Source of the DNA: Kiritimatiellia bacterium
Lineage (GTDB): Bacteria; Verrucomicrobiota; Kiritimatiellia; CAIQIC01; Lenti-01
Reading direction: 5' to 3'
DNA: 64,000 bases
Assembly: GCA_040768005.1 (NCBI GenBank)
Contig: JAXGNL010000008.1
Location: 5,053-69,052 of the forward strand
Part shown: positions 1 through 64,000 of the stretch, piece by piece
Position numbering within the stretch: position 1 is the first letter of the stretch
How the letters are laid out: each line of letters starts with the position of its first letter
Position numbers and translations under genes: made by a program
Notes under the pieces: model-generated
Seen by the model: only the letters and a program-made list of their open reading frames with translations
The model's database searches: none
What the model was told of the DNA's origin: nothing

Positions 1-235
1 CGGAATCCGTCCGTGCAGCATGTCGCGCACCAGATCGAAGTGATACAGCAGCTGCAGCTGGTCGCCCGGAATCATCGCCCGCCACGGCGGATGCTCGAGA
101 TTCTGGGCGGAAGAAGGAATGGCCTCGGTTGCCTGCCGCGCCAGCGGCCACGACATCACGCCGAACAGCAGCAGGCTGGCCGCCGCCGCCCCGGCGGCCG
201 ACAACAGGATGCCGCGTTTCGCCACTGCCGCGCCT

Positions 236-1462
236 CTACGCCCCGCCGGTTTCGTCCCACCGGGCGGCGAACGCCTCCGGTCCCCGGTCCAGCGCCGCCA
301 CCAGCTCCGCGCTGGCCGCGGCCTTGGCCTGCAGTTGCGGGATCCGCCGCTCCAGCCCCGCGCGCAGCTCCGCGCGGTCCCGCCAGCCGCGCAGCAGATG
401 CCCGCGCAGGGCATCGGCGCTGAAATCGTCGAACGACAGCGTGCGGTCCGGCAGCCCCAGCTCGCGGAAATAGTAGGCCACCTTGGGCTGGTAGGTGATG
501 CCCACGACGGGCGTGCACTCCGACGACGCCAGGATCAGCGAATGCAGGCGCATGCCGCACAGCAAATCCAGGTGCCGCAGCACGCCCTTGACCGCCGCAT
601 GGTCGTGCCGGCGGTTGTCAATCATCGCCGCCTTCACCGTGCGGGGCAGCCGCTGCATCAGCGCCTGCGTGATCTCCGCGTCGTGGTGCTGCGTGGTCAC
701 GAACACCATCGGCACCGGCACCTCCCGGTGGAATCCCGCCAGCGCTTCCGCAAATACGTTCAGGAACGCCTCGCGGCCCATGGACACGCGCCCCGCCGAC
801 GCCCACGTGTCCAGGTAGCGGTTGATGTTGATCCCCAGCTTGGGCTGCGACGGGTCCACCCCCGCCGCCCGCAGGATCGGTTCGACCTCCGCCGGCGGCA
901 GGGCCGGCGCGTTCAGCGCCGCATCCGCCGCCAGCCGCACCCGGGGATTCGACACTCCAACCTCCTGCAGCAGGTCCAGCGAATCCTGGTCGCGCACCGT
1001 GATGAACGCCATGCGCTCGGCCACCGATTTCAGCATCCGCCGCCCCGCCGCGGTGTGCACCGGCCCCACCCCAACGTTGTAGCCGATGATCGGGATGCCC
1101 CGGCGCGACGCCAGCGGCAGCAGCAGATAAAGCGACGACAGGAAATTGAACAGCGGATTGAACAGCGACCGGTCGAAGAGCACCGCGTCGAAAATGATCA
1201 CGGCATCCGCCCGGCAAATCGCCCGCGCGGTCGGCATGCCCAGCATCCGCAGCGCCCCCTGCCACGGCATCATCCCCACCGGGCGGGTCCGGTTGGGATA
1301 GTGCCCGCGGATGTACGACGGCCGGATCGTGGGAATGTCGTAGGTCAGCCGCCGCCCGCACGCCCGGTCCACGCCGTCCATGATCGCCGCGATCAGCGCC
1401 GCGTCGCCGGCGTTCCTCCCCGAGGACGAGCCCAGCAGGGTAATGGTTTGCAATGTTGCCAC
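236..1462 (-). CDS. Polysaccharide pyruvyl transferase family protein (WcaK/CsaB-like)
   Basis: N-terminal GSSSGRNAGDAALI, GVGP and ITVRDQDSL motifs, and C-terminal GMRLHSLILA. Start trimmed to GTG at 1462 after a GGCGGAGAG RBS-like stretch. Confidence 0.85.
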   Translation of the reverse strand: MATLQTITLLGSSSGRNAGDAALIAAIMDGVDRACGRRLTYDIPTIRPSYIRGHYPNRTRPVGMMPWQGALRMLGMPTARAICRADAVIIFDAVLFDRSLFNPLFNFLSSLYLLLPLASRRGIPIIGYNVGVGPVHTAAGRRMLKSVAERMAFITVRDQDSLDLLQEVGVSNPRVRLAADAALNAPALPPAEVEPILRAAGVDPSQPKLGININRYLDTWASAGRVSMGREAFLNVFAEALAGFHREVPVPMVFVTTQHHDAEITQALMQRLPRTVKAAMIDNRRHDHAAVKGVLRHLDLLCGMRLHSLILASSECTPVVGITYQPKVAYYFRELGLPDRTLSFDDFSADALRGHLLRGWRDRAELRAGLERRIPQLQAKAAASAELVAALDRGPEAFAARWDETGGA

Positions 1463-1578
1463 GTTCTCTCCGCCTGGTTGGATACGCCCACGGTTATACC
1501 CGCTGCGGATGCCCGTTGGCAACTGCAAGCGTTTGCGCTAGGATGCCGGATCGTACGCATGGAGAAAGGACCGGATTC

Positions 1579-2574
1579 GTGGAAAACCGCCAGAAGAAGT
1601 ATCTCGTCACCGGCGCCGCCGGATTCGTCGGCTCGGAAATCGTCCGGCAGCTGCTGGCCCGGGGCGACGGCGTCCGGGCCATGGCCCGCCGCCGCGAGCA
1701 GCTCGCCGGTCTGGACCATCCGGCCGCCGAGGCATTCGAAGGCGACATTCGCGACCGCGCGGCGCTGGACCGCGCCATGCAGGGGGTGGACGGCGTGTTT
1801 CACATCGCCGCCCTCTTCCGGCAGGCCAACCAGCCCGACCAGGCCTATGTGGACACCAATGTGCAGGGCGTGCGCAACATCCTCGACGCCGCGGCCGCCG
1901 CCGGGCCCCTCCGCGTGATCCACTGCTCCACCGTCGGCGTGCTGGGGCACGTCGAACAGCCCCCCGCCGACGAGTCCGCCCCGTACCACCCCGGCGACAT
2001 CTACCAGCGCACCAAAATGGAAGGCGAACAGCTCGCGCTGGAGGCGTTCCGGGCCGGGCGGCTCCCCGGCGTGGTCATCCGCCCCGCCATGATCTACGGT
2101 CCCGGCGACACCCGCACCCGCAAGATGTTCCGCATGATCGCCCGCCGCCGCTTCTTCTATGTCGGCCGCGGCGCCAACCTGGTCCATTTCATTGATGTCC
2201 GCGACCTCGCCCGCGCCTTTCTGCTGGCCATGGATCGCGTCGACCGCAACGGCGAGATCTATATCATCGCCGGCGAACGCGCCATGTCCCTGCGCGAATT
2301 CTCCGGCATCGTCGCCGCCGACCTCGGCGTCTCCCCCCCGTGGCTCCGCCTCCCCGTCAGACCCATGCAGACCCTCGGCTCCCTCTGCGAAGCCCTCTGC
2401 GTCCCCCTGCGGATCAATCCGCCGCTCTACCGCCGGCGGGTGGATTTCTATACCAAGGACCGCTCCTTCAACGCCGCCAAGGCCCGCGCCGAACTCGGCT
2501 TCATCCCCGCCCAGTCCCCGCAGGACGAAATCCGCGACATCCTCGCCGACTACCGCCGGCGCGGCTGGCTCTAG
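1579..2574 (+). CDS. NAD-dependent epimerase/dehydratase (extended SDR)
   Basis: LVTGAAGFVG Rossmann motif, HCSTVGV, YQRTK (YxxxK) and RPAMIYGPGD. GTG start at 1579 after GGAGAAAGGA. Confidence 0.9.
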   Translation: MENRQKKYLVTGAAGFVGSEIVRQLLARGDGVRAMARRREQLAGLDHPAAEAFEGDIRDRAALDRAMQGVDGVFHIAALFRQANQPDQAYVDTNVQGVRNILDAAAAAGPLRVIHCSTVGVLGHVEQPPADESAPYHPGDIYQRTKMEGEQLALEAFRAGRLPGVVIRPAMIYGPGDTRTRKMFRMIARRRFFYVGRGANLVHFIDVRDLARAFLLAMDRVDRNGEIYIIAGERAMSLREFSGIVAADLGVSPPWLRLPVRPMQTLGSLCEALCVPLRINPPLYRRRVDFYTKDRSFNAAKARAELGFIPAQSPQDEIRDILADYRRRGWL

Positions 2575-2587
2575 CGCCCCTCCGCCG

Positions 2588-3619
2588 ATGAATCTCGCCC
2601 TGAAAGCCTGGCGGATGGCGCGGATCGCCCGCGAATACCGCGCGGGGCGCGTCCGGCTGGACAGCCGGCCCATCCGCCTCTGGTTCGACACCTGCTCCGC
2701 CTGCAACCTCCGCTGCGTCATGTGTCCCAACAAGGATCTCCCGCCCGCCGAAAAAGGCATGATGTCCCTGGATCTGTTCCGCCGCATGATCGACCAGGCC
2801 CACCCCCATGTTTCCGACATCTATCTGCACCACCGCGGCGAACCGCTCCTCAACCGGCACCTGCCCGACATGATCCGGTACGCCCGCGCCAGGGGCATCC
2901 GCTGCCGCTTCCATACCAACGGCGCCCTGCTGACCGAAGACCGCGCCCGCGACCTCATCGCCGCCTCCCCCGAGCTGGTGTCGTTCTCCATCGACGGCTT
3001 TGAAAAGGATACCTACGAGCGCATCCGCGTCGGCGCCGATTTCGACCAGACCATCGTCAACGTGCGCCGGCTGCTCCGGCTGCGCCGCGAAGCCCGGCAG
3101 TCCCTGCCCTATGTCGTCGTTGAACGCATCCGCTTCCGCGGCGAAACCCCCGCCCCCGAAGCCCGCGAGCGCGCCGAACGTTTGCGGCGCGACCTGCTCC
3201 GCGACGGCGTCAATGAAATCGTCGAGAAAGAGGAATACGTCTGGGCCGGCGACGCCCCCCCGGATGCCCCCGCCGCCGCGCGCACCTTCACCCAATGCAC
3301 CTTCCCGTGGTACGCCATGGTGATCGGCTGGAACGGCGTCGTCACCCCCTGCCCGCAGGACTTCTGGGGCCGCCTGCCGATGGGCGACGCCTCCCGCCAG
3401 CCGCTGGCCGACATCTGGAACGGCCCGGCCTACCAGGATCTCCGCCGCCGCCTCCTGCACGATCTCGATTCCCTCCCCCTGTGCCGCCGCTGCGACCGGC
3501 TCTGCCGGAAAACCGTCACCGGCCTGCCCGCCCAGTACCTGGTGCCCTTTCTGGTGGATCATTTTGTCGGCTACAACAAGCTCCGCACCTGGCTCGGCGG
3601 CGGGGAGCGGAATTCATGA
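2588..3619 (+). CDS. Radical SAM protein with SPASM/Twitch domain
   Basis: CNLRCVMC (CxxxCxxC), GEPLLN, HTNG, FSIDG, and C-terminal CTFPW...GVVTPCPQD...CRRC. Start trimmed to MNLALKAW. Confidence 0.9.
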   Translation: MNLALKAWRMARIAREYRAGRVRLDSRPIRLWFDTCSACNLRCVMCPNKDLPPAEKGMMSLDLFRRMIDQAHPHVSDIYLHHRGEPLLNRHLPDMIRYARARGIRCRFHTNGALLTEDRARDLIAASPELVSFSIDGFEKDTYERIRVGADFDQTIVNVRRLLRLRREARQSLPYVVVERIRFRGETPAPEARERAERLRRDLLRDGVNEIVEKEEYVWAGDAPPDAPAAARTFTQCTFPWYAMVIGWNGVVTPCPQDFWGRLPMGDASRQPLADIWNGPAYQDLRRRLLHDLDSLPLCRRCDRLCRKTVTGLPAQYLVPFLVDHFVGYNKLRTWLGGGERNS

Positions 3620-3632
3620 ACGGGCGCCGCCC

Positions 3633-4565
3633 ATGAACCGCCGCCTGTCTGCCGTCACGACCCTGTTCCCCCTGTGGGCGCTCCTCGCCTCCGCCTGGGC
3701 CTATCTCCGTCCCGCCCCCTGGGCCGCCCTGCAGGGATGGATTGTCCCCCTGCTCGGCCTGGTCATGTTCGGCATGGGCCTGACGCTGACCGGCGCGGAT
3801 TTCCGGCGCGTGTTCCAGCGGCCCGGCCCCATCGTCCTCGGCATGGCCGTCCAGTTCGGCCTCATGCCGCTGCTGGCGCTGGGGCTTGCGCGCGTGCTGC
3901 ACCTCGCGCCGCCGCTTGTTGCCGGCATGGTGCTGGTCGGCTGCGTGTCCGGCGGCACCGCGTCCAACGTCATCACCTGGCTCGCCCGCGGCGATACCGC
4001 GCTGTCCATCACCATGACCTTCTGCTCCACCGTGCTCGCCGTCGCCGCCACCCCCGCCCTCACCTGGCTCTATCTGCACCAGACCGTGCCCGTGCCGGCC
4101 GCCGGCATGCTCCTCAGCATCCTGCAGATCGTCCTGCTCCCCGTGCTCGCCGGCATGGCCGTCAACCGCTTCCTCGGCCGCCGCCTCGCCCGCTTCCAGC
4201 CCGCCTTCCCCCTGCTCTCCGTCGCGGCCATCGTCCTGATCATCGGCATCATCATCGGCCTCAACCATGACAAGGTCGCCACCACCACGCCGGTGCTGGT
4301 CCTGGCCGTCTGCCTGCACAACCTCGGCGGCATGGCCTGCGGCTACGCCGCCGGCCGCCTCTTCCGCTGCCCGCCCGTGGTCTGCCGGACCCTGGCCATC
4401 GAAGTCGGCATGCAGAACTCCGGACTCGCCGTCACCCTCGCCGTGAAACATTTCTCCGCCGCCGCCGCCCTGCCCGGCGCCCTGTTCAGCATCTGGCACA
4501 ATCTCTCCGGATCCGCCTTCGCCGCCTGGCACAACCGCCGCCGCCTTCCGGAGCCCGCCCCGTGA
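3633..4565 (+). CDS. Bile acid:sodium symporter (BASS) family transporter
   Basis: MFGMGLTL, QFGLMPLLA, GGTASNV and IEVGMQNSGLA motifs, with multiple TM helices. Confidence 0.92.
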   Translation: MNRRLSAVTTLFPLWALLASAWAYLRPAPWAALQGWIVPLLGLVMFGMGLTLTGADFRRVFQRPGPIVLGMAVQFGLMPLLALGLARVLHLAPPLVAGMVLVGCVSGGTASNVITWLARGDTALSITMTFCSTVLAVAATPALTWLYLHQTVPVPAAGMLLSILQIVLLPVLAGMAVNRFLGRRLARFQPAFPLLSVAAIVLIIGIIIGLNHDKVATTTPVLVLAVCLHNLGGMACGYAAGRLFRCPPVVCRTLAIEVGMQNSGLAVTLAVKHFSAAAALPGALFSIWHNLSGSAFAAWHNRRRLPEPAP

Positions 4566-5941
4566 TCCATCCCGCCCGCATCCAGCCGCAGAACGATCTC
4601 CCGCTCCGCCGCGGACGCTATGTGCTCTACTGGATGCAGCAGGCCCAGCGCGCCGAGTTCAATGACGCCCTCGAATACGCCATTGACCAGGCCAACACCC
4701 TGGCCCTGCCCGTGCTGGCCGCCTTTGCCCTGGCGCCCTTCCCCGACGCCAACGCCCGTCCCTATCGCTTCATGCTCGAAGGACTCCGCGAAACCCGCAA
4801 CCGCCTGGCCGCCCGCGGCATCGGCTTCTGCCTCCGGAAAGGCGCACCCGAAGAGGTCATTCCCCCGCTCGCGAAAAACGCCGCCCTCCTCGTCGGCGAT
4901 GTCGGCTATCTGCCCGTCCAGCGCGACTGGCGCCGCGCCGTCGGCGAACGCATCCGCTGCCCCTTCGTCCTGGTCGAAACCGACGCCATTGTTCCCGTCG
5001 CCGAAGCCTCGGACCACGCCGAATTCGCCGCCCGCACCCTTCGGCCCAAAATCCACCGGAAACTCCCCCTCTTTCTGAAGCGTCCGCGCGCCCGCCGGGT
5101 GGCCACGCCGTCGCTCAACCTGGTCCGCGACTCGCTCTCCCTCGACGATCCCGAAGCCCTCTGCCGCGCCATCGGCGCCGATGACAGCGTGCCGGCCGCC
5201 GACCATCCCCCCGGCGGGGCCGCCGCCGCCGGCCGCCTCCTCCAGCGCTTTCTGTCGCAGAATCTCGCCGATTACGCCGCGTCCGCCAGCGACCCCGTCC
5301 TCGACGCCACCTCCCGCCTCAGCCCCTACCTTCATTTCGGCCAGATCTCCTCCCTCGACATCGCCCTGCGCGCCGCCAAAACCGACGCCCCGCGCAATTC
5401 CGCCGACGCCTTTCTCGAACAGCTCATCGTCCGCCGCGAGCTCGCCATCAACGCCTGCTGGCACCGGCCCGCCAGCGACCGCTACGACGCCCTCCCGGAA
5501 TGGGCCCGCAAAACCCTCGCCCGCCACCGGCGCGACAAACGGGACTTCCTCTACACCCGCGGCCAGTGGGAAGCCGCCGCCACCCACGATCCCTGCTGGA
5601 ACGCCGCCCAGACCGAACTGCTCCGCTCCGGCCGCATGCACAACTACATGCGCATGTACTGGGGCAAGAAAATCCTCGAGTGGTCCGCCTCTCCCGAGGA
5701 GGCCTTCGACACCGCCCTCCGGCTCAACAACAAGTACCAGCTCGACGGACGCGATCCCAACGGCATCGTCGGCGTCGCCTGGTGCTTCGGACTCCACGAC
5801 CGCCCCTGGACCGAACGGCCCGTCTTCGGTACCATCCGCTACATGAACGCCAGCGGCCTGCGCCGAAAATTCGATATCCAGGCCTACCTGGACCGATGGC
5901 TCGGCCCCCGGAACCCGCCGGCCGGAAAGGAAACCCCATGA
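4562..5941 (+). CDS. phr: Class II CPD DNA photolyase
   Basis: YVLYWMQQAQR, SRLSPYLHFGQIS, MHNYMRMYWGKKILEW and DGRDPNG, all class II signatures. GTG start overlaps the upstream stop. Confidence 0.93.
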   Translation: MIHPARIQPQNDLPLRRGRYVLYWMQQAQRAEFNDALEYAIDQANTLALPVLAAFALAPFPDANARPYRFMLEGLRETRNRLAARGIGFCLRKGAPEEVIPPLAKNAALLVGDVGYLPVQRDWRRAVGERIRCPFVLVETDAIVPVAEASDHAEFAARTLRPKIHRKLPLFLKRPRARRVATPSLNLVRDSLSLDDPEALCRAIGADDSVPAADHPPGGAAAAGRLLQRFLSQNLADYAASASDPVLDATSRLSPYLHFGQISSLDIALRAAKTDAPRNSADAFLEQLIVRRELAINACWHRPASDRYDALPEWARKTLARHRRDKRDFLYTRGQWEAAATHDPCWNAAQTELLRSGRMHNYMRMYWGKKILEWSASPEEAFDTALRLNNKYQLDGRDPNGIVGVAWCFGLHDRPWTERPVFGTIRYMNASGLRRKFDIQAYLDRWLGPRNPPAGKETP

Positions 5942-6345
5942 ACGAAACCGAAAAGCAGCTCGATCTGCTGGGCCTGTTCCATTTCATTCTCGGCGGATTG
6001 ACCGCCCTGTTCGCCTGCCTCCCGCTCATCCATGTCGGCGTCGGCGCCGCCCTCCTGCTGGGCGCTTTCGATTCCGGCCCAGCCGCCCCCCGGTTCATCG
6101 GCTGGCTTTTCGTTCTCATGGGCGGCCTGTTCGTGCTCGGCGGCTGGGCGCTCGCCGCCGCCATGATCACCGCCGGCCGCAAGCTCCGCCGGCGGAAGTC
6201 CCGGACCGCCTGCCAGGTCATCGCCGCCCTCGAGTGCCTCCTGATGCCCCTCGGCACCCTTCTGGGCGTCTTCACCCTCATAGCCCTCTCCCAGGACCGC
6301 GCGCAGGAACTCTTCGACGCCCCGCCCGCCCCGCCCGCGGCCTAG
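5938..6345 (+). CDS. Hypothetical membrane protein (about 3 TM helices)
   Basis: ATG overlaps the photolyase stop (ATGA). Hydrophobic segments and C-terminal PLGTLLGVFTLIAL. Confidence 0.7.
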   Translation: MNETEKQLDLLGLFHFILGGLTALFACLPLIHVGVGAALLLGAFDSGPAAPRFIGWLFVLMGGLFVLGGWALAAAMITAGRKLRRRKSRTACQVIAALECLLMPLGTLLGVFTLIALSQDRAQELFDAPPAPPAA

Positions 6346-6374
6346 CCTGCGCGCCTGCGCTCCAAAGGTTTTCT

Positions 6375-6472
6375 GGAGGGGCAGGCTCTGTCCTGCCCGG
6401 TTCCCGGCAGGATCGCCGCACCCCAGGCGGGTAACACGGAGGTTCCGGCACGGGCAGACAAGCAGCCCCTCC
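6375..6472. repeat. Intergenic imperfect inverted-repeat element (REP/MITE-like)
   Basis: GGAGGGGCAGGCTCTGTCCTGCCCG at 6375 pairs imperfectly with CGGGCAGACAAGCAGCCCCTCC ending at 6472. Confidence 0.5.
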
Positions 6473-6588
6473 CGTTCCAGGATTGCACTGAATCGCAGAC
6501 GCCCCCTCAAAGAGGTTGGCCGCCGCAAGCCGTTTTGCTAGCGTTTCTCCATAAAACGCGCCCGCAGACGGGCGACGGGAGAAATCAA

Positions 6589-7179
6589 ATGAAACGAATC
6601 CTGATCGTGTGGAGCCTGGCGGCCGCTGTGGCCGTCTGCGGGTGCGGCAAAAAAGCCGAAGAAAAGACGGGCGAAAAACTCGCGGAAAAAATGCTCGAGA
6701 AAGCCCTCTCCGCGGAAGGCGTGGACGCCAAGGTCAACCTCTCCGAGGACGGCATGAGCTTCCGCACCACCGATGCCGAAGGGCGGCAGGCCGACGTCAA
6801 GGTGGAAGGCGACACCGTGACCATCCAGGGCGCGGACGGCACCACCACCTTCCGCTCCGCCGGCGCCGGCCAGATGCCCGGCGATTTTCCCAAGGACGTC
6901 TTCGTCTATCCCGGCGCCGACGTCGTCGCCTCCATGACGTATCCCGGCGGCGTGAACCTGGCCCTGGAAAGCGCCGACCCCGTCCAGGACGTCATTGCCA
7001 AATCCAAGTCCGCCATGGAAGGCCTCGGCTGGGCTGAAAAGTCGCATCTGGGCATGGATGACGTCGCCATGCTGTCCTATACCAAGGACACCCGCACCGT
7101 CAGCCTGATCATCCAGCAGGACAGCGGCAGCCCGACCTCCATCAACATCACCATCGCCGAAGAAACCGGATCCGACTAG
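6589..7179 (+). CDS. Hypothetical lipoprotein
   Basis: MKRILIVWSLAAAVAVCGC lipoprotein-like signal; GGGAGAAA RBS. Confidence 0.75.
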   Translation: MKRILIVWSLAAAVAVCGCGKKAEEKTGEKLAEKMLEKALSAEGVDAKVNLSEDGMSFRTTDAEGRQADVKVEGDTVTIQGADGTTTFRSAGAGQMPGDFPKDVFVYPGADVVASMTYPGGVNLALESADPVQDVIAKSKSAMEGLGWAEKSHLGMDDVAMLSYTKDTRTVSLIIQQDSGSPTSINITIAEETGSD

Positions 7180-7193
7180 ACCCGGTCCGTTTT

Positions 7194-8465
7194 TCACCGG
7201 GCGCAGACCCGGGGCAGATCCCGCCAGCTGGCCGGAGAGGCGGCGGACCGGTGATGCTGGCGCATGTGCCAGGCATCGCTCTGCATCTCGCTCCCGTACC
7301 GGAGCCGCCGGTGCATCGGCGAACGGTTCAGCGCATCCAGGCATTTCATCAGGCGGTCCGTCCGGGCGCTGTCGCCGGGGGCCTCCGCAAACAGCAGCCC
7401 CTGCGCCGCGTGCTCCGGCACCAGATCCGCCAGCAGCACGCCCGCGCGCTGATACGCGAAGCCCGGCCGGAAAATGCGCTCCAGCCCGCGCTGCGCGCCG
7501 CGCACCAGCCGGCCTGAATCGCCCGTGGCCGGCTCCAGCGCCAGCGTCGCCCCGTTGGCGTACGCCGGCCCCTTCCCGTCAAACGGACTGGTGTGCACAA
7601 ACACCGACAGCGCCCCCGCGCGGAGCCGCCGGGCCCGCAGCTTTTCGCCGGCGCGCGCCGCAAACGCCGTCACGGCCGCCTCCACCTCCTCCCGCCGCGT
7701 CAGCCGACGGCCGAAACTGCGCGACACCAGAATCTGCCGGCGCGGCGGCGGCGCCATCTCCATCGGCAGGCACGACACCCCGGACAGTTCCCGCGCCGTC
7801 CGTTCCAGCACCACGCCGAACACCGCCCGCAGCCGGGCGGGATCCGCTTCCGCCAGCGCCCGGGCATGGACGATGCCCATGGCGCGCAGCCGCGCCCCCA
7901 GTCGCGTTCCCACGCCCCAGACCTCCTCGACCGGCAGCGCCGCCAGCGTGTCCGCCGGCGCGGGCCATTGCGTCCAGTCCAGCACCGGCACCGTCCCCGC
8001 CGCCCCCTTCTTCGCCAGCCGGTTCGCCACCTTCGCCAGGGTCTTGGTCGGCGCCAGCCCCACCGACACGGGAATCCCCGTCCACTGCTTCACCGTCCGG
8101 ACCATCTCCCGCCCCAGCGCCAGCCGGTCGCCCCGGAATCCCTCCAGGTTCAGGAAACACTCGTCGATCGAATAGACTTCCATCTCCGGGACGAACCCCG
8201 CCAGCACCTGCATGACGCGCCGGGACAAATCGCCGTACAGCGCATAGTGGGACGAAAACACCGTCACCCCGCGCGACCGGAACCGCGCTTCCACCTTGAA
8301 CCACGGCGCCCCCATCGCGACCCCCAGCGCCTTGGCTTCCCGGCTGCGGGCAATCACGCAGCCGTCGTTGTTCGACAGCACCACGATCGGCCGGCCCTCC
8401 AGCGCCGGCGCAAACACCCGCTCGCAGGAGGCGTAGAAATTGTTGCAGTCCGCCAGCGCAAACAT
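7194..8465 (-). CDS. umuC: Y-family DNA polymerase V subunit UmuC
   Basis: [38 protein letters not shown] and C-terminal WHMRQHHRS. True start is ATG at 8465 inside the longer ORF-track ORF. Confidence 0.93.
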
Positions 8466-8476
8466 GCCCCCTCCCG

Positions 8477-8929
8477 TCAATACGACCGGATGGCATGCGC
8501 CACCACGCCCCAGACGACCAGTTCCTTCCCTTCGTGAAAGACGATGGCCGGATATGCCGGGTTTTCCGCCTCCAGGCGGACCCCTCTGCGGCTCTTGCGC
8601 AGCCGTTTCACGGTCAGTTCCCCGTCCACCACGGCCACGACGATGGAGCCGTCGCGGGCCTCCCGCGCCCGGTCCACCACCAGCAGGTCGCCGTCGCGGA
8701 TGCCCGCCCCCGCCATCGAATCCCCCTGCACCTTCACCACGAACGTCGCCGCCGGATGCTCCACCAGGTGCTCGTTCAAATCCAGCGGCCCCTCCAGATG
8801 ATCGTCCGCCGGCGACGGAAACCCCGCGGCCACCCGGCAGAGGTACCGTCGCAGCGGCCGCGGCGGCGGATTCAGAACCACCGGCCGGACCCGGAGGGCC
8901 GAGCCGGAGAACGGACCATCGCTCCTCAT
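8477..8929 (-). CDS. umuD: UmuD (S24 peptidase, Pol V accessory subunit)
   Basis: [11 protein letters not shown] cleavage region, VQGDSM catalytic Ser, ELTVKRL catalytic Lys and WGVV. Lies directly upstream of umuC. Alternative start at 8941. Confidence 0.92.
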
Positions 8930-8932
8930 GAA

Positions 8933-8946
8933 TGAACGCATGTTCA
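8933..8946. promoter_or_regulatory. Putative LexA operator TGAAC-N4-GTTCA upstream of umuDC
   Basis: TGAACGCATGTTCA, just downstream of a TTGCGC-16-TATATT promoter-like pair on the minus strand. The same motif lies upstream of lexA. Confidence 0.8.
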
Positions 8947-9141
8947 CCAATATATTCCTTTCCCGGCCCGGCGCAAGCCAGGAGTGTCGCCTCTCCGGCT
9001 CGTCCCGCAACGGGCCCGGACACCTCATGTGATTATTCGGTTTTCATCCGTTGCGGCAGAACCGGAGAAAATTCCCGGTTCTTCTTGTCGGCGCTTCGAA
9101 ATACGGGTAGCCTTCCGGAAGAATTCACCCAGGACAGGTGT

Positions 9142-10971
9142 ATGAACAGGCAATGGATTATTGGCTGGATGGGGTTGTTTCTGACGTGCGGATCGCTGCA
9201 AGCCGAACAGTACGGACTGTTCGTGGGCTTGAACCAGTACAGTTCCATCTACATCCCCTCCGACAACTGGCTGAACTACTGCGTTCCGGATGCCGGCGCT
9301 ATGCGAACCAACCTGGTGAACCACGGCGCCGGCTGGGTGACGTCCAACACGACCCTGCTGGTCAATTCCGCCGGAACCAAAACCGCCATCCGGGCCGCCC
9401 TGTCCAACTACGCGGCCCGGGCCGTCTCCGGCGACATCATGGTCTATTTCCATTCCAGCCACGGCGGCAATGACGACGTGACCCAGGCCGATGTCTATCT
9501 CTGTTCCTACAACGCCGACTACACCGAAGACGAATTGGCCGCGGATCTGTCCGCCTTCCGGACCGGGGTGAAGGTCGTGGTAATCGTCGATGCCTGCCAT
9601 TCGGGCGGACTCTTCGTGGAAACCTCGGCGCTCAGTCTGGCCGAGAAAGAGGCCCGCCGCCGGGCGGTCCGCAACTGGAACCTCGCCGAACGCGTCGCCG
9701 CCCGCATGCGGGATCTGCGCATCCTGCGAATGGCATCCGATGCCCGCGCCGCGGCCCGCCTCGTCTCCCCCGACGAGATCGGCTGGATGACGGCCTGCGC
9801 CTACGACCAGTATTCTTACGAGTCCGAGACGATCGGTCACGGCTGGTTCACCTACCGTCTGCTCCAGGGGTTTGACTGGGGCGACGCCTCCGGCGACGGA
9901 TGGGCCTCGTTCCAGGAGCTTTTCGATTTTGCCGTCCTGCGCATTCCCTACGCCGACCAGACCCCGCAATCGCTGAATCCGGGCATCCTGGCGGCGTTGG
10001 CCGGCACCGCCGGCCCCACCCCGCCCGGCGACGCCTGGGACTACGCGGACAACCTCGCCGACGGAGCCACGGATTTACTGCCGCTGACGGAATTCCAGTC
10101 CCATGGCCCCCACTCGCTTCGACAGGATCTCGATGAATCGGACTTCTTCGCTTTTCCCGTCAAAAAAAACCGGCGGTACACCTTCCGCAGCGCCGACCTG
10201 TCCGGCGATGTGGATGCCTATCTCTATACGTGGTCCGAAGAGACCGGGCTGCAGATGATCCGCTACGCCTACGACATCGCCTATCCCGCCGACCTGAATT
10301 TCTCGATGGTGTACCAGGCGGCGGCCTCGGGCACCGTGTATCTGCAGGTGAAACCCTTCTTTGACGGCACCATCAACGCGACATATATCCTTCAGTATGC
10401 CAGCGGCGGCGCGGCGGATTCCTTTCCGGCTCTTTCCAATGGCGTCGCCCGGACCATCGCCTATGTGCCGCAGGATTCGGGCGAAGACTTCCGTATCGTC
10501 GTTCCGGCCGGCCAGACCAATCTGGCCATCACGCTCAACGGCGGCACCGGCGACGCCGACATCTACGTCGCCCGCGGCTACCTCCCCTGGTACGACCAGG
10601 ACTATTTCAGCGAAGCCGCCGGCAACAACGAAAGCATCCGCGTCGCCAATCCCCCCGCCGGCGAGTGGTTCATCCAGGTGTACGGCTACGACTCGAGTTC
10701 CAACATGACGCTCCGCGCCACCTATACCCCCGGCGCGGCCACCATCGTGGCGGCCTCCAACACCGCCACCACCGCGTCCTTTGCCGTGGATCTGACCAAC
10801 GGTGCGCGGGTCGCCATCTATGCCGCGACCAATCTGGTTCCCGCCGGCGGTCACCTCGACTGGCAGCTGCGCAGCAACAATGCCGTGGTGGTCAATGGCA
10901 CGGTCAACCTCAACCTCCGCACCAATGCCCCCCGTGAACTGATCTCGGTCGGCCGTCCTCTCGACCTGTAA
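9142..10971 (+). CDS. Secreted caspase-family (C14, metacaspase-like) protease with PPC-type domain(s) and a conserved C-terminal domain
   Basis: Signal peptide ending GSLQA. FVGLNQY, YFHSSHG (His) and VDACHSGG (Cys) dyad motifs. TLNGGTGDADIYV...GNNESI...AGEWFIQVYGY resembles a PPC domain. Confidence 0.82.
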   Translation: MNRQWIIGWMGLFLTCGSLQAEQYGLFVGLNQYSSIYIPSDNWLNYCVPDAGAMRTNLVNHGAGWVTSNTTLLVNSAGTKTAIRAALSNYAARAVSGDIMVYFHSSHGGNDDVTQADVYLCSYNADYTEDELAADLSAFRTGVKVVVIVDACHSGGLFVETSALSLAEKEARRRAVRNWNLAERVAARMRDLRILRMASDARAAARLVSPDEIGWMTACAYDQYSYESETIGHGWFTYRLLQGFDWGDASGDGWASFQELFDFAVLRIPYADQTPQSLNPGILAALAGTAGPTPPGDAWDYADNLADGATDLLPLTEFQSHGPHSLRQDLDESDFFAFPVKKNRRYTFRSADLSGDVDAYLYTWSEETGLQMIRYAYDIAYPADLNFSMVYQAAASGTVYLQVKPFFDGTINATYILQYASGGAADSFPALSNGVARTIAYVPQDSGEDFRIVVPAGQTNLAITLNGGTGDADIYVARGYLPWYDQDYFSEAAGNNESIRVANPPAGEWFIQVYGYDSSSNMTLRATYTPGAATIVAASNTATTASFAVDLTNGARVAIYAATNLVPAGGHLDWQLRSNNAVVVNGTVNLNLRTNAPRELISVGRPLDL

Positions 10972-11135
10972 GGGCTGCGGGTTTCCCGTCCGACACCGAT
11001 TTTCCGGTTCTGCCCGGAGTTCTCTTGGCTGGTTTTTTCTCCTTTTCGGCCAATTTGGCGCGTCGGGAGCTCCCGGCCGAACGGCAACTCTGCCGCGTAA
11101 AACGTTTCTTCCGGCAGGATTTTTCATTTTTTGTA

Positions 11136-11163
11136 TTGCGTCCCCCCCCCTCTGTGCTAGGAT
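11136..11163 (+). promoter_or_regulatory. Candidate sigma70 promoter for PFOR
   Basis: TTGCGT-16 nt-TAGGAT with a TG extended -10, about 80 nt upstream of the ATG. Confidence 0.45.
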
Positions 11164-11244
11164 GCGCCCCGTGTGCGTTCCGGCGTTTGTGCCGGAAGAC
11201 ACCAGGTCGATTTAGAACAACCCCCTCCCGGAGCATCACGCCAT

Positions 11245-14200
11245 ATGAGCAAAGACAAGAAAATCGCGATCATTGACGGCAACGAAGCCGCCGCCCACAT
11301 CGCCTTCAAGACCAACGAAGTCGCTGCGATCTATCCCATCACGCCGTCCTCGAACATGGGCGAATGGGCCGACCAGTGGGCATCCGAAGGCCGCACCAAC
11401 CTCTGGGGCACCGTGCCGACCGTCGCCGAACTGCAGTCCGAAGGCGGGGCCTCCGGCGCCGTGCACGGCGCGCTGCAGTCCGGCGCCCTCACCACCACCT
11501 TCACCGCCTCGCAGGGCCTCCTGCTGATGATCCCCAACATGTACAAGATCGCCGGGGAACTGACCTCGACCGTCTTCCATGTCTCCGCCCGCTCCATCGC
11601 CGCCTCCGCCCTCTCGATTTTCGGCGACCACCAGGATGTCATGGCCTGCCGTCAGATCGGCTGGGCCATGCTCGCCTCCAACAGCGTCCAGGAAGTCATG
11701 GATACGGCCCTGATCGCCCAGGCCGCCACCCTCCAGTCGCGCGTGCCCTTCCTGCATTTCTTCGACGGCTTCCGCACCTCCCACGAGGTCAGCAAGGTGG
11801 AAATGATCTCCGACGAGATCATCCGCGCCATGATCAGCGACCAGCTGATCGCCGACCACCGGGCGCGCGCGCTCAATCCCGAAAAGCCCTTCATCCGGGG
11901 CACCGCCCAGAACCCCGACGTCTATTTCCAGGGGCGCGAGGCCGTCAACAAGTTCTACGAGGCCTGCCCGGACATCGTCGCCGCGGCCATGGAGCAGTTC
12001 GGCAAGCTGACGGGACGCCACTACAAGCCCTTTGACTACATCGGCGCGCCCGACGCCGAGCGCGTCATCGTGCTGATGGGCTCCGGCGCCGAAACCGCGC
12101 TGGAAACGATCGAGGAACTGCAGAAGCAGGGCGAAAAGATCGGGGCCATCGTGGTGCGCCTCTACCGCCCGTTCTCGCTGAAGTACTTCCTCGCGGCCCT
12201 GCCGGCGACCGCCAAGGCCGTCGGCGTGCTCGACCGCACCAAGGAACCCGGCTCCGACGGCGAGCCGCTCTACAAGGACGTGCTGTCGTGCCTCGCGCAG
12301 GCGGCCGCCGACGGCGCCTTCCCCGCCCTGCCCAAGGTCATCGGCGGGCGCTACGGCCTGTCTTCGAAGGAATTCACCCCGGCCATGGTCAAGGCGGTCT
12401 TCGACGAGCTCAAAAAGGACAAGCCCAAAAACGGGTTCACCGTGGGCATCACCGACGACGTCACCCACACCAGCCTGGATCTGGACCCCGCGTTCTTCAT
12501 CCGCCATCCCGGCGTCACCAATGCCATGTTCTTCGGCCTCGGCGCCGACGGCACCGTGGGCGCCAACAAGAACTCCATCAAGATCATCGGCGAAGAGACG
12601 GATTTCCACGCGCAGGGCTACTTTGTTTATGACTCCAAGAAGTCCGGTTCGCGCACCATCTCGCATCTGCGGTTCGGCCCCAACCCGATCCACAGCCCCT
12701 ACCTGATCCAGAAAGCCGGCTTCATCGCCTGCCACCAGTACGAGTTCCTCTTCCAGACCGACATCCTCCGCTACGCCTCCACCGGCGGCGTCTTCCTCCT
12801 CAACAGCCCCTTCGCCAAGGACGAGGTCTGGAACAAGCTGCCCAAGAAGGTCCAGGCCCGGATCATCGAGAAGAAACTGAAGTTCTACAACATTGACGGC
12901 TATGCGGTCGCCGAACGCACCGGCATGGGCTCGCGCGTCAATACCATCATGCAGACCTGCTTCTTCGCCATTTCCGGCGTCCTGCCCAAGGACGACGCCA
13001 TTGCGAAGATCAAGAAATCCATCCAGAAGACCTACGGCAAGAAGGGCGATGAAATCGTCCAGAAGAACTTCAAGGCCGTGGACGAGACTCTCGCCAATCT
13101 GTTCGAGATCCCCTACAGCGAGGTCACCTCCACCCTCGAGATTCCCCCGCCGGTGTCGGACCAGGCCCCGGACTTCGTCAAGGAGGTCATCGCCCCCATC
13201 ATGGTGGGCGACGGCGACGGGCTGCCGGTCTCCAAGATGCCGGTGGACGGCACGTTCCCCTCCGCCACCACGCGCTGGGAGAAACGCAATGTGGCGCTCA
13301 ACGTTCCGATCTGGGACGAGCAGGAATGCATCCAGTGCGGCACCTGCTCGTTCGTGTGCCCGCATGCCGTCATCCGCGCCAACGAGTACGACAAGACCCT
13401 GCTGGACAAGGCGCCGGCCGGCTTCAAGCATGCGCCCGTCCGCGGCAAGGACGACAAGGCCTACACCCTGCAGATCTATGTCGAGGACTGCACGGGCTGC
13501 GGCGTCTGCGTCGCCTCCTGCCCGAAAAAGAACAAGAACGACCCCTCCCGCAAGGCCATCAACCTCGGGCCCAAACTCCCGATCGTCGAGCAGGAGCGCC
13601 GGAACATCGCGTTCTTCGAGTCCCTGCCCGTGATGGACCGCGCCAAGCTCAACCTCGGCATGGTCAAGGACACCCAGTACACCGTGCCGCTCTTCGAGTT
13701 CTCCGGCGCCTGCGCCGGCTGCGGCGAAACGCCCTATCTCAGCCTGATGAGCAAGCTCTTCGGCGACCGGGCCATCATCGCCAACGCCACCGGCTGCTCG
13801 TCCATCTACGGAGGCAACCTGCCCACCACCCCGTGGGCCCAGAACCGCGACGGCCGCGGACCCGCCTGGTCCAACAGCCTGTTCGAGGATGCCGCGGAGT
13901 TCGGCTACGGCTTCCGCCTGACCTGCGACCAGCAGGCCCGCTACGCCGCCCAGCTCGTCGAGGCCCTCAAGACCGACATCGGCGACGACCTGGCCCAGGG
14001 GCTGCTGGACGCCGACCAGAAGGACGAAGGCGGCATCGCCGCCCAGCGCGAACGCGTCGCCCAACTCAAGCGGAAACTGGCCGGCAACGGCAAGCCCGAA
14101 GCCCTGAATCTCCTCTCCGTCGCCGATTTCCTCATCCGGAAATCCGTCTGGATCGTCGGCGGCGACGGCTGGGCCTATGACATCGGCTACGGCGGGCTCG

Positions 14201-14808
14201 ACCACGTCCTCGCCTCCGGCGCCAACGTCAACATCCTGGTCCTCGATACCGAGGTGTATTCCAACACCGGCGGACAGGCCTCCAAGTCCACCCCGCTCGG
14301 CGCGGTCGCCAAGTTCGCCGCCGGCGGCAAGCCCTCGGAAAAGAAGGACCTGGCCCTGATGGCCATGAACTACGACAACGTCTATGTGGCGCGCGTCGCC
14401 TTCGGCGCCAACGCCCCGCAGACCATCAAGGCCTTCAAGGAAGCCGAAGCCCACGACGGCCCGTCCATCATCATCGCCTATTCCCACTGCATCGCGCACG
14501 GGATGAAGGAAATGCGCGACGGCCTCGAGCAGCAGAAGCTGGCGGTTAATTCCGGCCACTGGATCCTCTGCCGCCGCAATCCCGCCCTCGCCGCCGACGG
14601 CAAGAACCCCCTGCAGCTCGACAGCAAGGCGCCGTCGGTCGATCTCAAGGACTACATCTATAACGAGACCCGTTACAAGATGCTGCTCAAGAGCAATCCC
14701 GAGGCCGCCGCCAGGCTGCTGGACATGGCCCAGGCCAACGTCAGGAAGGATTGGGCCAAGTACGCCAAGCTCGCCGACCTGCCCGCCCCCGCCGCCCCCA
14801 AGGCATAG
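11245..14808 (+). CDS. nifJ: Pyruvate:ferredoxin (flavodoxin) oxidoreductase
   Basis: IDGNEAAA, YPITPSS, QSEGGA, two ferredoxin motifs (CIQCGTCSFVCP, CTGCGVCVASCP), GACAGCGET and GGDGWAYDIG. Confidence 0.97.
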   Translation: MSKDKKIAIIDGNEAAAHIAFKTNEVAAIYPITPSSNMGEWADQWASEGRTNLWGTVPTVAELQSEGGASGAVHGALQSGALTTTFTASQGLLLMIPNMYKIAGELTSTVFHVSARSIAASALSIFGDHQDVMACRQIGWAMLASNSVQEVMDTALIAQAATLQSRVPFLHFFDGFRTSHEVSKVEMISDEIIRAMISDQLIADHRARALNPEKPFIRGTAQNPDVYFQGREAVNKFYEACPDIVAAAMEQFGKLTGRHYKPFDYIGAPDAERVIVLMGSGAETALETIEELQKQGEKIGAIVVRLYRPFSLKYFLAALPATAKAVGVLDRTKEPGSDGEPLYKDVLSCLAQAAADGAFPALPKVIGGRYGLSSKEFTPAMVKAVFDELKKDKPKNGFTVGITDDVTHTSLDLDPAFFIRHPGVTNAMFFGLGADGTVGANKNSIKIIGEETDFHAQGYFVYDSKKSGSRTISHLRFGPNPIHSPYLIQKAGFIACHQYEFLFQTDILRYASTGGVFLLNSPFAKDEVWNKLPKKVQARIIEKKLKFYNIDGYAVAERTGMGSRVNTIMQTCFFAISGVLPKDDAIAKIKKSIQKTYGKKGDEIVQKNFKAVDETLANLFEIPYSEVTSTLEIPPPVSDQAPDFVKEVIAPIMVGDGDGLPVSKMPVDGTFPSATTRWEKRNVALNVPIWDEQECIQCGTCSFVCPHAVIRANEYDKTLLDKAPAGFKHAPVRGKDDKAYTLQIYVEDCTGCGVCVASCPKKNKNDPSRKAINLGPKLPIVEQERRNIAFFESLPVMDRAKLNLGMVKDTQYTVPLFEFSGACAGCGETPYLSLMSKLFGDRAIIANATGCSSIYGGNLPTTPWAQNRDGRGPAWSNSLFEDAAEFGYGFRLTCDQQARYAAQLVEALKTDIGDDLAQGLLDADQKDEGGIAAQRERVAQLKRKLAGNGKPEALNLLSVADFLIRKSVWIVGGDGWAYDIGYGGLDHVLASGANVNILVLDTEVYSNTGGQASKSTPLGAVAKFAAGGKPSEKKDLALMAMNYDNVYVARVAFGANAPQTIKAFKEAEAHDGPSIIIAYSHCIAHGMKEMRDGLEQQKLAVNSGHWILCRRNPALAADGKNPLQLDSKAPSVDLKDYIYNETRYKMLLKSNPEAAARLLDMAQANVRKDWAKYAKLADLPAPAAPKA

Positions 14809-14825
14809 TCGGCTTGAATGCCCCC

Positions 14826-14855
14826 GCGCCCCGGAGAAATCCGGGGCGCTTTGTT
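14826..14855 (+). terminator. Hairpin/terminator after PFOR; member of the GCGCCCCGGA-N-TCCGGGGCGC repeat family
   Basis: GCGCCCCGGAGAAATCCGGGGCGC followed by TTTGTT. Near-identical copies at 16496-16519 and 29211-29232. Confidence 0.7.
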
Positions 14856-14919
14856 CTCATCAACCGGATCGCTGCAACTGCGCCGCCGGCGGCACGCCCG
14901 GCGCCCGCTCTCCTCATGA

Positions 14920-16161
14920 TCAAGGACCCGGCTCCGCCCCGGGCATCCGGTCCCGCAGGAATCCGGCCAGGATCCGCGCCACTGCGGCGTGGCCTCGCGG
15001 CGTCAGATGGATGTTCCCGGGAAAATAAAGCAAGTTCTCCTCCAGGGGCGGAGCCGCCCGGGCGATCTCCTGCAGGGCCGGCGTCAGGTCGATGAAGGAA
15101 ATCCCCAATTCCCCCGCCGCCTGTTCCAGATGCCGCCGCTGGTCCCGGCTGAACGCCTCCAGCACGCTTCCCACCCCGGGGTCCCGGAAGACCGCCGGCG
15201 AATAGGCGATCGCGGCCGCCGGCGTGTAGGCCAGCACCGGCCGGAAGCCGTGATCGTCGGCAAGCCGCTTGAACTCGCGGAGCGGTTCGTCGAACACCTC
15301 GTAGGGGATTTCTCCGGCGACGGCCCGCCGCGCGTACACCACCTCGTCGCGGCTGCTCTGCTCGGGATTGAACGGAATAGATCCAACCTGGAACCGGTAG
15401 TCCACGCGGCCTTCCAGTTTTTCGAACCGGGCGTGTTCCCGCCAATAGATGACGCTGCCCGCAACCAGGTTCCACGCAAGGCTGCGGCGCCACAGGAATC
15501 CCCTCTTGCCTTCGTCTCCCGCGCGCCCGGCCCCGGGAGAGGCTCCCTTCCGGTACGCCAGATGCTCTGCGACATTCAGGATATCGTTGCCTTCGTAGAG
15601 GTTCATCACCACCACGCGCGGCGACTTGGCCAAGCCGTACCGCTTCAGGATCTGCAGGTATTCGTACGGACCATTGCCGCCCCGGCCCAAATTGTACGAC
15701 GTGCATCCCAGCCTTTCGCCCAGCCGGATCGGCCAGGCGTCCCCGGGTTCCACCGCCGAGGGCCACGTGAACGAATCGCCGATCGCAACCAGGTCGATCT
15801 TCGCATGGGCGTCATAGATCCCGGGGGGATTGCCAAACCCGATCTCGTCGGTCTTCACCTCCCGGACGGCCCCGCAGTTGTTCGTGCCGAACGGCCGGAG
15901 TCCGTACGGCTTGACGGCAAACGGCTTGAAAATCCGGATGGCGTCTCCGCCGTCGTCGCGCGGCAGCAGGATGGTGTCGGCCCGGGTCGGAAAGCGGCCT
16001 TGCGCCAGCTTGGCGCGCAGCGCGGGTTCGAAATGCACCAGCGCCTTGGCCGGAACGGCCCACGGGCAGATCCGGAACGCGATTTCCAGTCCCACCGCGA
16101 AAACGCCGAGACTGATCAGCAGTTTCAGCGCCACGCCAGCCGCTTTCCGCCGCGTCGTCAT
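14920..16161 (-). CDS. SGNH/GDSL hydrolase-like membrane-anchored protein
   Basis: N-terminal TM helix, AIGDSFT block I, YNLGRGGNGP, NLYEGNDI and C-terminal NIHLTPRGH. Start trimmed to MTTRRK. Confidence 0.75.
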   Translation of the reverse strand: MTTRRKAAGVALKLLISLGVFAVGLEIAFRICPWAVPAKALVHFEPALRAKLAQGRFPTRADTILLPRDDGGDAIRIFKPFAVKPYGLRPFGTNNCGAVREVKTDEIGFGNPPGIYDAHAKIDLVAIGDSFTWPSAVEPGDAWPIRLGERLGCTSYNLGRGGNGPYEYLQILKRYGLAKSPRVVVMNLYEGNDILNVAEHLAYRKGASPGAGRAGDEGKRGFLWRRSLAWNLVAGSVIYWREHARFEKLEGRVDYRFQVGSIPFNPEQSSRDEVVYARRAVAGEIPYEVFDEPLREFKRLADDHGFRPVLAYTPAAAIAYSPAVFRDPGVGSVLEAFSRDQRRHLEQAAGELGISFIDLTPALQEIARAAPPLEENLLYFPGNIHLTPRGHAAVARILAGFLRDRMPGAEPGP

Positions 16162-16495
16162 GCGCCGTTCCTGGATGCCGCTGGACGCGCTGGAGTTATC
16201 ATGCGAACCAAACGAAGGGTTGGCAGCAGGGGGAGAGACGCCCACTCCGGTTTTGGGAGAAATCGCAACCATGTCCATCAGGCTAAAGCCGGCGATTCCG
16301 ACGGGCAATGCCCAAATCCTGAATTCTGCCCAAGAACCCGGGTGTTGCCCGGACGATCGCTGTGCCTTCGACGAAGCGTCATGCGGCGCCAAAGCTTCAT
16401 CCGGCCCGCGTTCGCGTTCTGGAGCGCTGCCGCCCGCCCCGGGAGCGCGCCGGCTCCCTCCGGAGCCCCGACGACCTCGTCGGGCAGCTCGTTCC

Positions 16496-16519
16496 GCGCT
16501 CCGGAAAAATCCGGGGCGC
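16496..16519. repeat. Palindromic repeat, second copy of the GCGCCCCGGA family
   Basis: GCGCTCCGGAAAAATCCGGGGCGC followed by TTTCGTTT. Confidence 0.65.
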
Positions 16520-16598
16520 TTTCGTTTCTCCGTTCAGCTTAAGCAATCTTCAGGATTGAGGCTTTGACCTGCGGCCTCCCAGGCGCGACATTGCCGCC

Positions 16599-17375
16599 AT
16601 GGGAAACATATGTCCAGATTCGCCTTTCTGGAACGCGCCTGACAGCGGCCGGCCCGTGGAACTGTCGATCCTCATCCCGGCCTATAACGAGGACGCCTGC
16701 ATCGCCGCGGTGGTTCGCGAAACAGCCTGTGTCCTGCACGGACTGGGCCGGTCGTTTGAAATCGTCGTGGTGGACGACGCCTCGAGCGATTGGACCCCGG
16801 GACGCCTGAATGACCTGTGCGCAGAAGTGCCCGAGCTTCGCGCTCTTCGACTGGCAACCAACTCCGGCCAAAGCGCGGCCCTGCAGGCCGCCTTCCGCAC
16901 CGCGCGCGGCCGGATTTTGGTCACGCTGGACGCCGATGGCCAGAATGATCCCTCCGACATCCCCGCCCTGATCGACGAACTCGCAACCTGCGACCTCTGC
17001 TGCGGGTACCGCGTCCACCGGCAGGACGTCTGGTCCAAGCGCATCGGCAGCCGGCTGGCCAATACCGTGCGCAACCGCGTCCTGCGGGAAACCATCCGCG
17101 ACACCGGCTGCACCCTCAAGGCATTCCGCGCCGAGTGGACCGCCCACCTGCCCCTCCAGTTCCGCGGCCTGCACCGCTTCATACCGGCCCTGCTGGGCAT
17201 GGCCGGCGCACGCATCTCGGAAATTCCCGTGCACCACCGTCCACGCGCCGCGGGCCAAAGCAAATACACCAACTGGGGCCGTCTCAAGGAATCCCTCTGG
17301 GACCTCTGGGCGCTCCGCTGGATGCAGAAACGATACAGGTCAATCCGAACGGCTCCCCTGCAATGGACACGCTGA
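16599..17375 (+). CDS. Glycosyltransferase family 2 (ArnC/DPM-synthase-like polyprenyl-phosphate GT)
   Basis: LSILIPAYNE, VVDDASSD, NSGQSAAL, TLDADGQND, DTGCTLKAFR, HRFIPAL and HRPRAAGQSKY. Confidence 0.9.
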   Translation: MGNICPDSPFWNAPDSGRPVELSILIPAYNEDACIAAVVRETACVLHGLGRSFEIVVVDDASSDWTPGRLNDLCAEVPELRALRLATNSGQSAALQAAFRTARGRILVTLDADGQNDPSDIPALIDELATCDLCCGYRVHRQDVWSKRIGSRLANTVRNRVLRETIRDTGCTLKAFRAEWTAHLPLQFRGLHRFIPALLGMAGARISEIPVHHRPRAAGQSKYTNWGRLKESLWDLWALRWMQKRYRSIRTAPLQWTR

Positions 17376-17671
17376 AGCATTTTCTGGACGTGCTGGCCCA
17401 GCCGATGGGCCTGCTGGGACTGGCGGGACAGGCCCTGTTCTTCTCCCGCTTTCTCGTGCAATGGGTCGCCTCGGAAAAATCGGGCCGTTCCGTGGTCCCG
17501 CTTTCGTTCTGGTACCTCTCCATCGGCGGCGGCGGGCTGTTGCTGATCTATGCCCTCTGGCGAAAAGACCCGGTCATCACCCTCGGCCAGGCCGTCGGCC
17601 TGTTCGTCTACGTACGCAATCTGATGCTGATCCACCGCCGTCAATCCGTTTCGCCCCCCACCGCCTCATGA
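17363..17671 (+). CDS. Lipid A biosynthesis N-terminal domain (LAB_N) membrane protein
   Basis: GQALFFSRFLVQWVASEKSGRSVVPLSFWYLSIGGG...RKDPV is the typical LAB_N pattern. Confidence 0.88.
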   Translation: MDTLKHFLDVLAQPMGLLGLAGQALFFSRFLVQWVASEKSGRSVVPLSFWYLSIGGGGLLLIYALWRKDPVITLGQAVGLFVYVRNLMLIHRRQSVSPPTAS

Positions 17672-19296
17672 ATCCCGTCGCGCCGCGTCCCGTCTTCTGG
17701 CACCTGCTGCTGCTCGCCTCGCTGCTCTGGGGCGGTGAAATCCTGCGCCGCGACTGCTGGGAACCTGACGAGGCCCGGGTCGCCTACATCGCCCGCGAAA
17801 TGGCCCGGGACGGACACTGGCTGGTCCCTCATCGCCACGGCGAGTTCTACGCCCACAAGCCCCCGCTGCTTTACTGGCTTATCAACCTGTTTTCGTTCTC
17901 CACCGGTCTGCCGATCGGACGCCTGACGGTGCGCCTGCCGGGGTTTTTCGCCGGACTGTTGACGCTCTGGGCCACGGCTCGCCTTGCGGAACGATGGGCC
18001 TCCGCTAAAGCCGCCTGGCCCGCCGTGCTGACGCTTTGCTCCACCTATCTGTTCTGGCATGAGATCGGTTTCGCCCGTCCAGACGGTCTCCTCCTCGGCT
18101 GGACCATCGGCGCGCTGGCCCTGTTGTTTTGGAACGACGACGAGCCGGCGTTCTGGAAACCCCTCCTGGCGTGGCTGTTCATGGGGTTGGGTATTCTGAC
18201 CAAGGGCCCCGTCGGCCTCATCGTTCCGGCCGGTGCCTATGCCGCCGCGCGCTTCGCTGCCGGCGAAGGCCGGCTTCTGCGCAAATCCCATTGGATCTGG
18301 GGCCCGCCGCTTGCACTCGCCCTGCCCGCGACCTGGCTGGGTCTCGTCTGGTGGACCGGAGCGCCGGAAGGATATCTGAGGGAACTGCTCATCGGCCAGA
18401 ATCTGGAACGCGCCGCCGGCGAACTGGGTCATCGCCAACCGTTCTATTACTACCTGCCGAGCGCCGCCGCCGATCTGCTCCCCTGGACGCTTGTCCTGCC
18501 CGCCGCCGCCCTGGCGCTCTTCCGCAATCCCGCACACCGGCCGCTCCTGCGTCGGCTGGCGGGCTGGTTTGGCTTCGTTTGGTTTTTCTTCAGCCTGCTC
18601 GCCAGCAAGCGCAATGTCTACATTCTCGGCGCCTTTCCCGCCGCGGCAATCCTTGTCGGGACCGCCTGGTCCGACCTGGACTCGGCTGACTTTCTTGCGG
18701 CGCGCTTCGCGCACGCCGCCTTCAGAATCCTCTTTCTCGCGGCCGGCGCCGGTCTGCTCGCCGCGGGTTTCTGGCCCGGACTGCCCATCGCTCCCTGGAC
18801 GCTCCGGATCCCCGGACTGATCGCGCTGCTCGGAGGCATCGCTCTTCTTCCTGAAGCTCCCGGATTCCATCGCGCGTCGTTCTATCGCCGGGCCGCGCTG
18901 GCCTGGCTGGCGGCCGAAGCCGCCGTCGGCCTCTTTGTCTATCCCGCCGTCAACCCCCTGAAGACACCCGTGGCCCTCGCCGAGGCCGTGCGGGAACGCC
19001 TTCCGGCCGACCGGCCCCTGCTGCTCTACGCCATGAACGGTGAAATCCTCGCCTCCCACTCCAACCGACGCGGCGAACGGGTGGATACCCCGGACGAACT
19101 GTTCGCCGCCATGCGGCGCGAACGCCGCGGTTTCGCCGTCTTCAGCAAACGCTCTTTCGACGCCTGGCCCGCCGGCGCGCCGCTCACCGGCGCCACCGGC
19201 GACTTCCGCTCCGGCAGCAAGCGCTACGTCTGGCTGGAATTCGATCTGACGCATTCTGAACTCCCGGACGGCCTCCCAAGCGGCGCATCGAAATAG
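17668..19296 (+). CDS. ArnT/PMT-like GT-C glycosyltransferase 1
   Basis: WEPDEARVAYIAREM, HKPPLLYW, LTKGPVG, HRQPFYYY and SKRNVYIL, with many TM helices. Confidence 0.88.
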   Translation: MNPVAPRPVFWHLLLLASLLWGGEILRRDCWEPDEARVAYIAREMARDGHWLVPHRHGEFYAHKPPLLYWLINLFSFSTGLPIGRLTVRLPGFFAGLLTLWATARLAERWASAKAAWPAVLTLCSTYLFWHEIGFARPDGLLLGWTIGALALLFWNDDEPAFWKPLLAWLFMGLGILTKGPVGLIVPAGAYAAARFAAGEGRLLRKSHWIWGPPLALALPATWLGLVWWTGAPEGYLRELLIGQNLERAAGELGHRQPFYYYLPSAAADLLPWTLVLPAAALALFRNPAHRPLLRRLAGWFGFVWFFFSLLASKRNVYILGAFPAAAILVGTAWSDLDSADFLAARFAHAAFRILFLAAGAGLLAAGFWPGLPIAPWTLRIPGLIALLGGIALLPEAPGFHRASFYRRAALAWLAAEAAVGLFVYPAVNPLKTPVALAEAVRERLPADRPLLLYAMNGEILASHSNRRGERVDTPDELFAAMRRERRGFAVFSKRSFDAWPAGAPLTGATGDFRSGSKRYVWLEFDLTHSELPDGLPSGASK

Positions 19297-19305
19297 GCTC
19301 CGCCG

Positions 19306-20823
19306 ATGATCTCCGCACCCCCTATGGCCCGCCGGTTCGACTGGCGCGGGCTCCTGCTGGTCGGGGGACTCGCTTTCGCCGGCGCGATTTCGTTCCAGGG
19401 CAGCCGGGGAATTTATCAGACAACGGAAGGCCGCTATGCGGAATGCGCCCGGGAAACCATGGCCTCCGGCGATTACGACGATCCAATCCTCAACGGCCAG
19501 CCCCATTGGACCAAGCCGCCGCTCACCTACATGGCGATCATGGCCGGCATGCGCGCGTTCGGCCCTTCTCCGTGGGGCGTGCGCGCCTATCTGGTCGTGG
19601 CGCTGGTTCTGGCCGCCGGCGCCGTTTGGCTGGCCGGCACCTCCATCCGGGGGCCGGAGACGGGGCTTTGGAGCGGACTGGCTTTCGCCACGTCGCCTTT
19701 CGTCGCCGGAGCGGCGAACGTCGTCTCGTCCGATTTGCTCACCACGCTCTGGGTCGCTGCGGCGTTTGCCGCGTTCTGGCACGGGCGGGTGCGCCGGTCT
19801 CCGGTTTCGTGCCTCGCCATGTGGGTATTCCTCGGCCTTGGATTCTTGACCAAAGGTCCGCCGGCCCTTCTGGTTCCGGCGGCATCCTTGCCCATCGCGG
19901 CCTACCTGCTGCGGCGGGAAGAGGGGCGGCGTTTCCCCTTCTGGCTGTCGTGGGCGGGACTGGGGCTCTTTTTGCTGGTGGGCGTCCTCTGGTACTTGGA
20001 CAAAGCCGCGCAAACGCCCGGCTTGCTCGCCTATTGGCTCGGCCACGAACTCGTCGGCCGCAACGTCGGCGGCGAATTCAACCGGAGCCCCGGCATTCTC
20101 CCGGTTTTCACCATGTATCTGCCCATTCTCCTGGTCGGCGCCGGTCCCTGGCCCCCGCTCGTCCTTCTCCGGGGCCGCCCCCTGCGAGACGGGTGGGCGA
20201 CCTCCCAAGACCGGCCTGCCGTCGTGCGGGCGGCGCGCGTCTCGCTTGCGGCAGGCGTGGCAATCCCGTTCGTCGTCTTTTCGCTCAGCCGTTCGAAGAT
20301 GCCGCTGTATCTTCTCCCGGTCTTCGTTCCGCTGTCGCTGGCGCTGGGGCGGATGCTGGCCGCCTTGATCGATCAGGGCCGGGTGCGATCCCGCACGGCG
20401 AAAACGCTGGCCGGAGCGACGTTGGCCCTCGTCATCGCGGGCAAAGGAATTTTTGCGCGCGTGGACAGTCCGAAAGACATGACGCGCCTGGCCGCGGCCC
20501 TTGCGCCGGCGCTGGAAAACGAATCCGGCCATCCGTTCTACACCGCGACCGGCCGCAATTTGAACGGCTTGGAATTCCATCTGGACCGGCTGATCGAATT
20601 CATTCCGCCCAGAGATCTCTTCGCCCATCTGGCGGACCAGATCGCCCAGGGAAAATCACCCCGCTATCTCGTCTCGAATCGCAGCTGGGCGCATATGGCC
20701 GCCGCCCCTCCCGTGCCCTTGCGATCCGAAGCGCTCGGACGACACTGGCTCCTTCTGGCCCCGCGGGATGAACCGAACGCCGCCCCGCCGCCCCCCGCAC
20801 CATTCCACTTGGAGCATCCATGA
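19306..20823 (+). CDS. ArnT/PMT-like GT-C glycosyltransferase 2
   Basis: TEGRYAECARET, TKPPLTY, LTKGPPAL and SKMPLYLLP, with many TM helices. Confidence 0.88.
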   Translation: MISAPPMARRFDWRGLLLVGGLAFAGAISFQGSRGIYQTTEGRYAECARETMASGDYDDPILNGQPHWTKPPLTYMAIMAGMRAFGPSPWGVRAYLVVALVLAAGAVWLAGTSIRGPETGLWSGLAFATSPFVAGAANVVSSDLLTTLWVAAAFAAFWHGRVRRSPVSCLAMWVFLGLGFLTKGPPALLVPAASLPIAAYLLRREEGRRFPFWLSWAGLGLFLLVGVLWYLDKAAQTPGLLAYWLGHELVGRNVGGEFNRSPGILPVFTMYLPILLVGAGPWPPLVLLRGRPLRDGWATSQDRPAVVRAARVSLAAGVAIPFVVFSLSRSKMPLYLLPVFVPLSLALGRMLAALIDQGRVRSRTAKTLAGATLALVIAGKGIFARVDSPKDMTRLAAALAPALENESGHPFYTATGRNLNGLEFHLDRLIEFIPPRDLFAHLADQIAQGKSPRYLVSNRSWAHMAAAPPVPLRSEALGRHWLLLAPRDEPNAAPPPPAPFHLEHP

Positions 20824-21428
20824 GAACCCGCTACGAAAAACTCCGCCTCCCCGTCTCGCGCCTCGCGTCCGCCGCCGCCGTCTTCTTTCTGCTGTTCTCG
20901 ACGAACCGCTGGGAAAACGGCCGGGAAGCGATCACGACGGGACTGTTCACCCTCGGCATGTTCCTGGTCGCCATCGGTTCCCTGGGCCGCATGTGGTGCT
21001 CCCTCTACATCGCCGGCTACAAGGATCAGGTCCTGATCACGCAGGGCCCCTATTCCATGACCCGAAATCCGCTCTATTTCTTCAGCGCCTTCGGCGCCCT
21101 GGGCGTCGGTTTCTGCACGGAAACATTTACCTTCCCCGTCCTCCTCCTGACCGTGATGATCCTGTATTATCCTCTCGTTGTCCGGAAAGAGGAACGGCGG
21201 CTGCGTGAACGCTTCGGCCGCGAGTTCGACGATTATGCGCACCGCGTACCCGTCTTTTTCCCGGACTTCTCCCTGTTTTCGGAACCGGACACCTGTGTCG
21301 TGAAACCGGTTGTTTACCGCCGCCATATGTTCAGCGCCCTCTGGTTCGTCTGGATCGTCGGCCTGATCGAATTTGCCGAAGGCCTGAAGGAACTGGGCTG
21401 GATGCCGTCGTTCTGGTCTTTCTGGTAA
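20820..21428 (+). CDS. Isoprenylcysteine carboxyl methyltransferase (ICMT/PEMT) family membrane methyltransferase
   Basis: LITQGPYSMTRNPLY and EERRLRERFGREFDDYAHRVPVFFP. Confidence 0.88.
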   Translation: MRTRYEKLRLPVSRLASAAAVFFLLFSTNRWENGREAITTGLFTLGMFLVAIGSLGRMWCSLYIAGYKDQVLITQGPYSMTRNPLYFFSAFGALGVGFCTETFTFPVLLLTVMILYYPLVVRKEERRLRERFGREFDDYAHRVPVFFPDFSLFSEPDTCVVKPVVYRRHMFSALWFVWIVGLIEFAEGLKELGWMPSFWSFW

Positions 21429-21465
21429 CGACGCTACCAGGCCGGCCGGCCCCCCGCCCTCCGCC

Positions 21466-22590
21466 ATGATCCGCGTGCTCAACCGCCATGTGCTCCGGGA
21501 ATTCCTCCGCGGATTCCTGACCACCTTGACCGTCCTGACGTTCGTCATGTACATCGGCGCGGCCGTGCAGGCCATCGACTACATGTCCCGCGGAATTTCG
21601 GGTCCGTTGATCCTGAAGATTTTCGCCCTTAACATTCCTTTCACCTTGTCATTCGTCATTCCCGTCAGCGTCTTGACTACGGTGCTGCTCCAATTCGGCC
21701 GCATGTCGGCCGACGGGGAAATCACCGCCCTGAAAGCCTGCGGAGTCAGTCTTTGGCAAATAGCCGCTCCGGTTGTCTTCGCCGTGATCATGCTCACGGC
21801 CCTTTGCCTGTTCATCAATGCGGAAGTCGCCCCGCGCAGTCATTTCCTGCGGTACAAGATGCTCCGCGAACTGGGCGAGGTGGATCCCCTGGCCCTGCTG
21901 GAAGAAGGCCGCTTCACCGACGGTTTTCCCGGGGTGAAAATCTACGTGGGACGGAAATACGGTGCGCGCCTGGAAGACATCGTGCTGTTCCAGTTCGCCG
22001 AAACAGGCGTGCGCGCCGAAGTCCGCGCCCAACGCGGAAGGGTGACGTGCGATTTCGCCCGGCAGCGCATGGACATCCGCCTCGAACAGGTCCGCCTGAC
22101 CCAATACGACAGGCACAATCCGGATGATTTGTCCAACGCCCGCACCCTGACGGCGGAAAGCTATCCGATCTCGCTCGACCTGAAGAAACTGATGCGAAAG
22201 GGCCATTTCACCAGGAAACCCGCTTCGCTTTCCCTCAACGAACTGGTCCGCGCCATCCGGAACGTCCGGCGGACGTTCCCGGACCTTCAGGAGAATGGCG
22301 TCCCCCGCATGCGGATCAAACTGGCGGTGGAGGCCAGCAAGCGCCTGGCTTTGGCCTTGTCCTGCTTCTCTTTCGCGCTGCTGGGCATCCCGCTGGGCAT
22401 CCGGGCTCATCGCAAGGAATCCTCCATCGGCATCGGCCTCTCGCTCGTGCTCCTGTTCGTCTATTACCTCTTCATTATCTTGGCCGATTCCCTGCTGGAT
22501 CACCCGGAGTGGCGTCCCGACCTGATCCCCTGGATCCCCGTACTGGGCGGCCAGCTCCTCGGCGGATTCCTGCTCTATCGGAACCGTTGA
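21466..22590 (+). CDS. lptF: LPS export permease LptF/LptG family
   Basis: LNRHVLREF, RMSADGEITALKACGVS, and PLGIRAHRKESSIGIGLSL. F versus G assignment is uncertain. Confidence 0.8.
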   Translation: MIRVLNRHVLREFLRGFLTTLTVLTFVMYIGAAVQAIDYMSRGISGPLILKIFALNIPFTLSFVIPVSVLTTVLLQFGRMSADGEITALKACGVSLWQIAAPVVFAVIMLTALCLFINAEVAPRSHFLRYKMLRELGEVDPLALLEEGRFTDGFPGVKIYVGRKYGARLEDIVLFQFAETGVRAEVRAQRGRVTCDFARQRMDIRLEQVRLTQYDRHNPDDLSNARTLTAESYPISLDLKKLMRKGHFTRKPASLSLNELVRAIRNVRRTFPDLQENGVPRMRIKLAVEASKRLALALSCFSFALLGIPLGIRAHRKESSIGIGLSLVLLFVYYLFIILADSLLDHPEWRPDLIPWIPVLGGQLLGGFLLYRNR

Positions 22591-22614
22591 AGGAGTCCGT
22601 CCAGAATAATTCCC

Positions 22615-22790
22615 CTAGCCGCGCACAAGCAGATAGATCGCCGCCGCGACCAGAAGCGCGGTCACGCCTTGCCGGAACCGTTCCGGCGGCACCCGCTCGA
22701 TCGTCCGCTTGGCCACCCACGTGCCAAACACCATGGCGGCCCCCAATGCCGATCGCCAGCGGCATGAACTCGGGCGTCGGCGAGGAGCCC
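22615..22790 (-). pseudogene. C-terminal remnant of a TSUP/TauE-like membrane protein
   Basis: Manual translation of the minus strand gives PEFMPLAIGIG/AAMVFGTWVAKRTIERVPPERFRQGVTALLVAAAIYLLVRG*, with a frameshift in a G5 run. There is no N-terminal part, and the kinase stop abuts it. Confidence 0.55.
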
Positions 22791-22798
22791 AAATGGGT

Positions 22799-23884
22799 TC
22801 ATGATCTGTCGGCAGGCGGCGAGGACGATGCTGAAGGCCCCAGTCCCGGCAGCCGGCACTCGAACCGCGCGCCGGGCTGGCCGGGATTGGCCAGCTTCAA
22901 TGCCCCGCCGTGCACCGCCGCGATCTGCGCCGCCAACGGCAGACCCAATCCCGCCGTGCCGGTCTCGCTCCCCGGCACCTGCGTGAACCGATCGAAGATT
23001 TTCTTGGCGAATTCGTCCGGAATGCCCGGACCGCTGTCCGTCACCGCCAGGCAAACCTCGCCGCCGGCCTCGCTGACGTCGATCCGGATCGTGCCGCCCT
23101 TGGGCGTGTGCCGCAGCGCATTGTCCACCAGATTGCCCAGCAGCTCGATCAGCAGTTCTTCAATCCCGGCCACGCGCGCGCCGGCCCCCGCGGCCATGGC
23201 CAATTCCACGCCGCGCGCTTCGGCCAGCGGCTGGTAGATCTGCCGGACCTGCTCGACCACGGCCCCCAGCGGAAGCGGCGCAAACCGCGCCTTCAGCATC
23301 CCGGCGTCCAGCCGCGACAGTTGCAGCAGCTGCTCGACGATCCGGGTCAGGCGGTCCAGTTCGCCCAGCATGGTTTCCAGCGCCTCCCGATACTCGTCCG
23401 CGGTGCGCGCCCGGCTCAAAGCGACTTCGCCCAGGTTGCGCATCGCGGCGATCGGCGTGCGCAGCTGGTGCGCCGCGTCGCCGCTGAACCGCTCCAGGCG
23501 ACGCAGCACACCCGCGTAGCCGTCGAACGCTGCGTTCACGGTCTCGGCCAAGACCTTCGTTTCGTCATCCGGCATCGTCGCCGTCTCGATTCGCTCCGCC
23601 CACTGGCCGCCGCGGATACGCTGAGCCGTCGCGGCAACGGCATTCAGGGGGCCCGTGATCCGCCGCGCCAGCCACCACGCAACGCCCGCCAGCAGCGGCA
23701 CCAGCAGCAAGGTCAGCCCCACGCCCTGTACAACCTCCATGATCCCCTCTGCGAAGTTTTCGTACGGATTGGCATGGCGGTGCGCCCATTCCACGAGTGT
23801 GTAAATCATCGCCTGGCTCGCCACGAACAGGCCCAGCAGCAGCAGCAGGTACAGAAACGTCCGCGAACGGAACGGAAAGCTCAT
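22799..23884 (-). CDS. Two-component sensor histidine kinase (HAMP-HisKA-HATPase)
   Basis: Two TM helices, FSGDAAHQLRTP H-box, NLVDNALRH, DSGPGIP and GLGLPL. Confidence 0.93.
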   Translation of the reverse strand: MSFPFRSRTFLYLLLLLGLFVASQAMIYTLVEWAHRHANPYENFAEGIMEVVQGVGLTLLLVPLLAGVAWWLARRITGPLNAVAATAQRIRGGQWAERIETATMPDDETKVLAETVNAAFDGYAGVLRRLERFSGDAAHQLRTPIAAMRNLGEVALSRARTADEYREALETMLGELDRLTRIVEQLLQLSRLDAGMLKARFAPLPLGAVVEQVRQIYQPLAEARGVELAMAAGAGARVAGIEELLIELLGNLVDNALRHTPKGGTIRIDVSEAGGEVCLAVTDSGPGIPDEFAKKIFDRFTQVPGSETGTAGLGLPLAAQIAAVHGGALKLANPGQPGARFECRLPGLGPSASSSPPADRS

Positions 23885-24594
23885 GTGTTCTCCTCCGCCA
23901 GCCGGAACCCCACACCCCGCACGGTATGAATGAGTTTGGCCGCGCGGTTCTTGTCGATTTTCTCCCGCAAATGCGACAGATGCACGTCAATCACGTTGTC
24001 CAGCGGCGTCAGCCGCCGGTTGATTTTCCATACCTCGCGCGCCAGCAAATCCCGCGACACCGGCTGGCCACGCCATTGCGCCAGCAGCGCCAGCACATCG
24101 AATTCGCGGGCTGTCAGATCCACCGCCCGTCCCGCACGCCGCACCTGCCGGCGCAGGCGGTCGATTTCCAGATCGCCGACGCCGAGAACGTCGTCGTCGG
24201 TTTGCGCCGCTGCCGTTCGAAGCCGTGCGCGGATCCGCGCCAGCAGTTCGGCAAAGGCAAAGGGCTTGGTCAGATAGTCGTCCGCCCCCTCGTCCAGACC
24301 CGCCACCCGCTCCGGCAGGGTGTCGCGCGCCGTCAGAATGATCACCGGCATCCGGTGTCCGGCCGCGCGCACCCGCCGCAGCCACAGACGCCCGTCGCCG
24401 TCGGGCAGGTTCAAATCCAGCACCACCAGCGCCGGCACACCTTGCGCCAGCTGGGTGTCCGCCGCGGCCAGCCGGGCGGCCGTTGCAACGGCGAACCCGG
24501 CCTCGCTCAGCCCCTGCTGCAGGCTCTCCGTGACCCGCCGGTCGTCTTCCACCACCAGGATCCCGGCGGCCGCCTTGACCTCGTCTGCTTTCAT
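23881..24594 (-). CDS. OmpR-family response regulator
   Basis: ILVVEDD, LDLNLPDGDG, GADDYLTKPF and IHTVRGVGF. Overlaps the kinase start by 4 nt. Confidence 0.93.
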   Translation of the reverse strand: MKADEVKAAAGILVVEDDRRVTESLQQGLSEAGFAVATAARLAAADTQLAQGVPALVVLDLNLPDGDGRLWLRRVRAAGHRMPVIILTARDTLPERVAGLDEGADDYLTKPFAFAELLARIRARLRTAAAQTDDDVLGVGDLEIDRLRRQVRRAGRAVDLTAREFDVLALLAQWRGQPVSRDLLAREVWKINRRLTPLDNVIDVHLSHLREKIDKNRAAKLIHTVRGVGFRLAEENT

Positions 24595-24735
24595 GATGGC
24601 CTTCATTCTAAAGGCCCCGCATCCGATGGCGAGAATTTTCCGGCCGCTTCCCGGCCGCGCGCCCGCGCCGGAACCTGAAGGATTCTTCATGATTCCGTGT
24701 TCGGCACCGTGTGTTTCCCGTGGCAATGTGCGCCC

Positions 24736-25947
24736 ATGAAAGCCCTCCCTGTCCATCCGGCCGGCTGGGGTATCGCTGCCGTTCTCTGCGGAATCGTCGC
24801 CGTTTTCGCCGTCGCCGCCCAGTGGACGACAGCCCCGCTTACCGCCGGCCCGATGCTGCAAAACGCGACTCCCGACGGCTTCACCGTGGTCTGGTGGAAA
24901 ACCGGCCATAGCCCCGCCGAATTGCGGGTCCGCGGCATCACGGAAGCGGAAGTCGTTTTCCCGGCCCGCCGGACTGGCGACCGATTCGAAGCCCGCGCCA
25001 CGGGCCTGGAGCCCGGCGTTGCCTGCCGCTATGACATTCTGGATATTGCCCCGGACGGTTCCCGGCGGCGGCTGGCCGAAGGCCGGGCGCGGACCGCGCC
25101 GCCGCCGGGCACCCCGTTTTCCTTCCTCATGTTCGCCGATTCGGGCAGCGGCAAACGCCCGCAATATCGCCTGGCGCAGACCATGGACCGCTATCCCTTC
25201 GATCTCGTTCTGCATGCCGGCGATCTCATCTACGGCCGGGCCGCTCCCGGCGATTACGCCGACAAGTTCTTCCGTCCCTACCGGAACTGGCTCCGCGACG
25301 TTCCCATTTATCCCGTTCTCGGCAACCACGATCTCAAGGAAGATGCCGGTCAGGCTTTCCTGCAAACGTTCAGCCTGCCGACAAACGGACCTGCCCGCCT
25401 GCCGCCCGAACATTGTTTCTGGTTCGATTACGGCGATGCGCGCTTCATCGGCATCGATTCCAACCTCGATCCGGACCTGCTGGCCGGCGCGGTTGTCCCC
25501 TGGCTGCGCGAGACGCTGGCCGCCGCCGGACGCCGCTGGAAATTCGTTTTCTTCCACCATCCCCCGTGGGCCGGCGGCAATCGTCCCGCGGACGCCAAGG
25601 TCTGCGACATCCTCGTCCCCGCCATCGAGGCCGGCGGCGCCGACGTCGTCTTCTGCGGACACAACCATCTCTATGAACGCATGCTCCCCCGGCGCAACGG
25701 CCGGGTCGTTCCCGCCCCCGAAGGCATCCTCTACGTCGTTTCCGGCGCCGGGGGCAAATCCCTGCACAAGGAACAACCCGAAGCGGTGCGGGATCTGGCA
25801 AAATTCGACGATTCGCAGTTCAGCTTCACCTGGGTCCGCGTGGATGCCCGCCGCGTGGCAATCGAACAGATCGGCGCTAACGACGCCGTCCTGGACCGGG
25901 TCGAACTGAAGCATCTCGACAGTCCGGGACCGAACGACATTCCTTAA
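24736..25947 (+). CDS. Purple acid phosphatase-like metallophosphoesterase with N-terminal FN3-like domain
   Basis: ADSG, GDLIY, GNHD, HHPP and GHNHLYER calcineurin-like motifs, plus a signal/TM segment. Confidence 0.88.
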   Translation: MKALPVHPAGWGIAAVLCGIVAVFAVAAQWTTAPLTAGPMLQNATPDGFTVVWWKTGHSPAELRVRGITEAEVVFPARRTGDRFEARATGLEPGVACRYDILDIAPDGSRRRLAEGRARTAPPPGTPFSFLMFADSGSGKRPQYRLAQTMDRYPFDLVLHAGDLIYGRAAPGDYADKFFRPYRNWLRDVPIYPVLGNHDLKEDAGQAFLQTFSLPTNGPARLPPEHCFWFDYGDARFIGIDSNLDPDLLAGAVVPWLRETLAAAGRRWKFVFFHHPPWAGGNRPADAKVCDILVPAIEAGGADVVFCGHNHLYERMLPRRNGRVVPAPEGILYVVSGAGGKSLHKEQPEAVRDLAKFDDSQFSFTWVRVDARRVAIEQIGANDAVLDRVELKHLDSPGPNDIP

Positions 25948-26005
25948 TGATTTTTAAGGGCCCGTCGTTTGCATGCGCTGCGGTTCCGGATAGGGTTCAG
26001 GAATC

Positions 26006-27022
26006 ATGAATACCGCCTGGAAAACCCTGTTCGAAACCGGCCGCATCGCCCGCGCCGCCCTGCGGGAACAGCAGGAATGCATCCGTGAAGTGCATGCCCG
26101 CCTGGCTCCCCACCTCGCCACTCCCGCGACTACACCGGCAGAATACGCCGTGCGCCCGGCTCCGCTCCCCGAGGCCCGCCTCGGCTGGCGCAAGAACCTG
26201 TTCTCGACCCTCTTCCAGTCCGTCTATCACCTGATGGATATCCCCGCCCCGCGCCGGATGCTCTACGGCAAACTGATCCATCTGTTCCGCATCTGGGTCA
26301 CCTCCGCCGACAATCTCCTCGACGCCGAGGACAAGGAAGTCGTGCCGCTGGTCATGCCCGGTTCCGCCCGGGTGATGCGCCAGGTCGTCGCGGTCATGGC
26401 CGCCGACCGCGTGCTGGCCGGAATCCTCAACGACGCCGTGGCGTCGGGAACGATCACGGACACCCAGCGCGACGACCTCGCACGCGAATCGCTCTGCCGC
26501 CTGCTGCCCAGCGCCGCCCAGGAGGCCACCGAGGAAGGCGGCATCACCAACCGCCCCCCGCCGGAGGAGGTGCTTGGCGTCATTCACCGCCTCAAGACCG
26601 GCCTGCTGTTCAATGTCGCCTTTGTCGGCCCGGAACTCGTCGAACCGGCCGCGTTCGGCCGCACCGGGCCCCTCCGCGAGGGCCTGATGAATTTCGGCCT
26701 GGGCTGCCAGGTGCTCGACGACATTCGGGACATGGCTCGCGACTTCCTTGAAAAGCGCCACAACTACCTTTTGTCCGTTCTGTCCTTTCAGGCTCCCGAA
26801 CGCCTGCGGGAATGGACGGCCCGACCGCCATCCGTTTCCGACCGGCTGTATCTGGATGTCCCTCAGTTCGCCCTGCCCGCCGCCCGGCGCGGTTTCGACC
26901 TGATGGTCTCCGGCCTTCGCACCCTCGGCGAGGCCGGCCTGGGCTGCAGCGGCGCACAGGCCGAATCCATGGCCCGCGCCATGTTCCCCGTACTCGATCT
27001 GGAGGGCCTGTCCGTTGTCTAA
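26006..27022 (+). CDS. Class I isoprenoid synthase-fold protein (trans-IPPS/terpene synthase-like)
   Basis: DNLLD first Asp-rich-like motif, KTGLLF, and FGLGCQVLDDIRD second Asp-rich motif. Confidence 0.65.
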   Translation: MNTAWKTLFETGRIARAALREQQECIREVHARLAPHLATPATTPAEYAVRPAPLPEARLGWRKNLFSTLFQSVYHLMDIPAPRRMLYGKLIHLFRIWVTSADNLLDAEDKEVVPLVMPGSARVMRQVVAVMAADRVLAGILNDAVASGTITDTQRDDLARESLCRLLPSAAQEATEEGGITNRPPPEEVLGVIHRLKTGLLFNVAFVGPELVEPAAFGRTGPLREGLMNFGLGCQVLDDIRDMARDFLEKRHNYLLSVLSFQAPERLREWTARPPSVSDRLYLDVPQFALPAARRGFDLMVSGLRTLGEAGLGCSGAQAESMARAMFPVLDLEGLSVV

Positions 27023-27710
27023 GCGCCTCCATTCCCGCTCGCCGGTTGCCCGGCGCACCGCCGGCATCACCCTCGACCATGCCGCACCGGTCTATGACTG
27101 GCTCGCGCCGCTCATGACCCTCGGCTCGGAACATCGCCTGCACCGGCAGGTCGTCGCGCGCCTCGCGCTCGACCGGCCCGCGGCCGTCCTCGATGTCGGC
27201 TGCGGCACCGGCGCCCTCACGCGGCAAATTTACGACGCGCTCCCCGGCGACGCGCCCCGCCGCGTCTGCGGCGTGGACGCCGCCGAGGCCATGATCGCCG
27301 TCGCCGGCAAAAAAGCCGGTTGCCGCCCCGGCCTCGGGTTCGTCGCCGCCCTCGCGGAGGAACTGCCCTTCCCCGGCGGCTCGTTCGACCGCGTGCTTTC
27401 GACCTTCTTCTTCCACCATCTGAATTACGGACTTAAAATCCAGTCCCTCGCCGAAATCTGGCGCGTGCTGCGCCCCGGCGGACAGGCCGCGATCCTCGAC
27501 GTCGATATCCCCTATTCGCTCTTCGGCCGGATCTGCGCCTGGTCCGGCTATTGCCTCTTCCGCCAGGCCGAAATCGCCGAGAACATCCGCGGCAGACTCC
27601 GCGACGCCCTCGACGCCTCCCCCTGGCACGGCCATTGGCAGATCGCTTCCCGCCACTCCGGCTACCTCTCGCTCTTTACGATGATCAAACCCCAGGAGCA
27701 ACAACCATGA
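27015..27710 (+). CDS. Class I SAM-dependent methyltransferase (UbiE-like)
   Basis: VLDVGCGTG, GVDAAEAMI, AEELPFPGGSFD and RVLRPGG. TTG start overlaps the upstream gene by 8 nt. Confidence 0.88.
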   Translation: MSKRLHSRSPVARRTAGITLDHAAPVYDWLAPLMTLGSEHRLHRQVVARLALDRPAAVLDVGCGTGALTRQIYDALPGDAPRRVCGVDAAEAMIAVAGKKAGCRPGLGFVAALAEELPFPGGSFDRVLSTFFFHHLNYGLKIQSLAEIWRVLRPGGQAAILDVDIPYSLFGRICAWSGYCLFRQAEIAENIRGRLRDALDASPWHGHWQIASRHSGYLSLFTMIKPQEQQP

Positions 27711-28333
27711 AAACCATGATCCTCGCCCTCGCCGCCCTCTGCACCGGCCTCTTCGCCGCTTCGGCGCAAGTCCAGCCCCCCGACGACCCCGTCGGCCTGG
27801 CCACCGCCGAATACTTCGCGAAAACCTTCGCCAACCTCAAGGCCGTCGCAGACAAGCAGCCCGACAAGGACACCTTCCGCGCCGCCATGAAACCGCTCGA
27901 GGAAGCCACGGACGGCTTTTTCGGCGGCTCCTTCATCGACACCAATTTCGTCATCCGCGAAGTCTTCTATCCCCGCGATTTCCTCGCCCGCGGGTTTGAT
28001 CTCAAGAAGGTCAGGCAGCTCGACCATTTCTGGGACCTGATGCGAAAGAACCCCTCCCCGCAGCTCAGCGAGCCCGGCCACGGGAATCTCGTCCAGCCGC
28101 GGCTGATCGCCATGCGCTACCCCGTCCTGAAGGACGGGCAGCTGACCGCCGTCGTCAGCTTCTTTGTCCGCACGGAGCATTTTCTCAAGGCTGTCGGTCT
28201 CGACAAAGCCAAAGGCTATCGCATCACCTGTCGCGGCATCCGCGCCGAGCAAGACGGCAAACTGGGGACCTCCCCCAAAATCGTAACGATCTCCCTCCCC
28301 GCCAACGAGTGGGTCATCGAGTACGCGGAATGA
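27707..28333 (+). CDS. Secreted hypothetical protein, possibly Cache/PDC-like
   Basis: Signal peptide MKTMILALAALCTGLFAASA. LSEPGHG...MRYPVLKDGQLTAVVS is reminiscent of PDC sensor folds. ATGA overlap with the upstream gene. Confidence 0.65.
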   Translation: MKTMILALAALCTGLFAASAQVQPPDDPVGLATAEYFAKTFANLKAVADKQPDKDTFRAAMKPLEEATDGFFGGSFIDTNFVIREVFYPRDFLARGFDLKKVRQLDHFWDLMRKNPSPQLSEPGHGNLVQPRLIAMRYPVLKDGQLTAVVSFFVRTEHFLKAVGLDKAKGYRITCRGIRAEQDGKLGTSPKIVTISLPANEWVIEYAE

Positions 28334-29208
28334 ACCTCCTCATCGCCGGCGCCGGCGGCCTTCTCGGCCGCGAGCTGGTCCGCCGGGCCCTCGCCCGCGG
28401 CGACCGCGTCGCTGCCCTGGTGCTGCGCAAAGGCGAGTTGCGCGTCATCGAACATCCCCGGCTGCGCATCATCGAGGCCGACGTCACGAAGCCCGACCAG
28501 CTCGCCGGCGTCTGCAAGGGAATCGAGCAGGTCATCTCCTGCATCGGCATCACCCGTCTCCGCGGCAGGCTGACGCACGAAATCGTCGATTACCAGGGCA
28601 ACGTGAACCTGCTGGACGAGGCCCGGCGCAGCGGCGTCGCGAAGTTCGGCTTCATTTCCCCCGCCGGCACCGGGATGGGCTGCGGCCATGCGCCGCTCGT
28701 GGATGCCAAGTTCCGTTTCGAGCAGATTCTGCAGGCCTGCGGCACCCCCTGGGTGATCTTCCGCTCCGGCGGATTCTTTCCCGACATCGCCGGGATGCTG
28801 AAGTCCGCCGCCAAGGGCCCCCTCTATGCCATCGGCGACGGCGGTTCCCTCAGCACGCCCGTCCATGTGCCGGATCTGGCCGCCATCATGCTGGAGGAAA
28901 TGACCACCTCATCCAATGCCGTGATCGGCGTCGGCGGCCCCGAAGACCTCTCCTGGCGCGAAATCTGCGAGGCCTGTTTCGCGGCGCTGGGCAAGCCCCC
29001 GCGCATTTCCCATGCCCCCGTCTGGCTCTGCCGGCTGGCGCTTGCCCTGATCCGCCCCTTCAGCTACCGCCACTGGGCCATGGGCAGACTGCTGGTCTTC
29101 CTGTCCACCCGCGACGTCTGCACCCCCCGGCGCGGCACCGTCCGGCTGCGCGACTATCTGGCCAGGGGCACCCCCCCTCCGGCGGTCCCCGACGCCCCCA
29201 TGGCCTGA
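28330..29208 (+). CDS. NAD(P)-binding atypical SDR (NmrA/NDUFA9-like)
   Basis: LIAGAGGLLG, VDYQGNVNLL, FRSGGFF and GVGGPEDLS. Confidence 0.85.
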   Translation: MNLLIAGAGGLLGRELVRRALARGDRVAALVLRKGELRVIEHPRLRIIEADVTKPDQLAGVCKGIEQVISCIGITRLRGRLTHEIVDYQGNVNLLDEARRSGVAKFGFISPAGTGMGCGHAPLVDAKFRFEQILQACGTPWVIFRSGGFFPDIAGMLKSAAKGPLYAIGDGGSLSTPVHVPDLAAIMLEEMTTSSNAVIGVGGPEDLSWREICEACFAALGKPPRISHAPVWLCRLALALIRPFSYRHWAMGRLLVFLSTRDVCTPRRGTVRLRDYLARGTPPPAVPDAPMA

Positions 29209-29210
29209 CC

Positions 29211-29282
29211 GCCCCGGAGAACTCCGGGGCGCTTTTCCCCGCATTTTCCATGCCGTGGAAATCCGTTTTCCACGGCATGGAA
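29211..29282. repeat. Composite palindromes between convergent genes
   Basis: GCCCCGGAGAACTCCGGGGC (29211-29230), followed by two TTTTCCAY-N3-RTGGAA units (29244-29261 and 29266-29282). Confidence 0.7.
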
Positions 29283-29291
29283 GTCAACCGC

Positions 29292-29798
29292 TTACTTGCG
29301 GCCGTGGACTTTCAGCAAGTCCTCCAGGTCCTCCATCTCGGCCTGGAGATCCTCTTCGTGCTCGACCTCGTCCTGCAGGATCTGCAGCACGATGTTGTAC
29401 GTCACGGGATCCTTGCCTTCGGTCAGCTTGAGCAGTTTCTTGTAGGTCATGATGGCGCACTGCTCTCCCTTGATGTTCTGCTTCAGCACGGCTTTGACAT
29501 ACGGATCGCTGGGCGCGTCATAGCCGCAGTTGGTCAGCTTGTACCACTCCCGGGGTTCCGTCACCGGTGTTCCCCCGAGCTGGATGATGCGGTTCGCCAG
29601 CATGTCGGCATGCCGCAGTTCATCCGTGGCATGCTGGATCAGTTCGGCGATCACCGCTTCCTTCATGGGACCCTTCACCACCTTGGCGCCGATCCAATAC
29701 TGGTAGTAGGCCAGCCACTCGTCGGAAAACGCCTTGTTCAGGATCCCGATGAGTTTCCCCACATCCATGTCCACAATCGCAATACCCTTGGTGCCCAT
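29292..29798 (-). CDS. Ferritin-like DPSL/bacterioferritin-family protein
   Basis: LNKAFSDEWLAYYQYW, DELRHAD, NIKGEQCAI and DEVEHEE diiron ligands. AGGAGAA RBS before MGTKG. Confidence 0.85.
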   Translation of the reverse strand: MGTKGIAIVDMDVGKLIGILNKAFSDEWLAYYQYWIGAKVVKGPMKEAVIAELIQHATDELRHADMLANRIIQLGGTPVTEPREWYKLTNCGYDAPSDPYVKAVLKQNIKGEQCAIMTYKKLLKLTEGKDPVTYNIVLQILQDEVEHEEDLQAEMEDLEDLLKVHGRK

Positions 29799-30035
29799 AC
29801 CGTTCTCCTTGTTTTCCTGATGTTCCCGCCCTGCATGCCCGCAGAGCCTGTTGCTGTCTTGCATCCTATCCCCGCCTCCGTCGGCTTTCCAGCAGATTCC
29901 GCAGGACCGGATGCTTCCAGCCGCCGATCAGGTCATGGAAACCGGGAGGCCATGCCCGCTTGCCTCCGGCCGGAGGGACGGTTATCCTGATGGGGTCGGA
30001 GGCGGCCCCGTTCCCCGCCGGCACAGGAGAAGGCC

Positions 30036-30608
30036 ATGCCCATCACGGTGGATCACGGAGATGAAATCCCGCTGCGCTGTCACCGGATCGAAGTTCGCAT
30101 CCGCAAGCTGAGCCAGTTGTTTGACTCGCTGGACCCCTCCCCCTTTCTCGCCAAGGACCTCGACCCCGATGCGGAGCAGTACATCGTGGAGAGCGCGAAG
30201 GAAGTGGCGGCCCGCCTGCCCCTGGCCCTGGCCATCCATCTCAGCGAACCGCCCGCATCGCCCGGCGAAGGCCGGGATGCCGGCGAGGCCATCCGGGAGC
30301 ATTTCGCGCGCCAGTCGGGCTATGCCGACCTCCGCCTGCGCCGCCTGATCCGCCGCGGCTGGATCAGCCTGGCCATCGGCATCGCCTTCCTCAGCGCCGT
30401 CCTGTCTGCCGCCGCCTTCCTGGCGCCCTGGACGGAATCCTCGACCGCCGCCGGCATCGCCCGCGAAGGCCTGTTCATCTGCGGCTGGGTCGCCATGTGG
30501 CGCCCCCTCGAAATCTTTCTGTTCGACTGGTGGCCCATCCTGGGCGAGCGTCGCCTCTACGACCGCCTGCGGCTCATGCCCGTGCGCCTGCTGCATCCCG
30601 GGCCCTGA
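30036..30608 (+). CDS. Conserved hypothetical membrane protein
   Basis: QLFDSLDPSPF...DLDPDAEQYIV, two TM helices and GWVAMWRPLEIFLFDWWP; AGGAG RBS. Confidence 0.7.
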   Translation: MPITVDHGDEIPLRCHRIEVRIRKLSQLFDSLDPSPFLAKDLDPDAEQYIVESAKEVAARLPLALAIHLSEPPASPGEGRDAGEAIREHFARQSGYADLRLRRLIRRGWISLAIGIAFLSAVLSAAAFLAPWTESSTAAGIAREGLFICGWVAMWRPLEIFLFDWWPILGERRLYDRLRLMPVRLLHPGP

Positions 30609-30682
30609 CCGCCCACGGCGCAGTTCCCCGGCTCACCGGCCTCTTTTCTTTTCGCTTCGGCTGTGATACGGAACACCCACCC

Positions 30683-32035
30683 ATGAGACCCATCAACCGA
30701 TTCCCCTTCCTCCATCGCTGGTTTGGAATACCGCAGGCGGGCAGCACGCTGACCCATGAAGTCGTCGGCGGACTGACCACCTTCCTGACCATGTCCTATG
30801 TGATCTTTGTAATACCGGGAATGCTGTCGGATCCGGCCATCGGCATGCCCAAGGGCGCCCTGATCACCGCCACCATCCTGGCCAGCATCTTCGGCACGCT
30901 GGTCGTCGGCTTGTACGGCAAGGTGCCCTTCGCCATGGCGCCGGGCATCGGCCTCGGCGCCTATTTCGCCTATTCGCTGTGCATCGCCAGCCAGGTCCCC
31001 TGGACGGTGGCGCTGGGGGCCGTGTTCACCTCGGGCGTGCTGTTTCTGATCCTGGGACTGATCGGCATCCGGCGCACCATCGCCGCCGGCATCCCTGAAT
31101 CGCTGCAGGTGGCCACCGCGGGCGGCATCGGCCTGTTCATTCTGTTCATCGGCCTGAAAAACATGGGCGCGATTGTCGCGCACCCGGGCACGCTGGTGAC
31201 CATCGGCGCGTGGAGCACGCCGCTGGGACTCGGACTGGCCGGCACCCTCCTCTGCGGCATGCTGGAAACCCGCGGCGTACGGGGCGGCCTCCTGATCGGC
31301 ATCCTGGCCGTTACCTTCCTGGGCATCCTGCTTCAGGAAGTGGCGCCGCCGGCCCGCCTGATGGCCCTGCCGCCGGGCATCGGAGAAATCGCCGGCAGGC
31401 TGGACATCCGGGGGTCGTGGACCCCCGCCCTGATCGGACCGATCTTCGCCCTGATGTTCGTGGATCTGTTTGATTCGCTCAGCACCATGATCGCCTGCGG
31501 CAAGGACAGCGGCATCCTCGCCGGCGATCCGGCCATGACCAGGCTGGAACGCGCGCTGAAGGTGGATGCCAGCGCCACGGTGGCGGGCGCGCTTCTGGGC
31601 GTGCCGACCGTGACGACCTACGTGGAATGCGCCACCGGCATTTCCGCGGGCGCGCGCACCGGGCTGGCGTCGCTCGTCACGGCCGCCTGCTTCGCGCTGA
31701 CCCTCCTGCTTTCCCCGGTCATCCAGGCCGTGCCCGCCTTCGCCACCGCACCGGCCCTGGTCATGGCCGGCGTCTTTATGTTCAAAAATGTCCGCCATCT
31801 GGAATTTTCCCGGATGGATGAGCTGATTCCGGCGGTGCTGACGCTGATCCTCATGCCGCTGACGTTCAACATCAGCGTCGGCATCGCCGCCGGCTTCATC
31901 AGCTGGACCGCCCTGAAGATTCTCACCGGACGCATCCGGGAAATCCGGGCCAGCATGTGGGTCTGCACGGTGCTGGCGTTGTCCGCCCTGGCCGAAATGA
32001 TGCTGCCGGCGGGCCTGCCGTTTCTGCCGCACTGA
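30683..32035 (+). CDS. NCS2/AzgA-family purine permease
   Basis: GGLTTFLTMSY, MAPGIGLGAYF, FVDLFDS, TTYVECATGISAGARTG and MPLTFNISVG. Confidence 0.9.
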   Translation: MRPINRFPFLHRWFGIPQAGSTLTHEVVGGLTTFLTMSYVIFVIPGMLSDPAIGMPKGALITATILASIFGTLVVGLYGKVPFAMAPGIGLGAYFAYSLCIASQVPWTVALGAVFTSGVLFLILGLIGIRRTIAAGIPESLQVATAGGIGLFILFIGLKNMGAIVAHPGTLVTIGAWSTPLGLGLAGTLLCGMLETRGVRGGLLIGILAVTFLGILLQEVAPPARLMALPPGIGEIAGRLDIRGSWTPALIGPIFALMFVDLFDSLSTMIACGKDSGILAGDPAMTRLERALKVDASATVAGALLGVPTVTTYVECATGISAGARTGLASLVTAACFALTLLLSPVIQAVPAFATAPALVMAGVFMFKNVRHLEFSRMDELIPAVLTLILMPLTFNISVGIAAGFISWTALKILTGRIREIRASMWVCTVLALSALAEMMLPAGLPFLPH

Positions 32036-32081
32036 CGCCGATCCCCAAAGGAGGGGGGGGCCGTGATGTGCGGCATTGGCC

Positions 32082-32650
32082 TTACCCGTTGCGCTCGTCG
32101 CGTCCTTCGCGCACCCAGAACAGGAGCCGGGTGGAGCCGTAGCGCTTGTCGCGGGCAAGGCGCCACCCCGGCAGCTCCGGCAGGGCATCCTTGCCCTCGG
32201 TCTCGTATACCCAGACGCCCCCGGGCTTGATCCAGCCGCCCTTCGCCAGCAGAATCGCCAGCTTCTCCAGCCAGCCTTCTTCCCGGGCCTGCTCGATAGG
32301 GCGGATCGGCCAGCACCAGATCAACCCCTTCCCCGGGCAGGGATGCGCCAGGCGCTGGAACACATCGGCGGCTGTCACCCGGCCCGCTTCGAGGTACGCC
32401 GCAAGCCGCCACGTTGGCACGCAGATCGCGGAGCACGGCGCCTGGAGGACTCCACCCACTCGACCTGCGCCGCGCCGCGGCTCCAGGCCTCCAGCCCCAT
32501 CGCCCCCGTGCCCGCAAACAAATCCAGCACCGGGCCTCGGAAAATGCGCCGCAGCGAAGAACACAGGGCCGCGCGCACCCGGTCCTGGGTGGGACGCAAC
32601 CCGCCAGCCGGCACGCGCAGGCGCCGTTGCCGCGCGACCGCTCTGTTCAC
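32082..32650 (-). pseudogene. rsmD: 16S rRNA m2G966 methyltransferase RsmD, multiply frameshifted
   Basis: RPTQDRVRAAL and LDLFAGTGAMGLEAWSRGA in one frame, VDLVLADPPY in a second, and KRYGSTRL C-terminus in a third. Confidence 0.75.
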
Positions 32651-32655
32651 CCCGG

Positions 32656-33544
32656 TCAGCCCTCACCGACGCTCTCCCGGGCCCATTGGCAAACGGAAAG
32701 CGCCAGTTCCGCCTCAGCACCGTGAAATCCGTGATCGGCGCCGGGGACCAGCCAGTCGTCGAAATCAACAGAACGGGTCTTTCGCCGCAGAATCGCCAGC
32801 ATGTCCGCGGGAGGAATCGCCGCGAACTCCTCGTTTTCGCCGAACACCGCCAGCACCGGACAGCGCAGGCGGCGGAAATGGGTCAGGGACCGCCGTAGCG
32901 GAATACGCCGGCCTCCGTGGCGCGGGGATTGGCCAGGCTGAGAAACCGCGCCGCCGTGAAGCGTTCATAAAGCCCCGTGACGGGCGCATCGGGACGGCCG
33001 GCGGCCACCTGCCGGCGGGCCCAGGCCACCTTCGCGTCGAACCGCCGGCCCAGATCGCGCCGGGTTACCGCGTAATCGTCGGCCGGCGCCAGCAGCACCA
33101 GCCCGGCCACCGCGGGATGCCGGCGCCGGGCCTGCCAGTACGCGATTTTCTGGCAGCCGGTGCTGTGACCCGCCAGCACCAGACGGCCGATGACCCCGGC
33201 GGCGCGCAACGCTCGGCCGCCGCATCCAGGTCATGCAGACAGGCGCCGAAACGTTCGGTTTCCGTCCCGCGTTCCGCCCCGCGGTTGTTGAACGACAGAA
33301 TGCCCATCCCAAGCGCCGGCGCCACCTCGATAAACGCCTTTTTCAGGGCCGAGCGGTAGAAATTGCTGCCCATGCCGTGCACGAAAACCAGCAGCGGCGC
33401 GCCCGTGCCCGGTCCGGACCGATAAAAGCCGTCCAGCATCCGCATGCGCTGTCCGCCGACGGCCGGAAACGCCACCAGGCAACCCTCGGCTTCCCAGTCC
33501 AGCGGAGGACGTTCCGTGTCGGTCAGGGGGCGTTTCCTGTTCAT
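32656..33544 (-). pseudogene. Alpha/beta hydrolase (DUF1749-like), frameshifted
   Basis: VHGMGSNFY, GHSTGCQK nucleophile elbow, LAVFGENEE and PGADHGF lie in three different frames. Confidence 0.7.
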
Positions 33545-33593
33545 GGCTCGGGGGTGGCTTGCATGTCCGGGGTTGTTTATATAGGATGAAGAC

Positions 33594-33821
33594 GTGATGA
33601 ACACCATGAAAAACATCTTGAGAACCGTCCTGGCCGGTTTCGCCTGCCTGGCGCTGGCCGCTTGCCGCCCCCCCGCCCCCGAACCCGCCCCAGCCCCGCC
33701 CGCCGAGCGAATGGCGGGGGATGAGCCGGCTCCGGTCCCCAAGCAACCGGACGAACAGGCCATGATTGACGCGTTTGAAGCCGAGCAGTTCGAGCAGGAA
33801 CCGCCCTCCATTGAGTGGTAA
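33594..33821 (+). CDS. Small Pro-rich lipoprotein
   Basis: LALAAC lipobox followed by a Pro/acidic tail. Start could be 33606. Confidence 0.55.
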   Translation: MMNTMKNILRTVLAGFACLALAACRPPAPEPAPAPPAERMAGDEPAPVPKQPDEQAMIDAFEAEQFEQEPPSIEW

Positions 33822-33828
33822 CCGCGGC

Positions 33829-34692
33829 ATGACGCGTCGAGCCGTCGGAGGACTGGCCGTGCTCCTTGGCCTGGCGCTGGCCGGCAAAGCGGCTCCGAAC
33901 GTGAACATGGAGGACGTGCCCGCCGATACGGTGGAGCGCGCCGGCCTGCTGCCGGCGGATGTCGCCATGCTGGAGAACCCGTCGTTCCGCTGGCAGCACC
34001 TGCAAACCGCGCATTTCCTTGTCCACCACGACCGCAAGACATTCGCCATGCGCGTGGCCCGGATGGGCGAAGCCTTCTACGACGCCATCAGCGGCGATCT
34101 GCCGGACCTGCACGACCGTATGGGCGCCCAGCGATCGCATATCTTCATTTTCCGCAATGCCCGCGACTGGCAGGCCGTTGTCGCCGCCACCCCCGGCATG
34201 GAGCCCTGGGCCGCCTCGTTCGTCCGCGGACAGGCGATGTATCTCCAGGAAGTCGGTTCGGGCCAGTCCGATAAAATGGGCATGCTGGCGCACGAAATGA
34301 CGCATCTGGTGTTTAATCGCTTCCTGTCGGTTCGCCTCCCGTTGTGGCTCAACGAGGGTCTCGCGGAGTATTACGGCGAATTTGCCTTCCGCCGGGCGCG
34401 CGGACTGACCCATCGGGAACGCAATGTCTTCAAGGCCCTGCGCGACCGGATGCCGATGGCGCAACTGCTGACCGCCACCGGCTATCCCGTCGAACCGGAC
34501 GAGGTGACCCGCTTCTACGCCACCTCCAAGCAGCTGGTCGGCTATCTGCTGTGGAAGCTCCCGCGGGAAAAATGGAATGCCTTTTTCGCCCGGGTCCTGG
34601 CGGGCGACACCGCCGAATCCGCCCTGCTGGAGACGTACGGCTGGGCCGATGTCGACGCGCTGGAAAAGGATTTCGCCCAGTTCAACCGCTAG
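33829..34692 (+). CDS. Secreted zincin/peptidase MA-like protein
   Basis: Signal peptide, LAHEMTHL (HExxH) and PLWLNEGLAEY. Confidence 0.78.
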   Translation: MTRRAVGGLAVLLGLALAGKAAPNVNMEDVPADTVERAGLLPADVAMLENPSFRWQHLQTAHFLVHHDRKTFAMRVARMGEAFYDAISGDLPDLHDRMGAQRSHIFIFRNARDWQAVVAATPGMEPWAASFVRGQAMYLQEVGSGQSDKMGMLAHEMTHLVFNRFLSVRLPLWLNEGLAEYYGEFAFRRARGLTHRERNVFKALRDRMPMAQLLTATGYPVEPDEVTRFYATSKQLVGYLLWKLPREKWNAFFARVLAGDTAESALLETYGWADVDALEKDFAQFNR

Positions 34693-34764
34693 CCGGAACA
34701 CCCGCCCGGCTCCACCGGCCAGACCCATCCGAACTCCGCCGGCACGACGGCTCCCTCCCCCTGT

Positions 34765-34874
34765 ACGGTGTTTATAAACTCCGATAGGTTAGGAGCGATA
34801 TTCGGCCTGCGAATTCCAATATCCTCATTGTTTACAGGGGAATTCAGCCATGAACGGTGTTTATAAACTCCGAT
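34765..34874. repeat. 21-bp direct repeat pair with palindromic core
   Basis: ACGGTGTTTATAAACTCCGAT at 34765-34785 and 34854-34874. The core GTTTATAAAC is palindromic. Confidence 0.85.
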
Positions 34875-35021
34875 CGGCATCATTTGAATCCCTTGGCAAA
34901 CCGGGCGTTTTCCTGGGCCGGCCTCATGCACCCCGTGTCTGCCTGTCCCGCTGTGCCCTCTGCGGCAACCACGGTTGTTCGGATTTGTTCGGATTTGGGC
35001 GTGGGCATGGCGTTCGCGCGG

Positions 35022-35050
35022 TTGACGCCCCCCCTCTTTTCCGGCACAAT
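35022..35050 (+). promoter_or_regulatory. Candidate sigma70 promoter for the transketolase-like gene
   Basis: TTGACG-17 nt-CACAAT, 11 nt before the ATG. There is no SD sequence, so the transcript may be near-leaderless. Confidence 0.55.
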
Positions 35051-35061
35051 CCCCCCCCACT

Positions 35062-37320
35062 ATGAAAACTACATTCTCTCCTCTCGAGCTCCAGCAGCAG
35101 CGCAATCAGGCGCTTCTGGCTGACTCGCTCTACATGCGCCGCAACGTCGTTTCTTCCGTCCCCCCCCTGCATCTGGACCTGGAACAGATGTCCCGGCTGT
35201 CCGACGAGGATATCGCCCTCTTCGAAGCCCTCCAGATCGAGTCCGCGCGCCTGGCGATCGAATCCGTGGCCTCGCTGGCCAAAATCAACGAGGTGGATCA
35301 CATGGGCGGCGGCCTGGACCTGATCCCGCCCCTGCTGCTGTCGCTGGCGCTGGCGGACCATGGGGCCATCGATTTCACGATTGAAAACGCCCACACCTCG
35401 ATCGGCTACTTCTCGGCCCTGGCCACGCTGGGCTATCTCGACCGTCAGCATGTCGTGGATTCGTTCCGGCGCGGGCTGGACATTCCCGGCCACGTGGCCT
35501 GGGTCCCGGGCGGCACCCAGCTCAACGGCGGACGCCTGGGCGTCATGATCCCGGCCGCCGTCGGCCAGGCCCTCGGCAAGCGCGCCGCCTTCGGTTCCGA
35601 TGCCTGGGTGCTCTGTCATACCGGCGATGCCGGGTGGATCGCCGGTCACGCCCTGAACGGCTTTCATGCCGCCCGGATCCTCAAAGCGCCGGTAACGTTC
35701 ATCATGCACCGCAACGGGATCCAGCTGTCGGGCACGACAAACCAGATGACCGGCGCCGATCCGCGCCCGATCATCGAGGCCCTCGGCATCCAGATCCTGG
35801 AAACGCCTTCGCTGTATGATGCCGGCGGATTGTGGCAAACCCTGCGCGAGGCCCGCACCCTGGCCCGCAACGGCGTGCCGTCGCTGATCTTCCCCACGGG
35901 CAAGAACGACGTGCCGCTTGCGCAGGTCGGCGAGCGCCTGGGCATCGGCGAAGAATTGGCCGCGTTTGCCGCCGCCCACGGCGTGGCCCTCGATACGACG
36001 GTCTGGCTGCCCGGCTGCCTGATGAGCTATCGCGACCTGCCGTCCATGCTGGAATGCCTGTTCTTCGTCAACGGGCTGCCCGGCGGCAAGGCGCATCACG
36101 ACGGCCACATGAAAGGCCGCGATCTCAACGCCATCCTGGCCAATCCCATGCTGCAACTGTCGTCCAAGCAGTCGGTCGCGCTGGAACGCTGGCGCTCCCT
36201 GCCCCCGGTTTCGGTCGCCACGTCCGCCCGCCCGGCCCCCGGCACGGAAAACCTCGTGGTGCCGGCGGAAGCCGCGGCCAAGGCCGGGGCCGCCCTGCCC
36301 GCCCCCGGCGGAAAATGGGTCTCGCCGCGCGCCGGCGTCGCCCTCGCCTACGAAATGGTCGCCAAAGCCCATCCGGACGCCATGTTCGTGATCGACTGCG
36401 ACCTCGCGCCGTCCACCAAGGTGGATCTGGCGCAGAAGGCGCTGGATGCCGACCGGCAGTTCCAGCTCTCCATCGAAGAACAGATCGCCACGATGCTGGC
36501 CAACGGTCTGGCCATGTCCACGCCGGATCCCAAGCTGGTGGTCTTCGCCACGTTTGCCGCTTTCTTCGAGGGCATCGCCCGCGAAGGCATGGAAATGTGG
36601 CGCTATCAGCGCAACCTGACCGGCGCCAACGAAGGCCTGAATGTGACCTTCCACCTGTCCCATGTGGGCTCCTGCACCGGGCGCGACCACTTCTCGGGCT
36701 GGTCCCTGGACTGGATCAACCTCGCCATCGGCTACCTGCCCTATCTGGACCGGTTCTACGCCCCGGCCGACGCCCGCGGCGCCTTCATCGCCATCCGCGA
36801 CCTCGCCGCCCGCACCGGCGCTCACCTGATCGGCATCCCCCGCGACAACCTTCCCATCCTCACCCAGCCCGGCTCGGATACCCCGCTGTGGCAGCCGGAC
36901 AGCCCCTGGACGGATGCCTCGCCGCTGCGCACCCGGCCGGGTGCGCGCAAGGCGCTGCTGGCGTTCGGTGCCACGGCGTTTGTCGCCGCCGAGGCCTCCG
37001 ACAAGCTGAACGACGAGGGGATCGCCGCCGACGCCTGGGTCATCAACGGCCTGCCGCTGGAGAAGGACCGCCTGGCCACTCTCTTCCAACAGTATCCCGA
37101 CGGCATCGTCACCATCGAGGACGGACTGATCGGCGACCCGGCGACCGGCATCCGGGGATTCGCCGGAATCGTCCGCGGCGCCGCCCACGGCCGCCCCCTG
37201 CCGCTGATCCACCTCGGCATCACCGATCCGCGCATCGCCCCGTCCGACGGCCATCTCGAACTGTGGCAGTACTTCGGGATCGATTCCACCGCCGCCATCG
37301 CCGCCGTCAAGGCGCTGTAG
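35062..37320 (+). CDS. Divergent transketolase/DXS-like ThDP-dependent enzyme
   Basis: PGGTQLNGGRLG, HTGDAG...HRNGIQ ThDP-motif variant, IDCDLAPST, SIEEQ, FATFAAF and TIEDG...HLGI C-terminal domain. Confidence 0.75.
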   Translation: MKTTFSPLELQQQRNQALLADSLYMRRNVVSSVPPLHLDLEQMSRLSDEDIALFEALQIESARLAIESVASLAKINEVDHMGGGLDLIPPLLLSLALADHGAIDFTIENAHTSIGYFSALATLGYLDRQHVVDSFRRGLDIPGHVAWVPGGTQLNGGRLGVMIPAAVGQALGKRAAFGSDAWVLCHTGDAGWIAGHALNGFHAARILKAPVTFIMHRNGIQLSGTTNQMTGADPRPIIEALGIQILETPSLYDAGGLWQTLREARTLARNGVPSLIFPTGKNDVPLAQVGERLGIGEELAAFAAAHGVALDTTVWLPGCLMSYRDLPSMLECLFFVNGLPGGKAHHDGHMKGRDLNAILANPMLQLSSKQSVALERWRSLPPVSVATSARPAPGTENLVVPAEAAAKAGAALPAPGGKWVSPRAGVALAYEMVAKAHPDAMFVIDCDLAPSTKVDLAQKALDADRQFQLSIEEQIATMLANGLAMSTPDPKLVVFATFAAFFEGIAREGMEMWRYQRNLTGANEGLNVTFHLSHVGSCTGRDHFSGWSLDWINLAIGYLPYLDRFYAPADARGAFIAIRDLAARTGAHLIGIPRDNLPILTQPGSDTPLWQPDSPWTDASPLRTRPGARKALLAFGATAFVAAEASDKLNDEGIAADAWVINGLPLEKDRLATLFQQYPDGIVTIEDGLIGDPATGIRGFAGIVRGAAHGRPLPLIHLGITDPRIAPSDGHLELWQYFGIDSTAAIAAVKAL

Positions 37321-37329
37321 CGCGGCACC

Positions 37330-37362
37330 GGGCGGGGGCCCCGCTCCCCGCCCGCTTGTTTT
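37330..37362 (+). terminator. Possible intrinsic terminator
   Basis: GGGCGGGG-loop-CCCCGCCC followed by GCTTGTTTT, just after the stop codon. Confidence 0.5.
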
Positions 37363-37408
37363 CCCCTTTGCTGGACATTGGGCCCATGATGGCGGACAGT
37401 ATTCTTCG

Positions 37409-38308
37409 ATGAACCTGACGGAAGAAATCCTAAAGTGGAAGACGGAACGAAAGGCCGTCATCCTGGCCCACAACTACCAGCGGCCCGATGTGCAGGACAT
37501 CGCGGACTTCACCGGTGACTCCTTGGAACTGGCCCGCAAAGCCACCGAAATCGACGCGGACACCATCGTGTTCTGCGGCGTGCATTTCATGGCCGAGACC
37601 GCCGCCATTCTCAATCCGGGCAAGACGGTGCTGATTCCCGACGCGCGCTCCGGCTGCCCCATGGCCGACATGATCACCGCCGACCGGCTGCGGGAGTTCA
37701 AAACCCGGCATCCCGGCGCCAAGGTGGTCTGCTATGTCAACTCCCCCGCCGAGGTCAAAGCCGAGAGCGATTGCTGCTGCACCTCCGGCAATGCCGTGAA
37801 AATCGTCCGGCACTATGAAAAGGAAGACGTGATCTTTGTGCCCGACCAGCACCTGGGCAGCGTCGTGGCGGAAACCCTCGGCCGCGACCTGATCCTCTGG
37901 CCCGGCTACTGCCCCACCCATGCGCGCATCAGCCCGCGCGACATCGCCCGCCTCCGGGACGAACATCCCGGCGCCTTGGTACTGGCCCATCCCGAATGCC
38001 CCCGGCCGGTGCGAGACGTGGCCGACCACATCCTCTCCACCGGCCAGATGTGTTCCTTTGTCCGGACCAGCCCCGCCGCGGACTTCATTATCGCCACCGA
38101 AGAAGGGCTCCTGCACCGCCTGCGGAAGGAAAATCCGGACAAGCGGTTCCACCGCGTCTCGCCGTTCGCCGTCTGCCCCAACATGAAGCTCAACACCCTC
38201 GAAAAGGTGCTGTTCTGCCTCCGCGACAGGGCCCCCGTCGTCACCGTCGATTCCGCCATCGCCGACCGCGCCCGCCGCGCCATCGAGCAGATGCTCGCCT
38301 GGTCCTGA
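37409..38308 (+). CDS. nadA: Quinolinate synthase
   Basis: ILAHNYQ, GDSLELA, FCGVHFMAETA, GCPMAD, YVNS, CTSGNA, AHPEC and CPNMK. Confidence 0.96.
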   Translation: MNLTEEILKWKTERKAVILAHNYQRPDVQDIADFTGDSLELARKATEIDADTIVFCGVHFMAETAAILNPGKTVLIPDARSGCPMADMITADRLREFKTRHPGAKVVCYVNSPAEVKAESDCCCTSGNAVKIVRHYEKEDVIFVPDQHLGSVVAETLGRDLILWPGYCPTHARISPRDIARLRDEHPGALVLAHPECPRPVRDVADHILSTGQMCSFVRTSPAADFIIATEEGLLHRLRKENPDKRFHRVSPFAVCPNMKLNTLEKVLFCLRDRAPVVTVDSAIADRARRAIEQMLAWS

Positions 38309-38327
38309 CCGGTCCCCGCCCCGGCCG

Positions 38328-38732
38328 TCAGTTCAGCAGGCCGTCCAGGGGATCGGGCTTGCCGCCGTCGTCCTCTTTGGGCCGGAAATGCGAACACGTA
38401 TCCGTGGCCTGTACTTCGCACTGATGCAGCCCGCAGCGCTGAATGAACGGATTCACCACATACTCCGCGCAGTAGCGGCACATGCGCCCTTTTTCGTCCT
38501 CGGAAAAAACCTGGACCGGGCGCGGACGATCCGCCTCGGTGAAAACCTTGGGACGGGAGCCCTCCCGGAAGGGAATCTCCGCTTCGTCGGCGAACTCATG
38601 GCGGCACAGGGCGCAGTGCAGGGTTTCGCCGATCTTGGCAAACCCGTCGTAGTTCGGCTGGCGCAGCAGCCAGGACTCGCGGCCGCAGGCCGGGCAGCGG
38701 AATTCCAACCGGTCTGGCGCCTTGCCTTTCAT
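38328..38732 (-). CDS. Cys-rich putative zinc-binding hypothetical protein
   Basis: CPAC, CALC, CRYC and C-x2-H...C motifs; lies 2 nt downstream of the epimerase gene. Confidence 0.7.
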   Translation of the reverse strand: MKGKAPDRLEFRCPACGRESWLLRQPNYDGFAKIGETLHCALCRHEFADEAEIPFREGSRPKVFTEADRPRPVQVFSEDEKGRMCRYCAEYVVNPFIQRCGLHQCEVQATDTCSHFRPKEDDGGKPDPLDGLLN

Positions 38733-38734
38733 GC

Positions 38735-39790
38735 TCAGAAGAGATGTTTGGCCAGCGAGAGAATCCCCTGCTTCCAGGGCACGCGGTGCGACACGCCGCT
38801 GGCGTTCCGGAACTGGTCCAGATGCTCCACATACCAGCGGTAGTTGCGCACCAGGGCGTCCTTGTTGGAAAACCGCGGCGTGAAGCCCAGAACGCGTTCG
38901 GCTTTGTCAATCGAGACAAACGAATCCTTGCTGGCGGTTTCATAGACCCACTTGTACAGCGGCGAAAGCTTGAGCATCTCCAGAAAGCGAAGCGTCCAGA
39001 TCATCGGGGCGGCGGGAAACCCCCGGATCTTCTTCCCGTGCCCGGCGTCGTCCAGCACCGCCTGGTAGTCTTCCCCCATGGTCGTGAATTCCTTGGCCCC
39101 GATGTTGAAGATGTCGTTCACCGTGGCGGCGTCCAGCGTCATGGTCCGCCAGATGGCCTCGCACAGATCTTCCACGTCCAGCAGCTGATAGCGGTTTTTG
39201 CCGTTGCCGATCATCGGGAATCCGTGGCCGGTATGCGCCCAGTCATAGAGCATGGCAAACACGCCCAGGCGTTCCGGACCGATAAACGATTTCGGGCGGA
39301 TGATCGGCACGCACAGGCCCTGCCCGCGGGCCTTCAAACATTCGGCCTCCGCCTCGATCTTGGCGCGTCCGTAAGGCCCCACGCCGATCATCTCGTCGTC
39401 CTCCATCAGCGGATGGTGATCGGGAATGCCGTACACCGCGGTGCTCGAGATCATGACAAAGCGCTCCACGCCGGCCTTGCGGGCCGCCTCCAGCAGAATC
39501 CGCGTGCCGACCACATCGGTGGTATGGATGTCCTCCGGCGAATACAGCGGAAGCGCCGCCGCTGTATGCACCACCTGCTGCACGCCTTCCATGCACCGGG
39601 CTACCGTCGCCGCGTCGCGGATATCGCCGACCACCGCCTCCACGCGGTCTTTTTCGGGATAATCAAATTCCACCAGATCCAGCGAGCGCACCTGCGGCAC
39701 CCCTTTGGCGAACAGATGCCGGACCAGGTTGATTCCCAGAAATCCGCTGCCGCCCGTCACCAATACCTTCTGTGGAATCTGCTCGCTCAT
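38735..39790 (-). CDS. NAD-dependent epimerase/3-beta-HSD-like extended SDR
   Basis: VLVTGGSGFLG, ISSTAVYG, YGRAK and IRPKSFIGP. Start trimmed to MSEQIPQ. Confidence 0.9.
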   Translation of the reverse strand: MSEQIPQKVLVTGGSGFLGINLVRHLFAKGVPQVRSLDLVEFDYPEKDRVEAVVGDIRDAATVARCMEGVQQVVHTAAALPLYSPEDIHTTDVVGTRILLEAARKAGVERFVMISSTAVYGIPDHHPLMEDDEMIGVGPYGRAKIEAEAECLKARGQGLCVPIIRPKSFIGPERLGVFAMLYDWAHTGHGFPMIGNGKNRYQLLDVEDLCEAIWRTMTLDAATVNDIFNIGAKEFTTMGEDYQAVLDDAGHGKKIRGFPAAPMIWTLRFLEMLKLSPLYKWVYETASKDSFVSIDKAERVLGFTPRFSNKDALVRNYRWYVEHLDQFRNASGVSHRVPWKQGILSLAKHLF

Positions 39791-40031
39791 GAATGGCTTC
39801 CTTCGGTTGAAACTCCCGTCTCTTCTACCCGTCGCCCCCGCTAAAGTCAATTCAGGAGCCCATAAGAGCCGAAGACGGGCGCATCTGCAATAAGGTGAAT
39901 CCCCTGCGCAATGAACCAGGGAATCTTGTTCTGGTCCCGCAGCCTCGGGCTTGCTTGCCCGACGAAGCCTTGGCGAAGTCTGGCTCCGTGGGTGAATCAG
40001 GTCCGTCAAATCCCCTTTCGGACTATGGATG

Positions 40032-40060
40032 TTATAACAACCATACTATGGTTGTTATAA
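40032..40060. repeat. Perfect AT-rich palindrome (14-bp arms)
   Basis: TTATAACAACCATA-C-TATGGTTGTTATAA in an otherwise GC-rich intergenic region. Confidence 0.85.
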
Positions 40061-40116
40061 TAACCATAATCCCTTGGCGCAGGGAGAGGACCGGTCCCCA
40101 GCCAGTTAAAGGAAGA

Positions 40117-41097
40117 CTACAGGCGTTCCAGTGCGGCCTGCAGCACCGTCTCGACGTCCAGCGTCTGCAGGCAGGCCAGGTCGCCGCGGGCGCAGGTGCG
40201 TGAATGGCAGGGCCGGCAGGACAGCCCCTCCCGAACTACCACATGCTCCCGCTGGCGGAACGGTCCGGTGCGGTCGGGATCGGTGGCGCCGAACACCGCC
40301 ACCAGCGGCACGCCCATCGCATCCGCCCAGTGCATGGGGCCCGAGTCGACCGTGACCAGCAGATCCAGGCTCTTCAGCCGTGAACACAAGCCCGGCAGAT
40401 CGGTTTGTCCGCACAGGTTGCGCGCCGCGTCGCCGATCTCCGCGGCCAGCCGGGCGCCCGCCGCCTCGTCCCCGGCCCCTCCCAAAATAAGAATCCGGCA
40501 TCCCATTTCCGCCACCAGCCGCCGGCCCAGCCCGGCAAAATGCTCCAGGGGCCAGTCTTTTGTTCGCCAGCGGGAAAAGGGAGCCAACCCCACCTGCGGG
40601 CCGGGACGACCGTCCGGCGGGGATTCCGGCACGTTCAGGCGGGGGGCCGGCGGTTTGGAATCCCCGCCCGGGGCCACCAACTCCACGATCTCCATCAGTT
40701 CTTCGACGGCGTGTCGCCGCGGACCGGGCTTCCGCGCGGGACGGACATCATATACCCACGGGGCGCCTTCGCGGGCCCAGGCCGGCCCCGCGCGCCGCGT
40801 GCCGCGCGCCAGACGCGCCGCCAGGGCGCTTTTGAACAGTCCCTGCAAATCCACCACCCAGTCATAGCGTTCGCGGCGAAGCTCCCGCCAGAACGTCCCC
40901 CACCCCCGCCGCCAGTTCCGGCGCGGAAACTCGATGAGGCGGTCCACGTCGGGGCAGAGTTTCAGCAGCGGGCCGTATTCCGGCTGGACCACCCAGTCCT
41001 GGGCGGCCCCGGTGCGCTCCTTCAGCGCGCGCACCGCCGGCAGGGCGTGGGCGATATCGCCCAGCGAACTCAGCTTGATGACCAGAATCCGCTTCAC
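40117..41097 (-). CDS. Glycosyltransferase family 9 (LPS heptosyltransferase WaaC/WaaF-like)
   Basis: IKLSSLGDIAH, DLQGLFKS, TKDWP, VDSGPMH and FGATDP. Confidence 0.9.
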   Translation of the reverse strand: MKRILVIKLSSLGDIAHALPAVRALKERTGAAQDWVVQPEYGPLLKLCPDVDRLIEFPRRNWRRGWGTFWRELRRERYDWVVDLQGLFKSALAARLARGTRRAGPAWAREGAPWVYDVRPARKPGPRRHAVEELMEIVELVAPGGDSKPPAPRLNVPESPPDGRPGPQVGLAPFSRWRTKDWPLEHFAGLGRRLVAEMGCRILILGGAGDEAAGARLAAEIGDAARNLCGQTDLPGLCSRLKSLDLLVTVDSGPMHWADAMGVPLVAVFGATDPDRTGPFRQREHVVVREGLSCRPCHSRTCARGDLACLQTLDVETVLQAALERL

Positions 41098-41101
41098 CGC
41101 G

Positions 41102-41887
41102 TCACTTCGACAGAATTTCCTCGATCCGCTTGATCTTGAGGGCCTTTCCGGTGGCCGGATCCACCGTCAGCAGCGCGCCGTGCAGCCGCACATCGCCGCT
41201 GGCGATTTCAAACTTCGTGGGCATTCCGGTCAGGAACCGCCCGAGAATGGCATCGGTGGTGCGGCCGATGACCGAATCGCACGGCCCGGTCATGCCGGCA
41301 TCGGTCATATAGGCCGTCCCCTTGGCCGTCACGGCCTCGTCGGCGGTCTGGATGTGGGTGTGCGTGCCGATGACGGCGGTCACCCGTCCATCGAGAAACT
41401 TGCCCATGGCGACTTTTTCGCTGGTGGCCTCCGCGTGCATGTCCACCAGGATCATCCGGTAGCGGGAGGCGTTTTTCTTCAGCCAGGCCTCGATGGTCCG
41501 GAACGGGCAGTCCGCCAGGCTGTTCATGAACGTGCGCCCCATCAACTGCACGACGGCCAGGGGACCGGCCGCGGTCTCCAGCACCGCCTCGCCTTTTCCG
41601 GGGCAGCCCGGCGGGAGATTCAGCGCGCGCACGATGCGCGGTTCCTGGTCGAAATAGCCCACGGCCTGCTTCTGGTCCCAGACGTGGTCGCCCATGGTCA
41701 GGAGATCGGCGCCGCCGGCAAACAGCTCTTCGGCCAGGGCGGCGGTAATCCCCCGCCCCGCCGCGCTGTTCTCGGCATTGGCCACCACCACGTCCGCGCG
41801 CTTCTCCGCCTTGTAGCGGGTCGCCACGCGCGCCATCGCCATCCGCCCGGGACCGCCTACAATGTCGCCGACAAACAGAATCTTCAT
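41102..41887 (-). CDS. ymdB: YmdB-family metallophosphoesterase (TIGR00282-type)
   Basis: ILFVGDIVG, NAEN, TMGDHVWD, DMHAEATSEK, GTHTHIQTAD and TDAGMTG; lies downstream of rny. Confidence 0.92.
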   Translation of the reverse strand: MKILFVGDIVGGPGRMAMARVATRYKAEKRADVVVANAENSAAGRGITAALAEELFAGGADLLTMGDHVWDQKQAVGYFDQEPRIVRALNLPPGCPGKGEAVLETAAGPLAVVQLMGRTFMNSLADCPFRTIEAWLKKNASRYRMILVDMHAEATSEKVAMGKFLDGRVTAVIGTHTHIQTADEAVTAKGTAYMTDAGMTGPCDSVIGRTTDAILGRFLTGMPTKFEIASGDVRLHGALLTVDPATGKALKIKRIEEILSK

Positions 41888-41908
41888 TCCCCTCGATCCC
41901 TTCTCCCC

Positions 41909-43468
41909 TTACCGGGCATATTCCACGCAACGGGTTTCGCGGATCACCGTCACCTTGATCTGCCCCGGATAGTCCAGGGCGTCTTCGATTTTCTTTGAAA
42001 TCCGCCGCGCCAGCTGGATGGCGGCGGCGTCGTCCACTTCCGTCGGCTCCACGAACACCCGCAGCTCCCGGCCGGCCTGCATGGCGAGACTGCGGACCAC
42101 GCCGGGTTCGCCCCTGGCGATCGCCTCCAGGTTCTCAAGCCGTTTCAGATACAGACCCGTGGTCTCCGCCCGCGCGCCCGGCCGGGCCGCGGTGACGGCG
42201 TCGGCCGCGGCCACCAGCGCCGCGTAGGCGCTGCCCGGCTCCGGACCGTCATGGTGGCCGCGGACGGCCTCCACGATCGTCTCGCTTTCGCCGGCCTTGC
42301 GCAGCAGATCCGCACCGATCTCCGCATGGCGTCCTTCGACCTCGTGATCCACCGCCTTGCCCAGATCATGAAACAGCGCCGCCCGCCGCGCGGTTTCCGG
42401 GTCCAGGCCGATCTCCGGCGCCATCAGGCCCGCCAGCCGCGCGGCCTCCATCGAGTGCCGCAGGACATTCTGCGAAAAACTTGTGCGGAATTTCAGCCGT
42501 CCCAGCAGACGCAGGATATCCAGCGGCACCGGCGCCAGCCGCAGGGCCTCCGCCGCCTCTTCTCCCGCCTTCAGAATCAGCGCATCCAGGTCCGAGGCCA
42601 CCTTGTCGGTCGTTTCCTCGATCAGGGCCGGATTGATCCGGCCGTCCGCCATCAGCCGTTCCAGCACGACCCGGGCGATTTCACGCCGGATCGGATCGAA
42701 CGAGGACAGCACCACCAGTTCCGGCGAATCGTCAATGATGACCGTGACGCCGGTCGCCATTTCCAGCGCCCGGATGTTGCGGCCTTCGCGGCCGATGATC
42801 CGCCCCTTCATGCTTTCATCGGGCAGAGGAACCGGCGTCGTGGTCACATCCGACACCTGGTCGGCGGCATGCCGCTGAATCGCAGCCGTCAGAATTTCAC
42901 GGGCCTGGCTCTCGGCCGTGGCGCGGGCGTCTTCCTGGGCCTTGCGCAGACGGACGGCGGTTTCCGTCTCCAGTTCCGCCTCCAGCCTCGCCAGCAGTTC
43001 GCTCCGCGCCTGTTCCGCGGTCAGGCCGGCCAGCGATTCCAGATGGTGCTGTTCCTCGGCCCGCATCCGGTCCAGTTTTTCCCGTTCGACCTGCAGCACC
43101 GCGCCATCCTGTTCGAGTTGCGCGGCGCGGGCATCCAGCGCCTGCGCCCGCTGCTCGGCGCGCTTTTCCTCGCGCTCCAGGCGCTCGTCCTGCCTCGACA
43201 GCCGGTCGGCGGCGGCCGACAGCACCTGCTGGCGCGCCTGCATCTCCTGTTCCATCTGCTCCCGGCCGCGGATCCATTCGTCGCGGGCCGACAGCTCGGC
43301 CTCCTTGCGCAGCATGTCCGCGTCGCGCCGGGCCTCCCGCAGGAGGTCCCCCGCGGCCCGGTTGGCGGCCGCATCGCGCATGCGCACGACCAGCGCATGC
43401 GCGAAAAAGCCGATCAGTGCAAAGCCCGCCGCGGTCAGCGCGGGCCATAGCCATTCCCAAAACATCAT
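41909..43468 (-). CDS. rny: Ribonuclease Y
   Basis: N-terminal TM helix, coiled coil, MKGRIIGREGRNIR KH domain, HD domain (FHDLGKA, AADAVTAARPGAR) and VIRETRCVEYAR. Confidence 0.96.
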   Translation of the reverse strand: MMFWEWLWPALTAAGFALIGFFAHALVVRMRDAAANRAAGDLLREARRDADMLRKEAELSARDEWIRGREQMEQEMQARQQVLSAAADRLSRQDERLEREEKRAEQRAQALDARAAQLEQDGAVLQVEREKLDRMRAEEQHHLESLAGLTAEQARSELLARLEAELETETAVRLRKAQEDARATAESQAREILTAAIQRHAADQVSDVTTTPVPLPDESMKGRIIGREGRNIRALEMATGVTVIIDDSPELVVLSSFDPIRREIARVVLERLMADGRINPALIEETTDKVASDLDALILKAGEEAAEALRLAPVPLDILRLLGRLKFRTSFSQNVLRHSMEAARLAGLMAPEIGLDPETARRAALFHDLGKAVDHEVEGRHAEIGADLLRKAGESETIVEAVRGHHDGPEPGSAYAALVAAADAVTAARPGARAETTGLYLKRLENLEAIARGEPGVVRSLAMQAGRELRVFVEPTEVDDAAAIQLARRISKKIEDALDYPGQIKVTVIRETRCVEYAR

Positions 43469-43469
43469 C

Positions 43470-44033
43470 CTAGCCTGTCAATCGTTCCAGTTTCGCCTCC
43501 GCGGACGGGGCGAAGCGTATTCGTTTTTCCGTCACCACGACATCCACCGGGACATCGTGGGGTTCCAGGGGGACCGTTTTCAGCAGACGGGCCTCCGCGC
43601 ATAATCCTACCAGCAATCCGCCGGTTTGCGACAGCAAACGATCCAAATGCCCGCCGCCGTGCCCCAGGCGCCCTCCTTGCAGGTCGAAGGCCACGCCTGG
43701 AATCACAGCGATCTGCAGGCGTCCGGCGGGAACCGGACGGACGGGTTCCGGTTCAAGAATGCCGTAATGGCCCTGTCGCCAGCGGGTATCGGCCTCGACC
43801 AGCCCCCAGCGGTAGCCACGGCCCGCGGAAACCGGCACCGCCACCAGCGCGCCGGCTTCCAGCCGGTCGGCCAACAGAAGGTCCGTCGCCGGCTCGAACG
43901 GCGTGGCGCGATACAGCCCCACCGCAAACGCCGCGGCCCACCAATCCTCCGCCATCAGGCGGCGCTGAATCGCCGACGACACCGCCGCGGGCACCCGCGG
44001 CGTCCCGATCCGCCTGCGCAGCGCCGCCTTCAC
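43470..44033 (-). CDS. ygfA: 5-formyltetrahydrofolate cyclo-ligase
   Basis: IPGVAFDLQGGRLGHGGGHLDR and PHDVPVDVVVTE. Confidence 0.88.
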   Translation of the reverse strand: MKAALRRRIGTPRVPAAVSSAIQRRLMAEDWWAAAFAVGLYRATPFEPATDLLLADRLEAGALVAVPVSAGRGYRWGLVEADTRWRQGHYGILEPEPVRPVPAGRLQIAVIPGVAFDLQGGRLGHGGGHLDRLLSQTGGLLVGLCAEARLLKTVPLEPHDVPVDVVVTEKRIRFAPSAEAKLERLTG

Positions 44034-44422
44034 GGCACCAGCTTCCGCAGATCATACGTTTCCGGCGGACGCGCCGGACGCCCCCGGCCATCCACGACGC
44101 ACCAGTACACATCCGCCTCGGCGATCCCATCCGTTCCCCGTCGGATCACCTGATGAAACACCCCGCTGACGCGGCGCGCCTCCCGCGGCTCCGTTTCGAT
44201 CTCCAGGTCATCGTCCGCATAAGCCGGCGATCGGTACGAGATATCCAGCCGCGAGATGACGGTGAAAAATCCCGCGGCGATCAGCCCTTTGTAATCAAAC
44301 CCCACGGCATGCAGGAACTGCATCCGGGCATGCTCGAGATAATGGACATACACCGCGTGATTCACATGCCCGTACGAATCGCATTCATAGGGTCTGACGG
44401 TCAACGATGTCACGTGTTTCAT
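44030..44422 (-). CDS. Acyl-CoA thioesterase (YbgC/4HBT family)
   Basis: VRPYECDSYGHVNHAVYVHYLEHAR hot-dog signature. Confidence 0.9.
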   Translation of the reverse strand: MKHVTSLTVRPYECDSYGHVNHAVYVHYLEHARMQFLHAVGFDYKGLIAAGFFTVISRLDISYRSPAYADDDLEIETEPREARRVSGVFHQVIRRGTDGIAEADVYWCVVDGRGRPARPPETYDLRKLVP

Positions 44423-44563
44423 AGGCCGTTCATCCTACACCCCCTTCCGCACCCGCCCGCAACCCAAAACGCGCGGAGACAAGCCGCCGAACCGTGGAAA
44501 TCCGCAGCGGAAAGCAACAAGCGGCTTGCCACCCGCAGCTCAAGCGAAGCGCAGAGCGAAGAG

Positions 44564-44637
44564 TGGAGCGGGCAACGGGAATCGAACCCGTATAGCCAGC
44601 TTGGAAGGCTGGAGCTTTACCATTAAGCTATGCCCGC
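44564..44637 (-). tRNA. tRNA-Gly (anticodon TCC)
   Basis: Minus strand GCGGGCATAGCTTAATGGTAAAGC...CCAGC-CTTCCAA-GCTGG...GGTTCGATTCCC...CCCGCTCCA, 74 nt with encoded CCA. Confidence 0.97.
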
Positions 44638-44726
44638 AGGGGAAGCGATTCGGGCGGCATTCTGAAGGGTCATGGCGAACGGGTCAAGTCCGACTTGGCC
44701 GCCCCCGGGCGGCGGCGGCGAGCACC

Positions 44727-45956
44727 TCAGCCCCGCAGGGCCTCGGCGGCGTCGGAAAAGGGCTCGAGGACGCGCGGCAGAACGCCTTTGAGGAAAGAGA
44801 TCACGACACCGTAATTGCTGACGGGCACGGCGCGCGCGCCGGCGGACTGCAGGCGATGGAGCATTTCGCGGCGGTTGATCATGCAGGCCCCGCAGTGAAT
44901 CACCAGGCGGTAGCGGCCAAGATCCTCCGGCCAGTCGCGCCCGGATGTCACGTCAATGTGCAGGTCCTTCCCGGTTTTTTCGCGAAGCCATCGGGGAATC
45001 TTGCGCCGGCCGATGTCGTCTTCCAAGGCGTGGTGGGAGCAGGCTTCGCCGATCAGGATCCGGTCGCCGTCGCGCAGATCGTCAATGACACGCGCCGCCC
45101 GGACCATGGCCGGCAGATCCCCCTTGAGGCGCGCCAGCAGGATGGAAAAGGTGGTGCAGAGGACTTCAGACGGAGTCTCGGCCACCATCCGGTCCACCAC
45201 CTGCGAATCACAGACCACCAGATCCGGCGGAGCCGCCAGTTTTCCCAGCGCGGCGGCATACTCGGTTTCACGGACGGCGATGGCCATGGCCCCTTCGTCG
45301 AGGGCGGCCCGGATGGCCTGGACCTGCGGCAGGATCAGGCGTCCCTTCGGCGCCTCCATGTCCACCGGGACGATCAGCACCGCGAGTCCGCCGGCCGGCA
45401 GGGCGCCGCCGTAGAAGTCCAGAACCTGCAGGGCGCCTTCCGGCGCCAGCCGGCCCAGGGCCTCCTTCAGGGCATTTACCACGGCATCGCGGCGCACGGG
45501 GTCCGGCGAGGATTCCAGCACATGGGGAATGCGCGACCGCAGCTGTTCGAGAAAGGTTCCCGACGGCCGGCGCAGGTCGGTCTTGGCCACCACCGCCAGC
45601 ACAGGCACACCGGCGGCCTGGAGATCGCCGAGCAGGCGTTCTTCGTGATCCGTCCAAACGTCCGGCTCCGTCACCAGTACCGCGGCATCCATCCGGCGCA
45701 GCGCGGCGCGCATCCGCTGGCGACGCGATTCGCCCAGCTCGGTATCGTCGTCCACGCCGCCGGTATCGGTGAAGACCACCGGGCCGATCGGCAGCAGCTC
45801 CATGGTTTTTTCCACGGGATCGGTGGTGGTGCCGGGCCGGGGCGAGGTAATCGCCACGTCCTGCCCCGCCACCAGGTTCAGGAAGGTGGACTTGCCGACA
45901 TTGGTACGGCCGAACAGCCCGATATGCAGGCGCATGGATTTGGGGGTCTTGTCCAT
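44727..45956 (-). CDS. hydF: [FeFe]-hydrogenase H-cluster maturation GTPase HydF
   Basis: GRTNVGKS, PGTTTD, DTGG, ACSH...HCGAC Fe-S motif and VPVSNYG. Confidence 0.9.
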   Translation of the reverse strand: MDKTPKSMRLHIGLFGRTNVGKSTFLNLVAGQDVAITSPRPGTTTDPVEKTMELLPIGPVVFTDTGGVDDDTELGESRRQRMRAALRRMDAAVLVTEPDVWTDHEERLLGDLQAAGVPVLAVVAKTDLRRPSGTFLEQLRSRIPHVLESSPDPVRRDAVVNALKEALGRLAPEGALQVLDFYGGALPAGGLAVLIVPVDMEAPKGRLILPQVQAIRAALDEGAMAIAVRETEYAAALGKLAAPPDLVVCDSQVVDRMVAETPSEVLCTTFSILLARLKGDLPAMVRAARVIDDLRDGDRILIGEACSHHALEDDIGRRKIPRWLREKTGKDLHIDVTSGRDWPEDLGRYRLVIHCGACMINRREMLHRLQSAGARAVPVSNYGVVISFLKGVLPRVLEPFSDAAEALRG

Positions 45957-47740
45957 CAGTCCCGGCCGAATTTCCGGTTCAGCTCGCGCGTGCTGAACAG
46001 GATGACCGTCGGCTTGCCGCGGGGCGAGGTATAGGGCATTTCGGTGCGGGCCAGATCCCGAACCAGCGCGCGGAGTTCGGCATCGGTCAGTTGCCGCTGG
46101 AGCCCCACGGCCTGCCGGCCGGCGGCGGCGGCGATGGCCGGGCGGGCCCAGTCCCGGGCGGTGCCTTTGCCGCCCTGCATGAGGCCGTCGGCGATGTCCG
46201 ACAGCAGGCGGTCCGGGGCGGCCTCCGCCAGCCAGACGGGCAGCGCATCCACCAGAAACGTCCCGGAGCCGAATTCCGCCACGCCGAAGCCCATGGTTTT
46301 CAGCAGGTCCAGATGCTTGCGCAGGGCCTGGCCCTGGGCGGGCGAAGGCTGAATGGTCGCCGGCGGCAGCAGCCCCTGCGAAGGCACCGTGCCTTTTTCC
46401 ACGGCCCCCAGCAGGCGTTCATAAAGCACCCGTTCGTGGGCGGAGCGCGGATCCATCAGCACGAGGCCTTGGTCGGTTTCCAGGACGACATAGCCTTCCC
46501 CCACCCGCCCCAGCAGGCGGTAGCGGCCCCAAGGGCTCTTCGCGGTATCCTCGCCGGATTCCGGCGCCGGAGGGGGCGTCCAATCCAGGCGGGGCTGCAC
46601 CACCGCCGCCGGGGGCGGCGGCGCCGGGACGGACGAAATGGCCGGTTCGGCCGGCCGGCCGGGCGCATCCGGAGCGGTCGCGGGCCGCGCAGAACCGGTC
46701 GCCGGCTCGCGGGTGCGGTCCGGCATGCGGTTTCCCGGCAGCTCCGGTCCGCTGATGGCCATTCGGATGGCCTCGATGACGACATCGCGCACTTCGGTGG
46801 GACGCCGGAACCGGACTTCCTTCTTGGCGGGGTGGACATTCACGTCCACCAGGTCCGGCGGCAGGGAAATCTGCAGAAACAGCGGTGCAAACCGTCCGCC
46901 GGCCAGTACGCTGCGGTAGGCGCTTTGCACGGCGAAATTGAGCACGGGCGACCCGGACGGCCGGCCGTTGATGAACATGACCTGCCACTCGCGATCGAGA
47001 CGGCTGAAGGGCGGCACGCCGGCAAAGCCGCCGATCTCCACCACTCCGTTGCCGAACTGCATCGGCCGCAGATGGGCGGCGACCTCTTCGCCGTAGAGGT
47101 CGCGGATCCGCTCCAGCAGGTCCCGGGCCGCCGGCAGGTTGTACACCTCTTCGTCGTCGGCGCGCAGCACAAAAGCCACCCCGGTGTTGGCCAGCGCCTC
47201 CAGCAGGAACGCCTGGCGCACATGGGTGAATTCCGTCTGGGCCGTGCGCATGAATTTGCGGCGGGCCGGCACATTGAAAAACAGATTGCGCACGGCGATT
47301 TCGGTCCCCGGCGGCACGCCGGCATCGCGCACGTCCTGGATTTTTCCGCCGAAGACCAGGATTTCCGTGCCGGCCGCGGAGCCCGCCCGGTTGGTGGCCA
47401 GGGTGAACTGCGAGACGGCGGAGATGGCCGCCAGGGCTTCCCCGCGAAAGCCCATGGTGGCAATGGAGTCCAGATCCTTCAGCTCGCGGAGCTTGCTGGT
47501 GGCATGGCGTTCGATGGACAGCAGGGCGTTGTCGCGGTCCATGCCGGCGCCGTTGTCGCACACCCGGACCAGGCGCCGGCCGCCGTCCACCACTTCGACT
47601 TCGATCCGGGAGGCGCCGGCATCCAGGGAATTCTCGACCAGCTCCTTCAGCACCGAGGCCGGACGCTCCACGACCTCGCCCGCGGCGATCTGGTTGATCA
47701 CCGCGTCAGACAGCACCCGGATGACAGACGGCTCGGACAT
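45956..47740 (-). CDS. mutL: DNA mismatch repair protein MutL
   Basis: NQIAAGEVVERPASVLKELVENSLDAGA, RHATSK, MGFRGEALA, DVNVHPAKKEVRF, DPRSAHER and SPRGKP. Confidence 0.96.
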   Translation of the reverse strand: MSEPSVIRVLSDAVINQIAAGEVVERPASVLKELVENSLDAGASRIEVEVVDGGRRLVRVCDNGAGMDRDNALLSIERHATSKLRELKDLDSIATMGFRGEALAAISAVSQFTLATNRAGSAAGTEILVFGGKIQDVRDAGVPPGTEIAVRNLFFNVPARRKFMRTAQTEFTHVRQAFLLEALANTGVAFVLRADDEEVYNLPAARDLLERIRDLYGEEVAAHLRPMQFGNGVVEIGGFAGVPPFSRLDREWQVMFINGRPSGSPVLNFAVQSAYRSVLAGGRFAPLFLQISLPPDLVDVNVHPAKKEVRFRRPTEVRDVVIEAIRMAISGPELPGNRMPDRTREPATGSARPATAPDAPGRPAEPAISSVPAPPPPAAVVQPRLDWTPPPAPESGEDTAKSPWGRYRLLGRVGEGYVVLETDQGLVLMDPRSAHERVLYERLLGAVEKGTVPSQGLLPPATIQPSPAQGQALRKHLDLLKTMGFGVAEFGSGTFLVDALPVWLAEAAPDRLLSDIADGLMQGGKGTARDWARPAIAAAAGRQAVGLQRQLTDAELRALVRDLARTEMPYTSPRGKPTVILFSTRELNRKFGRD

Positions 47741-47948
47741 GGGGATTGGTTGTACCAGACCCGGACCGGAAACAGGAGACCTTTTTCAGGGGACGGACGA
47801 TCGGGGACGCATCTGCGATTCGATGCATTCTGGGGGTCATATGGAACGTAGGCGCGCAGTGCCGGAGTCGAAATCACTTGTCCCGCCGCCGCGGAATCTC
47901 AGCTTCGTCCCAAACACCCTGCCTGCGGGATCAAGCCCAGCCCCCCCC

Positions 47949-48045
47949 CCGGTCATGTCGAGCGAAGTCGAGACATCTCAGCCCTACCCCGACGGCCCGC
48001 CTGCGGGACAAAGCTCAGATCCCTCGACTACGCTCGGGATGACAG
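47949..48045 (+). repeat. REP-like element A (GTCA-tagged palindromic arms)
   Basis: CCGGTCATGTCGAGCGAAGTCGAGACATCTC ... AGATCCCTCGACTACGCTCGGGATGACAG. An inverted copy lies at 58910-58994. Confidence 0.85.
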
Positions 48046-48155
48046 CCCCCCCCTTCAAAACGTCCCCACGCATCTTATAATCTCCTGATCCAGCCGGGTC
48101 ATCGCCCCGGCCTACAACGGATCCCGGCTGTGCTGTGGCCCAGGGCGCCGACCCG

Positions 48156-48219
48156 GGCTCCTGTCGCGTTCGGGTGGACGGATCCGCGCGGGACGGGAGC
48201 CCCGCGCTACGAGGGCCAA
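48156..48219 (+). repeat. REP-like element B (GTAG-tagged on the minus strand)
   Basis: GGCTCCTG...GGATCCGCGCGGGACGGGAGCCCGCGCTACGAGGGCCAAT. A degenerate inverted copy lies at 58817-58881. Confidence 0.75.
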
Positions 48220-48259
48220 TTCCGGCGACACTTACCCGCAGATGCGCCCGGCCGGAGGC

Positions 48260-49732
48260 CTACAGCACCTGGATCGGAATGTCGTCGGAGGATTCCACGA
48301 CGATCTGCTGCTCCTCGACCGGGAGAAAGGTCGGGAGCAGGCGGTAATACACCTGCAGCGTCAGGGCGGCCAGCGTGGTGGAATAGACCGGGTGATAGTT
48401 TTCGCGGCCCGTGATGCCGGAGCGCAGGGCCAGGCCGGCGGACACCCAGCTGCCGTCTTCGTTCTGGCTGCGGATGAATTCGGGGGCGAATTCGTTGTTC
48501 CACTTCTGCCAGCTGCCGCCGCCCTGGTGGAATTTGGCCTGGGAGATGTAATACCACGCATACATGGGCCAGGCCGGCGGATTGCGCCAGTCGCAGCGGG
48601 CCGCATGCAGGGCGTCGAGACCGCGGCGCACCGCCGGGGAGCGGTGATGCCCGGTCAATTGCAGGCCCAGCACGGCCACCGCCGTGATGGAATCGGTGAA
48701 GTGGCTGCTCCCATCGGTGTAGGCAAACCGCCCGTCGTCGCGCTGGCTGGATTTGAAGTCCGCGGCGGCGAGATCCATGGCGTTCTTGAGGCCGGGATTG
48801 CCGGCGCCGGCGATGAACGCGGCTTTCATGGCCTGCATGCACCAGCCGCCCAGCGAGGTGTCCCGGCGGCCGCCCTTGGCGAAGCGGTAGTCGAATCCGC
48901 CGCCGGCCTGCTGTCCGTCCAGCAGAACCTGCACGCCCTTTTCCATGGCGGGGCGCAGCGCCGGGATGCGCGTCATGCCGTAGGCTTCGCTGACGGCATA
49001 GACGCAGATGGCCTGGGAATAGGTCCCGCCGGTGGTGTCGGTGCGCGCGAACTCGCCGGCCTCGTTCTGCCGCGCCAGCAGATAGCGCAGGGCACGCGAA
49101 ACCGTTTGCCCGTAATTCCTCGACGCCGTGGTTTCCCCATGGGCCAGAAACGTCAGGATGCCGAGCCCGGCATAGGCTTCCCGGTCCTGGGTGCCCCACG
49201 AACCGTCCGGATTCTGGTTGAGGCGCAGCCACTCCAGGGCGCGCCGGACCGCCGCCTCGGCGTGCCGCCAATGCGGGCCGCCGTAGCGTTCGCCGGCGGC
49301 GGCATGGCCCCCCGCTCCGAGGCGGGATTGCAGGGGCGCGGCTGCCAGGTTGGGCATGATCAGCGAACTGGGCACCTGTTCGATGGCCAGCGCCTCCAGC
49401 GTGCGCGGCACGGGATCCGGCAGGGAGAAATCGTACACTTCGGGCTCAAGGGTGAATTCCGGCCGGACATCGGCCGTTTGGATGAAGGTCGGCTCCGGCT
49501 CAAACGGCGTATCCTGGGCCAACGGTTCGATGTCCGGCGGCGGCAGGTCCACATCGGGTTCCTTCACCTCCAGATAGGTCACCTCGATGACGGGCGGCTC
49601 CGGGGGTTCCTTGGCGAAATCGATCAGAAACAGCAGCGCCAGGATCAGCGCGACATGCAGGCAAATCGAGCCGGAAGGCCCCGCCAGCCACTCCGCGATG
49701 TTCCGGTGCAGGGCTTGAATGGACTTGTCCAT
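48260..49732 (-). CDS. Membrane-anchored prenyltransferase/squalene-cyclase-repeat protein, paralog 2 (TonB-like N-terminus)
   Basis: TM GSICLHVALILALL (S-x3-H), Pro/Glu linker, and QW-type repeats QNPDGSWG, QQAGGGF and QNEDGSW. Start trimmed to MDKSIQ. Confidence 0.8.
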   Translation of the reverse strand: MDKSIQALHRNIAEWLAGPSGSICLHVALILALLFLIDFAKEPPEPPVIEVTYLEVKEPDVDLPPPDIEPLAQDTPFEPEPTFIQTADVRPEFTLEPEVYDFSLPDPVPRTLEALAIEQVPSSLIMPNLAAAPLQSRLGAGGHAAAGERYGGPHWRHAEAAVRRALEWLRLNQNPDGSWGTQDREAYAGLGILTFLAHGETTASRNYGQTVSRALRYLLARQNEAGEFARTDTTGGTYSQAICVYAVSEAYGMTRIPALRPAMEKGVQVLLDGQQAGGGFDYRFAKGGRRDTSLGGWCMQAMKAAFIAGAGNPGLKNAMDLAAADFKSSQRDDGRFAYTDGSSHFTDSITAVAVLGLQLTGHHRSPAVRRGLDALHAARCDWRNPPAWPMYAWYYISQAKFHQGGGSWQKWNNEFAPEFIRSQNEDGSWVSAGLALRSGITGRENYHPVYSTTLAALTLQVYYRLLPTFLPVEEQQIVVESSDDIPIQVL

Positions 49733-49807
49733 GACCGCCTCCTTGTTCCATTCGACAGGATACCCCGGTCTCCCGCCGATGTCCACCCCCGCCGGAGACG
49801 CCCGGCC

Positions 49808-51310
49808 TCAGAGGATTTCGATCGTGATATCGTCCTCGGAGGTCTGGTCAATGACCTTGTCTTCGATGGGCTGGTAGGTCGGCAGGAACCGGTAATACAC
49901 CTGAAGAGAGAGCGCGGCCAGCGTGGTGGCATAGACCTTGGTATTGATTTCCTCGCCGCGGAATTCGCGTTCCACGCCGTCGCCGGTCAGCGCCAGGCCG
50001 GGCGACAGCCAGCTGCCGTCCTCGTTCTGGTTGCGGATGAGGGTCGGGGCGCATTTTTCGTTCCAGGACGACCAGGCGGGGCCGCCCTGATGGAAGCGGG
50101 CCTGGGTGACATAATACCAGGCGTAGAGGGGGGCCTGGGGCGGGCGCGACCAGCTGGCATCGGCGTCGCGCAGGAATTGCAGCCCCTGGCGGGTGGCGGC
50201 CTCGCTGCCGTATCCCAGCAGCTGCAGGGAGAGCACGGCGGCGCCGGTGATGTTGGGCTGGCGGCCGGGATTGGAATTGGAATACGGAAAACTGCCGTCT
50301 TCCTTCTGCTTGCTCATGATGAACCGGGCGGCCTTGTCCATTCCGTCCTTGAGGCCGGGGTTCTCCGCGCCGGCGATGTAGGCGGCCTTGAGAGCCTGGG
50401 CGCAGAAGGCGGCCAGGGAGATGTCCCACTGCCCGTAGCCCTTGGAGCCGTCATACGCATACATCTGCCAGCCGCCGTGATCGTAGTGCTTCTGGGCGTC
50501 CAGCAGCACCTGGACCGCCTTCTCCATGACCGGCTTGATGGACGGGATGCGCGTCATGCCGTAGGCCTCGCTGATGCCGTAGGTGGCGATGGCGTGGGCA
50601 TAGCACTTGGGGGCGCCGGTGAACGGCGGCGCAATGAAGCCGCCTTTGTCGTTCTGGCGCGAAATCAGGTAGCGAATCGCCTTTTCGACCGTTTCCCCGT
50701 ATTTCTCCGACGCCGTGGTTTCGCCGTGGGCCAGATAGGTCAGCAGGGCCAGACCGGTGTAGCCTTCCTTGTCCGGAGAGACGGTGCCCCACGATCCGTC
50801 GGGATTCTGGTTGATGCGCAGCCACTCCAGGGCGCGCAGCACGGCGGCCTCGGCGTACTGCCCCCACTTGCCGCCGTAGGCGCCGATCGCCGCCTGGCGC
50901 CCCGCCCCGCTGCGGTTCTTCATGTTGCCGGGTGAGAGATTCTTCATGATGATCGGGCTGAGGGCGTCCGACGCGATGTCCAGTTCGGTCACCGTGTCCA
51001 TGACGGGCGCCGCCGCGAAATCCTGGACGTCCGGAGGCGGGGTCATGTCCATGTCCACGTCCGGCGGCGTGATGGTTTCGACCAGATCCGGCAGCTCCTC
51101 GGGGGGCTTCAGATCCTCCAGCAGATCATCGAGCTGCTGTTCGTCCACCTCGATCACCTTGACCTCGATCTCGGGGGTCTCCTCTTTCGTGGCCAGATTG
51201 ACCAGGAACAGCAGCGCCAGGATCAGGGCGACGTGGATGACGACGGATCCGGTCGGACCGGCCAGCCATTCGAAAATGTTTTTATGCAGCGATCTGAGTG
51301 ATGCATCCAT
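49808..51310 (-). CDS. Membrane-anchored prenyltransferase/squalene-cyclase-repeat protein, paralog 1 (TonB-like N-terminus)
   Basis: TM GSVVIHVALILALL (S-x3-H), Pro/Asp linker, and repeats QNPDGSWG, QKEDGSF and QNEDGSW. Confidence 0.82.
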   Translation of the reverse strand: MDASLRSLHKNIFEWLAGPTGSVVIHVALILALLFLVNLATKEETPEIEVKVIEVDEQQLDDLLEDLKPPEELPDLVETITPPDVDMDMTPPPDVQDFAAAPVMDTVTELDIASDALSPIIMKNLSPGNMKNRSGAGRQAAIGAYGGKWGQYAEAAVLRALEWLRINQNPDGSWGTVSPDKEGYTGLALLTYLAHGETTASEKYGETVEKAIRYLISRQNDKGGFIAPPFTGAPKCYAHAIATYGISEAYGMTRIPSIKPVMEKAVQVLLDAQKHYDHGGWQMYAYDGSKGYGQWDISLAAFCAQALKAAYIAGAENPGLKDGMDKAARFIMSKQKEDGSFPYSNSNPGRQPNITGAAVLSLQLLGYGSEAATRQGLQFLRDADASWSRPPQAPLYAWYYVTQARFHQGGPAWSSWNEKCAPTLIRNQNEDGSWLSPGLALTGDGVEREFRGEEINTKVYATTLAALSLQVYYRFLPTYQPIEDKVIDQTSEDDITIEIL

Positions 51311-51329
51311 GGGGATCTCCGTTCACAAG

Positions 51330-51743
51330 CTAGTTCGATGCGCTGACCACCGAGAGGCTCCTCAATCCGTTCTTGGCGCACAGGTCCAGCGCGTGGATCA
51401 GCTTGCCGTGCTCCGCCACCGCCGACACCGTGATCATGATCGTCTGGCTGGCGTCCACCGCCGCCAGCCGGCCCAGCGCCTTCTCCAGCGCCTCGAGGCT
51501 GACCGGGTTGTCATTGATCGAATACCCGTCCTGATAGACCCCGATGCGCACCATCTGGGGCTCCGGCGCATCTTGCGGTTTGTCCTTGTCGGGCGCCGGC
51601 CGGAAGACGTCGAGGTTGGTGATGACATCAATCGGCTTGATCGTCACGATGAAGTAGATCAGCAGCTGGAACACGACGTCAATCATCGGCGTCATGGACA
51701 GCTCGGGAGGCGGGGGCTCCGGGCGTTTGCGTTTTCGGGCCAT
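51330..51743 (-). CDS. exbD: ExbD/TolR family protein (second copy)
   Basis: LSMTPMIDVVFQLLIYFIV with the conserved TM Asp. Confidence 0.9.
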   Translation of the reverse strand: MARKRKRPEPPPPELSMTPMIDVVFQLLIYFIVTIKPIDVITNLDVFRPAPDKDKPQDAPEPQMVRIGVYQDGYSINDNPVSLEALEKALGRLAAVDASQTIMITVSAVAEHGKLIHALDLCAKNGLRSLSVVSASN

Positions 51744-51762
51744 GGGAAACTCCTCTTCTGGG

Positions 51763-52176
51763 CTAGGACGCTTTTTCCTTCAGCGCGGCGAAGCGGATCT
51801 TCCACAGGCCCACGCTGCCGGCGATGTCCATCACGCGCTTGATCTGTTCATGCTTGGTCAGGGTATCGCCGCGGATGACCAGCGGCGTGCTCTGACCCGA
51901 CGTCTTGACGGCATTGTACAGAACCGTTTTGAGCTGCGCCTCGTTCAGGCGGGTGTGCGCAACGGAGATGATTCCCTCGCTGTCCACGTCCACGACCACG
52001 GTGCGGGGATCCTTGACCTCCTCGACCGGTCCGTGGGGCGACATGGCCATGCGGACCTGGGTTTGCAGGGCCTTCTGGTCCATGTCCACGGTGGTGATGA
52101 AAAAGATGATCAGCTGGAACACGACGTCGATCATCGGCGTCATGTCCAGCTGGGCATCCGGATGGTTCTTTTTCAT
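51763..52176 (-). CDS. exbD: ExbD/TolR family protein (first copy)
   Basis: LDMTPMIDVVFQLIIFFI and LVIRGD...VMD. Confidence 0.9.
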   Translation of the reverse strand: MKKNHPDAQLDMTPMIDVVFQLIIFFITTVDMDQKALQTQVRMAMSPHGPVEEVKDPRTVVVDVDSEGIISVAHTRLNEAQLKTVLYNAVKTSGQSTPLVIRGDTLTKHEQIKRVMDIAGSVGLWKIRFAALKEKAS

Positions 52177-52203
52177 GGGCGCCTCCCGGCCGGCCTCGGG
52201 GGC

Positions 52204-52983
52204 CTATTCCTCCACGACTTCCACGTTGCGCAGGGCCTTGATCAGATCCATGGTCAGCCCTTCCATGCTCAGGATGATGCGGGAGAGCCGGTTCTTGAAG
52301 TAGGTGTAGAACGACACCGCGGGGATGGCGATGCACAGACCGGCGGCGGTGGTCCAGAGGGCCTGGGCGATGTTCATGGCCAGCAGGGACTGCTGGGCGG
52401 CGCCGGCCTGGCTTGTGGCGAGGTTGGCGAACGCCGCGATCATGCCCTGGACCGTTCCGAGCAGCCCGAGCATCGGGGCGATGCTGCCGCACATGTTCAG
52501 GTAGGACACGCGCTGCATCAGCTTTTCGCTTTCGAGATCGGCGGCGGACGCGACCTGTTCCTGAATGACTTCGAAGCCTTCCTTCACGTTGCGGAAGCCC
52601 GCCATCAGGATGGCGCTGAGGACGCCCGGCTCCTGCTCGCAGCGCTGCATGGCCTTCATCACGTCGCCCTGTTCCATCGCCTCGCGCACGTCGTTGACCA
52701 GCGAATCGGGGATGATCTTCTTGGGGTTGACGGTGATGGAGAAGTCAATGGCCAGCCAGGCCGCCGCCACGGAGCAGCCCAGCAGGGCCGTCCACAGAAT
52801 GATGCCCAGCCATCCGGACCCGGCGATGATGGACCACAGGCCCATGCCGCCGCCGTCATCCGCCGCGGCATCGGCCGCCACGGCCTCATCCATGACCATT
52901 TCCTGGGCCCAGCCAACCGCCGGCAGCAGCACCAGGGCGGCCAACACCACCATCCAAATCACCACTAGAGATTTCTTGGACAT
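52204..52983 (-). CDS. exbB: MotA/TolQ/ExbB proton channel protein with N-terminal signal peptide
   Basis: IAPMLGLLGTVQGMIAAF and IAQALWTTAAGLCIAIPA, with a cleavable-looking AVGWA signal. Confidence 0.92.
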   Translation of the reverse strand: MSKKSLVVIWMVVLAALVLLPAVGWAQEMVMDEAVAADAAADDGGGMGLWSIIAGSGWLGIILWTALLGCSVAAAWLAIDFSITVNPKKIIPDSLVNDVREAMEQGDVMKAMQRCEQEPGVLSAILMAGFRNVKEGFEVIQEQVASAADLESEKLMQRVSYLNMCGSIAPMLGLLGTVQGMIAAFANLATSQAGAAQQSLLAMNIAQALWTTAAGLCIAIPAVSFYTYFKNRLSRIILSMEGLTMDLIKALRNVEVVEE

Positions 52984-53022
52984 GTCGTTTTCTCCTTGCT
53001 CGTTTTCTACATCGGTTCGGGG

Positions 53023-53817
53023 CTACAGCTTGGCCTGGGCCTGGGCGGCCTGGGGCGCGGACGGAAACTTCTCCACCAGCCGCCGGTACAGATCCTTGGC
53101 GCGCGGATCGCGCAGGGCTTCCAGGGCCTGGGCGGCCTTGAGATGGGCTTCGCCCTGGATGGCCGGATCCTTGACGTCGATGAACAGGATGGCGGTGCGC
53201 AGGAAGTCCAGCGCGGCCTGTTCCAGGTTGTTCTGGGCCACCTGAATGTCGCCGCGCATGATCTGGGCCCGGGCGGCATCCGGCCGGCTGCCGGAGGCGG
53301 CCACGGCATCCAGTTCGCGGACCAGCGCCGGGTACTGCTTGGCGGCCAGCATGGCCTGGCGCATGCCCCAGGCGGCGTCCGCATTGGTCTTTTTCAGGTC
53401 GGGGGCCAGCGCGAACAGCTTGTTGTAGGCCGCCACCGCCCCCTCGGCGTCGCCCTTGGCCAGGAGCGCCTGCGGCAGGAGCTTCGATGCCTCGATGTCC
53501 CAGTTCAGGAGCCGGTAGTCCGTGATGATCTTGCCCAGCAGCTTGATCGCGTTGTCGTGCTTGCCGGCCCGCAGGGCCTCCACGGCCTGGTCGAATTCGG
53601 CCGGCTTGTCGGCCACCGCCTGCACGTAGCTGCCTTTGGGAAAGGTCTGGATGCCTTTGAGGGTCGTCAGGTTGATGTCGCCGTTCTGGAGGGCGCGGAT
53701 TGCCGTGCCATCCACGCGCCGGCCGTTCTTCAGCACGACATAGGGAGCCGCGAAGGCCTCGCCGACGGCCAGAGCCGCCGCCAACCCGATCCAAGCAAGT
53801 GTCTGTTTCGTCATCAT
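53023..53817 (-). CDS. Secreted TPR-like protein with a small N-terminal beta domain
   Basis: Signal peptide ending EAFA, VVLKNGRRVDG, and helical repeats ending YRRLVEKFPSAPQAAQA (CpoB/BamD-like ending). Confidence 0.75.
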   Translation of the reverse strand: MMTKQTLAWIGLAAALAVGEAFAAPYVVLKNGRRVDGTAIRALQNGDINLTTLKGIQTFPKGSYVQAVADKPAEFDQAVEALRAGKHDNAIKLLGKIITDYRLLNWDIEASKLLPQALLAKGDAEGAVAAYNKLFALAPDLKKTNADAAWGMRQAMLAAKQYPALVRELDAVAASGSRPDAARAQIMRGDIQVAQNNLEQAALDFLRTAILFIDVKDPAIQGEAHLKAAQALEALRDPRAKDLYRRLVEKFPSAPQAAQAQAKL

Positions 53818-53844
53818 GGCTGTTCTTCTCCCTTGTCTACATTC

Positions 53845-56700
53845 CTACGGGGCCGGGGCGGCCTGCTCCGGCGCGGTCGGCGCCACCTCGGCCGCCAGCT
53901 TCAGGGTGGCCGCGGTCCGCTTCTGGCGGATTTCGCCCACCTTGGGGCTGGTGGGATACAGTTCCAGATAGCGGTCCGCGCTTTCGATCACCTCGGCATG
54001 GCGGCCCATCTCGTCGGCCAGCGCCAGGCCTTCGAGAATGGCGGTTTCGATCTGCTTGCGGGCCTTTTCGGTCTTGCCGCCGCCGAAATACTCCAGGCGC
54101 TTGTAGGCCGCCAGCGCGCCGGTCTGGTCGCCTTCGGCCTTGAGCACCTCGGCATAGAGCAGGCTGGTGTCGTTGACCACTTCCGGCTCGCGCGCGTACT
54201 TGAAGATGTCGCCGATGGCCACCTTGGCGGCGGCGAGCTGGTTGAGCTTCATGTTGGCGCTGGCCAGCTTGAGCTTGGCCGGATAGAACAGCGCGGAGTT
54301 GGGCCAGCGCCGCATCAGGTCGTCGAGCGATTCCACCGCGCCGGCATACTGGCCCAGTTCGTAGCGGGCGGCGCCGATGCCGTAGAGGGCGCGCTCCAGC
54401 AGGGCGCGGTCTTCGGTCTTGCCCACCACCTGGCTGAAGGCCTGCTCGGCTTCGGTCCACTGTTCCTTGTCCAGCATGGCCTGGCCCACGCGGACGAATT
54501 CGCCTTCGGAATAGCTGCCGGGGCTGGCCAGCATCGCCCCCAGCGCCTCCCGGGCCTGGTCGAACTGTTCGAGTTCCAGCGCCCCGTTGATGCGCGCATA
54601 CTGCGCGTTCTTGCCTTCATCCGTGTCCGGGTACTCCTGGGCCAGCCGGGCGAAGGTCGCGTTGGCCCCGGGATCCTTCAGGGCCATCTGGAGCGACCCC
54701 TTGAGGTTCAGGGCCTTCGGCGCCAGGGCGGACTGCGGGTGGTACTGGAGGAATTCGTCGAGCTTGGCGACGGCCGCCTTGCGGGTGGCGTCGCTGGGCA
54801 GCCGGCTCAGGCTGAAGGCCAGGTAGAAGCGCGCCTGTTCCAGCAGTTTGGCGTTGCGCTCCAGTTCCTCCGCGCTGCGGCCGTAGGGATTGCCTTCCGG
54901 AGAGAGGGCGGCGACAAGGGCATTGAACTGGCGGACGGCGTTGGGCAGGTCGCCGGTCTGCCGGTAGGAATCGCCCAGCGCAAACATCGCCTGGGCCAGG
55001 TTCGGGCTCGGGCTGCCCTTGCTTTCCTCGATATAGAGCTTCATGCCCTCGACCGCGCCGGCGTAATCCTTGTCCAGATACGACCGCCAGGCGCGCCGCG
55101 ACAGCGCCTTGGTGTAGTTCTGGTCCTGGGGATAGTCGGTAATGATCTTGGCGTAGAACGCATCGGCCTTTTCCTGATCCTTGGCCTGCTCGGCCTTCTG
55201 GGCCAGGTAGAACAGGATCTGGCCCGCGCGGGCATCCCTCGGCGTGTACTTCAAGTACTGGTTGTACATGTACAGCCCCATCTCCGCGTTGCCGCCGTCC
55301 TCGTACAGCTTGCCCAGCGACACCAGCGCCCGCGCCGGGATGTCGCTCTTGCCGGCAAACCGCTCGCCGATGTAGAGCGCGACCATCTTGGCGTAGAGAT
55401 GATCGTTCTGGTGCATGTAGCACTGGGCCAGGTTGCCCAGCGCGCCGATCGAGAGATCGCCCGCCTCCGGGAACTGCTCCAGCACCCGCAGGTATTCCTT
55501 GGACGCCTCTTGGTATTTCTTCTGGCGGAACAGATTGTCCGCCATCATGAATTCCGTCCCCGCCAGCTTGCTGGCCGCCACGGTGGACAGGTCGATCTTG
55601 ACCGTCTTGCCGTAGGTCGTTTCCAGGATGTCCTTGATGGCCTTGGCTTCCATGCCCGCCGCCGGCCCCCAGGGGCTGTCGGCATACTTCACGAACACGT
55701 TGTAGTATTCGCCCAGGGCCTTGCTGTAGGCCGCCACGGCCTCGGCCTCCTTGCCCTCCTGCCCCGCCAGGCGGTCGGCCTCTTCCTTCCACAGGCGCCC
55801 CAGCAGGGAGCGCGCCCCCGCCATCGGGCTCTCCCGCATCGGCATCCCCAGCTCCTTCAGCGTCTCGTCAATCGGCTTGATGATGTCCATGTGGCTCATC
55901 AGCACCTTGCGCGCGCCCTCGGGATTGCCCCGCGCCAGCTCGACATTGGCCATGATCACGATGGAATCCACGAACTGCAGATCCAGCCCGCCCCACTGCA
56001 GGGTTTCGCACAGCTTCAGCACTTCCTCGAGCAGCTTGTTCTTCTCGTCGCCGGACTTCTTTTCCGCCGCCTTCACCAGCGCCTGCGCCCGCGCCAGGAT
56101 CATCGAGCGCTTCAGGTCCGGCGATTCCGTGATGTCCTCGACCCGCTTGTAGCTGACCGCCGCCCCTTCGTAGTCGCCGATCATTTCCTTCATCTGCGCG
56201 TACTGGTAGGCCGCGTCGCGGTAGCGCAGCATCACGTCCTTGTCCGTCGGCGCCTTCCCCTCGTACAGCTTGAAGAAATCATCGTACAGCGCGCGCGCCT
56301 TGTCCGTCTCCCCGATCGCGAAATAATTCTTCCCCAGGGCCAGGCTGATGGCCTGCGCCTGCGGATTGGACATCCCCATCTCCCGCACCAGCGCCTCCGC
56401 CTCGTCGAACTTGCGCCCCTTGATCAGGATTTCGGCCTCGACGACCTTGGTGCGGTCGCGCTGCCCCGGATCCTTCAGCAGTATGGCATCCACCACCTTG
56501 CGGGCGAAATCCGGAAACGACGGTTCAAAGCTGATCAGCCCCGACGCAAACTCCAGGTCCTCGTCCACCCCCGCCCGCACCGTCGCCGCCGTCCCCGCCA
56601 GCAGGGCCGCGACCAGTGCCATCCGAAGCCCCGCTCCCGCGCCCGGCCCCATCCCCCGAAATCCCGGACGCCCAACCGATGAACGCGATTGCAGATTCAT
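53845..56700 (-). CDS. Large secreted TPR protein
   Basis: Signal-like LVAALLAGTAATVRA and many TPR units (e.g. FNALV, YPQDQNY, HPQSALAPKA, WPNSALF, YPTSPK). Exact start uncertain. Confidence 0.8.
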   Translation of the reverse strand: MNLQSRSSVGRPGFRGMGPGAGAGLRMALVAALLAGTAATVRAGVDEDLEFASGLISFEPSFPDFARKVVDAILLKDPGQRDRTKVVEAEILIKGRKFDEAEALVREMGMSNPQAQAISLALGKNYFAIGETDKARALYDDFFKLYEGKAPTDKDVMLRYRDAAYQYAQMKEMIGDYEGAAVSYKRVEDITESPDLKRSMILARAQALVKAAEKKSGDEKNKLLEEVLKLCETLQWGGLDLQFVDSIVIMANVELARGNPEGARKVLMSHMDIIKPIDETLKELGMPMRESPMAGARSLLGRLWKEEADRLAGQEGKEAEAVAAYSKALGEYYNVFVKYADSPWGPAAGMEAKAIKDILETTYGKTVKIDLSTVAASKLAGTEFMMADNLFRQKKYQEASKEYLRVLEQFPEAGDLSIGALGNLAQCYMHQNDHLYAKMVALYIGERFAGKSDIPARALVSLGKLYEDGGNAEMGLYMYNQYLKYTPRDARAGQILFYLAQKAEQAKDQEKADAFYAKIITDYPQDQNYTKALSRRAWRSYLDKDYAGAVEGMKLYIEESKGSPSPNLAQAMFALGDSYRQTGDLPNAVRQFNALVAALSPEGNPYGRSAEELERNAKLLEQARFYLAFSLSRLPSDATRKAAVAKLDEFLQYHPQSALAPKALNLKGSLQMALKDPGANATFARLAQEYPDTDEGKNAQYARINGALELEQFDQAREALGAMLASPGSYSEGEFVRVGQAMLDKEQWTEAEQAFSQVVGKTEDRALLERALYGIGAARYELGQYAGAVESLDDLMRRWPNSALFYPAKLKLASANMKLNQLAAAKVAIGDIFKYAREPEVVNDTSLLYAEVLKAEGDQTGALAAYKRLEYFGGGKTEKARKQIETAILEGLALADEMGRHAEVIESADRYLELYPTSPKVGEIRQKRTAATLKLAAEVAPTAPEQAAPAP

Positions 56701-56765
56701 GACTTGTTCTTACCCTTTCCCCCGGGATATCGTCAAGCATCGAAACCGGTTTTGATGAGGATGTT

Positions 56766-57860
56766 ATGATGTTCAAACCCTGCGGCGCAACCGGCAAACA
56801 GTTGTCGGCAATCGGATTCGGCGGCATGCGCCTGCCCGACCCCCGCCGGCCGGACAAGGCCATCGAACTGCTGCACGCCGCCCGCCGCGCCGGCATCACC
56901 TACTTCGACACCGCCCCGTTCTACTGCGACGACCGCAGCGAAGACATTTTCGGCGAGGCCCTGCGCACGATGCCCGACTCGCCCCTGCCGCTGTATGTCT
57001 CCTCCAAATGCTCGAAACCCGACGGCGACGGATTCCGCCGCAGCCTCGAGCGGTCGCTGGCCCGCCTGGGCCTCGACCGGATCGCCTTCTTCCACCTCTG
57101 GTGCGTGATGGATCCCGCCGACTGGCGGCAGCGGGTGGACGGCGGGGCGCTCGCCGCCGCCCTCCGCGCCCGCGACGAAGGCCTGATCGAACACGTCTGC
57201 GTCTCCACCCATATGCGCGGGCCCGATGCCGCCCGCCTCCTGGCCGACCATCCGGAGATTGATCTCGTCACCCTGGGCTACTGCGCCATCAACTTCCCGT
57301 ACCGCCGCGAAGGCGTCGAAGCCGCCGCCCGCCTGCGCAAAGGCGTCGTGGCCATGAATCCCCTCGGCGGCGGCCTCATCCCCCAACATCCGGACGTCTT
57401 CGACTTCATCCGGGCCCCCGGCGACCCCGATGTCGTCACCGCCGCCCTGCGCTTCCTCGTCTCCGACCCCGCCGTCACCACCGCCCTCGTCGGATTCAGC
57501 GCCCTCCATGAACTCGAGGCCGCCGTGAACGCCCTGCACGACTTCACCCCCCGCCCCCCGGACCACCTGGAAACCCTTCGCGCGAACATCGAACGCGGCT
57601 TCAACGAAATGTGCACCGGCTGCGGCTACTGCCTGCCCTGCCCGCAGGACATCCCCATTCCGCAATACATGGATATTCACAACCGGATCCAGCTCGGCGC
57701 CTCTCCCGACGACATCCGCGACCGGTTTCGCCTGCATTGGGGACTGACCCCCGACGGCGCCGCCCGCTGCGTCCAGTGCGGCCTCTGCGAAACCCGCTGC
57801 ACCCAGCACCTCCCCATCATCCGGCGCCTCCAGACCCTCGCCGAACTGCGCTTCCCGTAG
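56766..57860 (+). CDS. Aldo/keto reductase with C-terminal 4Fe-4S dicluster
   Basis: LSAIGFGGMR, YFDTAPFY, AMNPLGGG, CTGCGYCLPCP and CVQCGLCETRC. Confidence 0.92.
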   Translation: MMFKPCGATGKQLSAIGFGGMRLPDPRRPDKAIELLHAARRAGITYFDTAPFYCDDRSEDIFGEALRTMPDSPLPLYVSSKCSKPDGDGFRRSLERSLARLGLDRIAFFHLWCVMDPADWRQRVDGGALAAALRARDEGLIEHVCVSTHMRGPDAARLLADHPEIDLVTLGYCAINFPYRREGVEAAARLRKGVVAMNPLGGGLIPQHPDVFDFIRAPGDPDVVTAALRFLVSDPAVTTALVGFSALHELEAAVNALHDFTPRPPDHLETLRANIERGFNEMCTGCGYCLPCPQDIPIPQYMDIHNRIQLGASPDDIRDRFRLHWGLTPDGAARCVQCGLCETRCTQHLPIIRRLQTLAELRFP

Positions 57861-57967
57861 CGCAAGCGCGCGCGGGGGGGGCAGGGACCATCGGGTTGGG
57901 ACGTTGATCCGGCATTCCACAGCGACCTGATTCACCCCCGGCACAAGGCCATGGGGGTCTTTCTGGA

Positions 57968-58070
57968 TTTTCCACACCGTGGAAAAAAGTTTTCCATGGC
58001 GTGGAAAACGGCGCGAAAATTTTTCCATACCGTGGAAAATCCCGAACCGTTTTTTCCACGCCGTGGAAAA
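57968..58070. repeat. Array of four 19-bp palindromes TTTTCCAY-N3-GTGGAAAA
   Basis: Copies at 57968, 57990, 58021 and 58052, between the convergent AKR and lexA genes. Confidence 0.9.
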
Positions 58071-58118
58071 TCCGGATTTTTCGCCCTCCCTCCCCCGGCG
58101 GGCCGCCGGGAATCCGGC

Positions 58119-58703
58119 TCAGTACTTGCGGATGACGGCGCGGACAATGCCGCCGATTTCCAGCGAATGCTTCGGGCGGATGAAGTGGTACTTGGGATTG
58201 GCGGGATCGAGCCGCACGCCGGCCTTGTCGCGCATGTAGTACTTCAGCGTCCACTCGTCATCCACCCGGGCGACGACAATATCGTTCAGGTTGGGCCGGG
58301 GGCCCTTTTCCACCAGCACCAGATCGCCCGGCATGATGCCGGCGTCGATCATCGAGTCCCCGCGCACCGTCAGCATGAAGGTGTTGTCCGGATTCTTCAC
58401 CAGGTAGTCGTCCAGCGTGATGGCTTCGGCGTCCTGCTGCTCCTCCTGGGTCGGAAAGCCGGCGGCGATGGACCCCAGCAGGCGGACCGTCCCCGTCAGC
58501 TTGGGCAGCAGCGCCAGACGGCCGTTGGCGTCCTTGATCACGTACCCATGCTCCTCCAGCCGGTTCAGCACCCCGAACACGGCGTTCTTGGACCGGTAGC
58601 CGAACAGATCGAGCATCTCGGCAAAGGTCGGCGCGCGGCGCTCGTCGCGCCAGAACCGGCGCAGCTGGCGAATCCGGCTTTCCAAATCGAGTACGCGGGG
58701 CAT
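58119..58703 (-). CDS. lexA: LexA repressor
   Basis: N-terminal wHTH (APTFAEMLDLFGYRSKNAV), IAAGFP cleavage site, VRGDSM Ser and EWTLKY Lys; GGAGG RBS. Confidence 0.9.
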   Translation of the reverse strand: MPRVLDLESRIRQLRRFWRDERRAPTFAEMLDLFGYRSKNAVFGVLNRLEEHGYVIKDANGRLALLPKLTGTVRLLGSIAAGFPTQEEQQDAEAITLDDYLVKNPDNTFMLTVRGDSMIDAGIMPGDLVLVEKGPRPNLNDIVVARVDDEWTLKYYMRDKAGVRLDPANPKYHFIRPKHSLEIGGIVRAVIRKY

Positions 58704-58746
58704 GGCATTATCCTCCGGTTGGGTGGTTATTCTGCCTCCATATAAC

Positions 58747-58760
58747 TGAACTCCTGTTCA
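58747..58760. promoter_or_regulatory. Putative LexA operator TGAAC-N4-GTTCA in the lexA promoter
   Basis: TGAACTCCTGTTCA lies in the 17-nt spacer between TTGCCA and TTATAT on the minus strand. Confidence 0.82.
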
Positions 58761-58816
58761 TCTGGCAAGTCTTTTTTCGCACGGGGTGTCGGATTGGGCG
58801 CATCTGCGACGCCAGG

Positions 58817-58994
58817 ATTGGCCCTCGTCGCGCGGGGCTCACGTCCCGCGCGGATCCACCCAACCGCACGCGGCAGGAGCCGTGTGCCGCGAAACAACAG
58901 GCTGTACGGCTGTCATCCCGAGCGGAGTCGAGGGATCTCAGCCGGGTCCCGCAGGCCGGGCCCGAGATGTCTCGACTTCGCTCGACATGACCGG
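58817..58994 (-). repeat. Inverted copy of REP-like elements B and A
   Basis: Reverse complement matches 47949-48045 (31-nt arm identical, 29-nt arm with one mismatch) and, more loosely, 48156-48219. Confidence 0.82.
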
Positions 58995-59125
58995 TAAAAT
59001 GTCACTGCATGACTTCATAATCGTAGATGCGCCCTATCGCCCTAGTCGGATTTTATCTTTTCATCGGGCCGAACACCCGCTAGGCTCGCCGGCGAATGAG
59101 AAAGACAACCCCTGGAGGTCTGCCG

Positions 59126-61033
59126 ATGAAATCGAAATTCGCGTTGATGCTGTCCGCCTGCCTGTGCCTGGCGGTTCTGTCCCCCGCCGGAGCCGGCGTG
59201 CTGGGCGTGCTGGAAATCCGCGGCATGGACAATGTCGCCGGAGCGGTCCTGGAACTGAGCCAGGCCGTCGGCCAGCCCGTGCCCCGGGAAGTCATTACCA
59301 TGGGCGTGAACGGCCTGCTGGGTTCGCCGGCCGGCGTGGGCCTGGAGCCCAACGGCACGATCCGGGCCCTGTGGATGGACAACGACACCCCCGCCGGCGC
59401 CCTGGTGCTTCAGCTGCCGGTGCCCGACGACGGCAGCGCCTATCTGTCCGCGCTCGCCGATTCCGGCTGGTCCAGCGACAGCGAAACCACGGACGGCCTG
59501 ATCCATCTGGCCGCCCCGGCCGGCCAGTTCTCCCTGTGGACGGAAGCCTACGCCCTGAAAGGCGAGCGCACCCTGCTGGCCGCCCAGACCGCCCGCGACG
59601 TGCGCGCGGCCGCCGAAGCCGCCGCCGCCCTGCCGGCCATCCTGCCGGTTGAAGGCGTCGCCGCCGTCCAGGTTCACCCCGCCGCCCTCGTGGAAGCCTA
59701 CGGCGACCGCCTGGCCGCCCAGATGCAAGAGGCCTTTGAAGCCGTCCCCGACGAGGCCGGTGATGCCGCCGCCATGGGCCGGCTGTACATCGAAGGCTAT
59801 CTGGCCGTCGGACGCCAGATCCAGTCGTTCGCCGAGGGCATCGGCGTGGGCGATGGCCACCTCCTCCTGCACGTGGACATGACCCCGGTGGCCGGCAGCC
59901 GCCTGGCCCGCTGGGTCGCCACGATCGAGTCCCCCTCCCCGGCCACCGGGGTGGCCAATCTCCCCGGCGCGATCTTTTCCGCCGCCGCCCACCTCGGCGA
60001 CCTGTCGCTGATCCGGGAACCCTATTTCCGCTATATGGAACAGCTGCTGGGCATCATGGGCCGCCAGATGCCCGCGGACTCCATGACCGACTACCTGGAA
60101 TCCCTCAAGGCCTACTGGGAAAACTCCGGCAGCGATTTCGGCCTGGCCGTGCTGCCCCCCACCCGGGAAGCCCCCCTGCGCATGGCCGAATACCTGTCGG
60201 TCCGGAATCCCGCTGCGCTGCGCGGGCTGAATGCCCGGATGATCGGCGCCGCCAACAACCTGTTCCAGGCCTCGATGGCCACCGCCCCCTCCCAGCCCTT
60301 CACGTTCGAACTGGTCGCCGGAGAATCCCGCGAATACCGGGAAATCCCCGTTGACCGTATGACCTACCGCCTCACGGCCGGCCCGGACATGGCGAAAATC
60401 TGGCCCGAAGGCCGCACGCTGGAACTCGGCATCGAACAGGCCTGGCTGCCGGACGGCGTGCTGGTGGGCATCGGCGGCTCCGACATCACCGACCAGCTGG
60501 TGGACCGCGCCCTCGACGGCGCAGCCGCCCCGATCTCGGACCTCGATGCCTGGAAAGCCTTCTTCCCCCGCCCGGATGCGGGCCTGGCGGAAATGGCCCA
60601 TGCCGCGGTGTTTGACGGCCTGCGCGAATATCTCGGCCTGCTGGATTCCGTGACCGGCGAGGAGATGGCCCAGGCCATCCCCGCGGGCCGCGGCAACCTC
60701 TCCTGGCTCTCCTATCGCTCGCCCAACGGCATCCGCGCCCGCATGCGCTTCGGCCTCGACGACCTCGGCGCCATCGCCCAAAAGGCCCGGGAAGCCCAGC
60801 AGCGCGCCGCCGCCGCCCAGCAGGCCCAGATGGAGAAATTCCAGCGCGAACTGGAAGAAGAAGGCTACGATTTCCAGGAGTTGGACGAAGCCGAAACCGG
60901 CGACGGGGAGATGGACGCGGATGAAGCGGACGACTGGGGAATGGAAGAAGACGAGGAAGAAGCGGAGAAGGATCTGTTCGCCCCCGCCGAAACCATCGAC
61001 GAACCCGCCCCCATGGAGGCCATCGAAGACTGA
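59126..61033 (+). CDS. Secreted hypothetical protein with highly acidic C-terminal tail
   Basis: GGAGG RBS, signal peptide MKSKFALMLSACLCLAVLSPAGA and an E/D-rich last ~60 aa. Confidence 0.75.
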   Translation: MKSKFALMLSACLCLAVLSPAGAGVLGVLEIRGMDNVAGAVLELSQAVGQPVPREVITMGVNGLLGSPAGVGLEPNGTIRALWMDNDTPAGALVLQLPVPDDGSAYLSALADSGWSSDSETTDGLIHLAAPAGQFSLWTEAYALKGERTLLAAQTARDVRAAAEAAAALPAILPVEGVAAVQVHPAALVEAYGDRLAAQMQEAFEAVPDEAGDAAAMGRLYIEGYLAVGRQIQSFAEGIGVGDGHLLLHVDMTPVAGSRLARWVATIESPSPATGVANLPGAIFSAAAHLGDLSLIREPYFRYMEQLLGIMGRQMPADSMTDYLESLKAYWENSGSDFGLAVLPPTREAPLRMAEYLSVRNPAALRGLNARMIGAANNLFQASMATAPSQPFTFELVAGESREYREIPVDRMTYRLTAGPDMAKIWPEGRTLELGIEQAWLPDGVLVGIGGSDITDQLVDRALDGAAAPISDLDAWKAFFPRPDAGLAEMAHAAVFDGLREYLGLLDSVTGEEMAQAIPAGRGNLSWLSYRSPNGIRARMRFGLDDLGAIAQKAREAQQRAAAAQQAQMEKFQRELEEEGYDFQELDEAETGDGEMDADEADDWGMEEDEEEAEKDLFAPAETIDEPAPMEAIED

Positions 61034-61055
61034 CCGGTCTTCTGGTCGGCCGCAC

Positions 61056-61085
61056 GCCGGAGGGCACCCCGCCCTCCGGCTTTTT
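61056..61085 (+). terminator. Rho-independent terminator
   Basis: GCCGGAGGGC-ACCCC-GCCCTCCGGC followed by TTTTT. Confidence 0.85.
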
Positions 61086-61145
61086 CATGGGTTCAATACG
61101 GGGACTCCCCCCGTCCCCTCCGAATCCCCCTCTTTGTCCTGCTCC

Positions 61146-61224
61146 TAATTGTACTCCTACTCGTAATCATACTCTTACTCGTAATCGTAATCTTAACTCG
61201 CAATCGTACTCCTGCTCGTACTCG
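61146..61224. repeat. Degenerate hexamer tandem repeat (TAMTCN-like, about 13 units)
   Basis: TACTCC TACTCG TAATCA TACTCT TACTCG TAATCG... 61152-61168 is a perfect inverted match of 61502-61518. Confidence 0.85.
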
Positions 61225-61682
61225 CCCAGCTCCCGATGGCAGTTGATTGGATTAGAACATCTTCATGTATTCTGTAGCCGCAGAATTCGACCGGGACGGG
61301 GTTTCGCCTCCACCAAGGTTGCGGCGGACAGGCTGTCCCGGCTCCAACCAGACTCCAAACAGACCGGGACGGGGTCGTCCCGGCTCCAACCAGCCAGTGA
61401 ATCCTTGTCTTTGGAGCCCCCGACTGCCTGCCCGCCGGTGGAGGGACCCCGTCGGGGGTATGGAGCGGCTATAGCATGATGAAACCTGCTTTATGGGATT
61501 GGATTACGAGTAGGAGTAGGATGCAAACAAAGTGGGGACCCGTTTGCCGGCGGGCGACCATGACCTCCCGCCTTTCGGAAACCGAATCGCCCCCCTCCCC
61601 CGCCTTCCCGCCGGCCGCGGGAGGCGGGGGCAACTCCTGATGCAAACGCCCCCGGCGGACATCCACCGGGGGCGGCGCGGGA

Positions 61683-64000
61683 TCAGTCCACGCCCGGGGG
61701 CTTGCCGAGGCTGATCATGCACTTGTCTTCGACCGGCAGTTCCACGTCGGCCTGGCCTTCCGCCACCGGGACATTGGTGGACAGCGTCCAGTTCCAGGCG
61801 CCGTTGGTGATGGTGGTGGCCGTATAGACCGGCAGGCTGGTCACCGAGGGCGGCAGGTCCGCCAGCGTGGCGCGGAAGCCGAACTGGCCGCCGGCCGTCG
61901 TCACGTTGCTGATCTCGGCAATGGCCACTTCCTGCGTTTCGCCGCCGCTGCCGGGCAGAATCGTCACGCTGAAGTTCGTCGTGGCGAAGGCGTCATTGCG
62001 CTGGTTCTGTGCGAGGAAGTAGAACGTGAAGGTCCCGTCGTCCGCGGACGTGAAGGACAGCGTGCCGTTCTCATAGGTGGAAACGAAGGCGGCGGGCGAA
62101 TTGGTCAGGGTCACGACCGGCTCGCCGTCGCCCGTGGCCGTCACGGAGACGGCCACCGCTTCGCCTTCTTCCTTGTCCGCGGGGATGGCGCCGACCTGGA
62201 ACACCGGAGCCGGATAGTCGGTCACGTCCACGAACTGCAGGTACTGCACCACCGCGCCGTCGGCCCAGACCATGTCCGGCGATTCCACGCCGGTGTCCAC
62301 GCCGCCGTCCAGGCCGATGTAGAAGTTCGTGATGATTTCCGAACCGGCCTTGGCCGTGGGCCAGATCAGCGCATTGGTGTCGGCCGCGGCCAGGTTGCGG
62401 ATGTTGTACAAGCGGTCGGCCCGGTCCTCCAGCCCCAGCTTGTCGGCGAAGGGTGAGAGGTCATAGGTCTGGGCGTTGCCGGTCAGGCCGTCCGTGTCGC
62501 CGGTTTCGTTCATGAACAGCACGCTGACGATCACTGAATCGCGGATGTTGGGATTGGCCCCCTCCTCTTCCCACTTGGCCACCGTCATCATGCGCGGATT
62601 GTCGTTCAGGAACCAGCGGTTCTTGCTGCGCAGGGCCGGGCTGGCCAGGCGCGCCTGGTTGACACGCGCGTAGAACTGCGCCATCGCCCGCGAATCGCGG
62701 AAGGTGCCGTTGGTGTAGCACGGATCGTCCCATACGTACATCTGGTTCCACTTCTTGAAGTGGGGGATCCACTTCCCGAAGTTCTGCTCGAAGTGGTAGA
62801 AGCCCTTCCAGGCGTTGATGGTGTCGTTGGTCCCGGCGTAGGGGCTGATGGCGTGTTCCTGGCCGTAGAGCAGCATGGGCACGCCGTCGATGGCGGAGAC
62901 CATCGCGTAGCGCGACGCGGTGGCCCAGGGATCGCCGAAGGGCAGCGGTTCGTCGTGGCTGGTCAGGTTCAGCAGGATGATGCCGTTGCCGTAGAGCGCG
63001 CGGCGCTCTTCCAGCGCAGCCTGCAGGGGCGCAGGTTCGCTGATCTTTTCCTGCGTGAAGCGGAAGACCATGTTTTCGTTCAGGATGTCGAAGTGGCGGT
63101 TCGAGCGCTTGCCGACGAGACCGCCGTCGAGCGATTCGGCCATGAACAGGAAGTTCCATTTCACGGAGCGCGTGCGGTTGATCAGGTATTCCCAGAACTG
63201 GCTGGGCAGGCCCTGCGCGTAGTCGCAGCGCAGGCCGTCGATGCCGTAGTCGTCCAGCAGCACGCCGTTGCCGTCCACCGCACCCGGCTGGTTGGCGCCG
63301 CCGTGGCCGGTCTGCTTGATCCAGAATTCCGGATAGCCGGCCATGTACTTCCACAGCAGCTTGGTCGCCGGCAGCATCTGGTCGTAGTAGTACTGGTCGT
63401 CTTCGTTGTACATCCGGCTGGTTTCCTCGGTCAGCTCGCCGCTGGCCTTCTGCTCCTCGGTGCGGTCGTCGAACCGGATCATGGTGGAATAGTTGCCGTA
63501 GAGCAGCTCGGCCACGTCGTCCCACTTGCCGAAGTCCACCCGCTCGGGCGCGACGCCGATGTCGTTGGTCCGGGCGTTGGTGTAATAGGTCGCCGGCATG
63601 GCGTAGTTGGTGGTGCAGGAGTACCAGTTGATGCCCATCTGGCCGGTGGTGGCGATGCGGCCTTCGGGCAGGAGCGTGGACAGGTCGCCGTAGGCGTTGG
63701 TCAACTCGGCCATGGCGGCCGCGCCGAGGCCGTTGGTGGCCCAGGCCAGCCCCGCGCCGTAGATGGCGTCCCAGCTCGTGTGGTTCATCACGCCGTCGAG
63801 CATCACGTTGATCGTGTTCAGCTCGCGGGCGCCCGGATCCATCGTCTCGCCCCGGGCCCGGTCGCACAGGCGCACGAAGTTCGTGAACGCCGCCACGGCA
63901 GACGCCTCGTCCGCGGCGTCGGACATGTCGGGATTCACGGAGAAGTAGTTCTTCGTGCCGTAGGGGCTGCCGGGCCAGTAGCGCTGGCCAGTGGCCGGAT
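61683..64000 (-). CDS. GH13 alpha-amylase-family glycoside hydrolase, C-terminal part (5' end outside the window)
   Basis: The frame stays open to the window edge (PGSPYGTKNYFSVNP). DGVMNHTS, GIDGLRCDYAQG, FMAES and LTSHDE are GH13 regions I-IV. Confidence 0.85.
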   Translation of the reverse strand, partial: PATGQRYWPGSPYGTKNYFSVNPDMSDAADEASAVAAFTNFVRLCDRARGETMDPGARELNTINVMLDGVMNHTSWDAIYGAGLAWATNGLGAAAMAELTNAYGDLSTLLPEGRIATTGQMGINWYSCTTNYAMPATYYTNARTNDIGVAPERVDFGKWDDVAELLYGNYSTMIRFDDRTEEQKASGELTEETSRMYNEDDQYYYDQMLPATKLLWKYMAGYPEFWIKQTGHGGANQPGAVDGNGVLLDDYGIDGLRCDYAQGLPSQFWEYLINRTRSVKWNFLFMAESLDGGLVGKRSNRHFDILNENMVFRFTQEKISEPAPLQAALEERRALYGNGIILLNLTSHDEPLPFGDPWATASRYAMVSAIDGVPMLLYGQEHAISPYAGTNDTINAWKGFYHFEQNFGKWIPHFKKWNQMYVWDDPCYTNGTFRDSRAMAQFYARVNQARLASPALRSKNRWFLNDNPRMMTVAKWEEEGANPNIRDSVIVSVLFMNETGDTDGLTGNAQTYDLSPFADKLGLEDRADRLYNIRNLAAADTNALIWPTAKAGSEIITNFYIGLDGGVDTGVESPDMVWADGAVVQYLQFVDVTDYPAPVFQVGAIPADKEEGEAVAVSVTATGDGEPVVTLTNSPAAFVSTYENGTLSFTSADDGTFTFYFLAQNQRNDAFATTNFSVTILPGSGGETQEVAIAEISNVTTAGGQFGFRATLADLPPSVTSLPVYTATTITNGAWNWTLSTNVPVAEGQADVELPVEDKCMISLGKPPGVD

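Follow-up and report, generated by a model that had tools for sequence, protein, structure and literature searches.

A seven-gene Ton/Tol-type motor cassette of Kiritimatiellia with TonB/TolA-like partners that carry a terpene-cyclase-like toroid

A cassette of seven genes in a Kiritimatiellia bacterium (GCA_040768005.1, JAXGNL010000008.1:5053-69052; this whole stretch of 64,000 nucleotides is called the window here) probably encodes a Ton/Tol-type machine driven by the proton motive force (PMF), in which two paralogous proteins, P1 and P2, transduce force and end in a non-enzymatic binding head. We put the probability of this reading at roughly 70%. What the analysis shows directly is which genes the cassette holds, their motifs and fold, and its synteny and distribution. 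A preliminary description of the same DNA had proposed a PMF-driven periplasmic machine with the barrel domain as its effector, and our results support it on every point that had been named beforehand as able to overturn it (conservation, linkage, topology, and a tonB or tolA partner). The cassette and the parts of P1 are placed as follows, in positions of the window:

53845..56700, minus strand: TPR-L, 951 aa, exported TPR protein
53023..53817, minus strand: TPR-S, 264 aa, exported TPR protein
52204..52983, minus strand: ExbB/TolQ-like proton-channel subunit (PF01618 at 1.8e-29)
51763..52176, minus strand: ExbD1, TolR/ExbD-like subunit (PF02472 at 1e-19)
51330..51743, minus strand: ExbD2, second, heterologous TolR/ExbD-like subunit (PF02472 at 1.5e-21)
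49808..51310, minus strand: P1, TonB/TolA-like anchored transducer (as we read it) with toroid head, 500 aa
51191..51256, minus strand: TM helix of P1, residues 19-40 (S22, H26, L33; AF2 helix 19-40)
51152..51172, minus strand: D-box-like strand of P1, I47-E53 (IEVKVIE; TonB D-box pattern, PMC10907165)
50921..51190, minus strand: linker of P1, residues 41-130 (by composition and low pLDDT)
49886..50920, minus strand: predicted (alpha/alpha)6 toroid head of P1, residues about 131-475 (AF2 model and Foldseek)
49811..49885, minus strand: acidic C-terminal tail of P1, last residues DDITIEIL (family-wide tail pattern)
48260..49732, minus strand: P2, paralogous transducer, 490 aa (PF13243 match; 50% identity to P1)

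The seven genes are co-oriented on the minus strand in the order TPR-L, TPR-S, ExbB, ExbD1, ExbD2, P1, P2, with intergenic gaps of 27, 39, 27, 19, 19, and 75 nt and a GC3 of 0.85-0.89 across all seven frames. A Pfam profile search of the cassette returns TPR, MotA_ExbB, two ExbD, and partial SQHop_cyclase matches. The operon with two TonB-like paralogs is therefore confirmed as first described, with two revisions: the linkers are set to about 90 aa, and P2 is given a different start, most likely the ATG at position 49732 in place of the GTG at 49786; read from there, the protein (MDKSIQ...) lines up with the beginning of P1. TPR-L may in truth start at a Met further inside its frame.

Both exported TPR proteins probably serve in the periplasm as partners or scaffold proteins. 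TPR-L, conserved as the first cassette gene across loci, has an N-terminus that resembles a signal peptide and matches many TPR families in Pfam, including YfiO/BamD-like ones. Its 106 bits against TIGR02795 (YbgF/CpoB) are a sum over 8 repeats; we took this score as repeat similarity and rejected YbgF/CpoB orthology. TPR-S matches TPR_6 and TPR_19, opens with the signal-peptide-like stretch MMTKQTLAWIGLAAALAVGEAFA, and is found in the 53 loci that keep the full cassette order.

The motor subunits are recognisable in detail. The top NCBIfam model for ExbB is TolQ, with a score under its cut-off. Among the cassette ExbBs the equivalents of E. coli ExbB S34, T148, and T181 are invariant (56/56) and that of P190 nearly so (55/56); these are residues that touch the TonB/TolA Ser-His pair or line the pore. 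The position of W38, the Trp that touches the TonB/TolA His in E. coli, is not conserved and holds A, V, or F, with a Trp displaced by one position in 25/56. Both ExbD1 and ExbD2 keep the TM Asp in a TPMIDV motif, and this Asp, together with the pore Thr ring (the T148 and T181 equivalents in 56/56 ExbBs), places the subunits in the motor family. The two ExbDs form separate orthologous groups across loci and match one another weakly (E about 1e-8). The nearest relative of the cassette ExbB within the genome is the ExbB of a vWA cassette (3.8e-29), as against about 1e-8 to 1e-9 for the Ton-type ExbBs.

P1 and P2, 50% identical end to end, each begin with only about 18 cytoplasmic residues, followed by a single TM helix, GSVVIHVALILAL in P1 and GSICLHVALILAL in P2. 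The S-x3-H motif with a Leu at H+7 that had been noticed in both is indeed there (S22, H26, L33), and in alignment A1 the residues G18, P19, S22, H26, and L33 are invariant. Conservation extends to about 35% identity: among the 150 best cluster representatives, 83 have G-P-x-x-S-x3-H. Roughly 30 of these best 150 carry another anchor, of the SGEYKxA type, without Ser-x3-His, and in some P2 orthologs the Ser is replaced by Ala and the His is still kept. In place of the last Ser of SHLS, P1 has V37 and P2 has I37.

Past the membrane, a D-box-like strand starts at about His+22 in P1 and His+23 in P2 (I49-E55, IEVTYLE). In the family logo (n=86) the pattern sits at a fixed spacing from the His, H+22 to H+28, with counts of 65 hydrophobic, 48 acidic, 64 hydrophobic, mixed, 64 hydrophobic, 56 hydrophobic, and 52 acidic at the successive positions, in agreement with the hydrophobic/hydrophilic residue pattern of the TonB D-box (PMC10907165). 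The strict form of the pattern occurs in 20/86 members, 16 of them at one fixed position, versus 4% in shuffled controls. In pattern and position the strand of P1 and P2 fits the description D-box-like; its pairing with ExbD is putative. The linker that follows is, as had been claimed, rich in Pro, Asp, and Glu: that of P1 contains 12 P, 13 D, 11 E, and no R, and its pLDDT in the AF2 model is below 50 over residues 47-60, 72-87, and 96-126, which points to an acidic, disordered tether. Lys/Arg precede the helix and the part that follows it is acidic, and on this basis the head is predicted to lie in the periplasm rather than in the cytoplasm.

In the AF2 model the P1 head consists of 12 helices that alternate between inner and outer positions (pLDDT mostly >90) and close into a single toroid of ~345 residues. 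Five QxxDGSW-like copies in P1 bear out the repeats of this type that had been described. Its Foldseek neighbours are AprG, monodomain SHC-like/class II cyclases, GH76, GH105, and AGE epimerase, all of them enzymes, and also C3d. Such neighbours would suit a reading in which P1 and P2 are anchored periplasmic enzymes, active on terpenoids and prenyl lipids or on glycans, with the motor merely adjacent or localising them and no force involved. So would the squalene-cyclase repeats recognised by Pfam and NCBIfam, the public annotation of the family as "terpene cyclase/mutase family protein", and the many invariant aromatic and charged head residues (H195, E248, D296, K308, Y237, W302, Y399, and Y400 in A1), which could also be compatible with an active site. 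We nevertheless regard anchored enzymes as unlikely. A motif search of P1 and P2 finds no DxDD, DDxxD, or CGEQ thioester motif, and A1 contains no invariant or nearly invariant Cys column that might supply a Zn ligand. The NCBIfam squalene-cyclase score is 50 bits against a cut-off of 323, the Pfam matches are confined to repeat segments, and the head is one toroid with no beta-gamma didomain. Moreover, the conserved Ser-x3-His helix, the D-box-like strand, and the long disordered linker would be superfluous for an enzyme that needs only an anchor. The barrel had been described as either catalytic or binding. Of the two, a binding head is what we prefer; given that neither DxDD nor any other signature sought is present, we think catalysis unlikely.

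Several specific assignments of the head were also tried and rejected: the didomain of squalene-hopene cyclase (beta-gamma, about 630 aa), which the one small toroid of the P1 model does not match; a protein prenyltransferase beta subunit, since A1 shows no conserved Cys column, the PF00432 match is below its cut-off, and no prenyltransferase alpha-subunit gene is present in the cassette; and the thioester (TED) domain of alpha-2-macroglobulin/C3, since CGEQ is absent and the fold resemblance is weak. After the toroid, 77/114 full-length representatives continue with YYRxLP, about 30 acidic residues, and a terminal alternating hydrophobic strand (P2 ends in DDIPIQVL). Pfam reports no TonB_C match (PF03544/PF13103) in P1 or P2, and neither Pfam nor NCBIfam matches a TolA C-terminal domain there.

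Linkage to the motor holds across the family. The toroid gene lies directly after exbD in 58/67 assessable loci, to 36% identity, and the full TPR-ExbB-ExbD1-ExbD2 order is kept in 53 of these 67; motor linkage is missing at 9/67. The family is carried by 105/121 genomes and 71/77 genera of the class, with 1-11 copies of toroid-headed proteins per genome, and the unlinked copies retain a helix of the motor-docking type. The cassette has a further conserved neighbour, mutL, with no obvious functional link.

That P1 and P2 are envelope sensors, in which the toroid detects a ligand or state and the anchor relays it to the motor or the cytoplasm (compare TonB-dependent trans-envelope signalling), seems to us quite improbable. 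Some members, such as P0123, do have anti-sigma-like N-terminal extensions, the unlinked paralog L073 lies after an ECF sigma factor gene, and type-B anchors carry a conserved cytoplasmic module; but P1 and P2 themselves have only their short cytoplasmic part, most members have no cytoplasmic domain, and the cassette contains no regulator gene.

The rest of the genome was searched for other Ton and Tol components. Profile search of the whole assembly places TonB_C on contigs C6 and C34, two Plug domains on C60 and C6, and OmpA-like matches on C27, C20, and C9, and TolB_N has no match above cut-off in this 86%-complete assembly. None of these matches is on the contig of the window (C8), so that the earlier statement that the window contains no TonB_C, TonB-dependent receptor, tolB, or pal stands. 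The cassette itself encodes no tonB or tolA, and the TonB_C genes adjoin ExbBD sets of their own elsewhere. Contig C34 encodes a TonB/TolA-like protein with Ser-x3-His, C6 a Ton set, and C25 a second TPR-ExbB-ExbD-ExbD cassette whose partner combines an SLLVH helix with a vWA fold. We consider it very improbable indeed that the resemblance to TonB/TolA is coincidental, with the motor serving a TonB or TolA elsewhere or the TPR proteins alone and P1 and P2 being unrelated bitopic neighbours: the proteins on C34 and C6, the unconserved Trp38 position of ExbB, and the example of mutL as a conserved neighbour would allow it, but every TonB_C gene has its own ExbB and ExbD beside it, the S, H, and L and the D-box-like strand with its fixed spacing are conserved at 35-100% identity, much more strictly than a simple TM anchor would require, and the strict D-box pattern far exceeds its shuffled controls.

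For the preferred reading, that of a force-transducing machine, we infer the docking, force transmission, ligand, and physiological role of P1 and P2 as follows. ExbB and an ExbD1/ExbD2 heterodimer would assemble into a 5:2 inner-membrane motor, the Ser-x3-His helix of P1/P2 would dock at the ExbB rim, and the periplasmic domains of ExbD1 and ExbD2 would hold P1/P2 via the D-box-like strand. The linker, about 90 residues long, acidic, and Pro-rich, would then carry the work of the motor to the single (alpha/alpha)6 toroid, a putative binding module that may hold on to a glycan or protein, either at the outer membrane or in the outer periplasm.

For a long time no systems other than Ton and Tol were, to our knowledge, known to carry inner-membrane proton energy across the periplasm, and the cassette shares features with both. 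Like TonB, P1 and P2 cross the membrane once, N-in, by a helix with Ser-x3-His, show a D-box-like strand soon after it, continue with a Pro-rich linker, and are encoded directly after exbB-exbD; unlike the TonB system, the cassette has no TonB C-terminal domain or TonB-dependent receptor, and it has two different ExbDs and extra TPR proteins. The S, H, and L of SHLS, the TolQ model as the best match of ExbB, and the CpoB/YbgF-type repeats of the TPR proteins recall TolA and Tol-Pal, whereas P1 and P2 lack domain III, there is no linked tolB or pal, and the fourth SHLS residue is Val/Ile. In the Myxococcus AglRQS-Glt machinery, too, a single TolQ-like subunit and a pair of TolR-like ones work alongside TonB-like and TPR proteins; compared by gene content, the window differs in showing no Glt homologs and in having a toroid as the partner head. 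The P1 head resembles class II terpene cyclases (squalene-hopene cyclase and the monodomain MstE type) in its QW-type repeats and its (alpha/alpha)6 barrel, but it is single-domain, without DxDD, predicted periplasmic, and on a long tether.

The closest counterpart is the family of vWA-headed force transducers of PVC bacteria described by Williams-Jones et al. 2025 (Mol Biol Evol, PMC12204202), with Tichowtungia aerotolerans (Kiritimatiellota) as type organism. Their chassis comprises TPR gene(s), a tolQ-like gene, two heterologous tolR-like genes, and then the gene of a bitopic protein in which an SHLS-type helix and a motor-box strand are followed by some 100 disordered linker residues and a vWA head. 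The C25 cassette of the present genome is of this vWA type. The cassette of P1 and P2 matches chassis, helix, motor box, and linker; it differs in its head, a terpene-cyclase-like (alpha/alpha)6 toroid in place of vWA, in its two tandem paralogs, and in the conserved acidic tail that ends in a strand. In its main text that paper uses none of the terms toroid, prenyltransferase, squalene, or terpene. The preliminary description knew of no account of such proteins as TonB/TolA substitutes, which no longer holds for the chassis, published with vWA heads, and still holds for the toroid head, unreported there. The toroid-headed motor is a variant, so far unstudied, of a kind of machine whose first description dates from 2025.

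It seems that one chassis can take different heads, because the cassette on C25 pairs the same layout with a vWA partner. That about 87% of the genomes sampled from the class have the toroid-headed version suggests a general role for the TonB/TolA anchor, as a handle into which different periplasmic heads can be plugged. Polysaccharide-degrading PVC bacteria would thereby gain a core envelope machine. TonB-dependent receptors are few in Kiritimatiellia and Lentisphaeria, and if the head binds glycans, the cassette bears on how polymers are taken up with so few of them. A broader proposal, which we offer tentatively and think doubtful, is that the cassette of Kiritimatiellia and Lentisphaeria is a general proton-powered device for glycan capture or import, with interchangeable, substrate-gripping heads sharing one motor, a conserved C-terminal strand that attaches to a TPR protein or an outer-membrane partner by beta-augmentation, and a chassis that is also that of MUL1 in Akkermansia. 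MUL1 is the mucin utilisation locus of Akkermansia muciniphila, reportedly the subject of work by Davey et al. in 2023. Its gene mul1A (Amuc_0544) is termed a mucin transport gene (PMC12570417), and the neighbouring Amuc_0546 appears among biopolymer transporters, of the ExbD/TolR type (PMC11480725). These gene descriptions, an indirect comparison only, would fit a TPR-plus-motor cassette in a different class of the phylum. Since cultured relatives carry the cassette of P1 and P2, an example being a MAG of Pontiella desulfatans (L080), it is open to genetic and biochemical work.

The toroid cassette is laid out as the preliminary description had it: seven co-oriented minus-strand genes, with intergenic gaps of 19-75 nt and each backed by Pfam matches. 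All seven were confirmed, and they are listed here in operon order.

Genes of the toroid cassette (window coordinates)
53845-56700, minus strand: TPR-L, 951 aa, Pfam TPR families
53023-53817, minus strand: TPR-S, 264 aa, Pfam TPR families
52204-52983, minus strand: ExbB, 259 aa, Pfam MotA_ExbB
51763-52176, minus strand: ExbD1, 137 aa, Pfam ExbD
51330-51743, minus strand: ExbD2, 137 aa, Pfam ExbD
49808-51310, minus strand: P1, 500 aa, Pfam SQHop_cyclase_C/N, partial repeat-level matches only
48260-49732, minus strand: P2, 490 aa, Pfam SQHop_cyclase_C/N, partial repeat-level matches only

Since GC3 is 0.85-0.89 for all seven frames, in a genome of ~66% GC, these are real coding frames. The paralogs P1 and P2 share 50% identity over their full length, and the likeliest start codon of P2 is the ATG at 49732 (MDKSIQ...), since it matches the P1 start in the alignment. 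The closest public record to P1 comes from the Kiritimatiellae MAG SV3-B9.1 (100% identity over P1). A scan for promoters and terminators gave nothing above chance. Two copies of a REP-like 26-nt element, GTCATCCCGAGCGTAGTCGAGGGATC, flank the operon in opposite orientation (48018-48043, minus strand, and 58912-58937, plus strand; <=1 mismatch), where chance would be expected to give no match.

Both paralogs begin with ~18 cytoplasmic residues and a helix (residues 19-40) that carries S22, H26, and L33, that is, the single transmembrane helix with Ser-x3-His and Leu at His+7 that had been proposed for them. Searching 1.84 billion cluster representatives returned 10,195 relatives at E<=1e-3, of which 800 reach E<=1e-30. 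Among the best 150 of the 10,195, with identity down to ~35%, 83 carry G-P-x-x-S-x3-H; the anchor logo reads E-H-L-x-G-P-x-G-S-x3-H, and Leu stands at His+7 in 46 of these 83. Conservation of Ser-x3-His among relatives is therefore borne out, and G18, P19, S22, H26, and L33 are invariant in a 40-sequence family alignment. Because Lys and Arg prevail immediately before the anchor helix and acidic residues immediately after it, an N-in, C-out topology fits, and the barrel is predicted to lie outside the cytoplasm.

The helix is followed by a short Pro-containing turn and an alternating strand, IEVKVIE in P1 (47-53) and IEVTYLE in P2 (49-55). In TonB, the D-box lies just past the membrane anchor, flanked by Pro; its residues alternate between hydrophobic and hydrophilic and include a single hydrophobic pair, and an ExbD dimer binds it via strand addition (PMC10907165). 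In the toroid family this pattern keeps a constant spacing from the His: counted over 86 sequences, H+22 to H+28 read hydrophobic (65), acidic (48), hydrophobic (64), mixed, hydrophobic (64), hydrophobic (56), and acidic (52). The strict D-box pattern occurs in 20 of the 86, 16 of them at one position, compared with 4% of shuffled segments. The Pro/Asp/Glu-rich linker, described earlier as ~80-100 residues long, is indeed present; it spans ~90 residues, is almost devoid of basic residues, and is predicted by AlphaFold2 to be disordered (pLDDT <50).

Not every family member has this front end. A second anchor type accounts for ~30 of the 150 representatives; examples are P0157, P0168, and P0185, and the gene at L079:8821-10458 in a related genome. 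It has a longer cytoplasmic N-terminus with a conserved G-L-K-x-P-K-D-S-G-E-Y-K-Y-A motif and a transmembrane helix without Ser-x3-His, while the C-terminal tail and the strand resembling the D-box are both retained. Some members (L073:1941-4307 and representative P0123) have an N-terminal extension resembling an anti-sigma domain, and one extended member lies directly 3' of an ECF sigma factor gene; judged by sequence, this hints at a signalling subclass.

On the motor side, cryo-EM places TonB Ser16/His20 and TolA Ser18/His22 in contact with a Ser and a Trp in TM1 of ExbB/TolQ, which in turn touch a Pro in TM3 (bioRxiv 10.1101/2024.10.08.617233). Among 56 cassette ExbBs, the TM1 Ser and both pore Thr residues are invariant and the TM3 Pro is present in 55. 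The docking site is conserved only in part, because the Trp itself is replaced by A, V, or F, with a Trp one residue further on in 25 of the 56; we take this partial conservation to argue against a straightforward replica of the E. coli docking interface. ExbD1 and ExbD2 both retain the transmembrane Asp (TPMID motif). As they form two separate orthologous groups at every locus, an ExbD heterodimer fits.

The repeats of the QxxDGSW type had been expected to build a squalene-cyclase or prenyltransferase barrel. Partial SQHop_cyclase matches and the AlphaFold2 model support the barrel: P1 residues ~131-475 form twelve helices with inner/outer alternation, pLDDT mostly >90, that is, a single (alpha/alpha)6 toroid. 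The neighbours that Foldseek finds in the PDB are varied toroids: AprG (TM-score about 0.68 on the target), monodomain squalene-cyclase-like 8pak and 8paj, drimenyl diphosphate synthase, squalene-hopene cyclase, AGE-type epimerases, GH76, GH105, and the C3d thioester domain. A PDB sequence search gave QW-repeat matches to squalene-hopene cyclase only. The P1 head is a generic toroid whose sequence repeats are nearest to terpene cyclases.

Membership of the terpene cyclases, prenyltransferases, or thioester-domain proteins was rejected because the catalytic signatures are missing: a motif search of P1 and P2 found no DxDD, DDxxD, or CGEQ, and the family alignment has no conserved Cys column. 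The NCBIfam squalene cyclase score is far under its cut-off (50 vs 323 bits). Public records name the family “terpene cyclase/mutase family protein” or [quoted passage not shown] annotations that we consider misleading. Conserved aromatic and charged residues in the family include GGWxY, RxDxS, FxY, and YxWYY, which, placed from secondary structure, probably sit in the outer-to-inner helix loops. Toroid enzymes and lectin-like toroids bind sugars in these loops.

The C-terminus of both paralogs runs from YYRxLP through ~30 acidic residues into a final alternating strand (DDITIEIL in P1, DDIPIQVL in P2), an ending common to 77 of 114 full-length representatives. This conserved acidic tail (P1 residues 476-500, window 49811-49885, and the P2 C-terminus) closes with a hydrophobic strand of the pattern DD-I/V-x-I/V-E-I/V-L, which resembles the D-box strand. 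From its sequence, it may serve as a peptide that docks onto ExbD, a TPR protein, or some partner in the outer membrane.

Taking one genome per species, a synteny scan gave 78 loci, whose labels are Kiritimatiellae, Lentisphaerae, Verrucomicrobiota, and, for one MAG, Pontiella desulfatans; linkage was counted on the 67 loci with sufficient upstream sequence. Homologs are generally linked to exbBD: a toroid gene directly follows exbD in 58 of the 67, and the full TPR-S, ExbB, ExbD1, ExbD2 order is found in 53. Tandem duplicates like P1/P2 occur in a minority of loci, and P2 orthologs in several close relatives (L005, L007, L010, L012, and L016) have Ser replaced by Ala (GPxGAxxxH) with the His kept. 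Most of the nine motor-unlinked loci retain Ser-x3-His; the neighbours of these paralogs, mostly housekeeping genes, give no substrate clue. Within the class Kiritimatiellia, toroid proteins are encoded by 105 of the 121 genomes sampled, and they occur in 71 of the 77 genera, at 1-11 copies; one taxonomic family of ten genomes lacks them. In the window the cassette is surrounded by housekeeping genes (mutL, hydF, RNase Y, PFOR, and lexA), and no CAZyme or receptor genes were found among the scanned cassette neighbours. In 31 loci, mutL (window 45956-47740) lies directly downstream of the toroid gene(s) in the same orientation; this linkage persists to ~42% identity (L053, L062), and in L079 mutL lies between exbD2 and a toroid gene.

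The source genome (a 2.58 Mb assembly, 86% complete) encodes at least six ExbB-type motors, listed by contig.

ExbB-type motor sets of the genome
C6: classical Ton set of ExbB, ExbD, and a TonB_C protein, with an adjoining Plug-domain receptor
C34: ExbB, ExbD, and a TonB_2/TolA-like protein that itself carries Ser-x3-His
C8: toroid cassette
C25 (L081:6036-14190), minus strand: three TPR genes (an SNase domain in one), ExbB, a PD-(D/E)XK gene, two ExbD, and a protein of 350 aa
C24 (L082:4218-11672): 1280-aa protein without a Pfam family, then ExbB, a single ExbD, and a TPR protein of 789 aa; a transducer was not recognised in this set
C84: ExbB and ExbD, on a short contig

Every canonical TonB gene is accompanied by a motor of its own (C6, C34), and no such gene is a conserved partner of the toroid cassette, whose ExbB best matches that of the C25 cassette (3.8e-29; Ton-type ExbBs ~1e-8 to 1e-9). 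The 350-aa protein of C25 has an SLLVH helix and a C-terminal vWA fold (pLDDT >90), with ITIH1, CLCA1, and a Bacteroides fragilis aerotolerance-related protein as nearest matches; this cassette is of the type published by Williams-Jones et al. (PMC12204202). The PD-(D/E)XK (PDDEXK_3) gene of C25 is inserted between exbB and exbD.

The chassis that the toroid cassette shares with those transducers is already published, whereas the main text of that paper does not mention a toroid head. No toroid-type partner of ExbD or TonB (prenyltransferase, squalene, terpene cyclase, or toroid) was found described in the literature searched. The toroid-headed system is real and widespread.

A motor-coupled periplasmic force transducer is the best-supported reading of the cassette. 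The ExbB-ExbD1-ExbD2 motor would grip P1/P2 by the anchor helix and D-box-like strand and act through the long linker on the toroid head, which would bind something further out. Of the proton-motive-force-driven machine first proposed, with a catalytic or binding barrel as effector, the force transducer is supported as the likelier reading and catalysis is disfavoured. We favour binding on three grounds: the nearest enzyme families have signatures that the head lacks, the head is a single toroid, and in the sibling cassette this chassis bears a vWA adhesion fold.

Two physiological roles can be considered for such a transducer. A Tol-like role in the envelope would suit a nearly universal cassette with a housekeeping neighbourhood and CpoB-type TPR repeats, in a genome in which no TolB was found (no TolB_N match above cut-off in the 86%-complete assembly). 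Uptake or capture would suit the variable toroid copy number, the docking helix retained by unlinked heads, the few Plug receptors in the genome, and an indirect link, from the literature, to the Akkermansia muciniphila mucin utilisation locus MUL1.

Elsewhere in the window, two further frames have high GC3 and no Pfam family: a 645-aa ORF (59096-61033, plus strand) whose N-terminus resembles a signal peptide and whose C-terminus is very acidic, and a 751-aa ORF (61683-63938, minus strand) with only a weak alpha-amylase MalA-like match. A 679-aa metacaspase-like protein with caspase (Peptidase_C14) and PPC pre-peptidase domains is encoded at 8932-10971 (plus strand).

Follow-up and report, generated by a model that had tools for sequence, protein, structure and literature searches.

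Two copies of a short palindrome, TGAAC-N4-GTTCA, stand about 50 kb apart in a bacterial genome of the PVC group, one upstream of lexA and the other at the start of umuDC. The question raised by this locus is whether the palindrome is the operator through which LexA controls its own gene and the SOS response, and, if it is, how a bacterium of this group came to use a box whose core resembles that of Gram-positive bacteria. Among global regulators, LexA stands out for the many changes that its binding motif has undergone, with 17 LexA motifs reported by 2021 (PMC8565304). The stretch analyzed here, referred to as the window, comprises 64,000 nucleotides (C8:5053-69052) of a Kiritimatiellia metagenome-assembled genome (MAG) that is 86% complete (2.58 Mb, 66% G+C, 93 contigs). 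Kiritimatiellia lies within the PVC group in the NCBI taxonomy and is a class of Verrucomicrobiota in GTDB. Based on the position and conservation of the box and on the architecture of the adjoining protein, TGAAC-N4-GTTCA is very probably the operator of the host's single LexA repressor.

Two palindromes in the window and their promoters

The palindrome TGAACTCCTGTTCA lies 44 nt upstream of the lexA ATG, and TGAACGCATGTTCA is found at the start of umuDC (Table 1). Their arms are the same, and their spacers differ (TCCT and GCAT, respectively). The two matches in the window compare with 0.03 expected, and none of 100 shuffled sequences reached two. An earlier note on this DNA had described this pair of palindromes and had named lexA and umuDC as their neighbors; both observations are borne out, the gene assignments by the TIGR00498, NF007621 and NF002955 scores given in Table 1.

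Table 1. Features of the window bearing on the TGAAC-N4-GTTCA box (minus-strand features are marked -).
Feature	Position in window	Strand	Basis
Predicted LexA operator (SOS box), TGAACTCCTGTTCA	58747..58760	.	same position in 43 non-redundant orthologous lexA promoters
lexA, 194 aa, divergent 'type A'	58119..58703	-	TIGR00498, 115.2 bits (cut-off 110.95)
Inferred lexA -35, TTGCCA	58763..58768	-	TTG kept at same distance from box in orthologues
Inferred lexA -10, TATATG	58739..58744	-	GTTAT..T block kept directly after box
Predicted LexA operator at umuDC start, TGAACGCATGTTCA	8933..8946	.	perfect box at predicted umuD start in 4/4 other family genomes
umuD, S24 autoproteolytic subunit of polymerase V	8477..8929	-	NF007621, 159 bits (cut-off 110); PF00717, 115 bits
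umuC, Y-family translesion polymerase subunit, 423 aa, in umuD operon	7194..8465	-	NF002955, 430.4 bits (cut-off 431)
Inferred umuDC -10, TATATT	8949..8954	-	read from sequence; 2 nt upstream of box
Inferred umuDC -35, TTGCGC	8971-8976	-	paired with the TATATT -10

Neither of the two promoters was picked up by a strict sigma-70 consensus scan, and the hexamers in Table 1 are putative. An alternative to TATATG as the lexA -10 is TTATAT, one base upstream. Three nucleotides separate the umuD box from the umuD ATG, and an alternative in-frame ATG (8944) falls within the box.

The lexA promoter was compared across relatives of the window LexA with 57-97% identity, taken from public genomes (Kiritimatiellae or Verrucomicrobiota MAGs). 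A perfect or one-mismatch box was present at the same place in 20 of 23 such lexA loci, and also in most of 30 further lexA loci from across the class. When 43 non-redundant lexA promoters were anchored on the box, the consensus read cTTGaa.c-TGAAC-N4-GTTCA-GTTAT..t. Each arm carries 1.4-1.8 bits of information per position and the 4-nt spacer 0-0.3 bits. The TTG precedes the box by 2-3 nt and GTTAT..T adjoins its other end, which puts a TTGnnn hexamer and a TATnnT block 17-18 nt apart, with the box taking up nearly all of the spacer. This shared layout supports the earlier placement of the box between the lexA -35 and -10, although the consensus scan calls no promoter there. The arms are nearly invariant, with their sequence kept and no covariation, and hence point to a protein site and not to an RNA hairpin. 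A hairpin or terminator reading was rejected on these grounds and on the length of the arms, which is 5 nt.

The box has been lost from the lexA promoter in one genus of rumen MAGs (L010, L011/L028; genome G114). At L010 a GTTC-N7-GAAC palindrome occurs downstream of the -10, and the stretch is degenerate at L011/L028. Despite this loss, G114 has retained perfect boxes on umuD and recA.

Copies across the host genome and the predicted regulon

The host genome contains five perfect copies of TGAAC-N4-GTTCA. Four lie on promoters outside called genes: those of lexA and umuDC, one that precedes the recA ATG by 17 nt, and one ~45 nt ahead of the ATG of the gene for a 705-aa SF1B PIF1/RecD-like helicase whose C-terminal region is HRDC-like. 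The fifth (C16:49478) is inside the reading frame of a 583-aa membrane protein. A count of five against 2.85 expected from 5-mer frequencies is not significant alone, and two of 59 other palindromes of the same composition also have five copies. Raw enrichment was thus rejected as proof, and the argument rests on the location of the box and on its conservation. Nine of the 10 copies of the two control palindromes are inside called genes. The genome-wide scan that had been suggested as a check is positive in this respect, with four of five perfect copies on promoters of lexA, umuDC, recA and a repair-type helicase.

The modest genome count, the two control palindromes that equal it and the copy inside a gene could be taken to mean that the two window copies are functionless palindromes that arose by chance. 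This explanation is effectively refuted by the two copies found in the window against 0.03 expected, by class-wide conservation with free spacers, and by an estimated probability on the order of 1e-11 for three random sites to fall within 100 nt upstream of lexA, recA and umuD.

A position-weight scan of the genome identified a one-mismatch site, GGAAC-N4-GTTCA, with the same promoter layout before a gene annotated as 'putative DNA modification/repair radical SAM' (TIGR03916), and another, TAAAC-N4-GTTCA, within cTTGCA...GTATAT before a TcmP / radical-SAM-mobile-pair-like gene pair. The latter site, TAAACTAACGTTCA, is outside the window (G000 C1:88171-88184) within cTTGCAtataag...GTATATTG, and its layout is that of the lexA promoter. 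The pair consists of TcmP (TIGR04474) and a gene that matches 'radical SAM mobile pair protein A' (TIGR04471) below the cut-off and whose product reads as DUF5131/Gp37-like at its N-terminus. Judging from this site, the TcmP/Gp37-like pair may be SOS-induced. The helicase promoter (C20:30300-30322, also outside the window) has three half-sites, GTTCA-ATGC-TGAAC-TTTT-GTTCA, in which an extra inverted half-site abuts the box.

Two kinds of repeat were observed around these genes. Four copies of the palindrome TTTTCCAYRSCGTGGAAAA are located directly downstream of the lexA stop codon (window positions 57970-58068). The palindrome also occurs at 29246-29282, and the window holds seven matches to it against 0.17 expected. 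This palindrome looks like a REP-like extragenic repeat, and open reading frame read-throughs suggest that similar units repeat downstream of the helicase gene on C20. A dispersed repeat of ~50 nt (GCTGTCATCCCGAGCGGAGTCGAGGGATCTC...) occupies window positions 58907-58960, in the intergenic region upstream of lexA. It gave 70 BLAST hits over the contigs of the genome and is probably a MITE/REP-type element.

Among the five genomes of the family, the box is found on umuD and recA in all five, on lexA in four and on the helicase gene in three. For the radical-SAM gene, three family genomes show GGAAC-N4-GTTCA, and two less closely related members of the order have a perfect or near-perfect box there. 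In 28 class genomes from outside the family, the box is absent within 1.5 kb of recA; no recA operator shared by the whole class was found, and the box upstream of recA is limited to the window's own family. In many of these other genomes an upstream reading frame seems to run straight into recA, whose promoter may be further upstream. With the recA box confined to one family, the regulon is small and variable, in line with reports on other phyla. A complete class genome of 2,949,723 bp (G051) appears to have the same box.

Further perfect boxes were seen elsewhere in the class. At two loci (L125, G032:C7; L127, G062:C52), a gene whose product resembles a tyrosine recombinase or an integron integrase at its N-terminus has a perfect box ~100 nt upstream. 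Integron integrases are under SOS control elsewhere. In G114 (L131, contig C62), a perfect box immediately downstream of TTGACA-N17-TTTATT precedes the gene for a 205-aa protein (...LVFYHPNGKGTGCAVQFDL...), making this gene a candidate lineage-specific SOS gene.

A divergent LexA and the other LexA lineages of the class

The lexA gene of the window encodes the only LexA in the host genome. The protein scores 93.1 bits with PF00717, and its TIGR00498 score is above the cut-off (Table 1); with the Pfam DNA-binding model PF01726 it scores 20.9 bits, below the threshold of 23.7. It aligns to E. coli LexA over residues 23-192, including the helix-turn-helix. In this alignment Ser117 (GDSM) and Lys154 (TLK) correspond to the E. 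coli catalytic residues S119 and K156, and the predicted cleavage site A81-G82 (IAAGFP) corresponds to VAAGEP. The helix-turn-helix, A81-G82, Ser117 and Lys154 are invariant in 21 orthologues. The AlphaFold model has a mean pLDDT of 77 (~87 in the N-terminal domain) and shows three helices (residues 7-21, 27-34 and 39-51), a beta-hairpin (55-65) and then the S24 barrel. The full-length LexA structures 3k2z and 3jsp (Thermotoga and E. coli) are the closest folds, with ~200 columns aligned. The S24 Ser/Lys dyad, the Ala-Gly site and the winged helix-turn-helix of a LexA are thus all present, and at the sequence level so are an autoregulatory operator and operators on recA and the translesion polymerase. 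By these sequence and model comparisons the window protein is a LexA, and public annotation already names the type-A proteins LexA.

In the mechanism that we propose, a LexA dimer would place one winged-helix domain on each TGAAC arm. The lexA box fills the spacer between -35 and -10, and the umuDC and recA boxes are just downstream of the -10, over the predicted transcription start; in either arrangement bound LexA would block RNA polymerase. Upon DNA damage, RecA-ssDNA filaments would trigger self-cleavage of LexA at Ala81-Gly82 via the Ser117/Lys154 dyad. Cleavage would in turn de-repress a small SOS regulon consisting of lexA, recA, umuDC and the PIF1/RecD-like helicase with its HRDC domain, probably together with the radical-SAM repair gene and possibly with the TcmP/Gp37-like pair.

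Phylogeny was inferred using maximum likelihood from 71 LexAs, including E. coli LexA and none from Gram-positive bacteria, and the tree is unrooted. The type-A LexAs group together with 100/100 support and are the most divergent in the sample, on a branch of 1.88 + 0.58 substitutions per site that separates them from E. coli LexA and all other LexAs of the phylum. In a sample of 151 genomes of the phylum, type-A matches above 49% identity occur only in Kiritimatiellia, and the best hits elsewhere are at or below 37%. Of these two checks recommended in the earlier note, the taxonomic placement, made from the record titles of relatives, gives a PVC host, and the LexA phylogeny gives a long-branched clade seen only in its class.

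The type-A recognition helix reads SKNAVFGxL. A sub-clade of type A (L050, L052 and L045, from genomes G054, G078 and G076) carries NAVYGPV in place of NAVFGLL, and in two of its three lexA promoters GTAC replaces GAAC half-sites, as TGTAC-GTTC-GTACA or the hybrid TGTAC-GTTC-GTTCA. This is a hint that recognition helix and operator may change together.

Across 121 genomes of the class, the ratio of the box to a reversed control pattern is 263:48 in genomes with a type-A LexA and 149:71 in the others (Fisher p = 8e-6). Genomes without type A thus also have some excess of the box over the control, at ~2:1. That excess could be taken in favor of a real box bound by a regulator other than LexA that happens to control DNA-repair genes. 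We consider this very unlikely. The box is found in the promoter of lexA itself in ~45 orthologues, the genes that bear it are the canonical SOS core, and the changed helix NAVYGPV goes with GTAC half-sites in two of three promoters. It is also at odds with the class members that have other LexA types, whose lexA promoters have other palindromes.

These members belong to families of Kiritimatiellia without type A, in which different LexAs accompany different conserved palindromes in the lexA promoter. The E. coli-like TACTGT-N8-ACAGTA (CTGT-N8-ACAG) occurs in two families (L054, L056 and L057; genomes G018, G003 and G037), and TACCAGAC-N4-GTCTGGTA (ACCAGAC-N4-GTCTGGT) in two families (L058, L061 and L062; genomes G013, G039 and G020). 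Several Kiritimatiellia genomes carry a type-A LexA together with a second, canonical-type LexA, and TATAC-N4-GTATA is present in lexA promoters of a second paralogue in genomes that also have type A (L070, L072 and L073). Overall, at least four lineages of LexA occur in the class, and the palindrome differs from one to the next: TGAAC-N4-GTTCA (with the sub-variant TGTAC-N4-GTACA), CTGT-N8-ACAG, ACCAGAC-N4-GTCTGGT and TATAC-N4-GTATA. Some genomes carry two lineages.

Two of these palindromes were rejected as marks of a regulon. The sole perfect copy of CCAGAC-N4-GTCTGG is that of lexA in three of three genomes with this type, and the sole perfect copy of CTGT-N8-ACAG is that of lexA in two of four genomes with that type. 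The extra perfect copies away from lexA number one in G018 and one in G003. Both palindromes are candidates only for autoregulatory operators.

Origin of the motif and comparison with known LexA boxes

The presence of other LexA types and other palindromes in neighboring families makes the class a good case for studying turnover of the LexA motif. The Verrucomicrobia LexA box was reportedly given as TGTTC-N4-GAACA by Erill et al. in 2016, and the earlier note had named the same motif as a contrast to the box of the window. The contrast is real. In sister-class lexA promoters TGTTC-N4-GAACA occurs twice in tandem at L107, in perfect form at L109 and L110 and with one mismatch at L106. It has no copy in the host genome and none in the lexA promoters of type-A LexAs. 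A text search for this motif gave no match in the literature covered. Two neighboring lineages therefore use the same half-sites in opposite order, with very different LexAs.

Two routes to this arrangement were considered. In the first, which we hold only tentatively, the GAAC-N4-GTTC core would be ancestral and kept in Kiritimatiellia, and TGTTC-N4-GAACA would be derived in Verrucomicrobiae. The T/A outer bases, against C/G in the Gram-positive boxes, speak against such retention, and so does the LexA that goes with the box, which is the most divergent in the sample (1.88 + 0.58), unlike what a conserved ancestral protein-DNA pair should be. The core is widespread, being the LexA motif of Firmicutes and Actinobacteria (PMC3323433), which favors this route.

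The second route starts from the tandem promoter at L107, TGTTC-attc-GAACA-tg-TGTTC-agat-GAACA, whose junction is itself a GAAC-N4-GTTC palindrome. A tandem-site route is said to have been proposed by Erill et al. in 2016. A duplicated, fast-evolving LexA might have come to read the GAACA-N2-TGTTC junction of tandem boxes and then taken over the regulon, an account that we likewise hold only tentatively. It is consistent with the Kiritimatiellia genomes that carry type A plus a second, canonical-type LexA, and it agrees with a published model in which LexA is duplicated, diverges and takes up the regulon again (PMC8565304). The tandem arrangement is known from one clear example, which weakens the account, and so does the unrooted LexA tree, on which a duplication inside the phylum is presumed. 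As a sequence, the L107 junction offers one possible route between the two motifs. A broader proposal, which we advance with reserve, is that turnover of the LexA motif is under way in Kiritimatiellia, where type A would be a fast-evolved, class-specific LexA that took over the SOS regulon and whose operator would equal the junction of tandem Verrucomicrobia-type boxes. If true, Kiritimatiellia would provide a natural case in favor of the view that LexA motifs evolve by duplication, divergence and re-uptake.

Gram-positive LexA boxes have flanking C...G (CGAAC-N4-GTTCG). The Kiritimatiellia box has instead T...A outer bases, in ~92% of symmetrised sites. In its palindromic core GAAC-N4-GTTC and its 4-nt spacer it is identical to the Gram-positive (Cheo) box, and it would have the same role as an autoregulatory and recA/translesion-polymerase operator. 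The earlier attribution of this core to Firmicutes and Actinobacteria is correct: both Bacillus subtilis and Mycobacterium tuberculosis use it as their LexA motif (PMC3323433). The systems differ in their host, which is here a PVC bacterium, and in their protein, as a divergent, class-specific LexA clade presumably reads the box. The suggestion that a PVC organism uses a Gram-positive-like box therefore holds, with two qualifications. The PVC host, the box on SOS promoters and the lack of any TGTTC-N4-GAACA copy in the genome uphold it for the core; with T/A outer bases and a very divergent LexA, 'Gram-positive-like' fits the DNA and not the protein.

The Verrucomicrobia box belongs to the same GTDB phylum and is likewise a 14-bp palindrome with a 4-nt spacer and GTTC/GAAC halves. 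In Kiritimatiellia the half-sites are in the reverse order, and the LexAs of the two groups are parted by the long branch with 100/100 support. The regulons overlap in recA, a mutagenesis cassette and a radical-SAM/UDG repair system (PMC8565304). The cyanobacterial-type LexA box is of the same xxAC-N4-GTxx palindrome family. The arms of the window box are GAAC/GTTC and not GTAC; one type-A sub-clade has TGTAC-N4-GTACA in its lexA promoter.

Our literature search, which did not cover Erill et al. 2016, returned no paper linking Kiritimatiellia to LexA in a relevant sense. The present analysis adds a well-supported predicted operator for a whole PVC class that had none in the literature searched, and with this motif SOS regulons can be annotated in MAGs of the class, whether they come from gut, rumen, wastewater or marine samples. 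Compared with these known systems, the kind of switch is familiar; what is new here is a predicted LexA operator of familiar core in a lineage and with a LexA clade for which none had been described in the literature searched.
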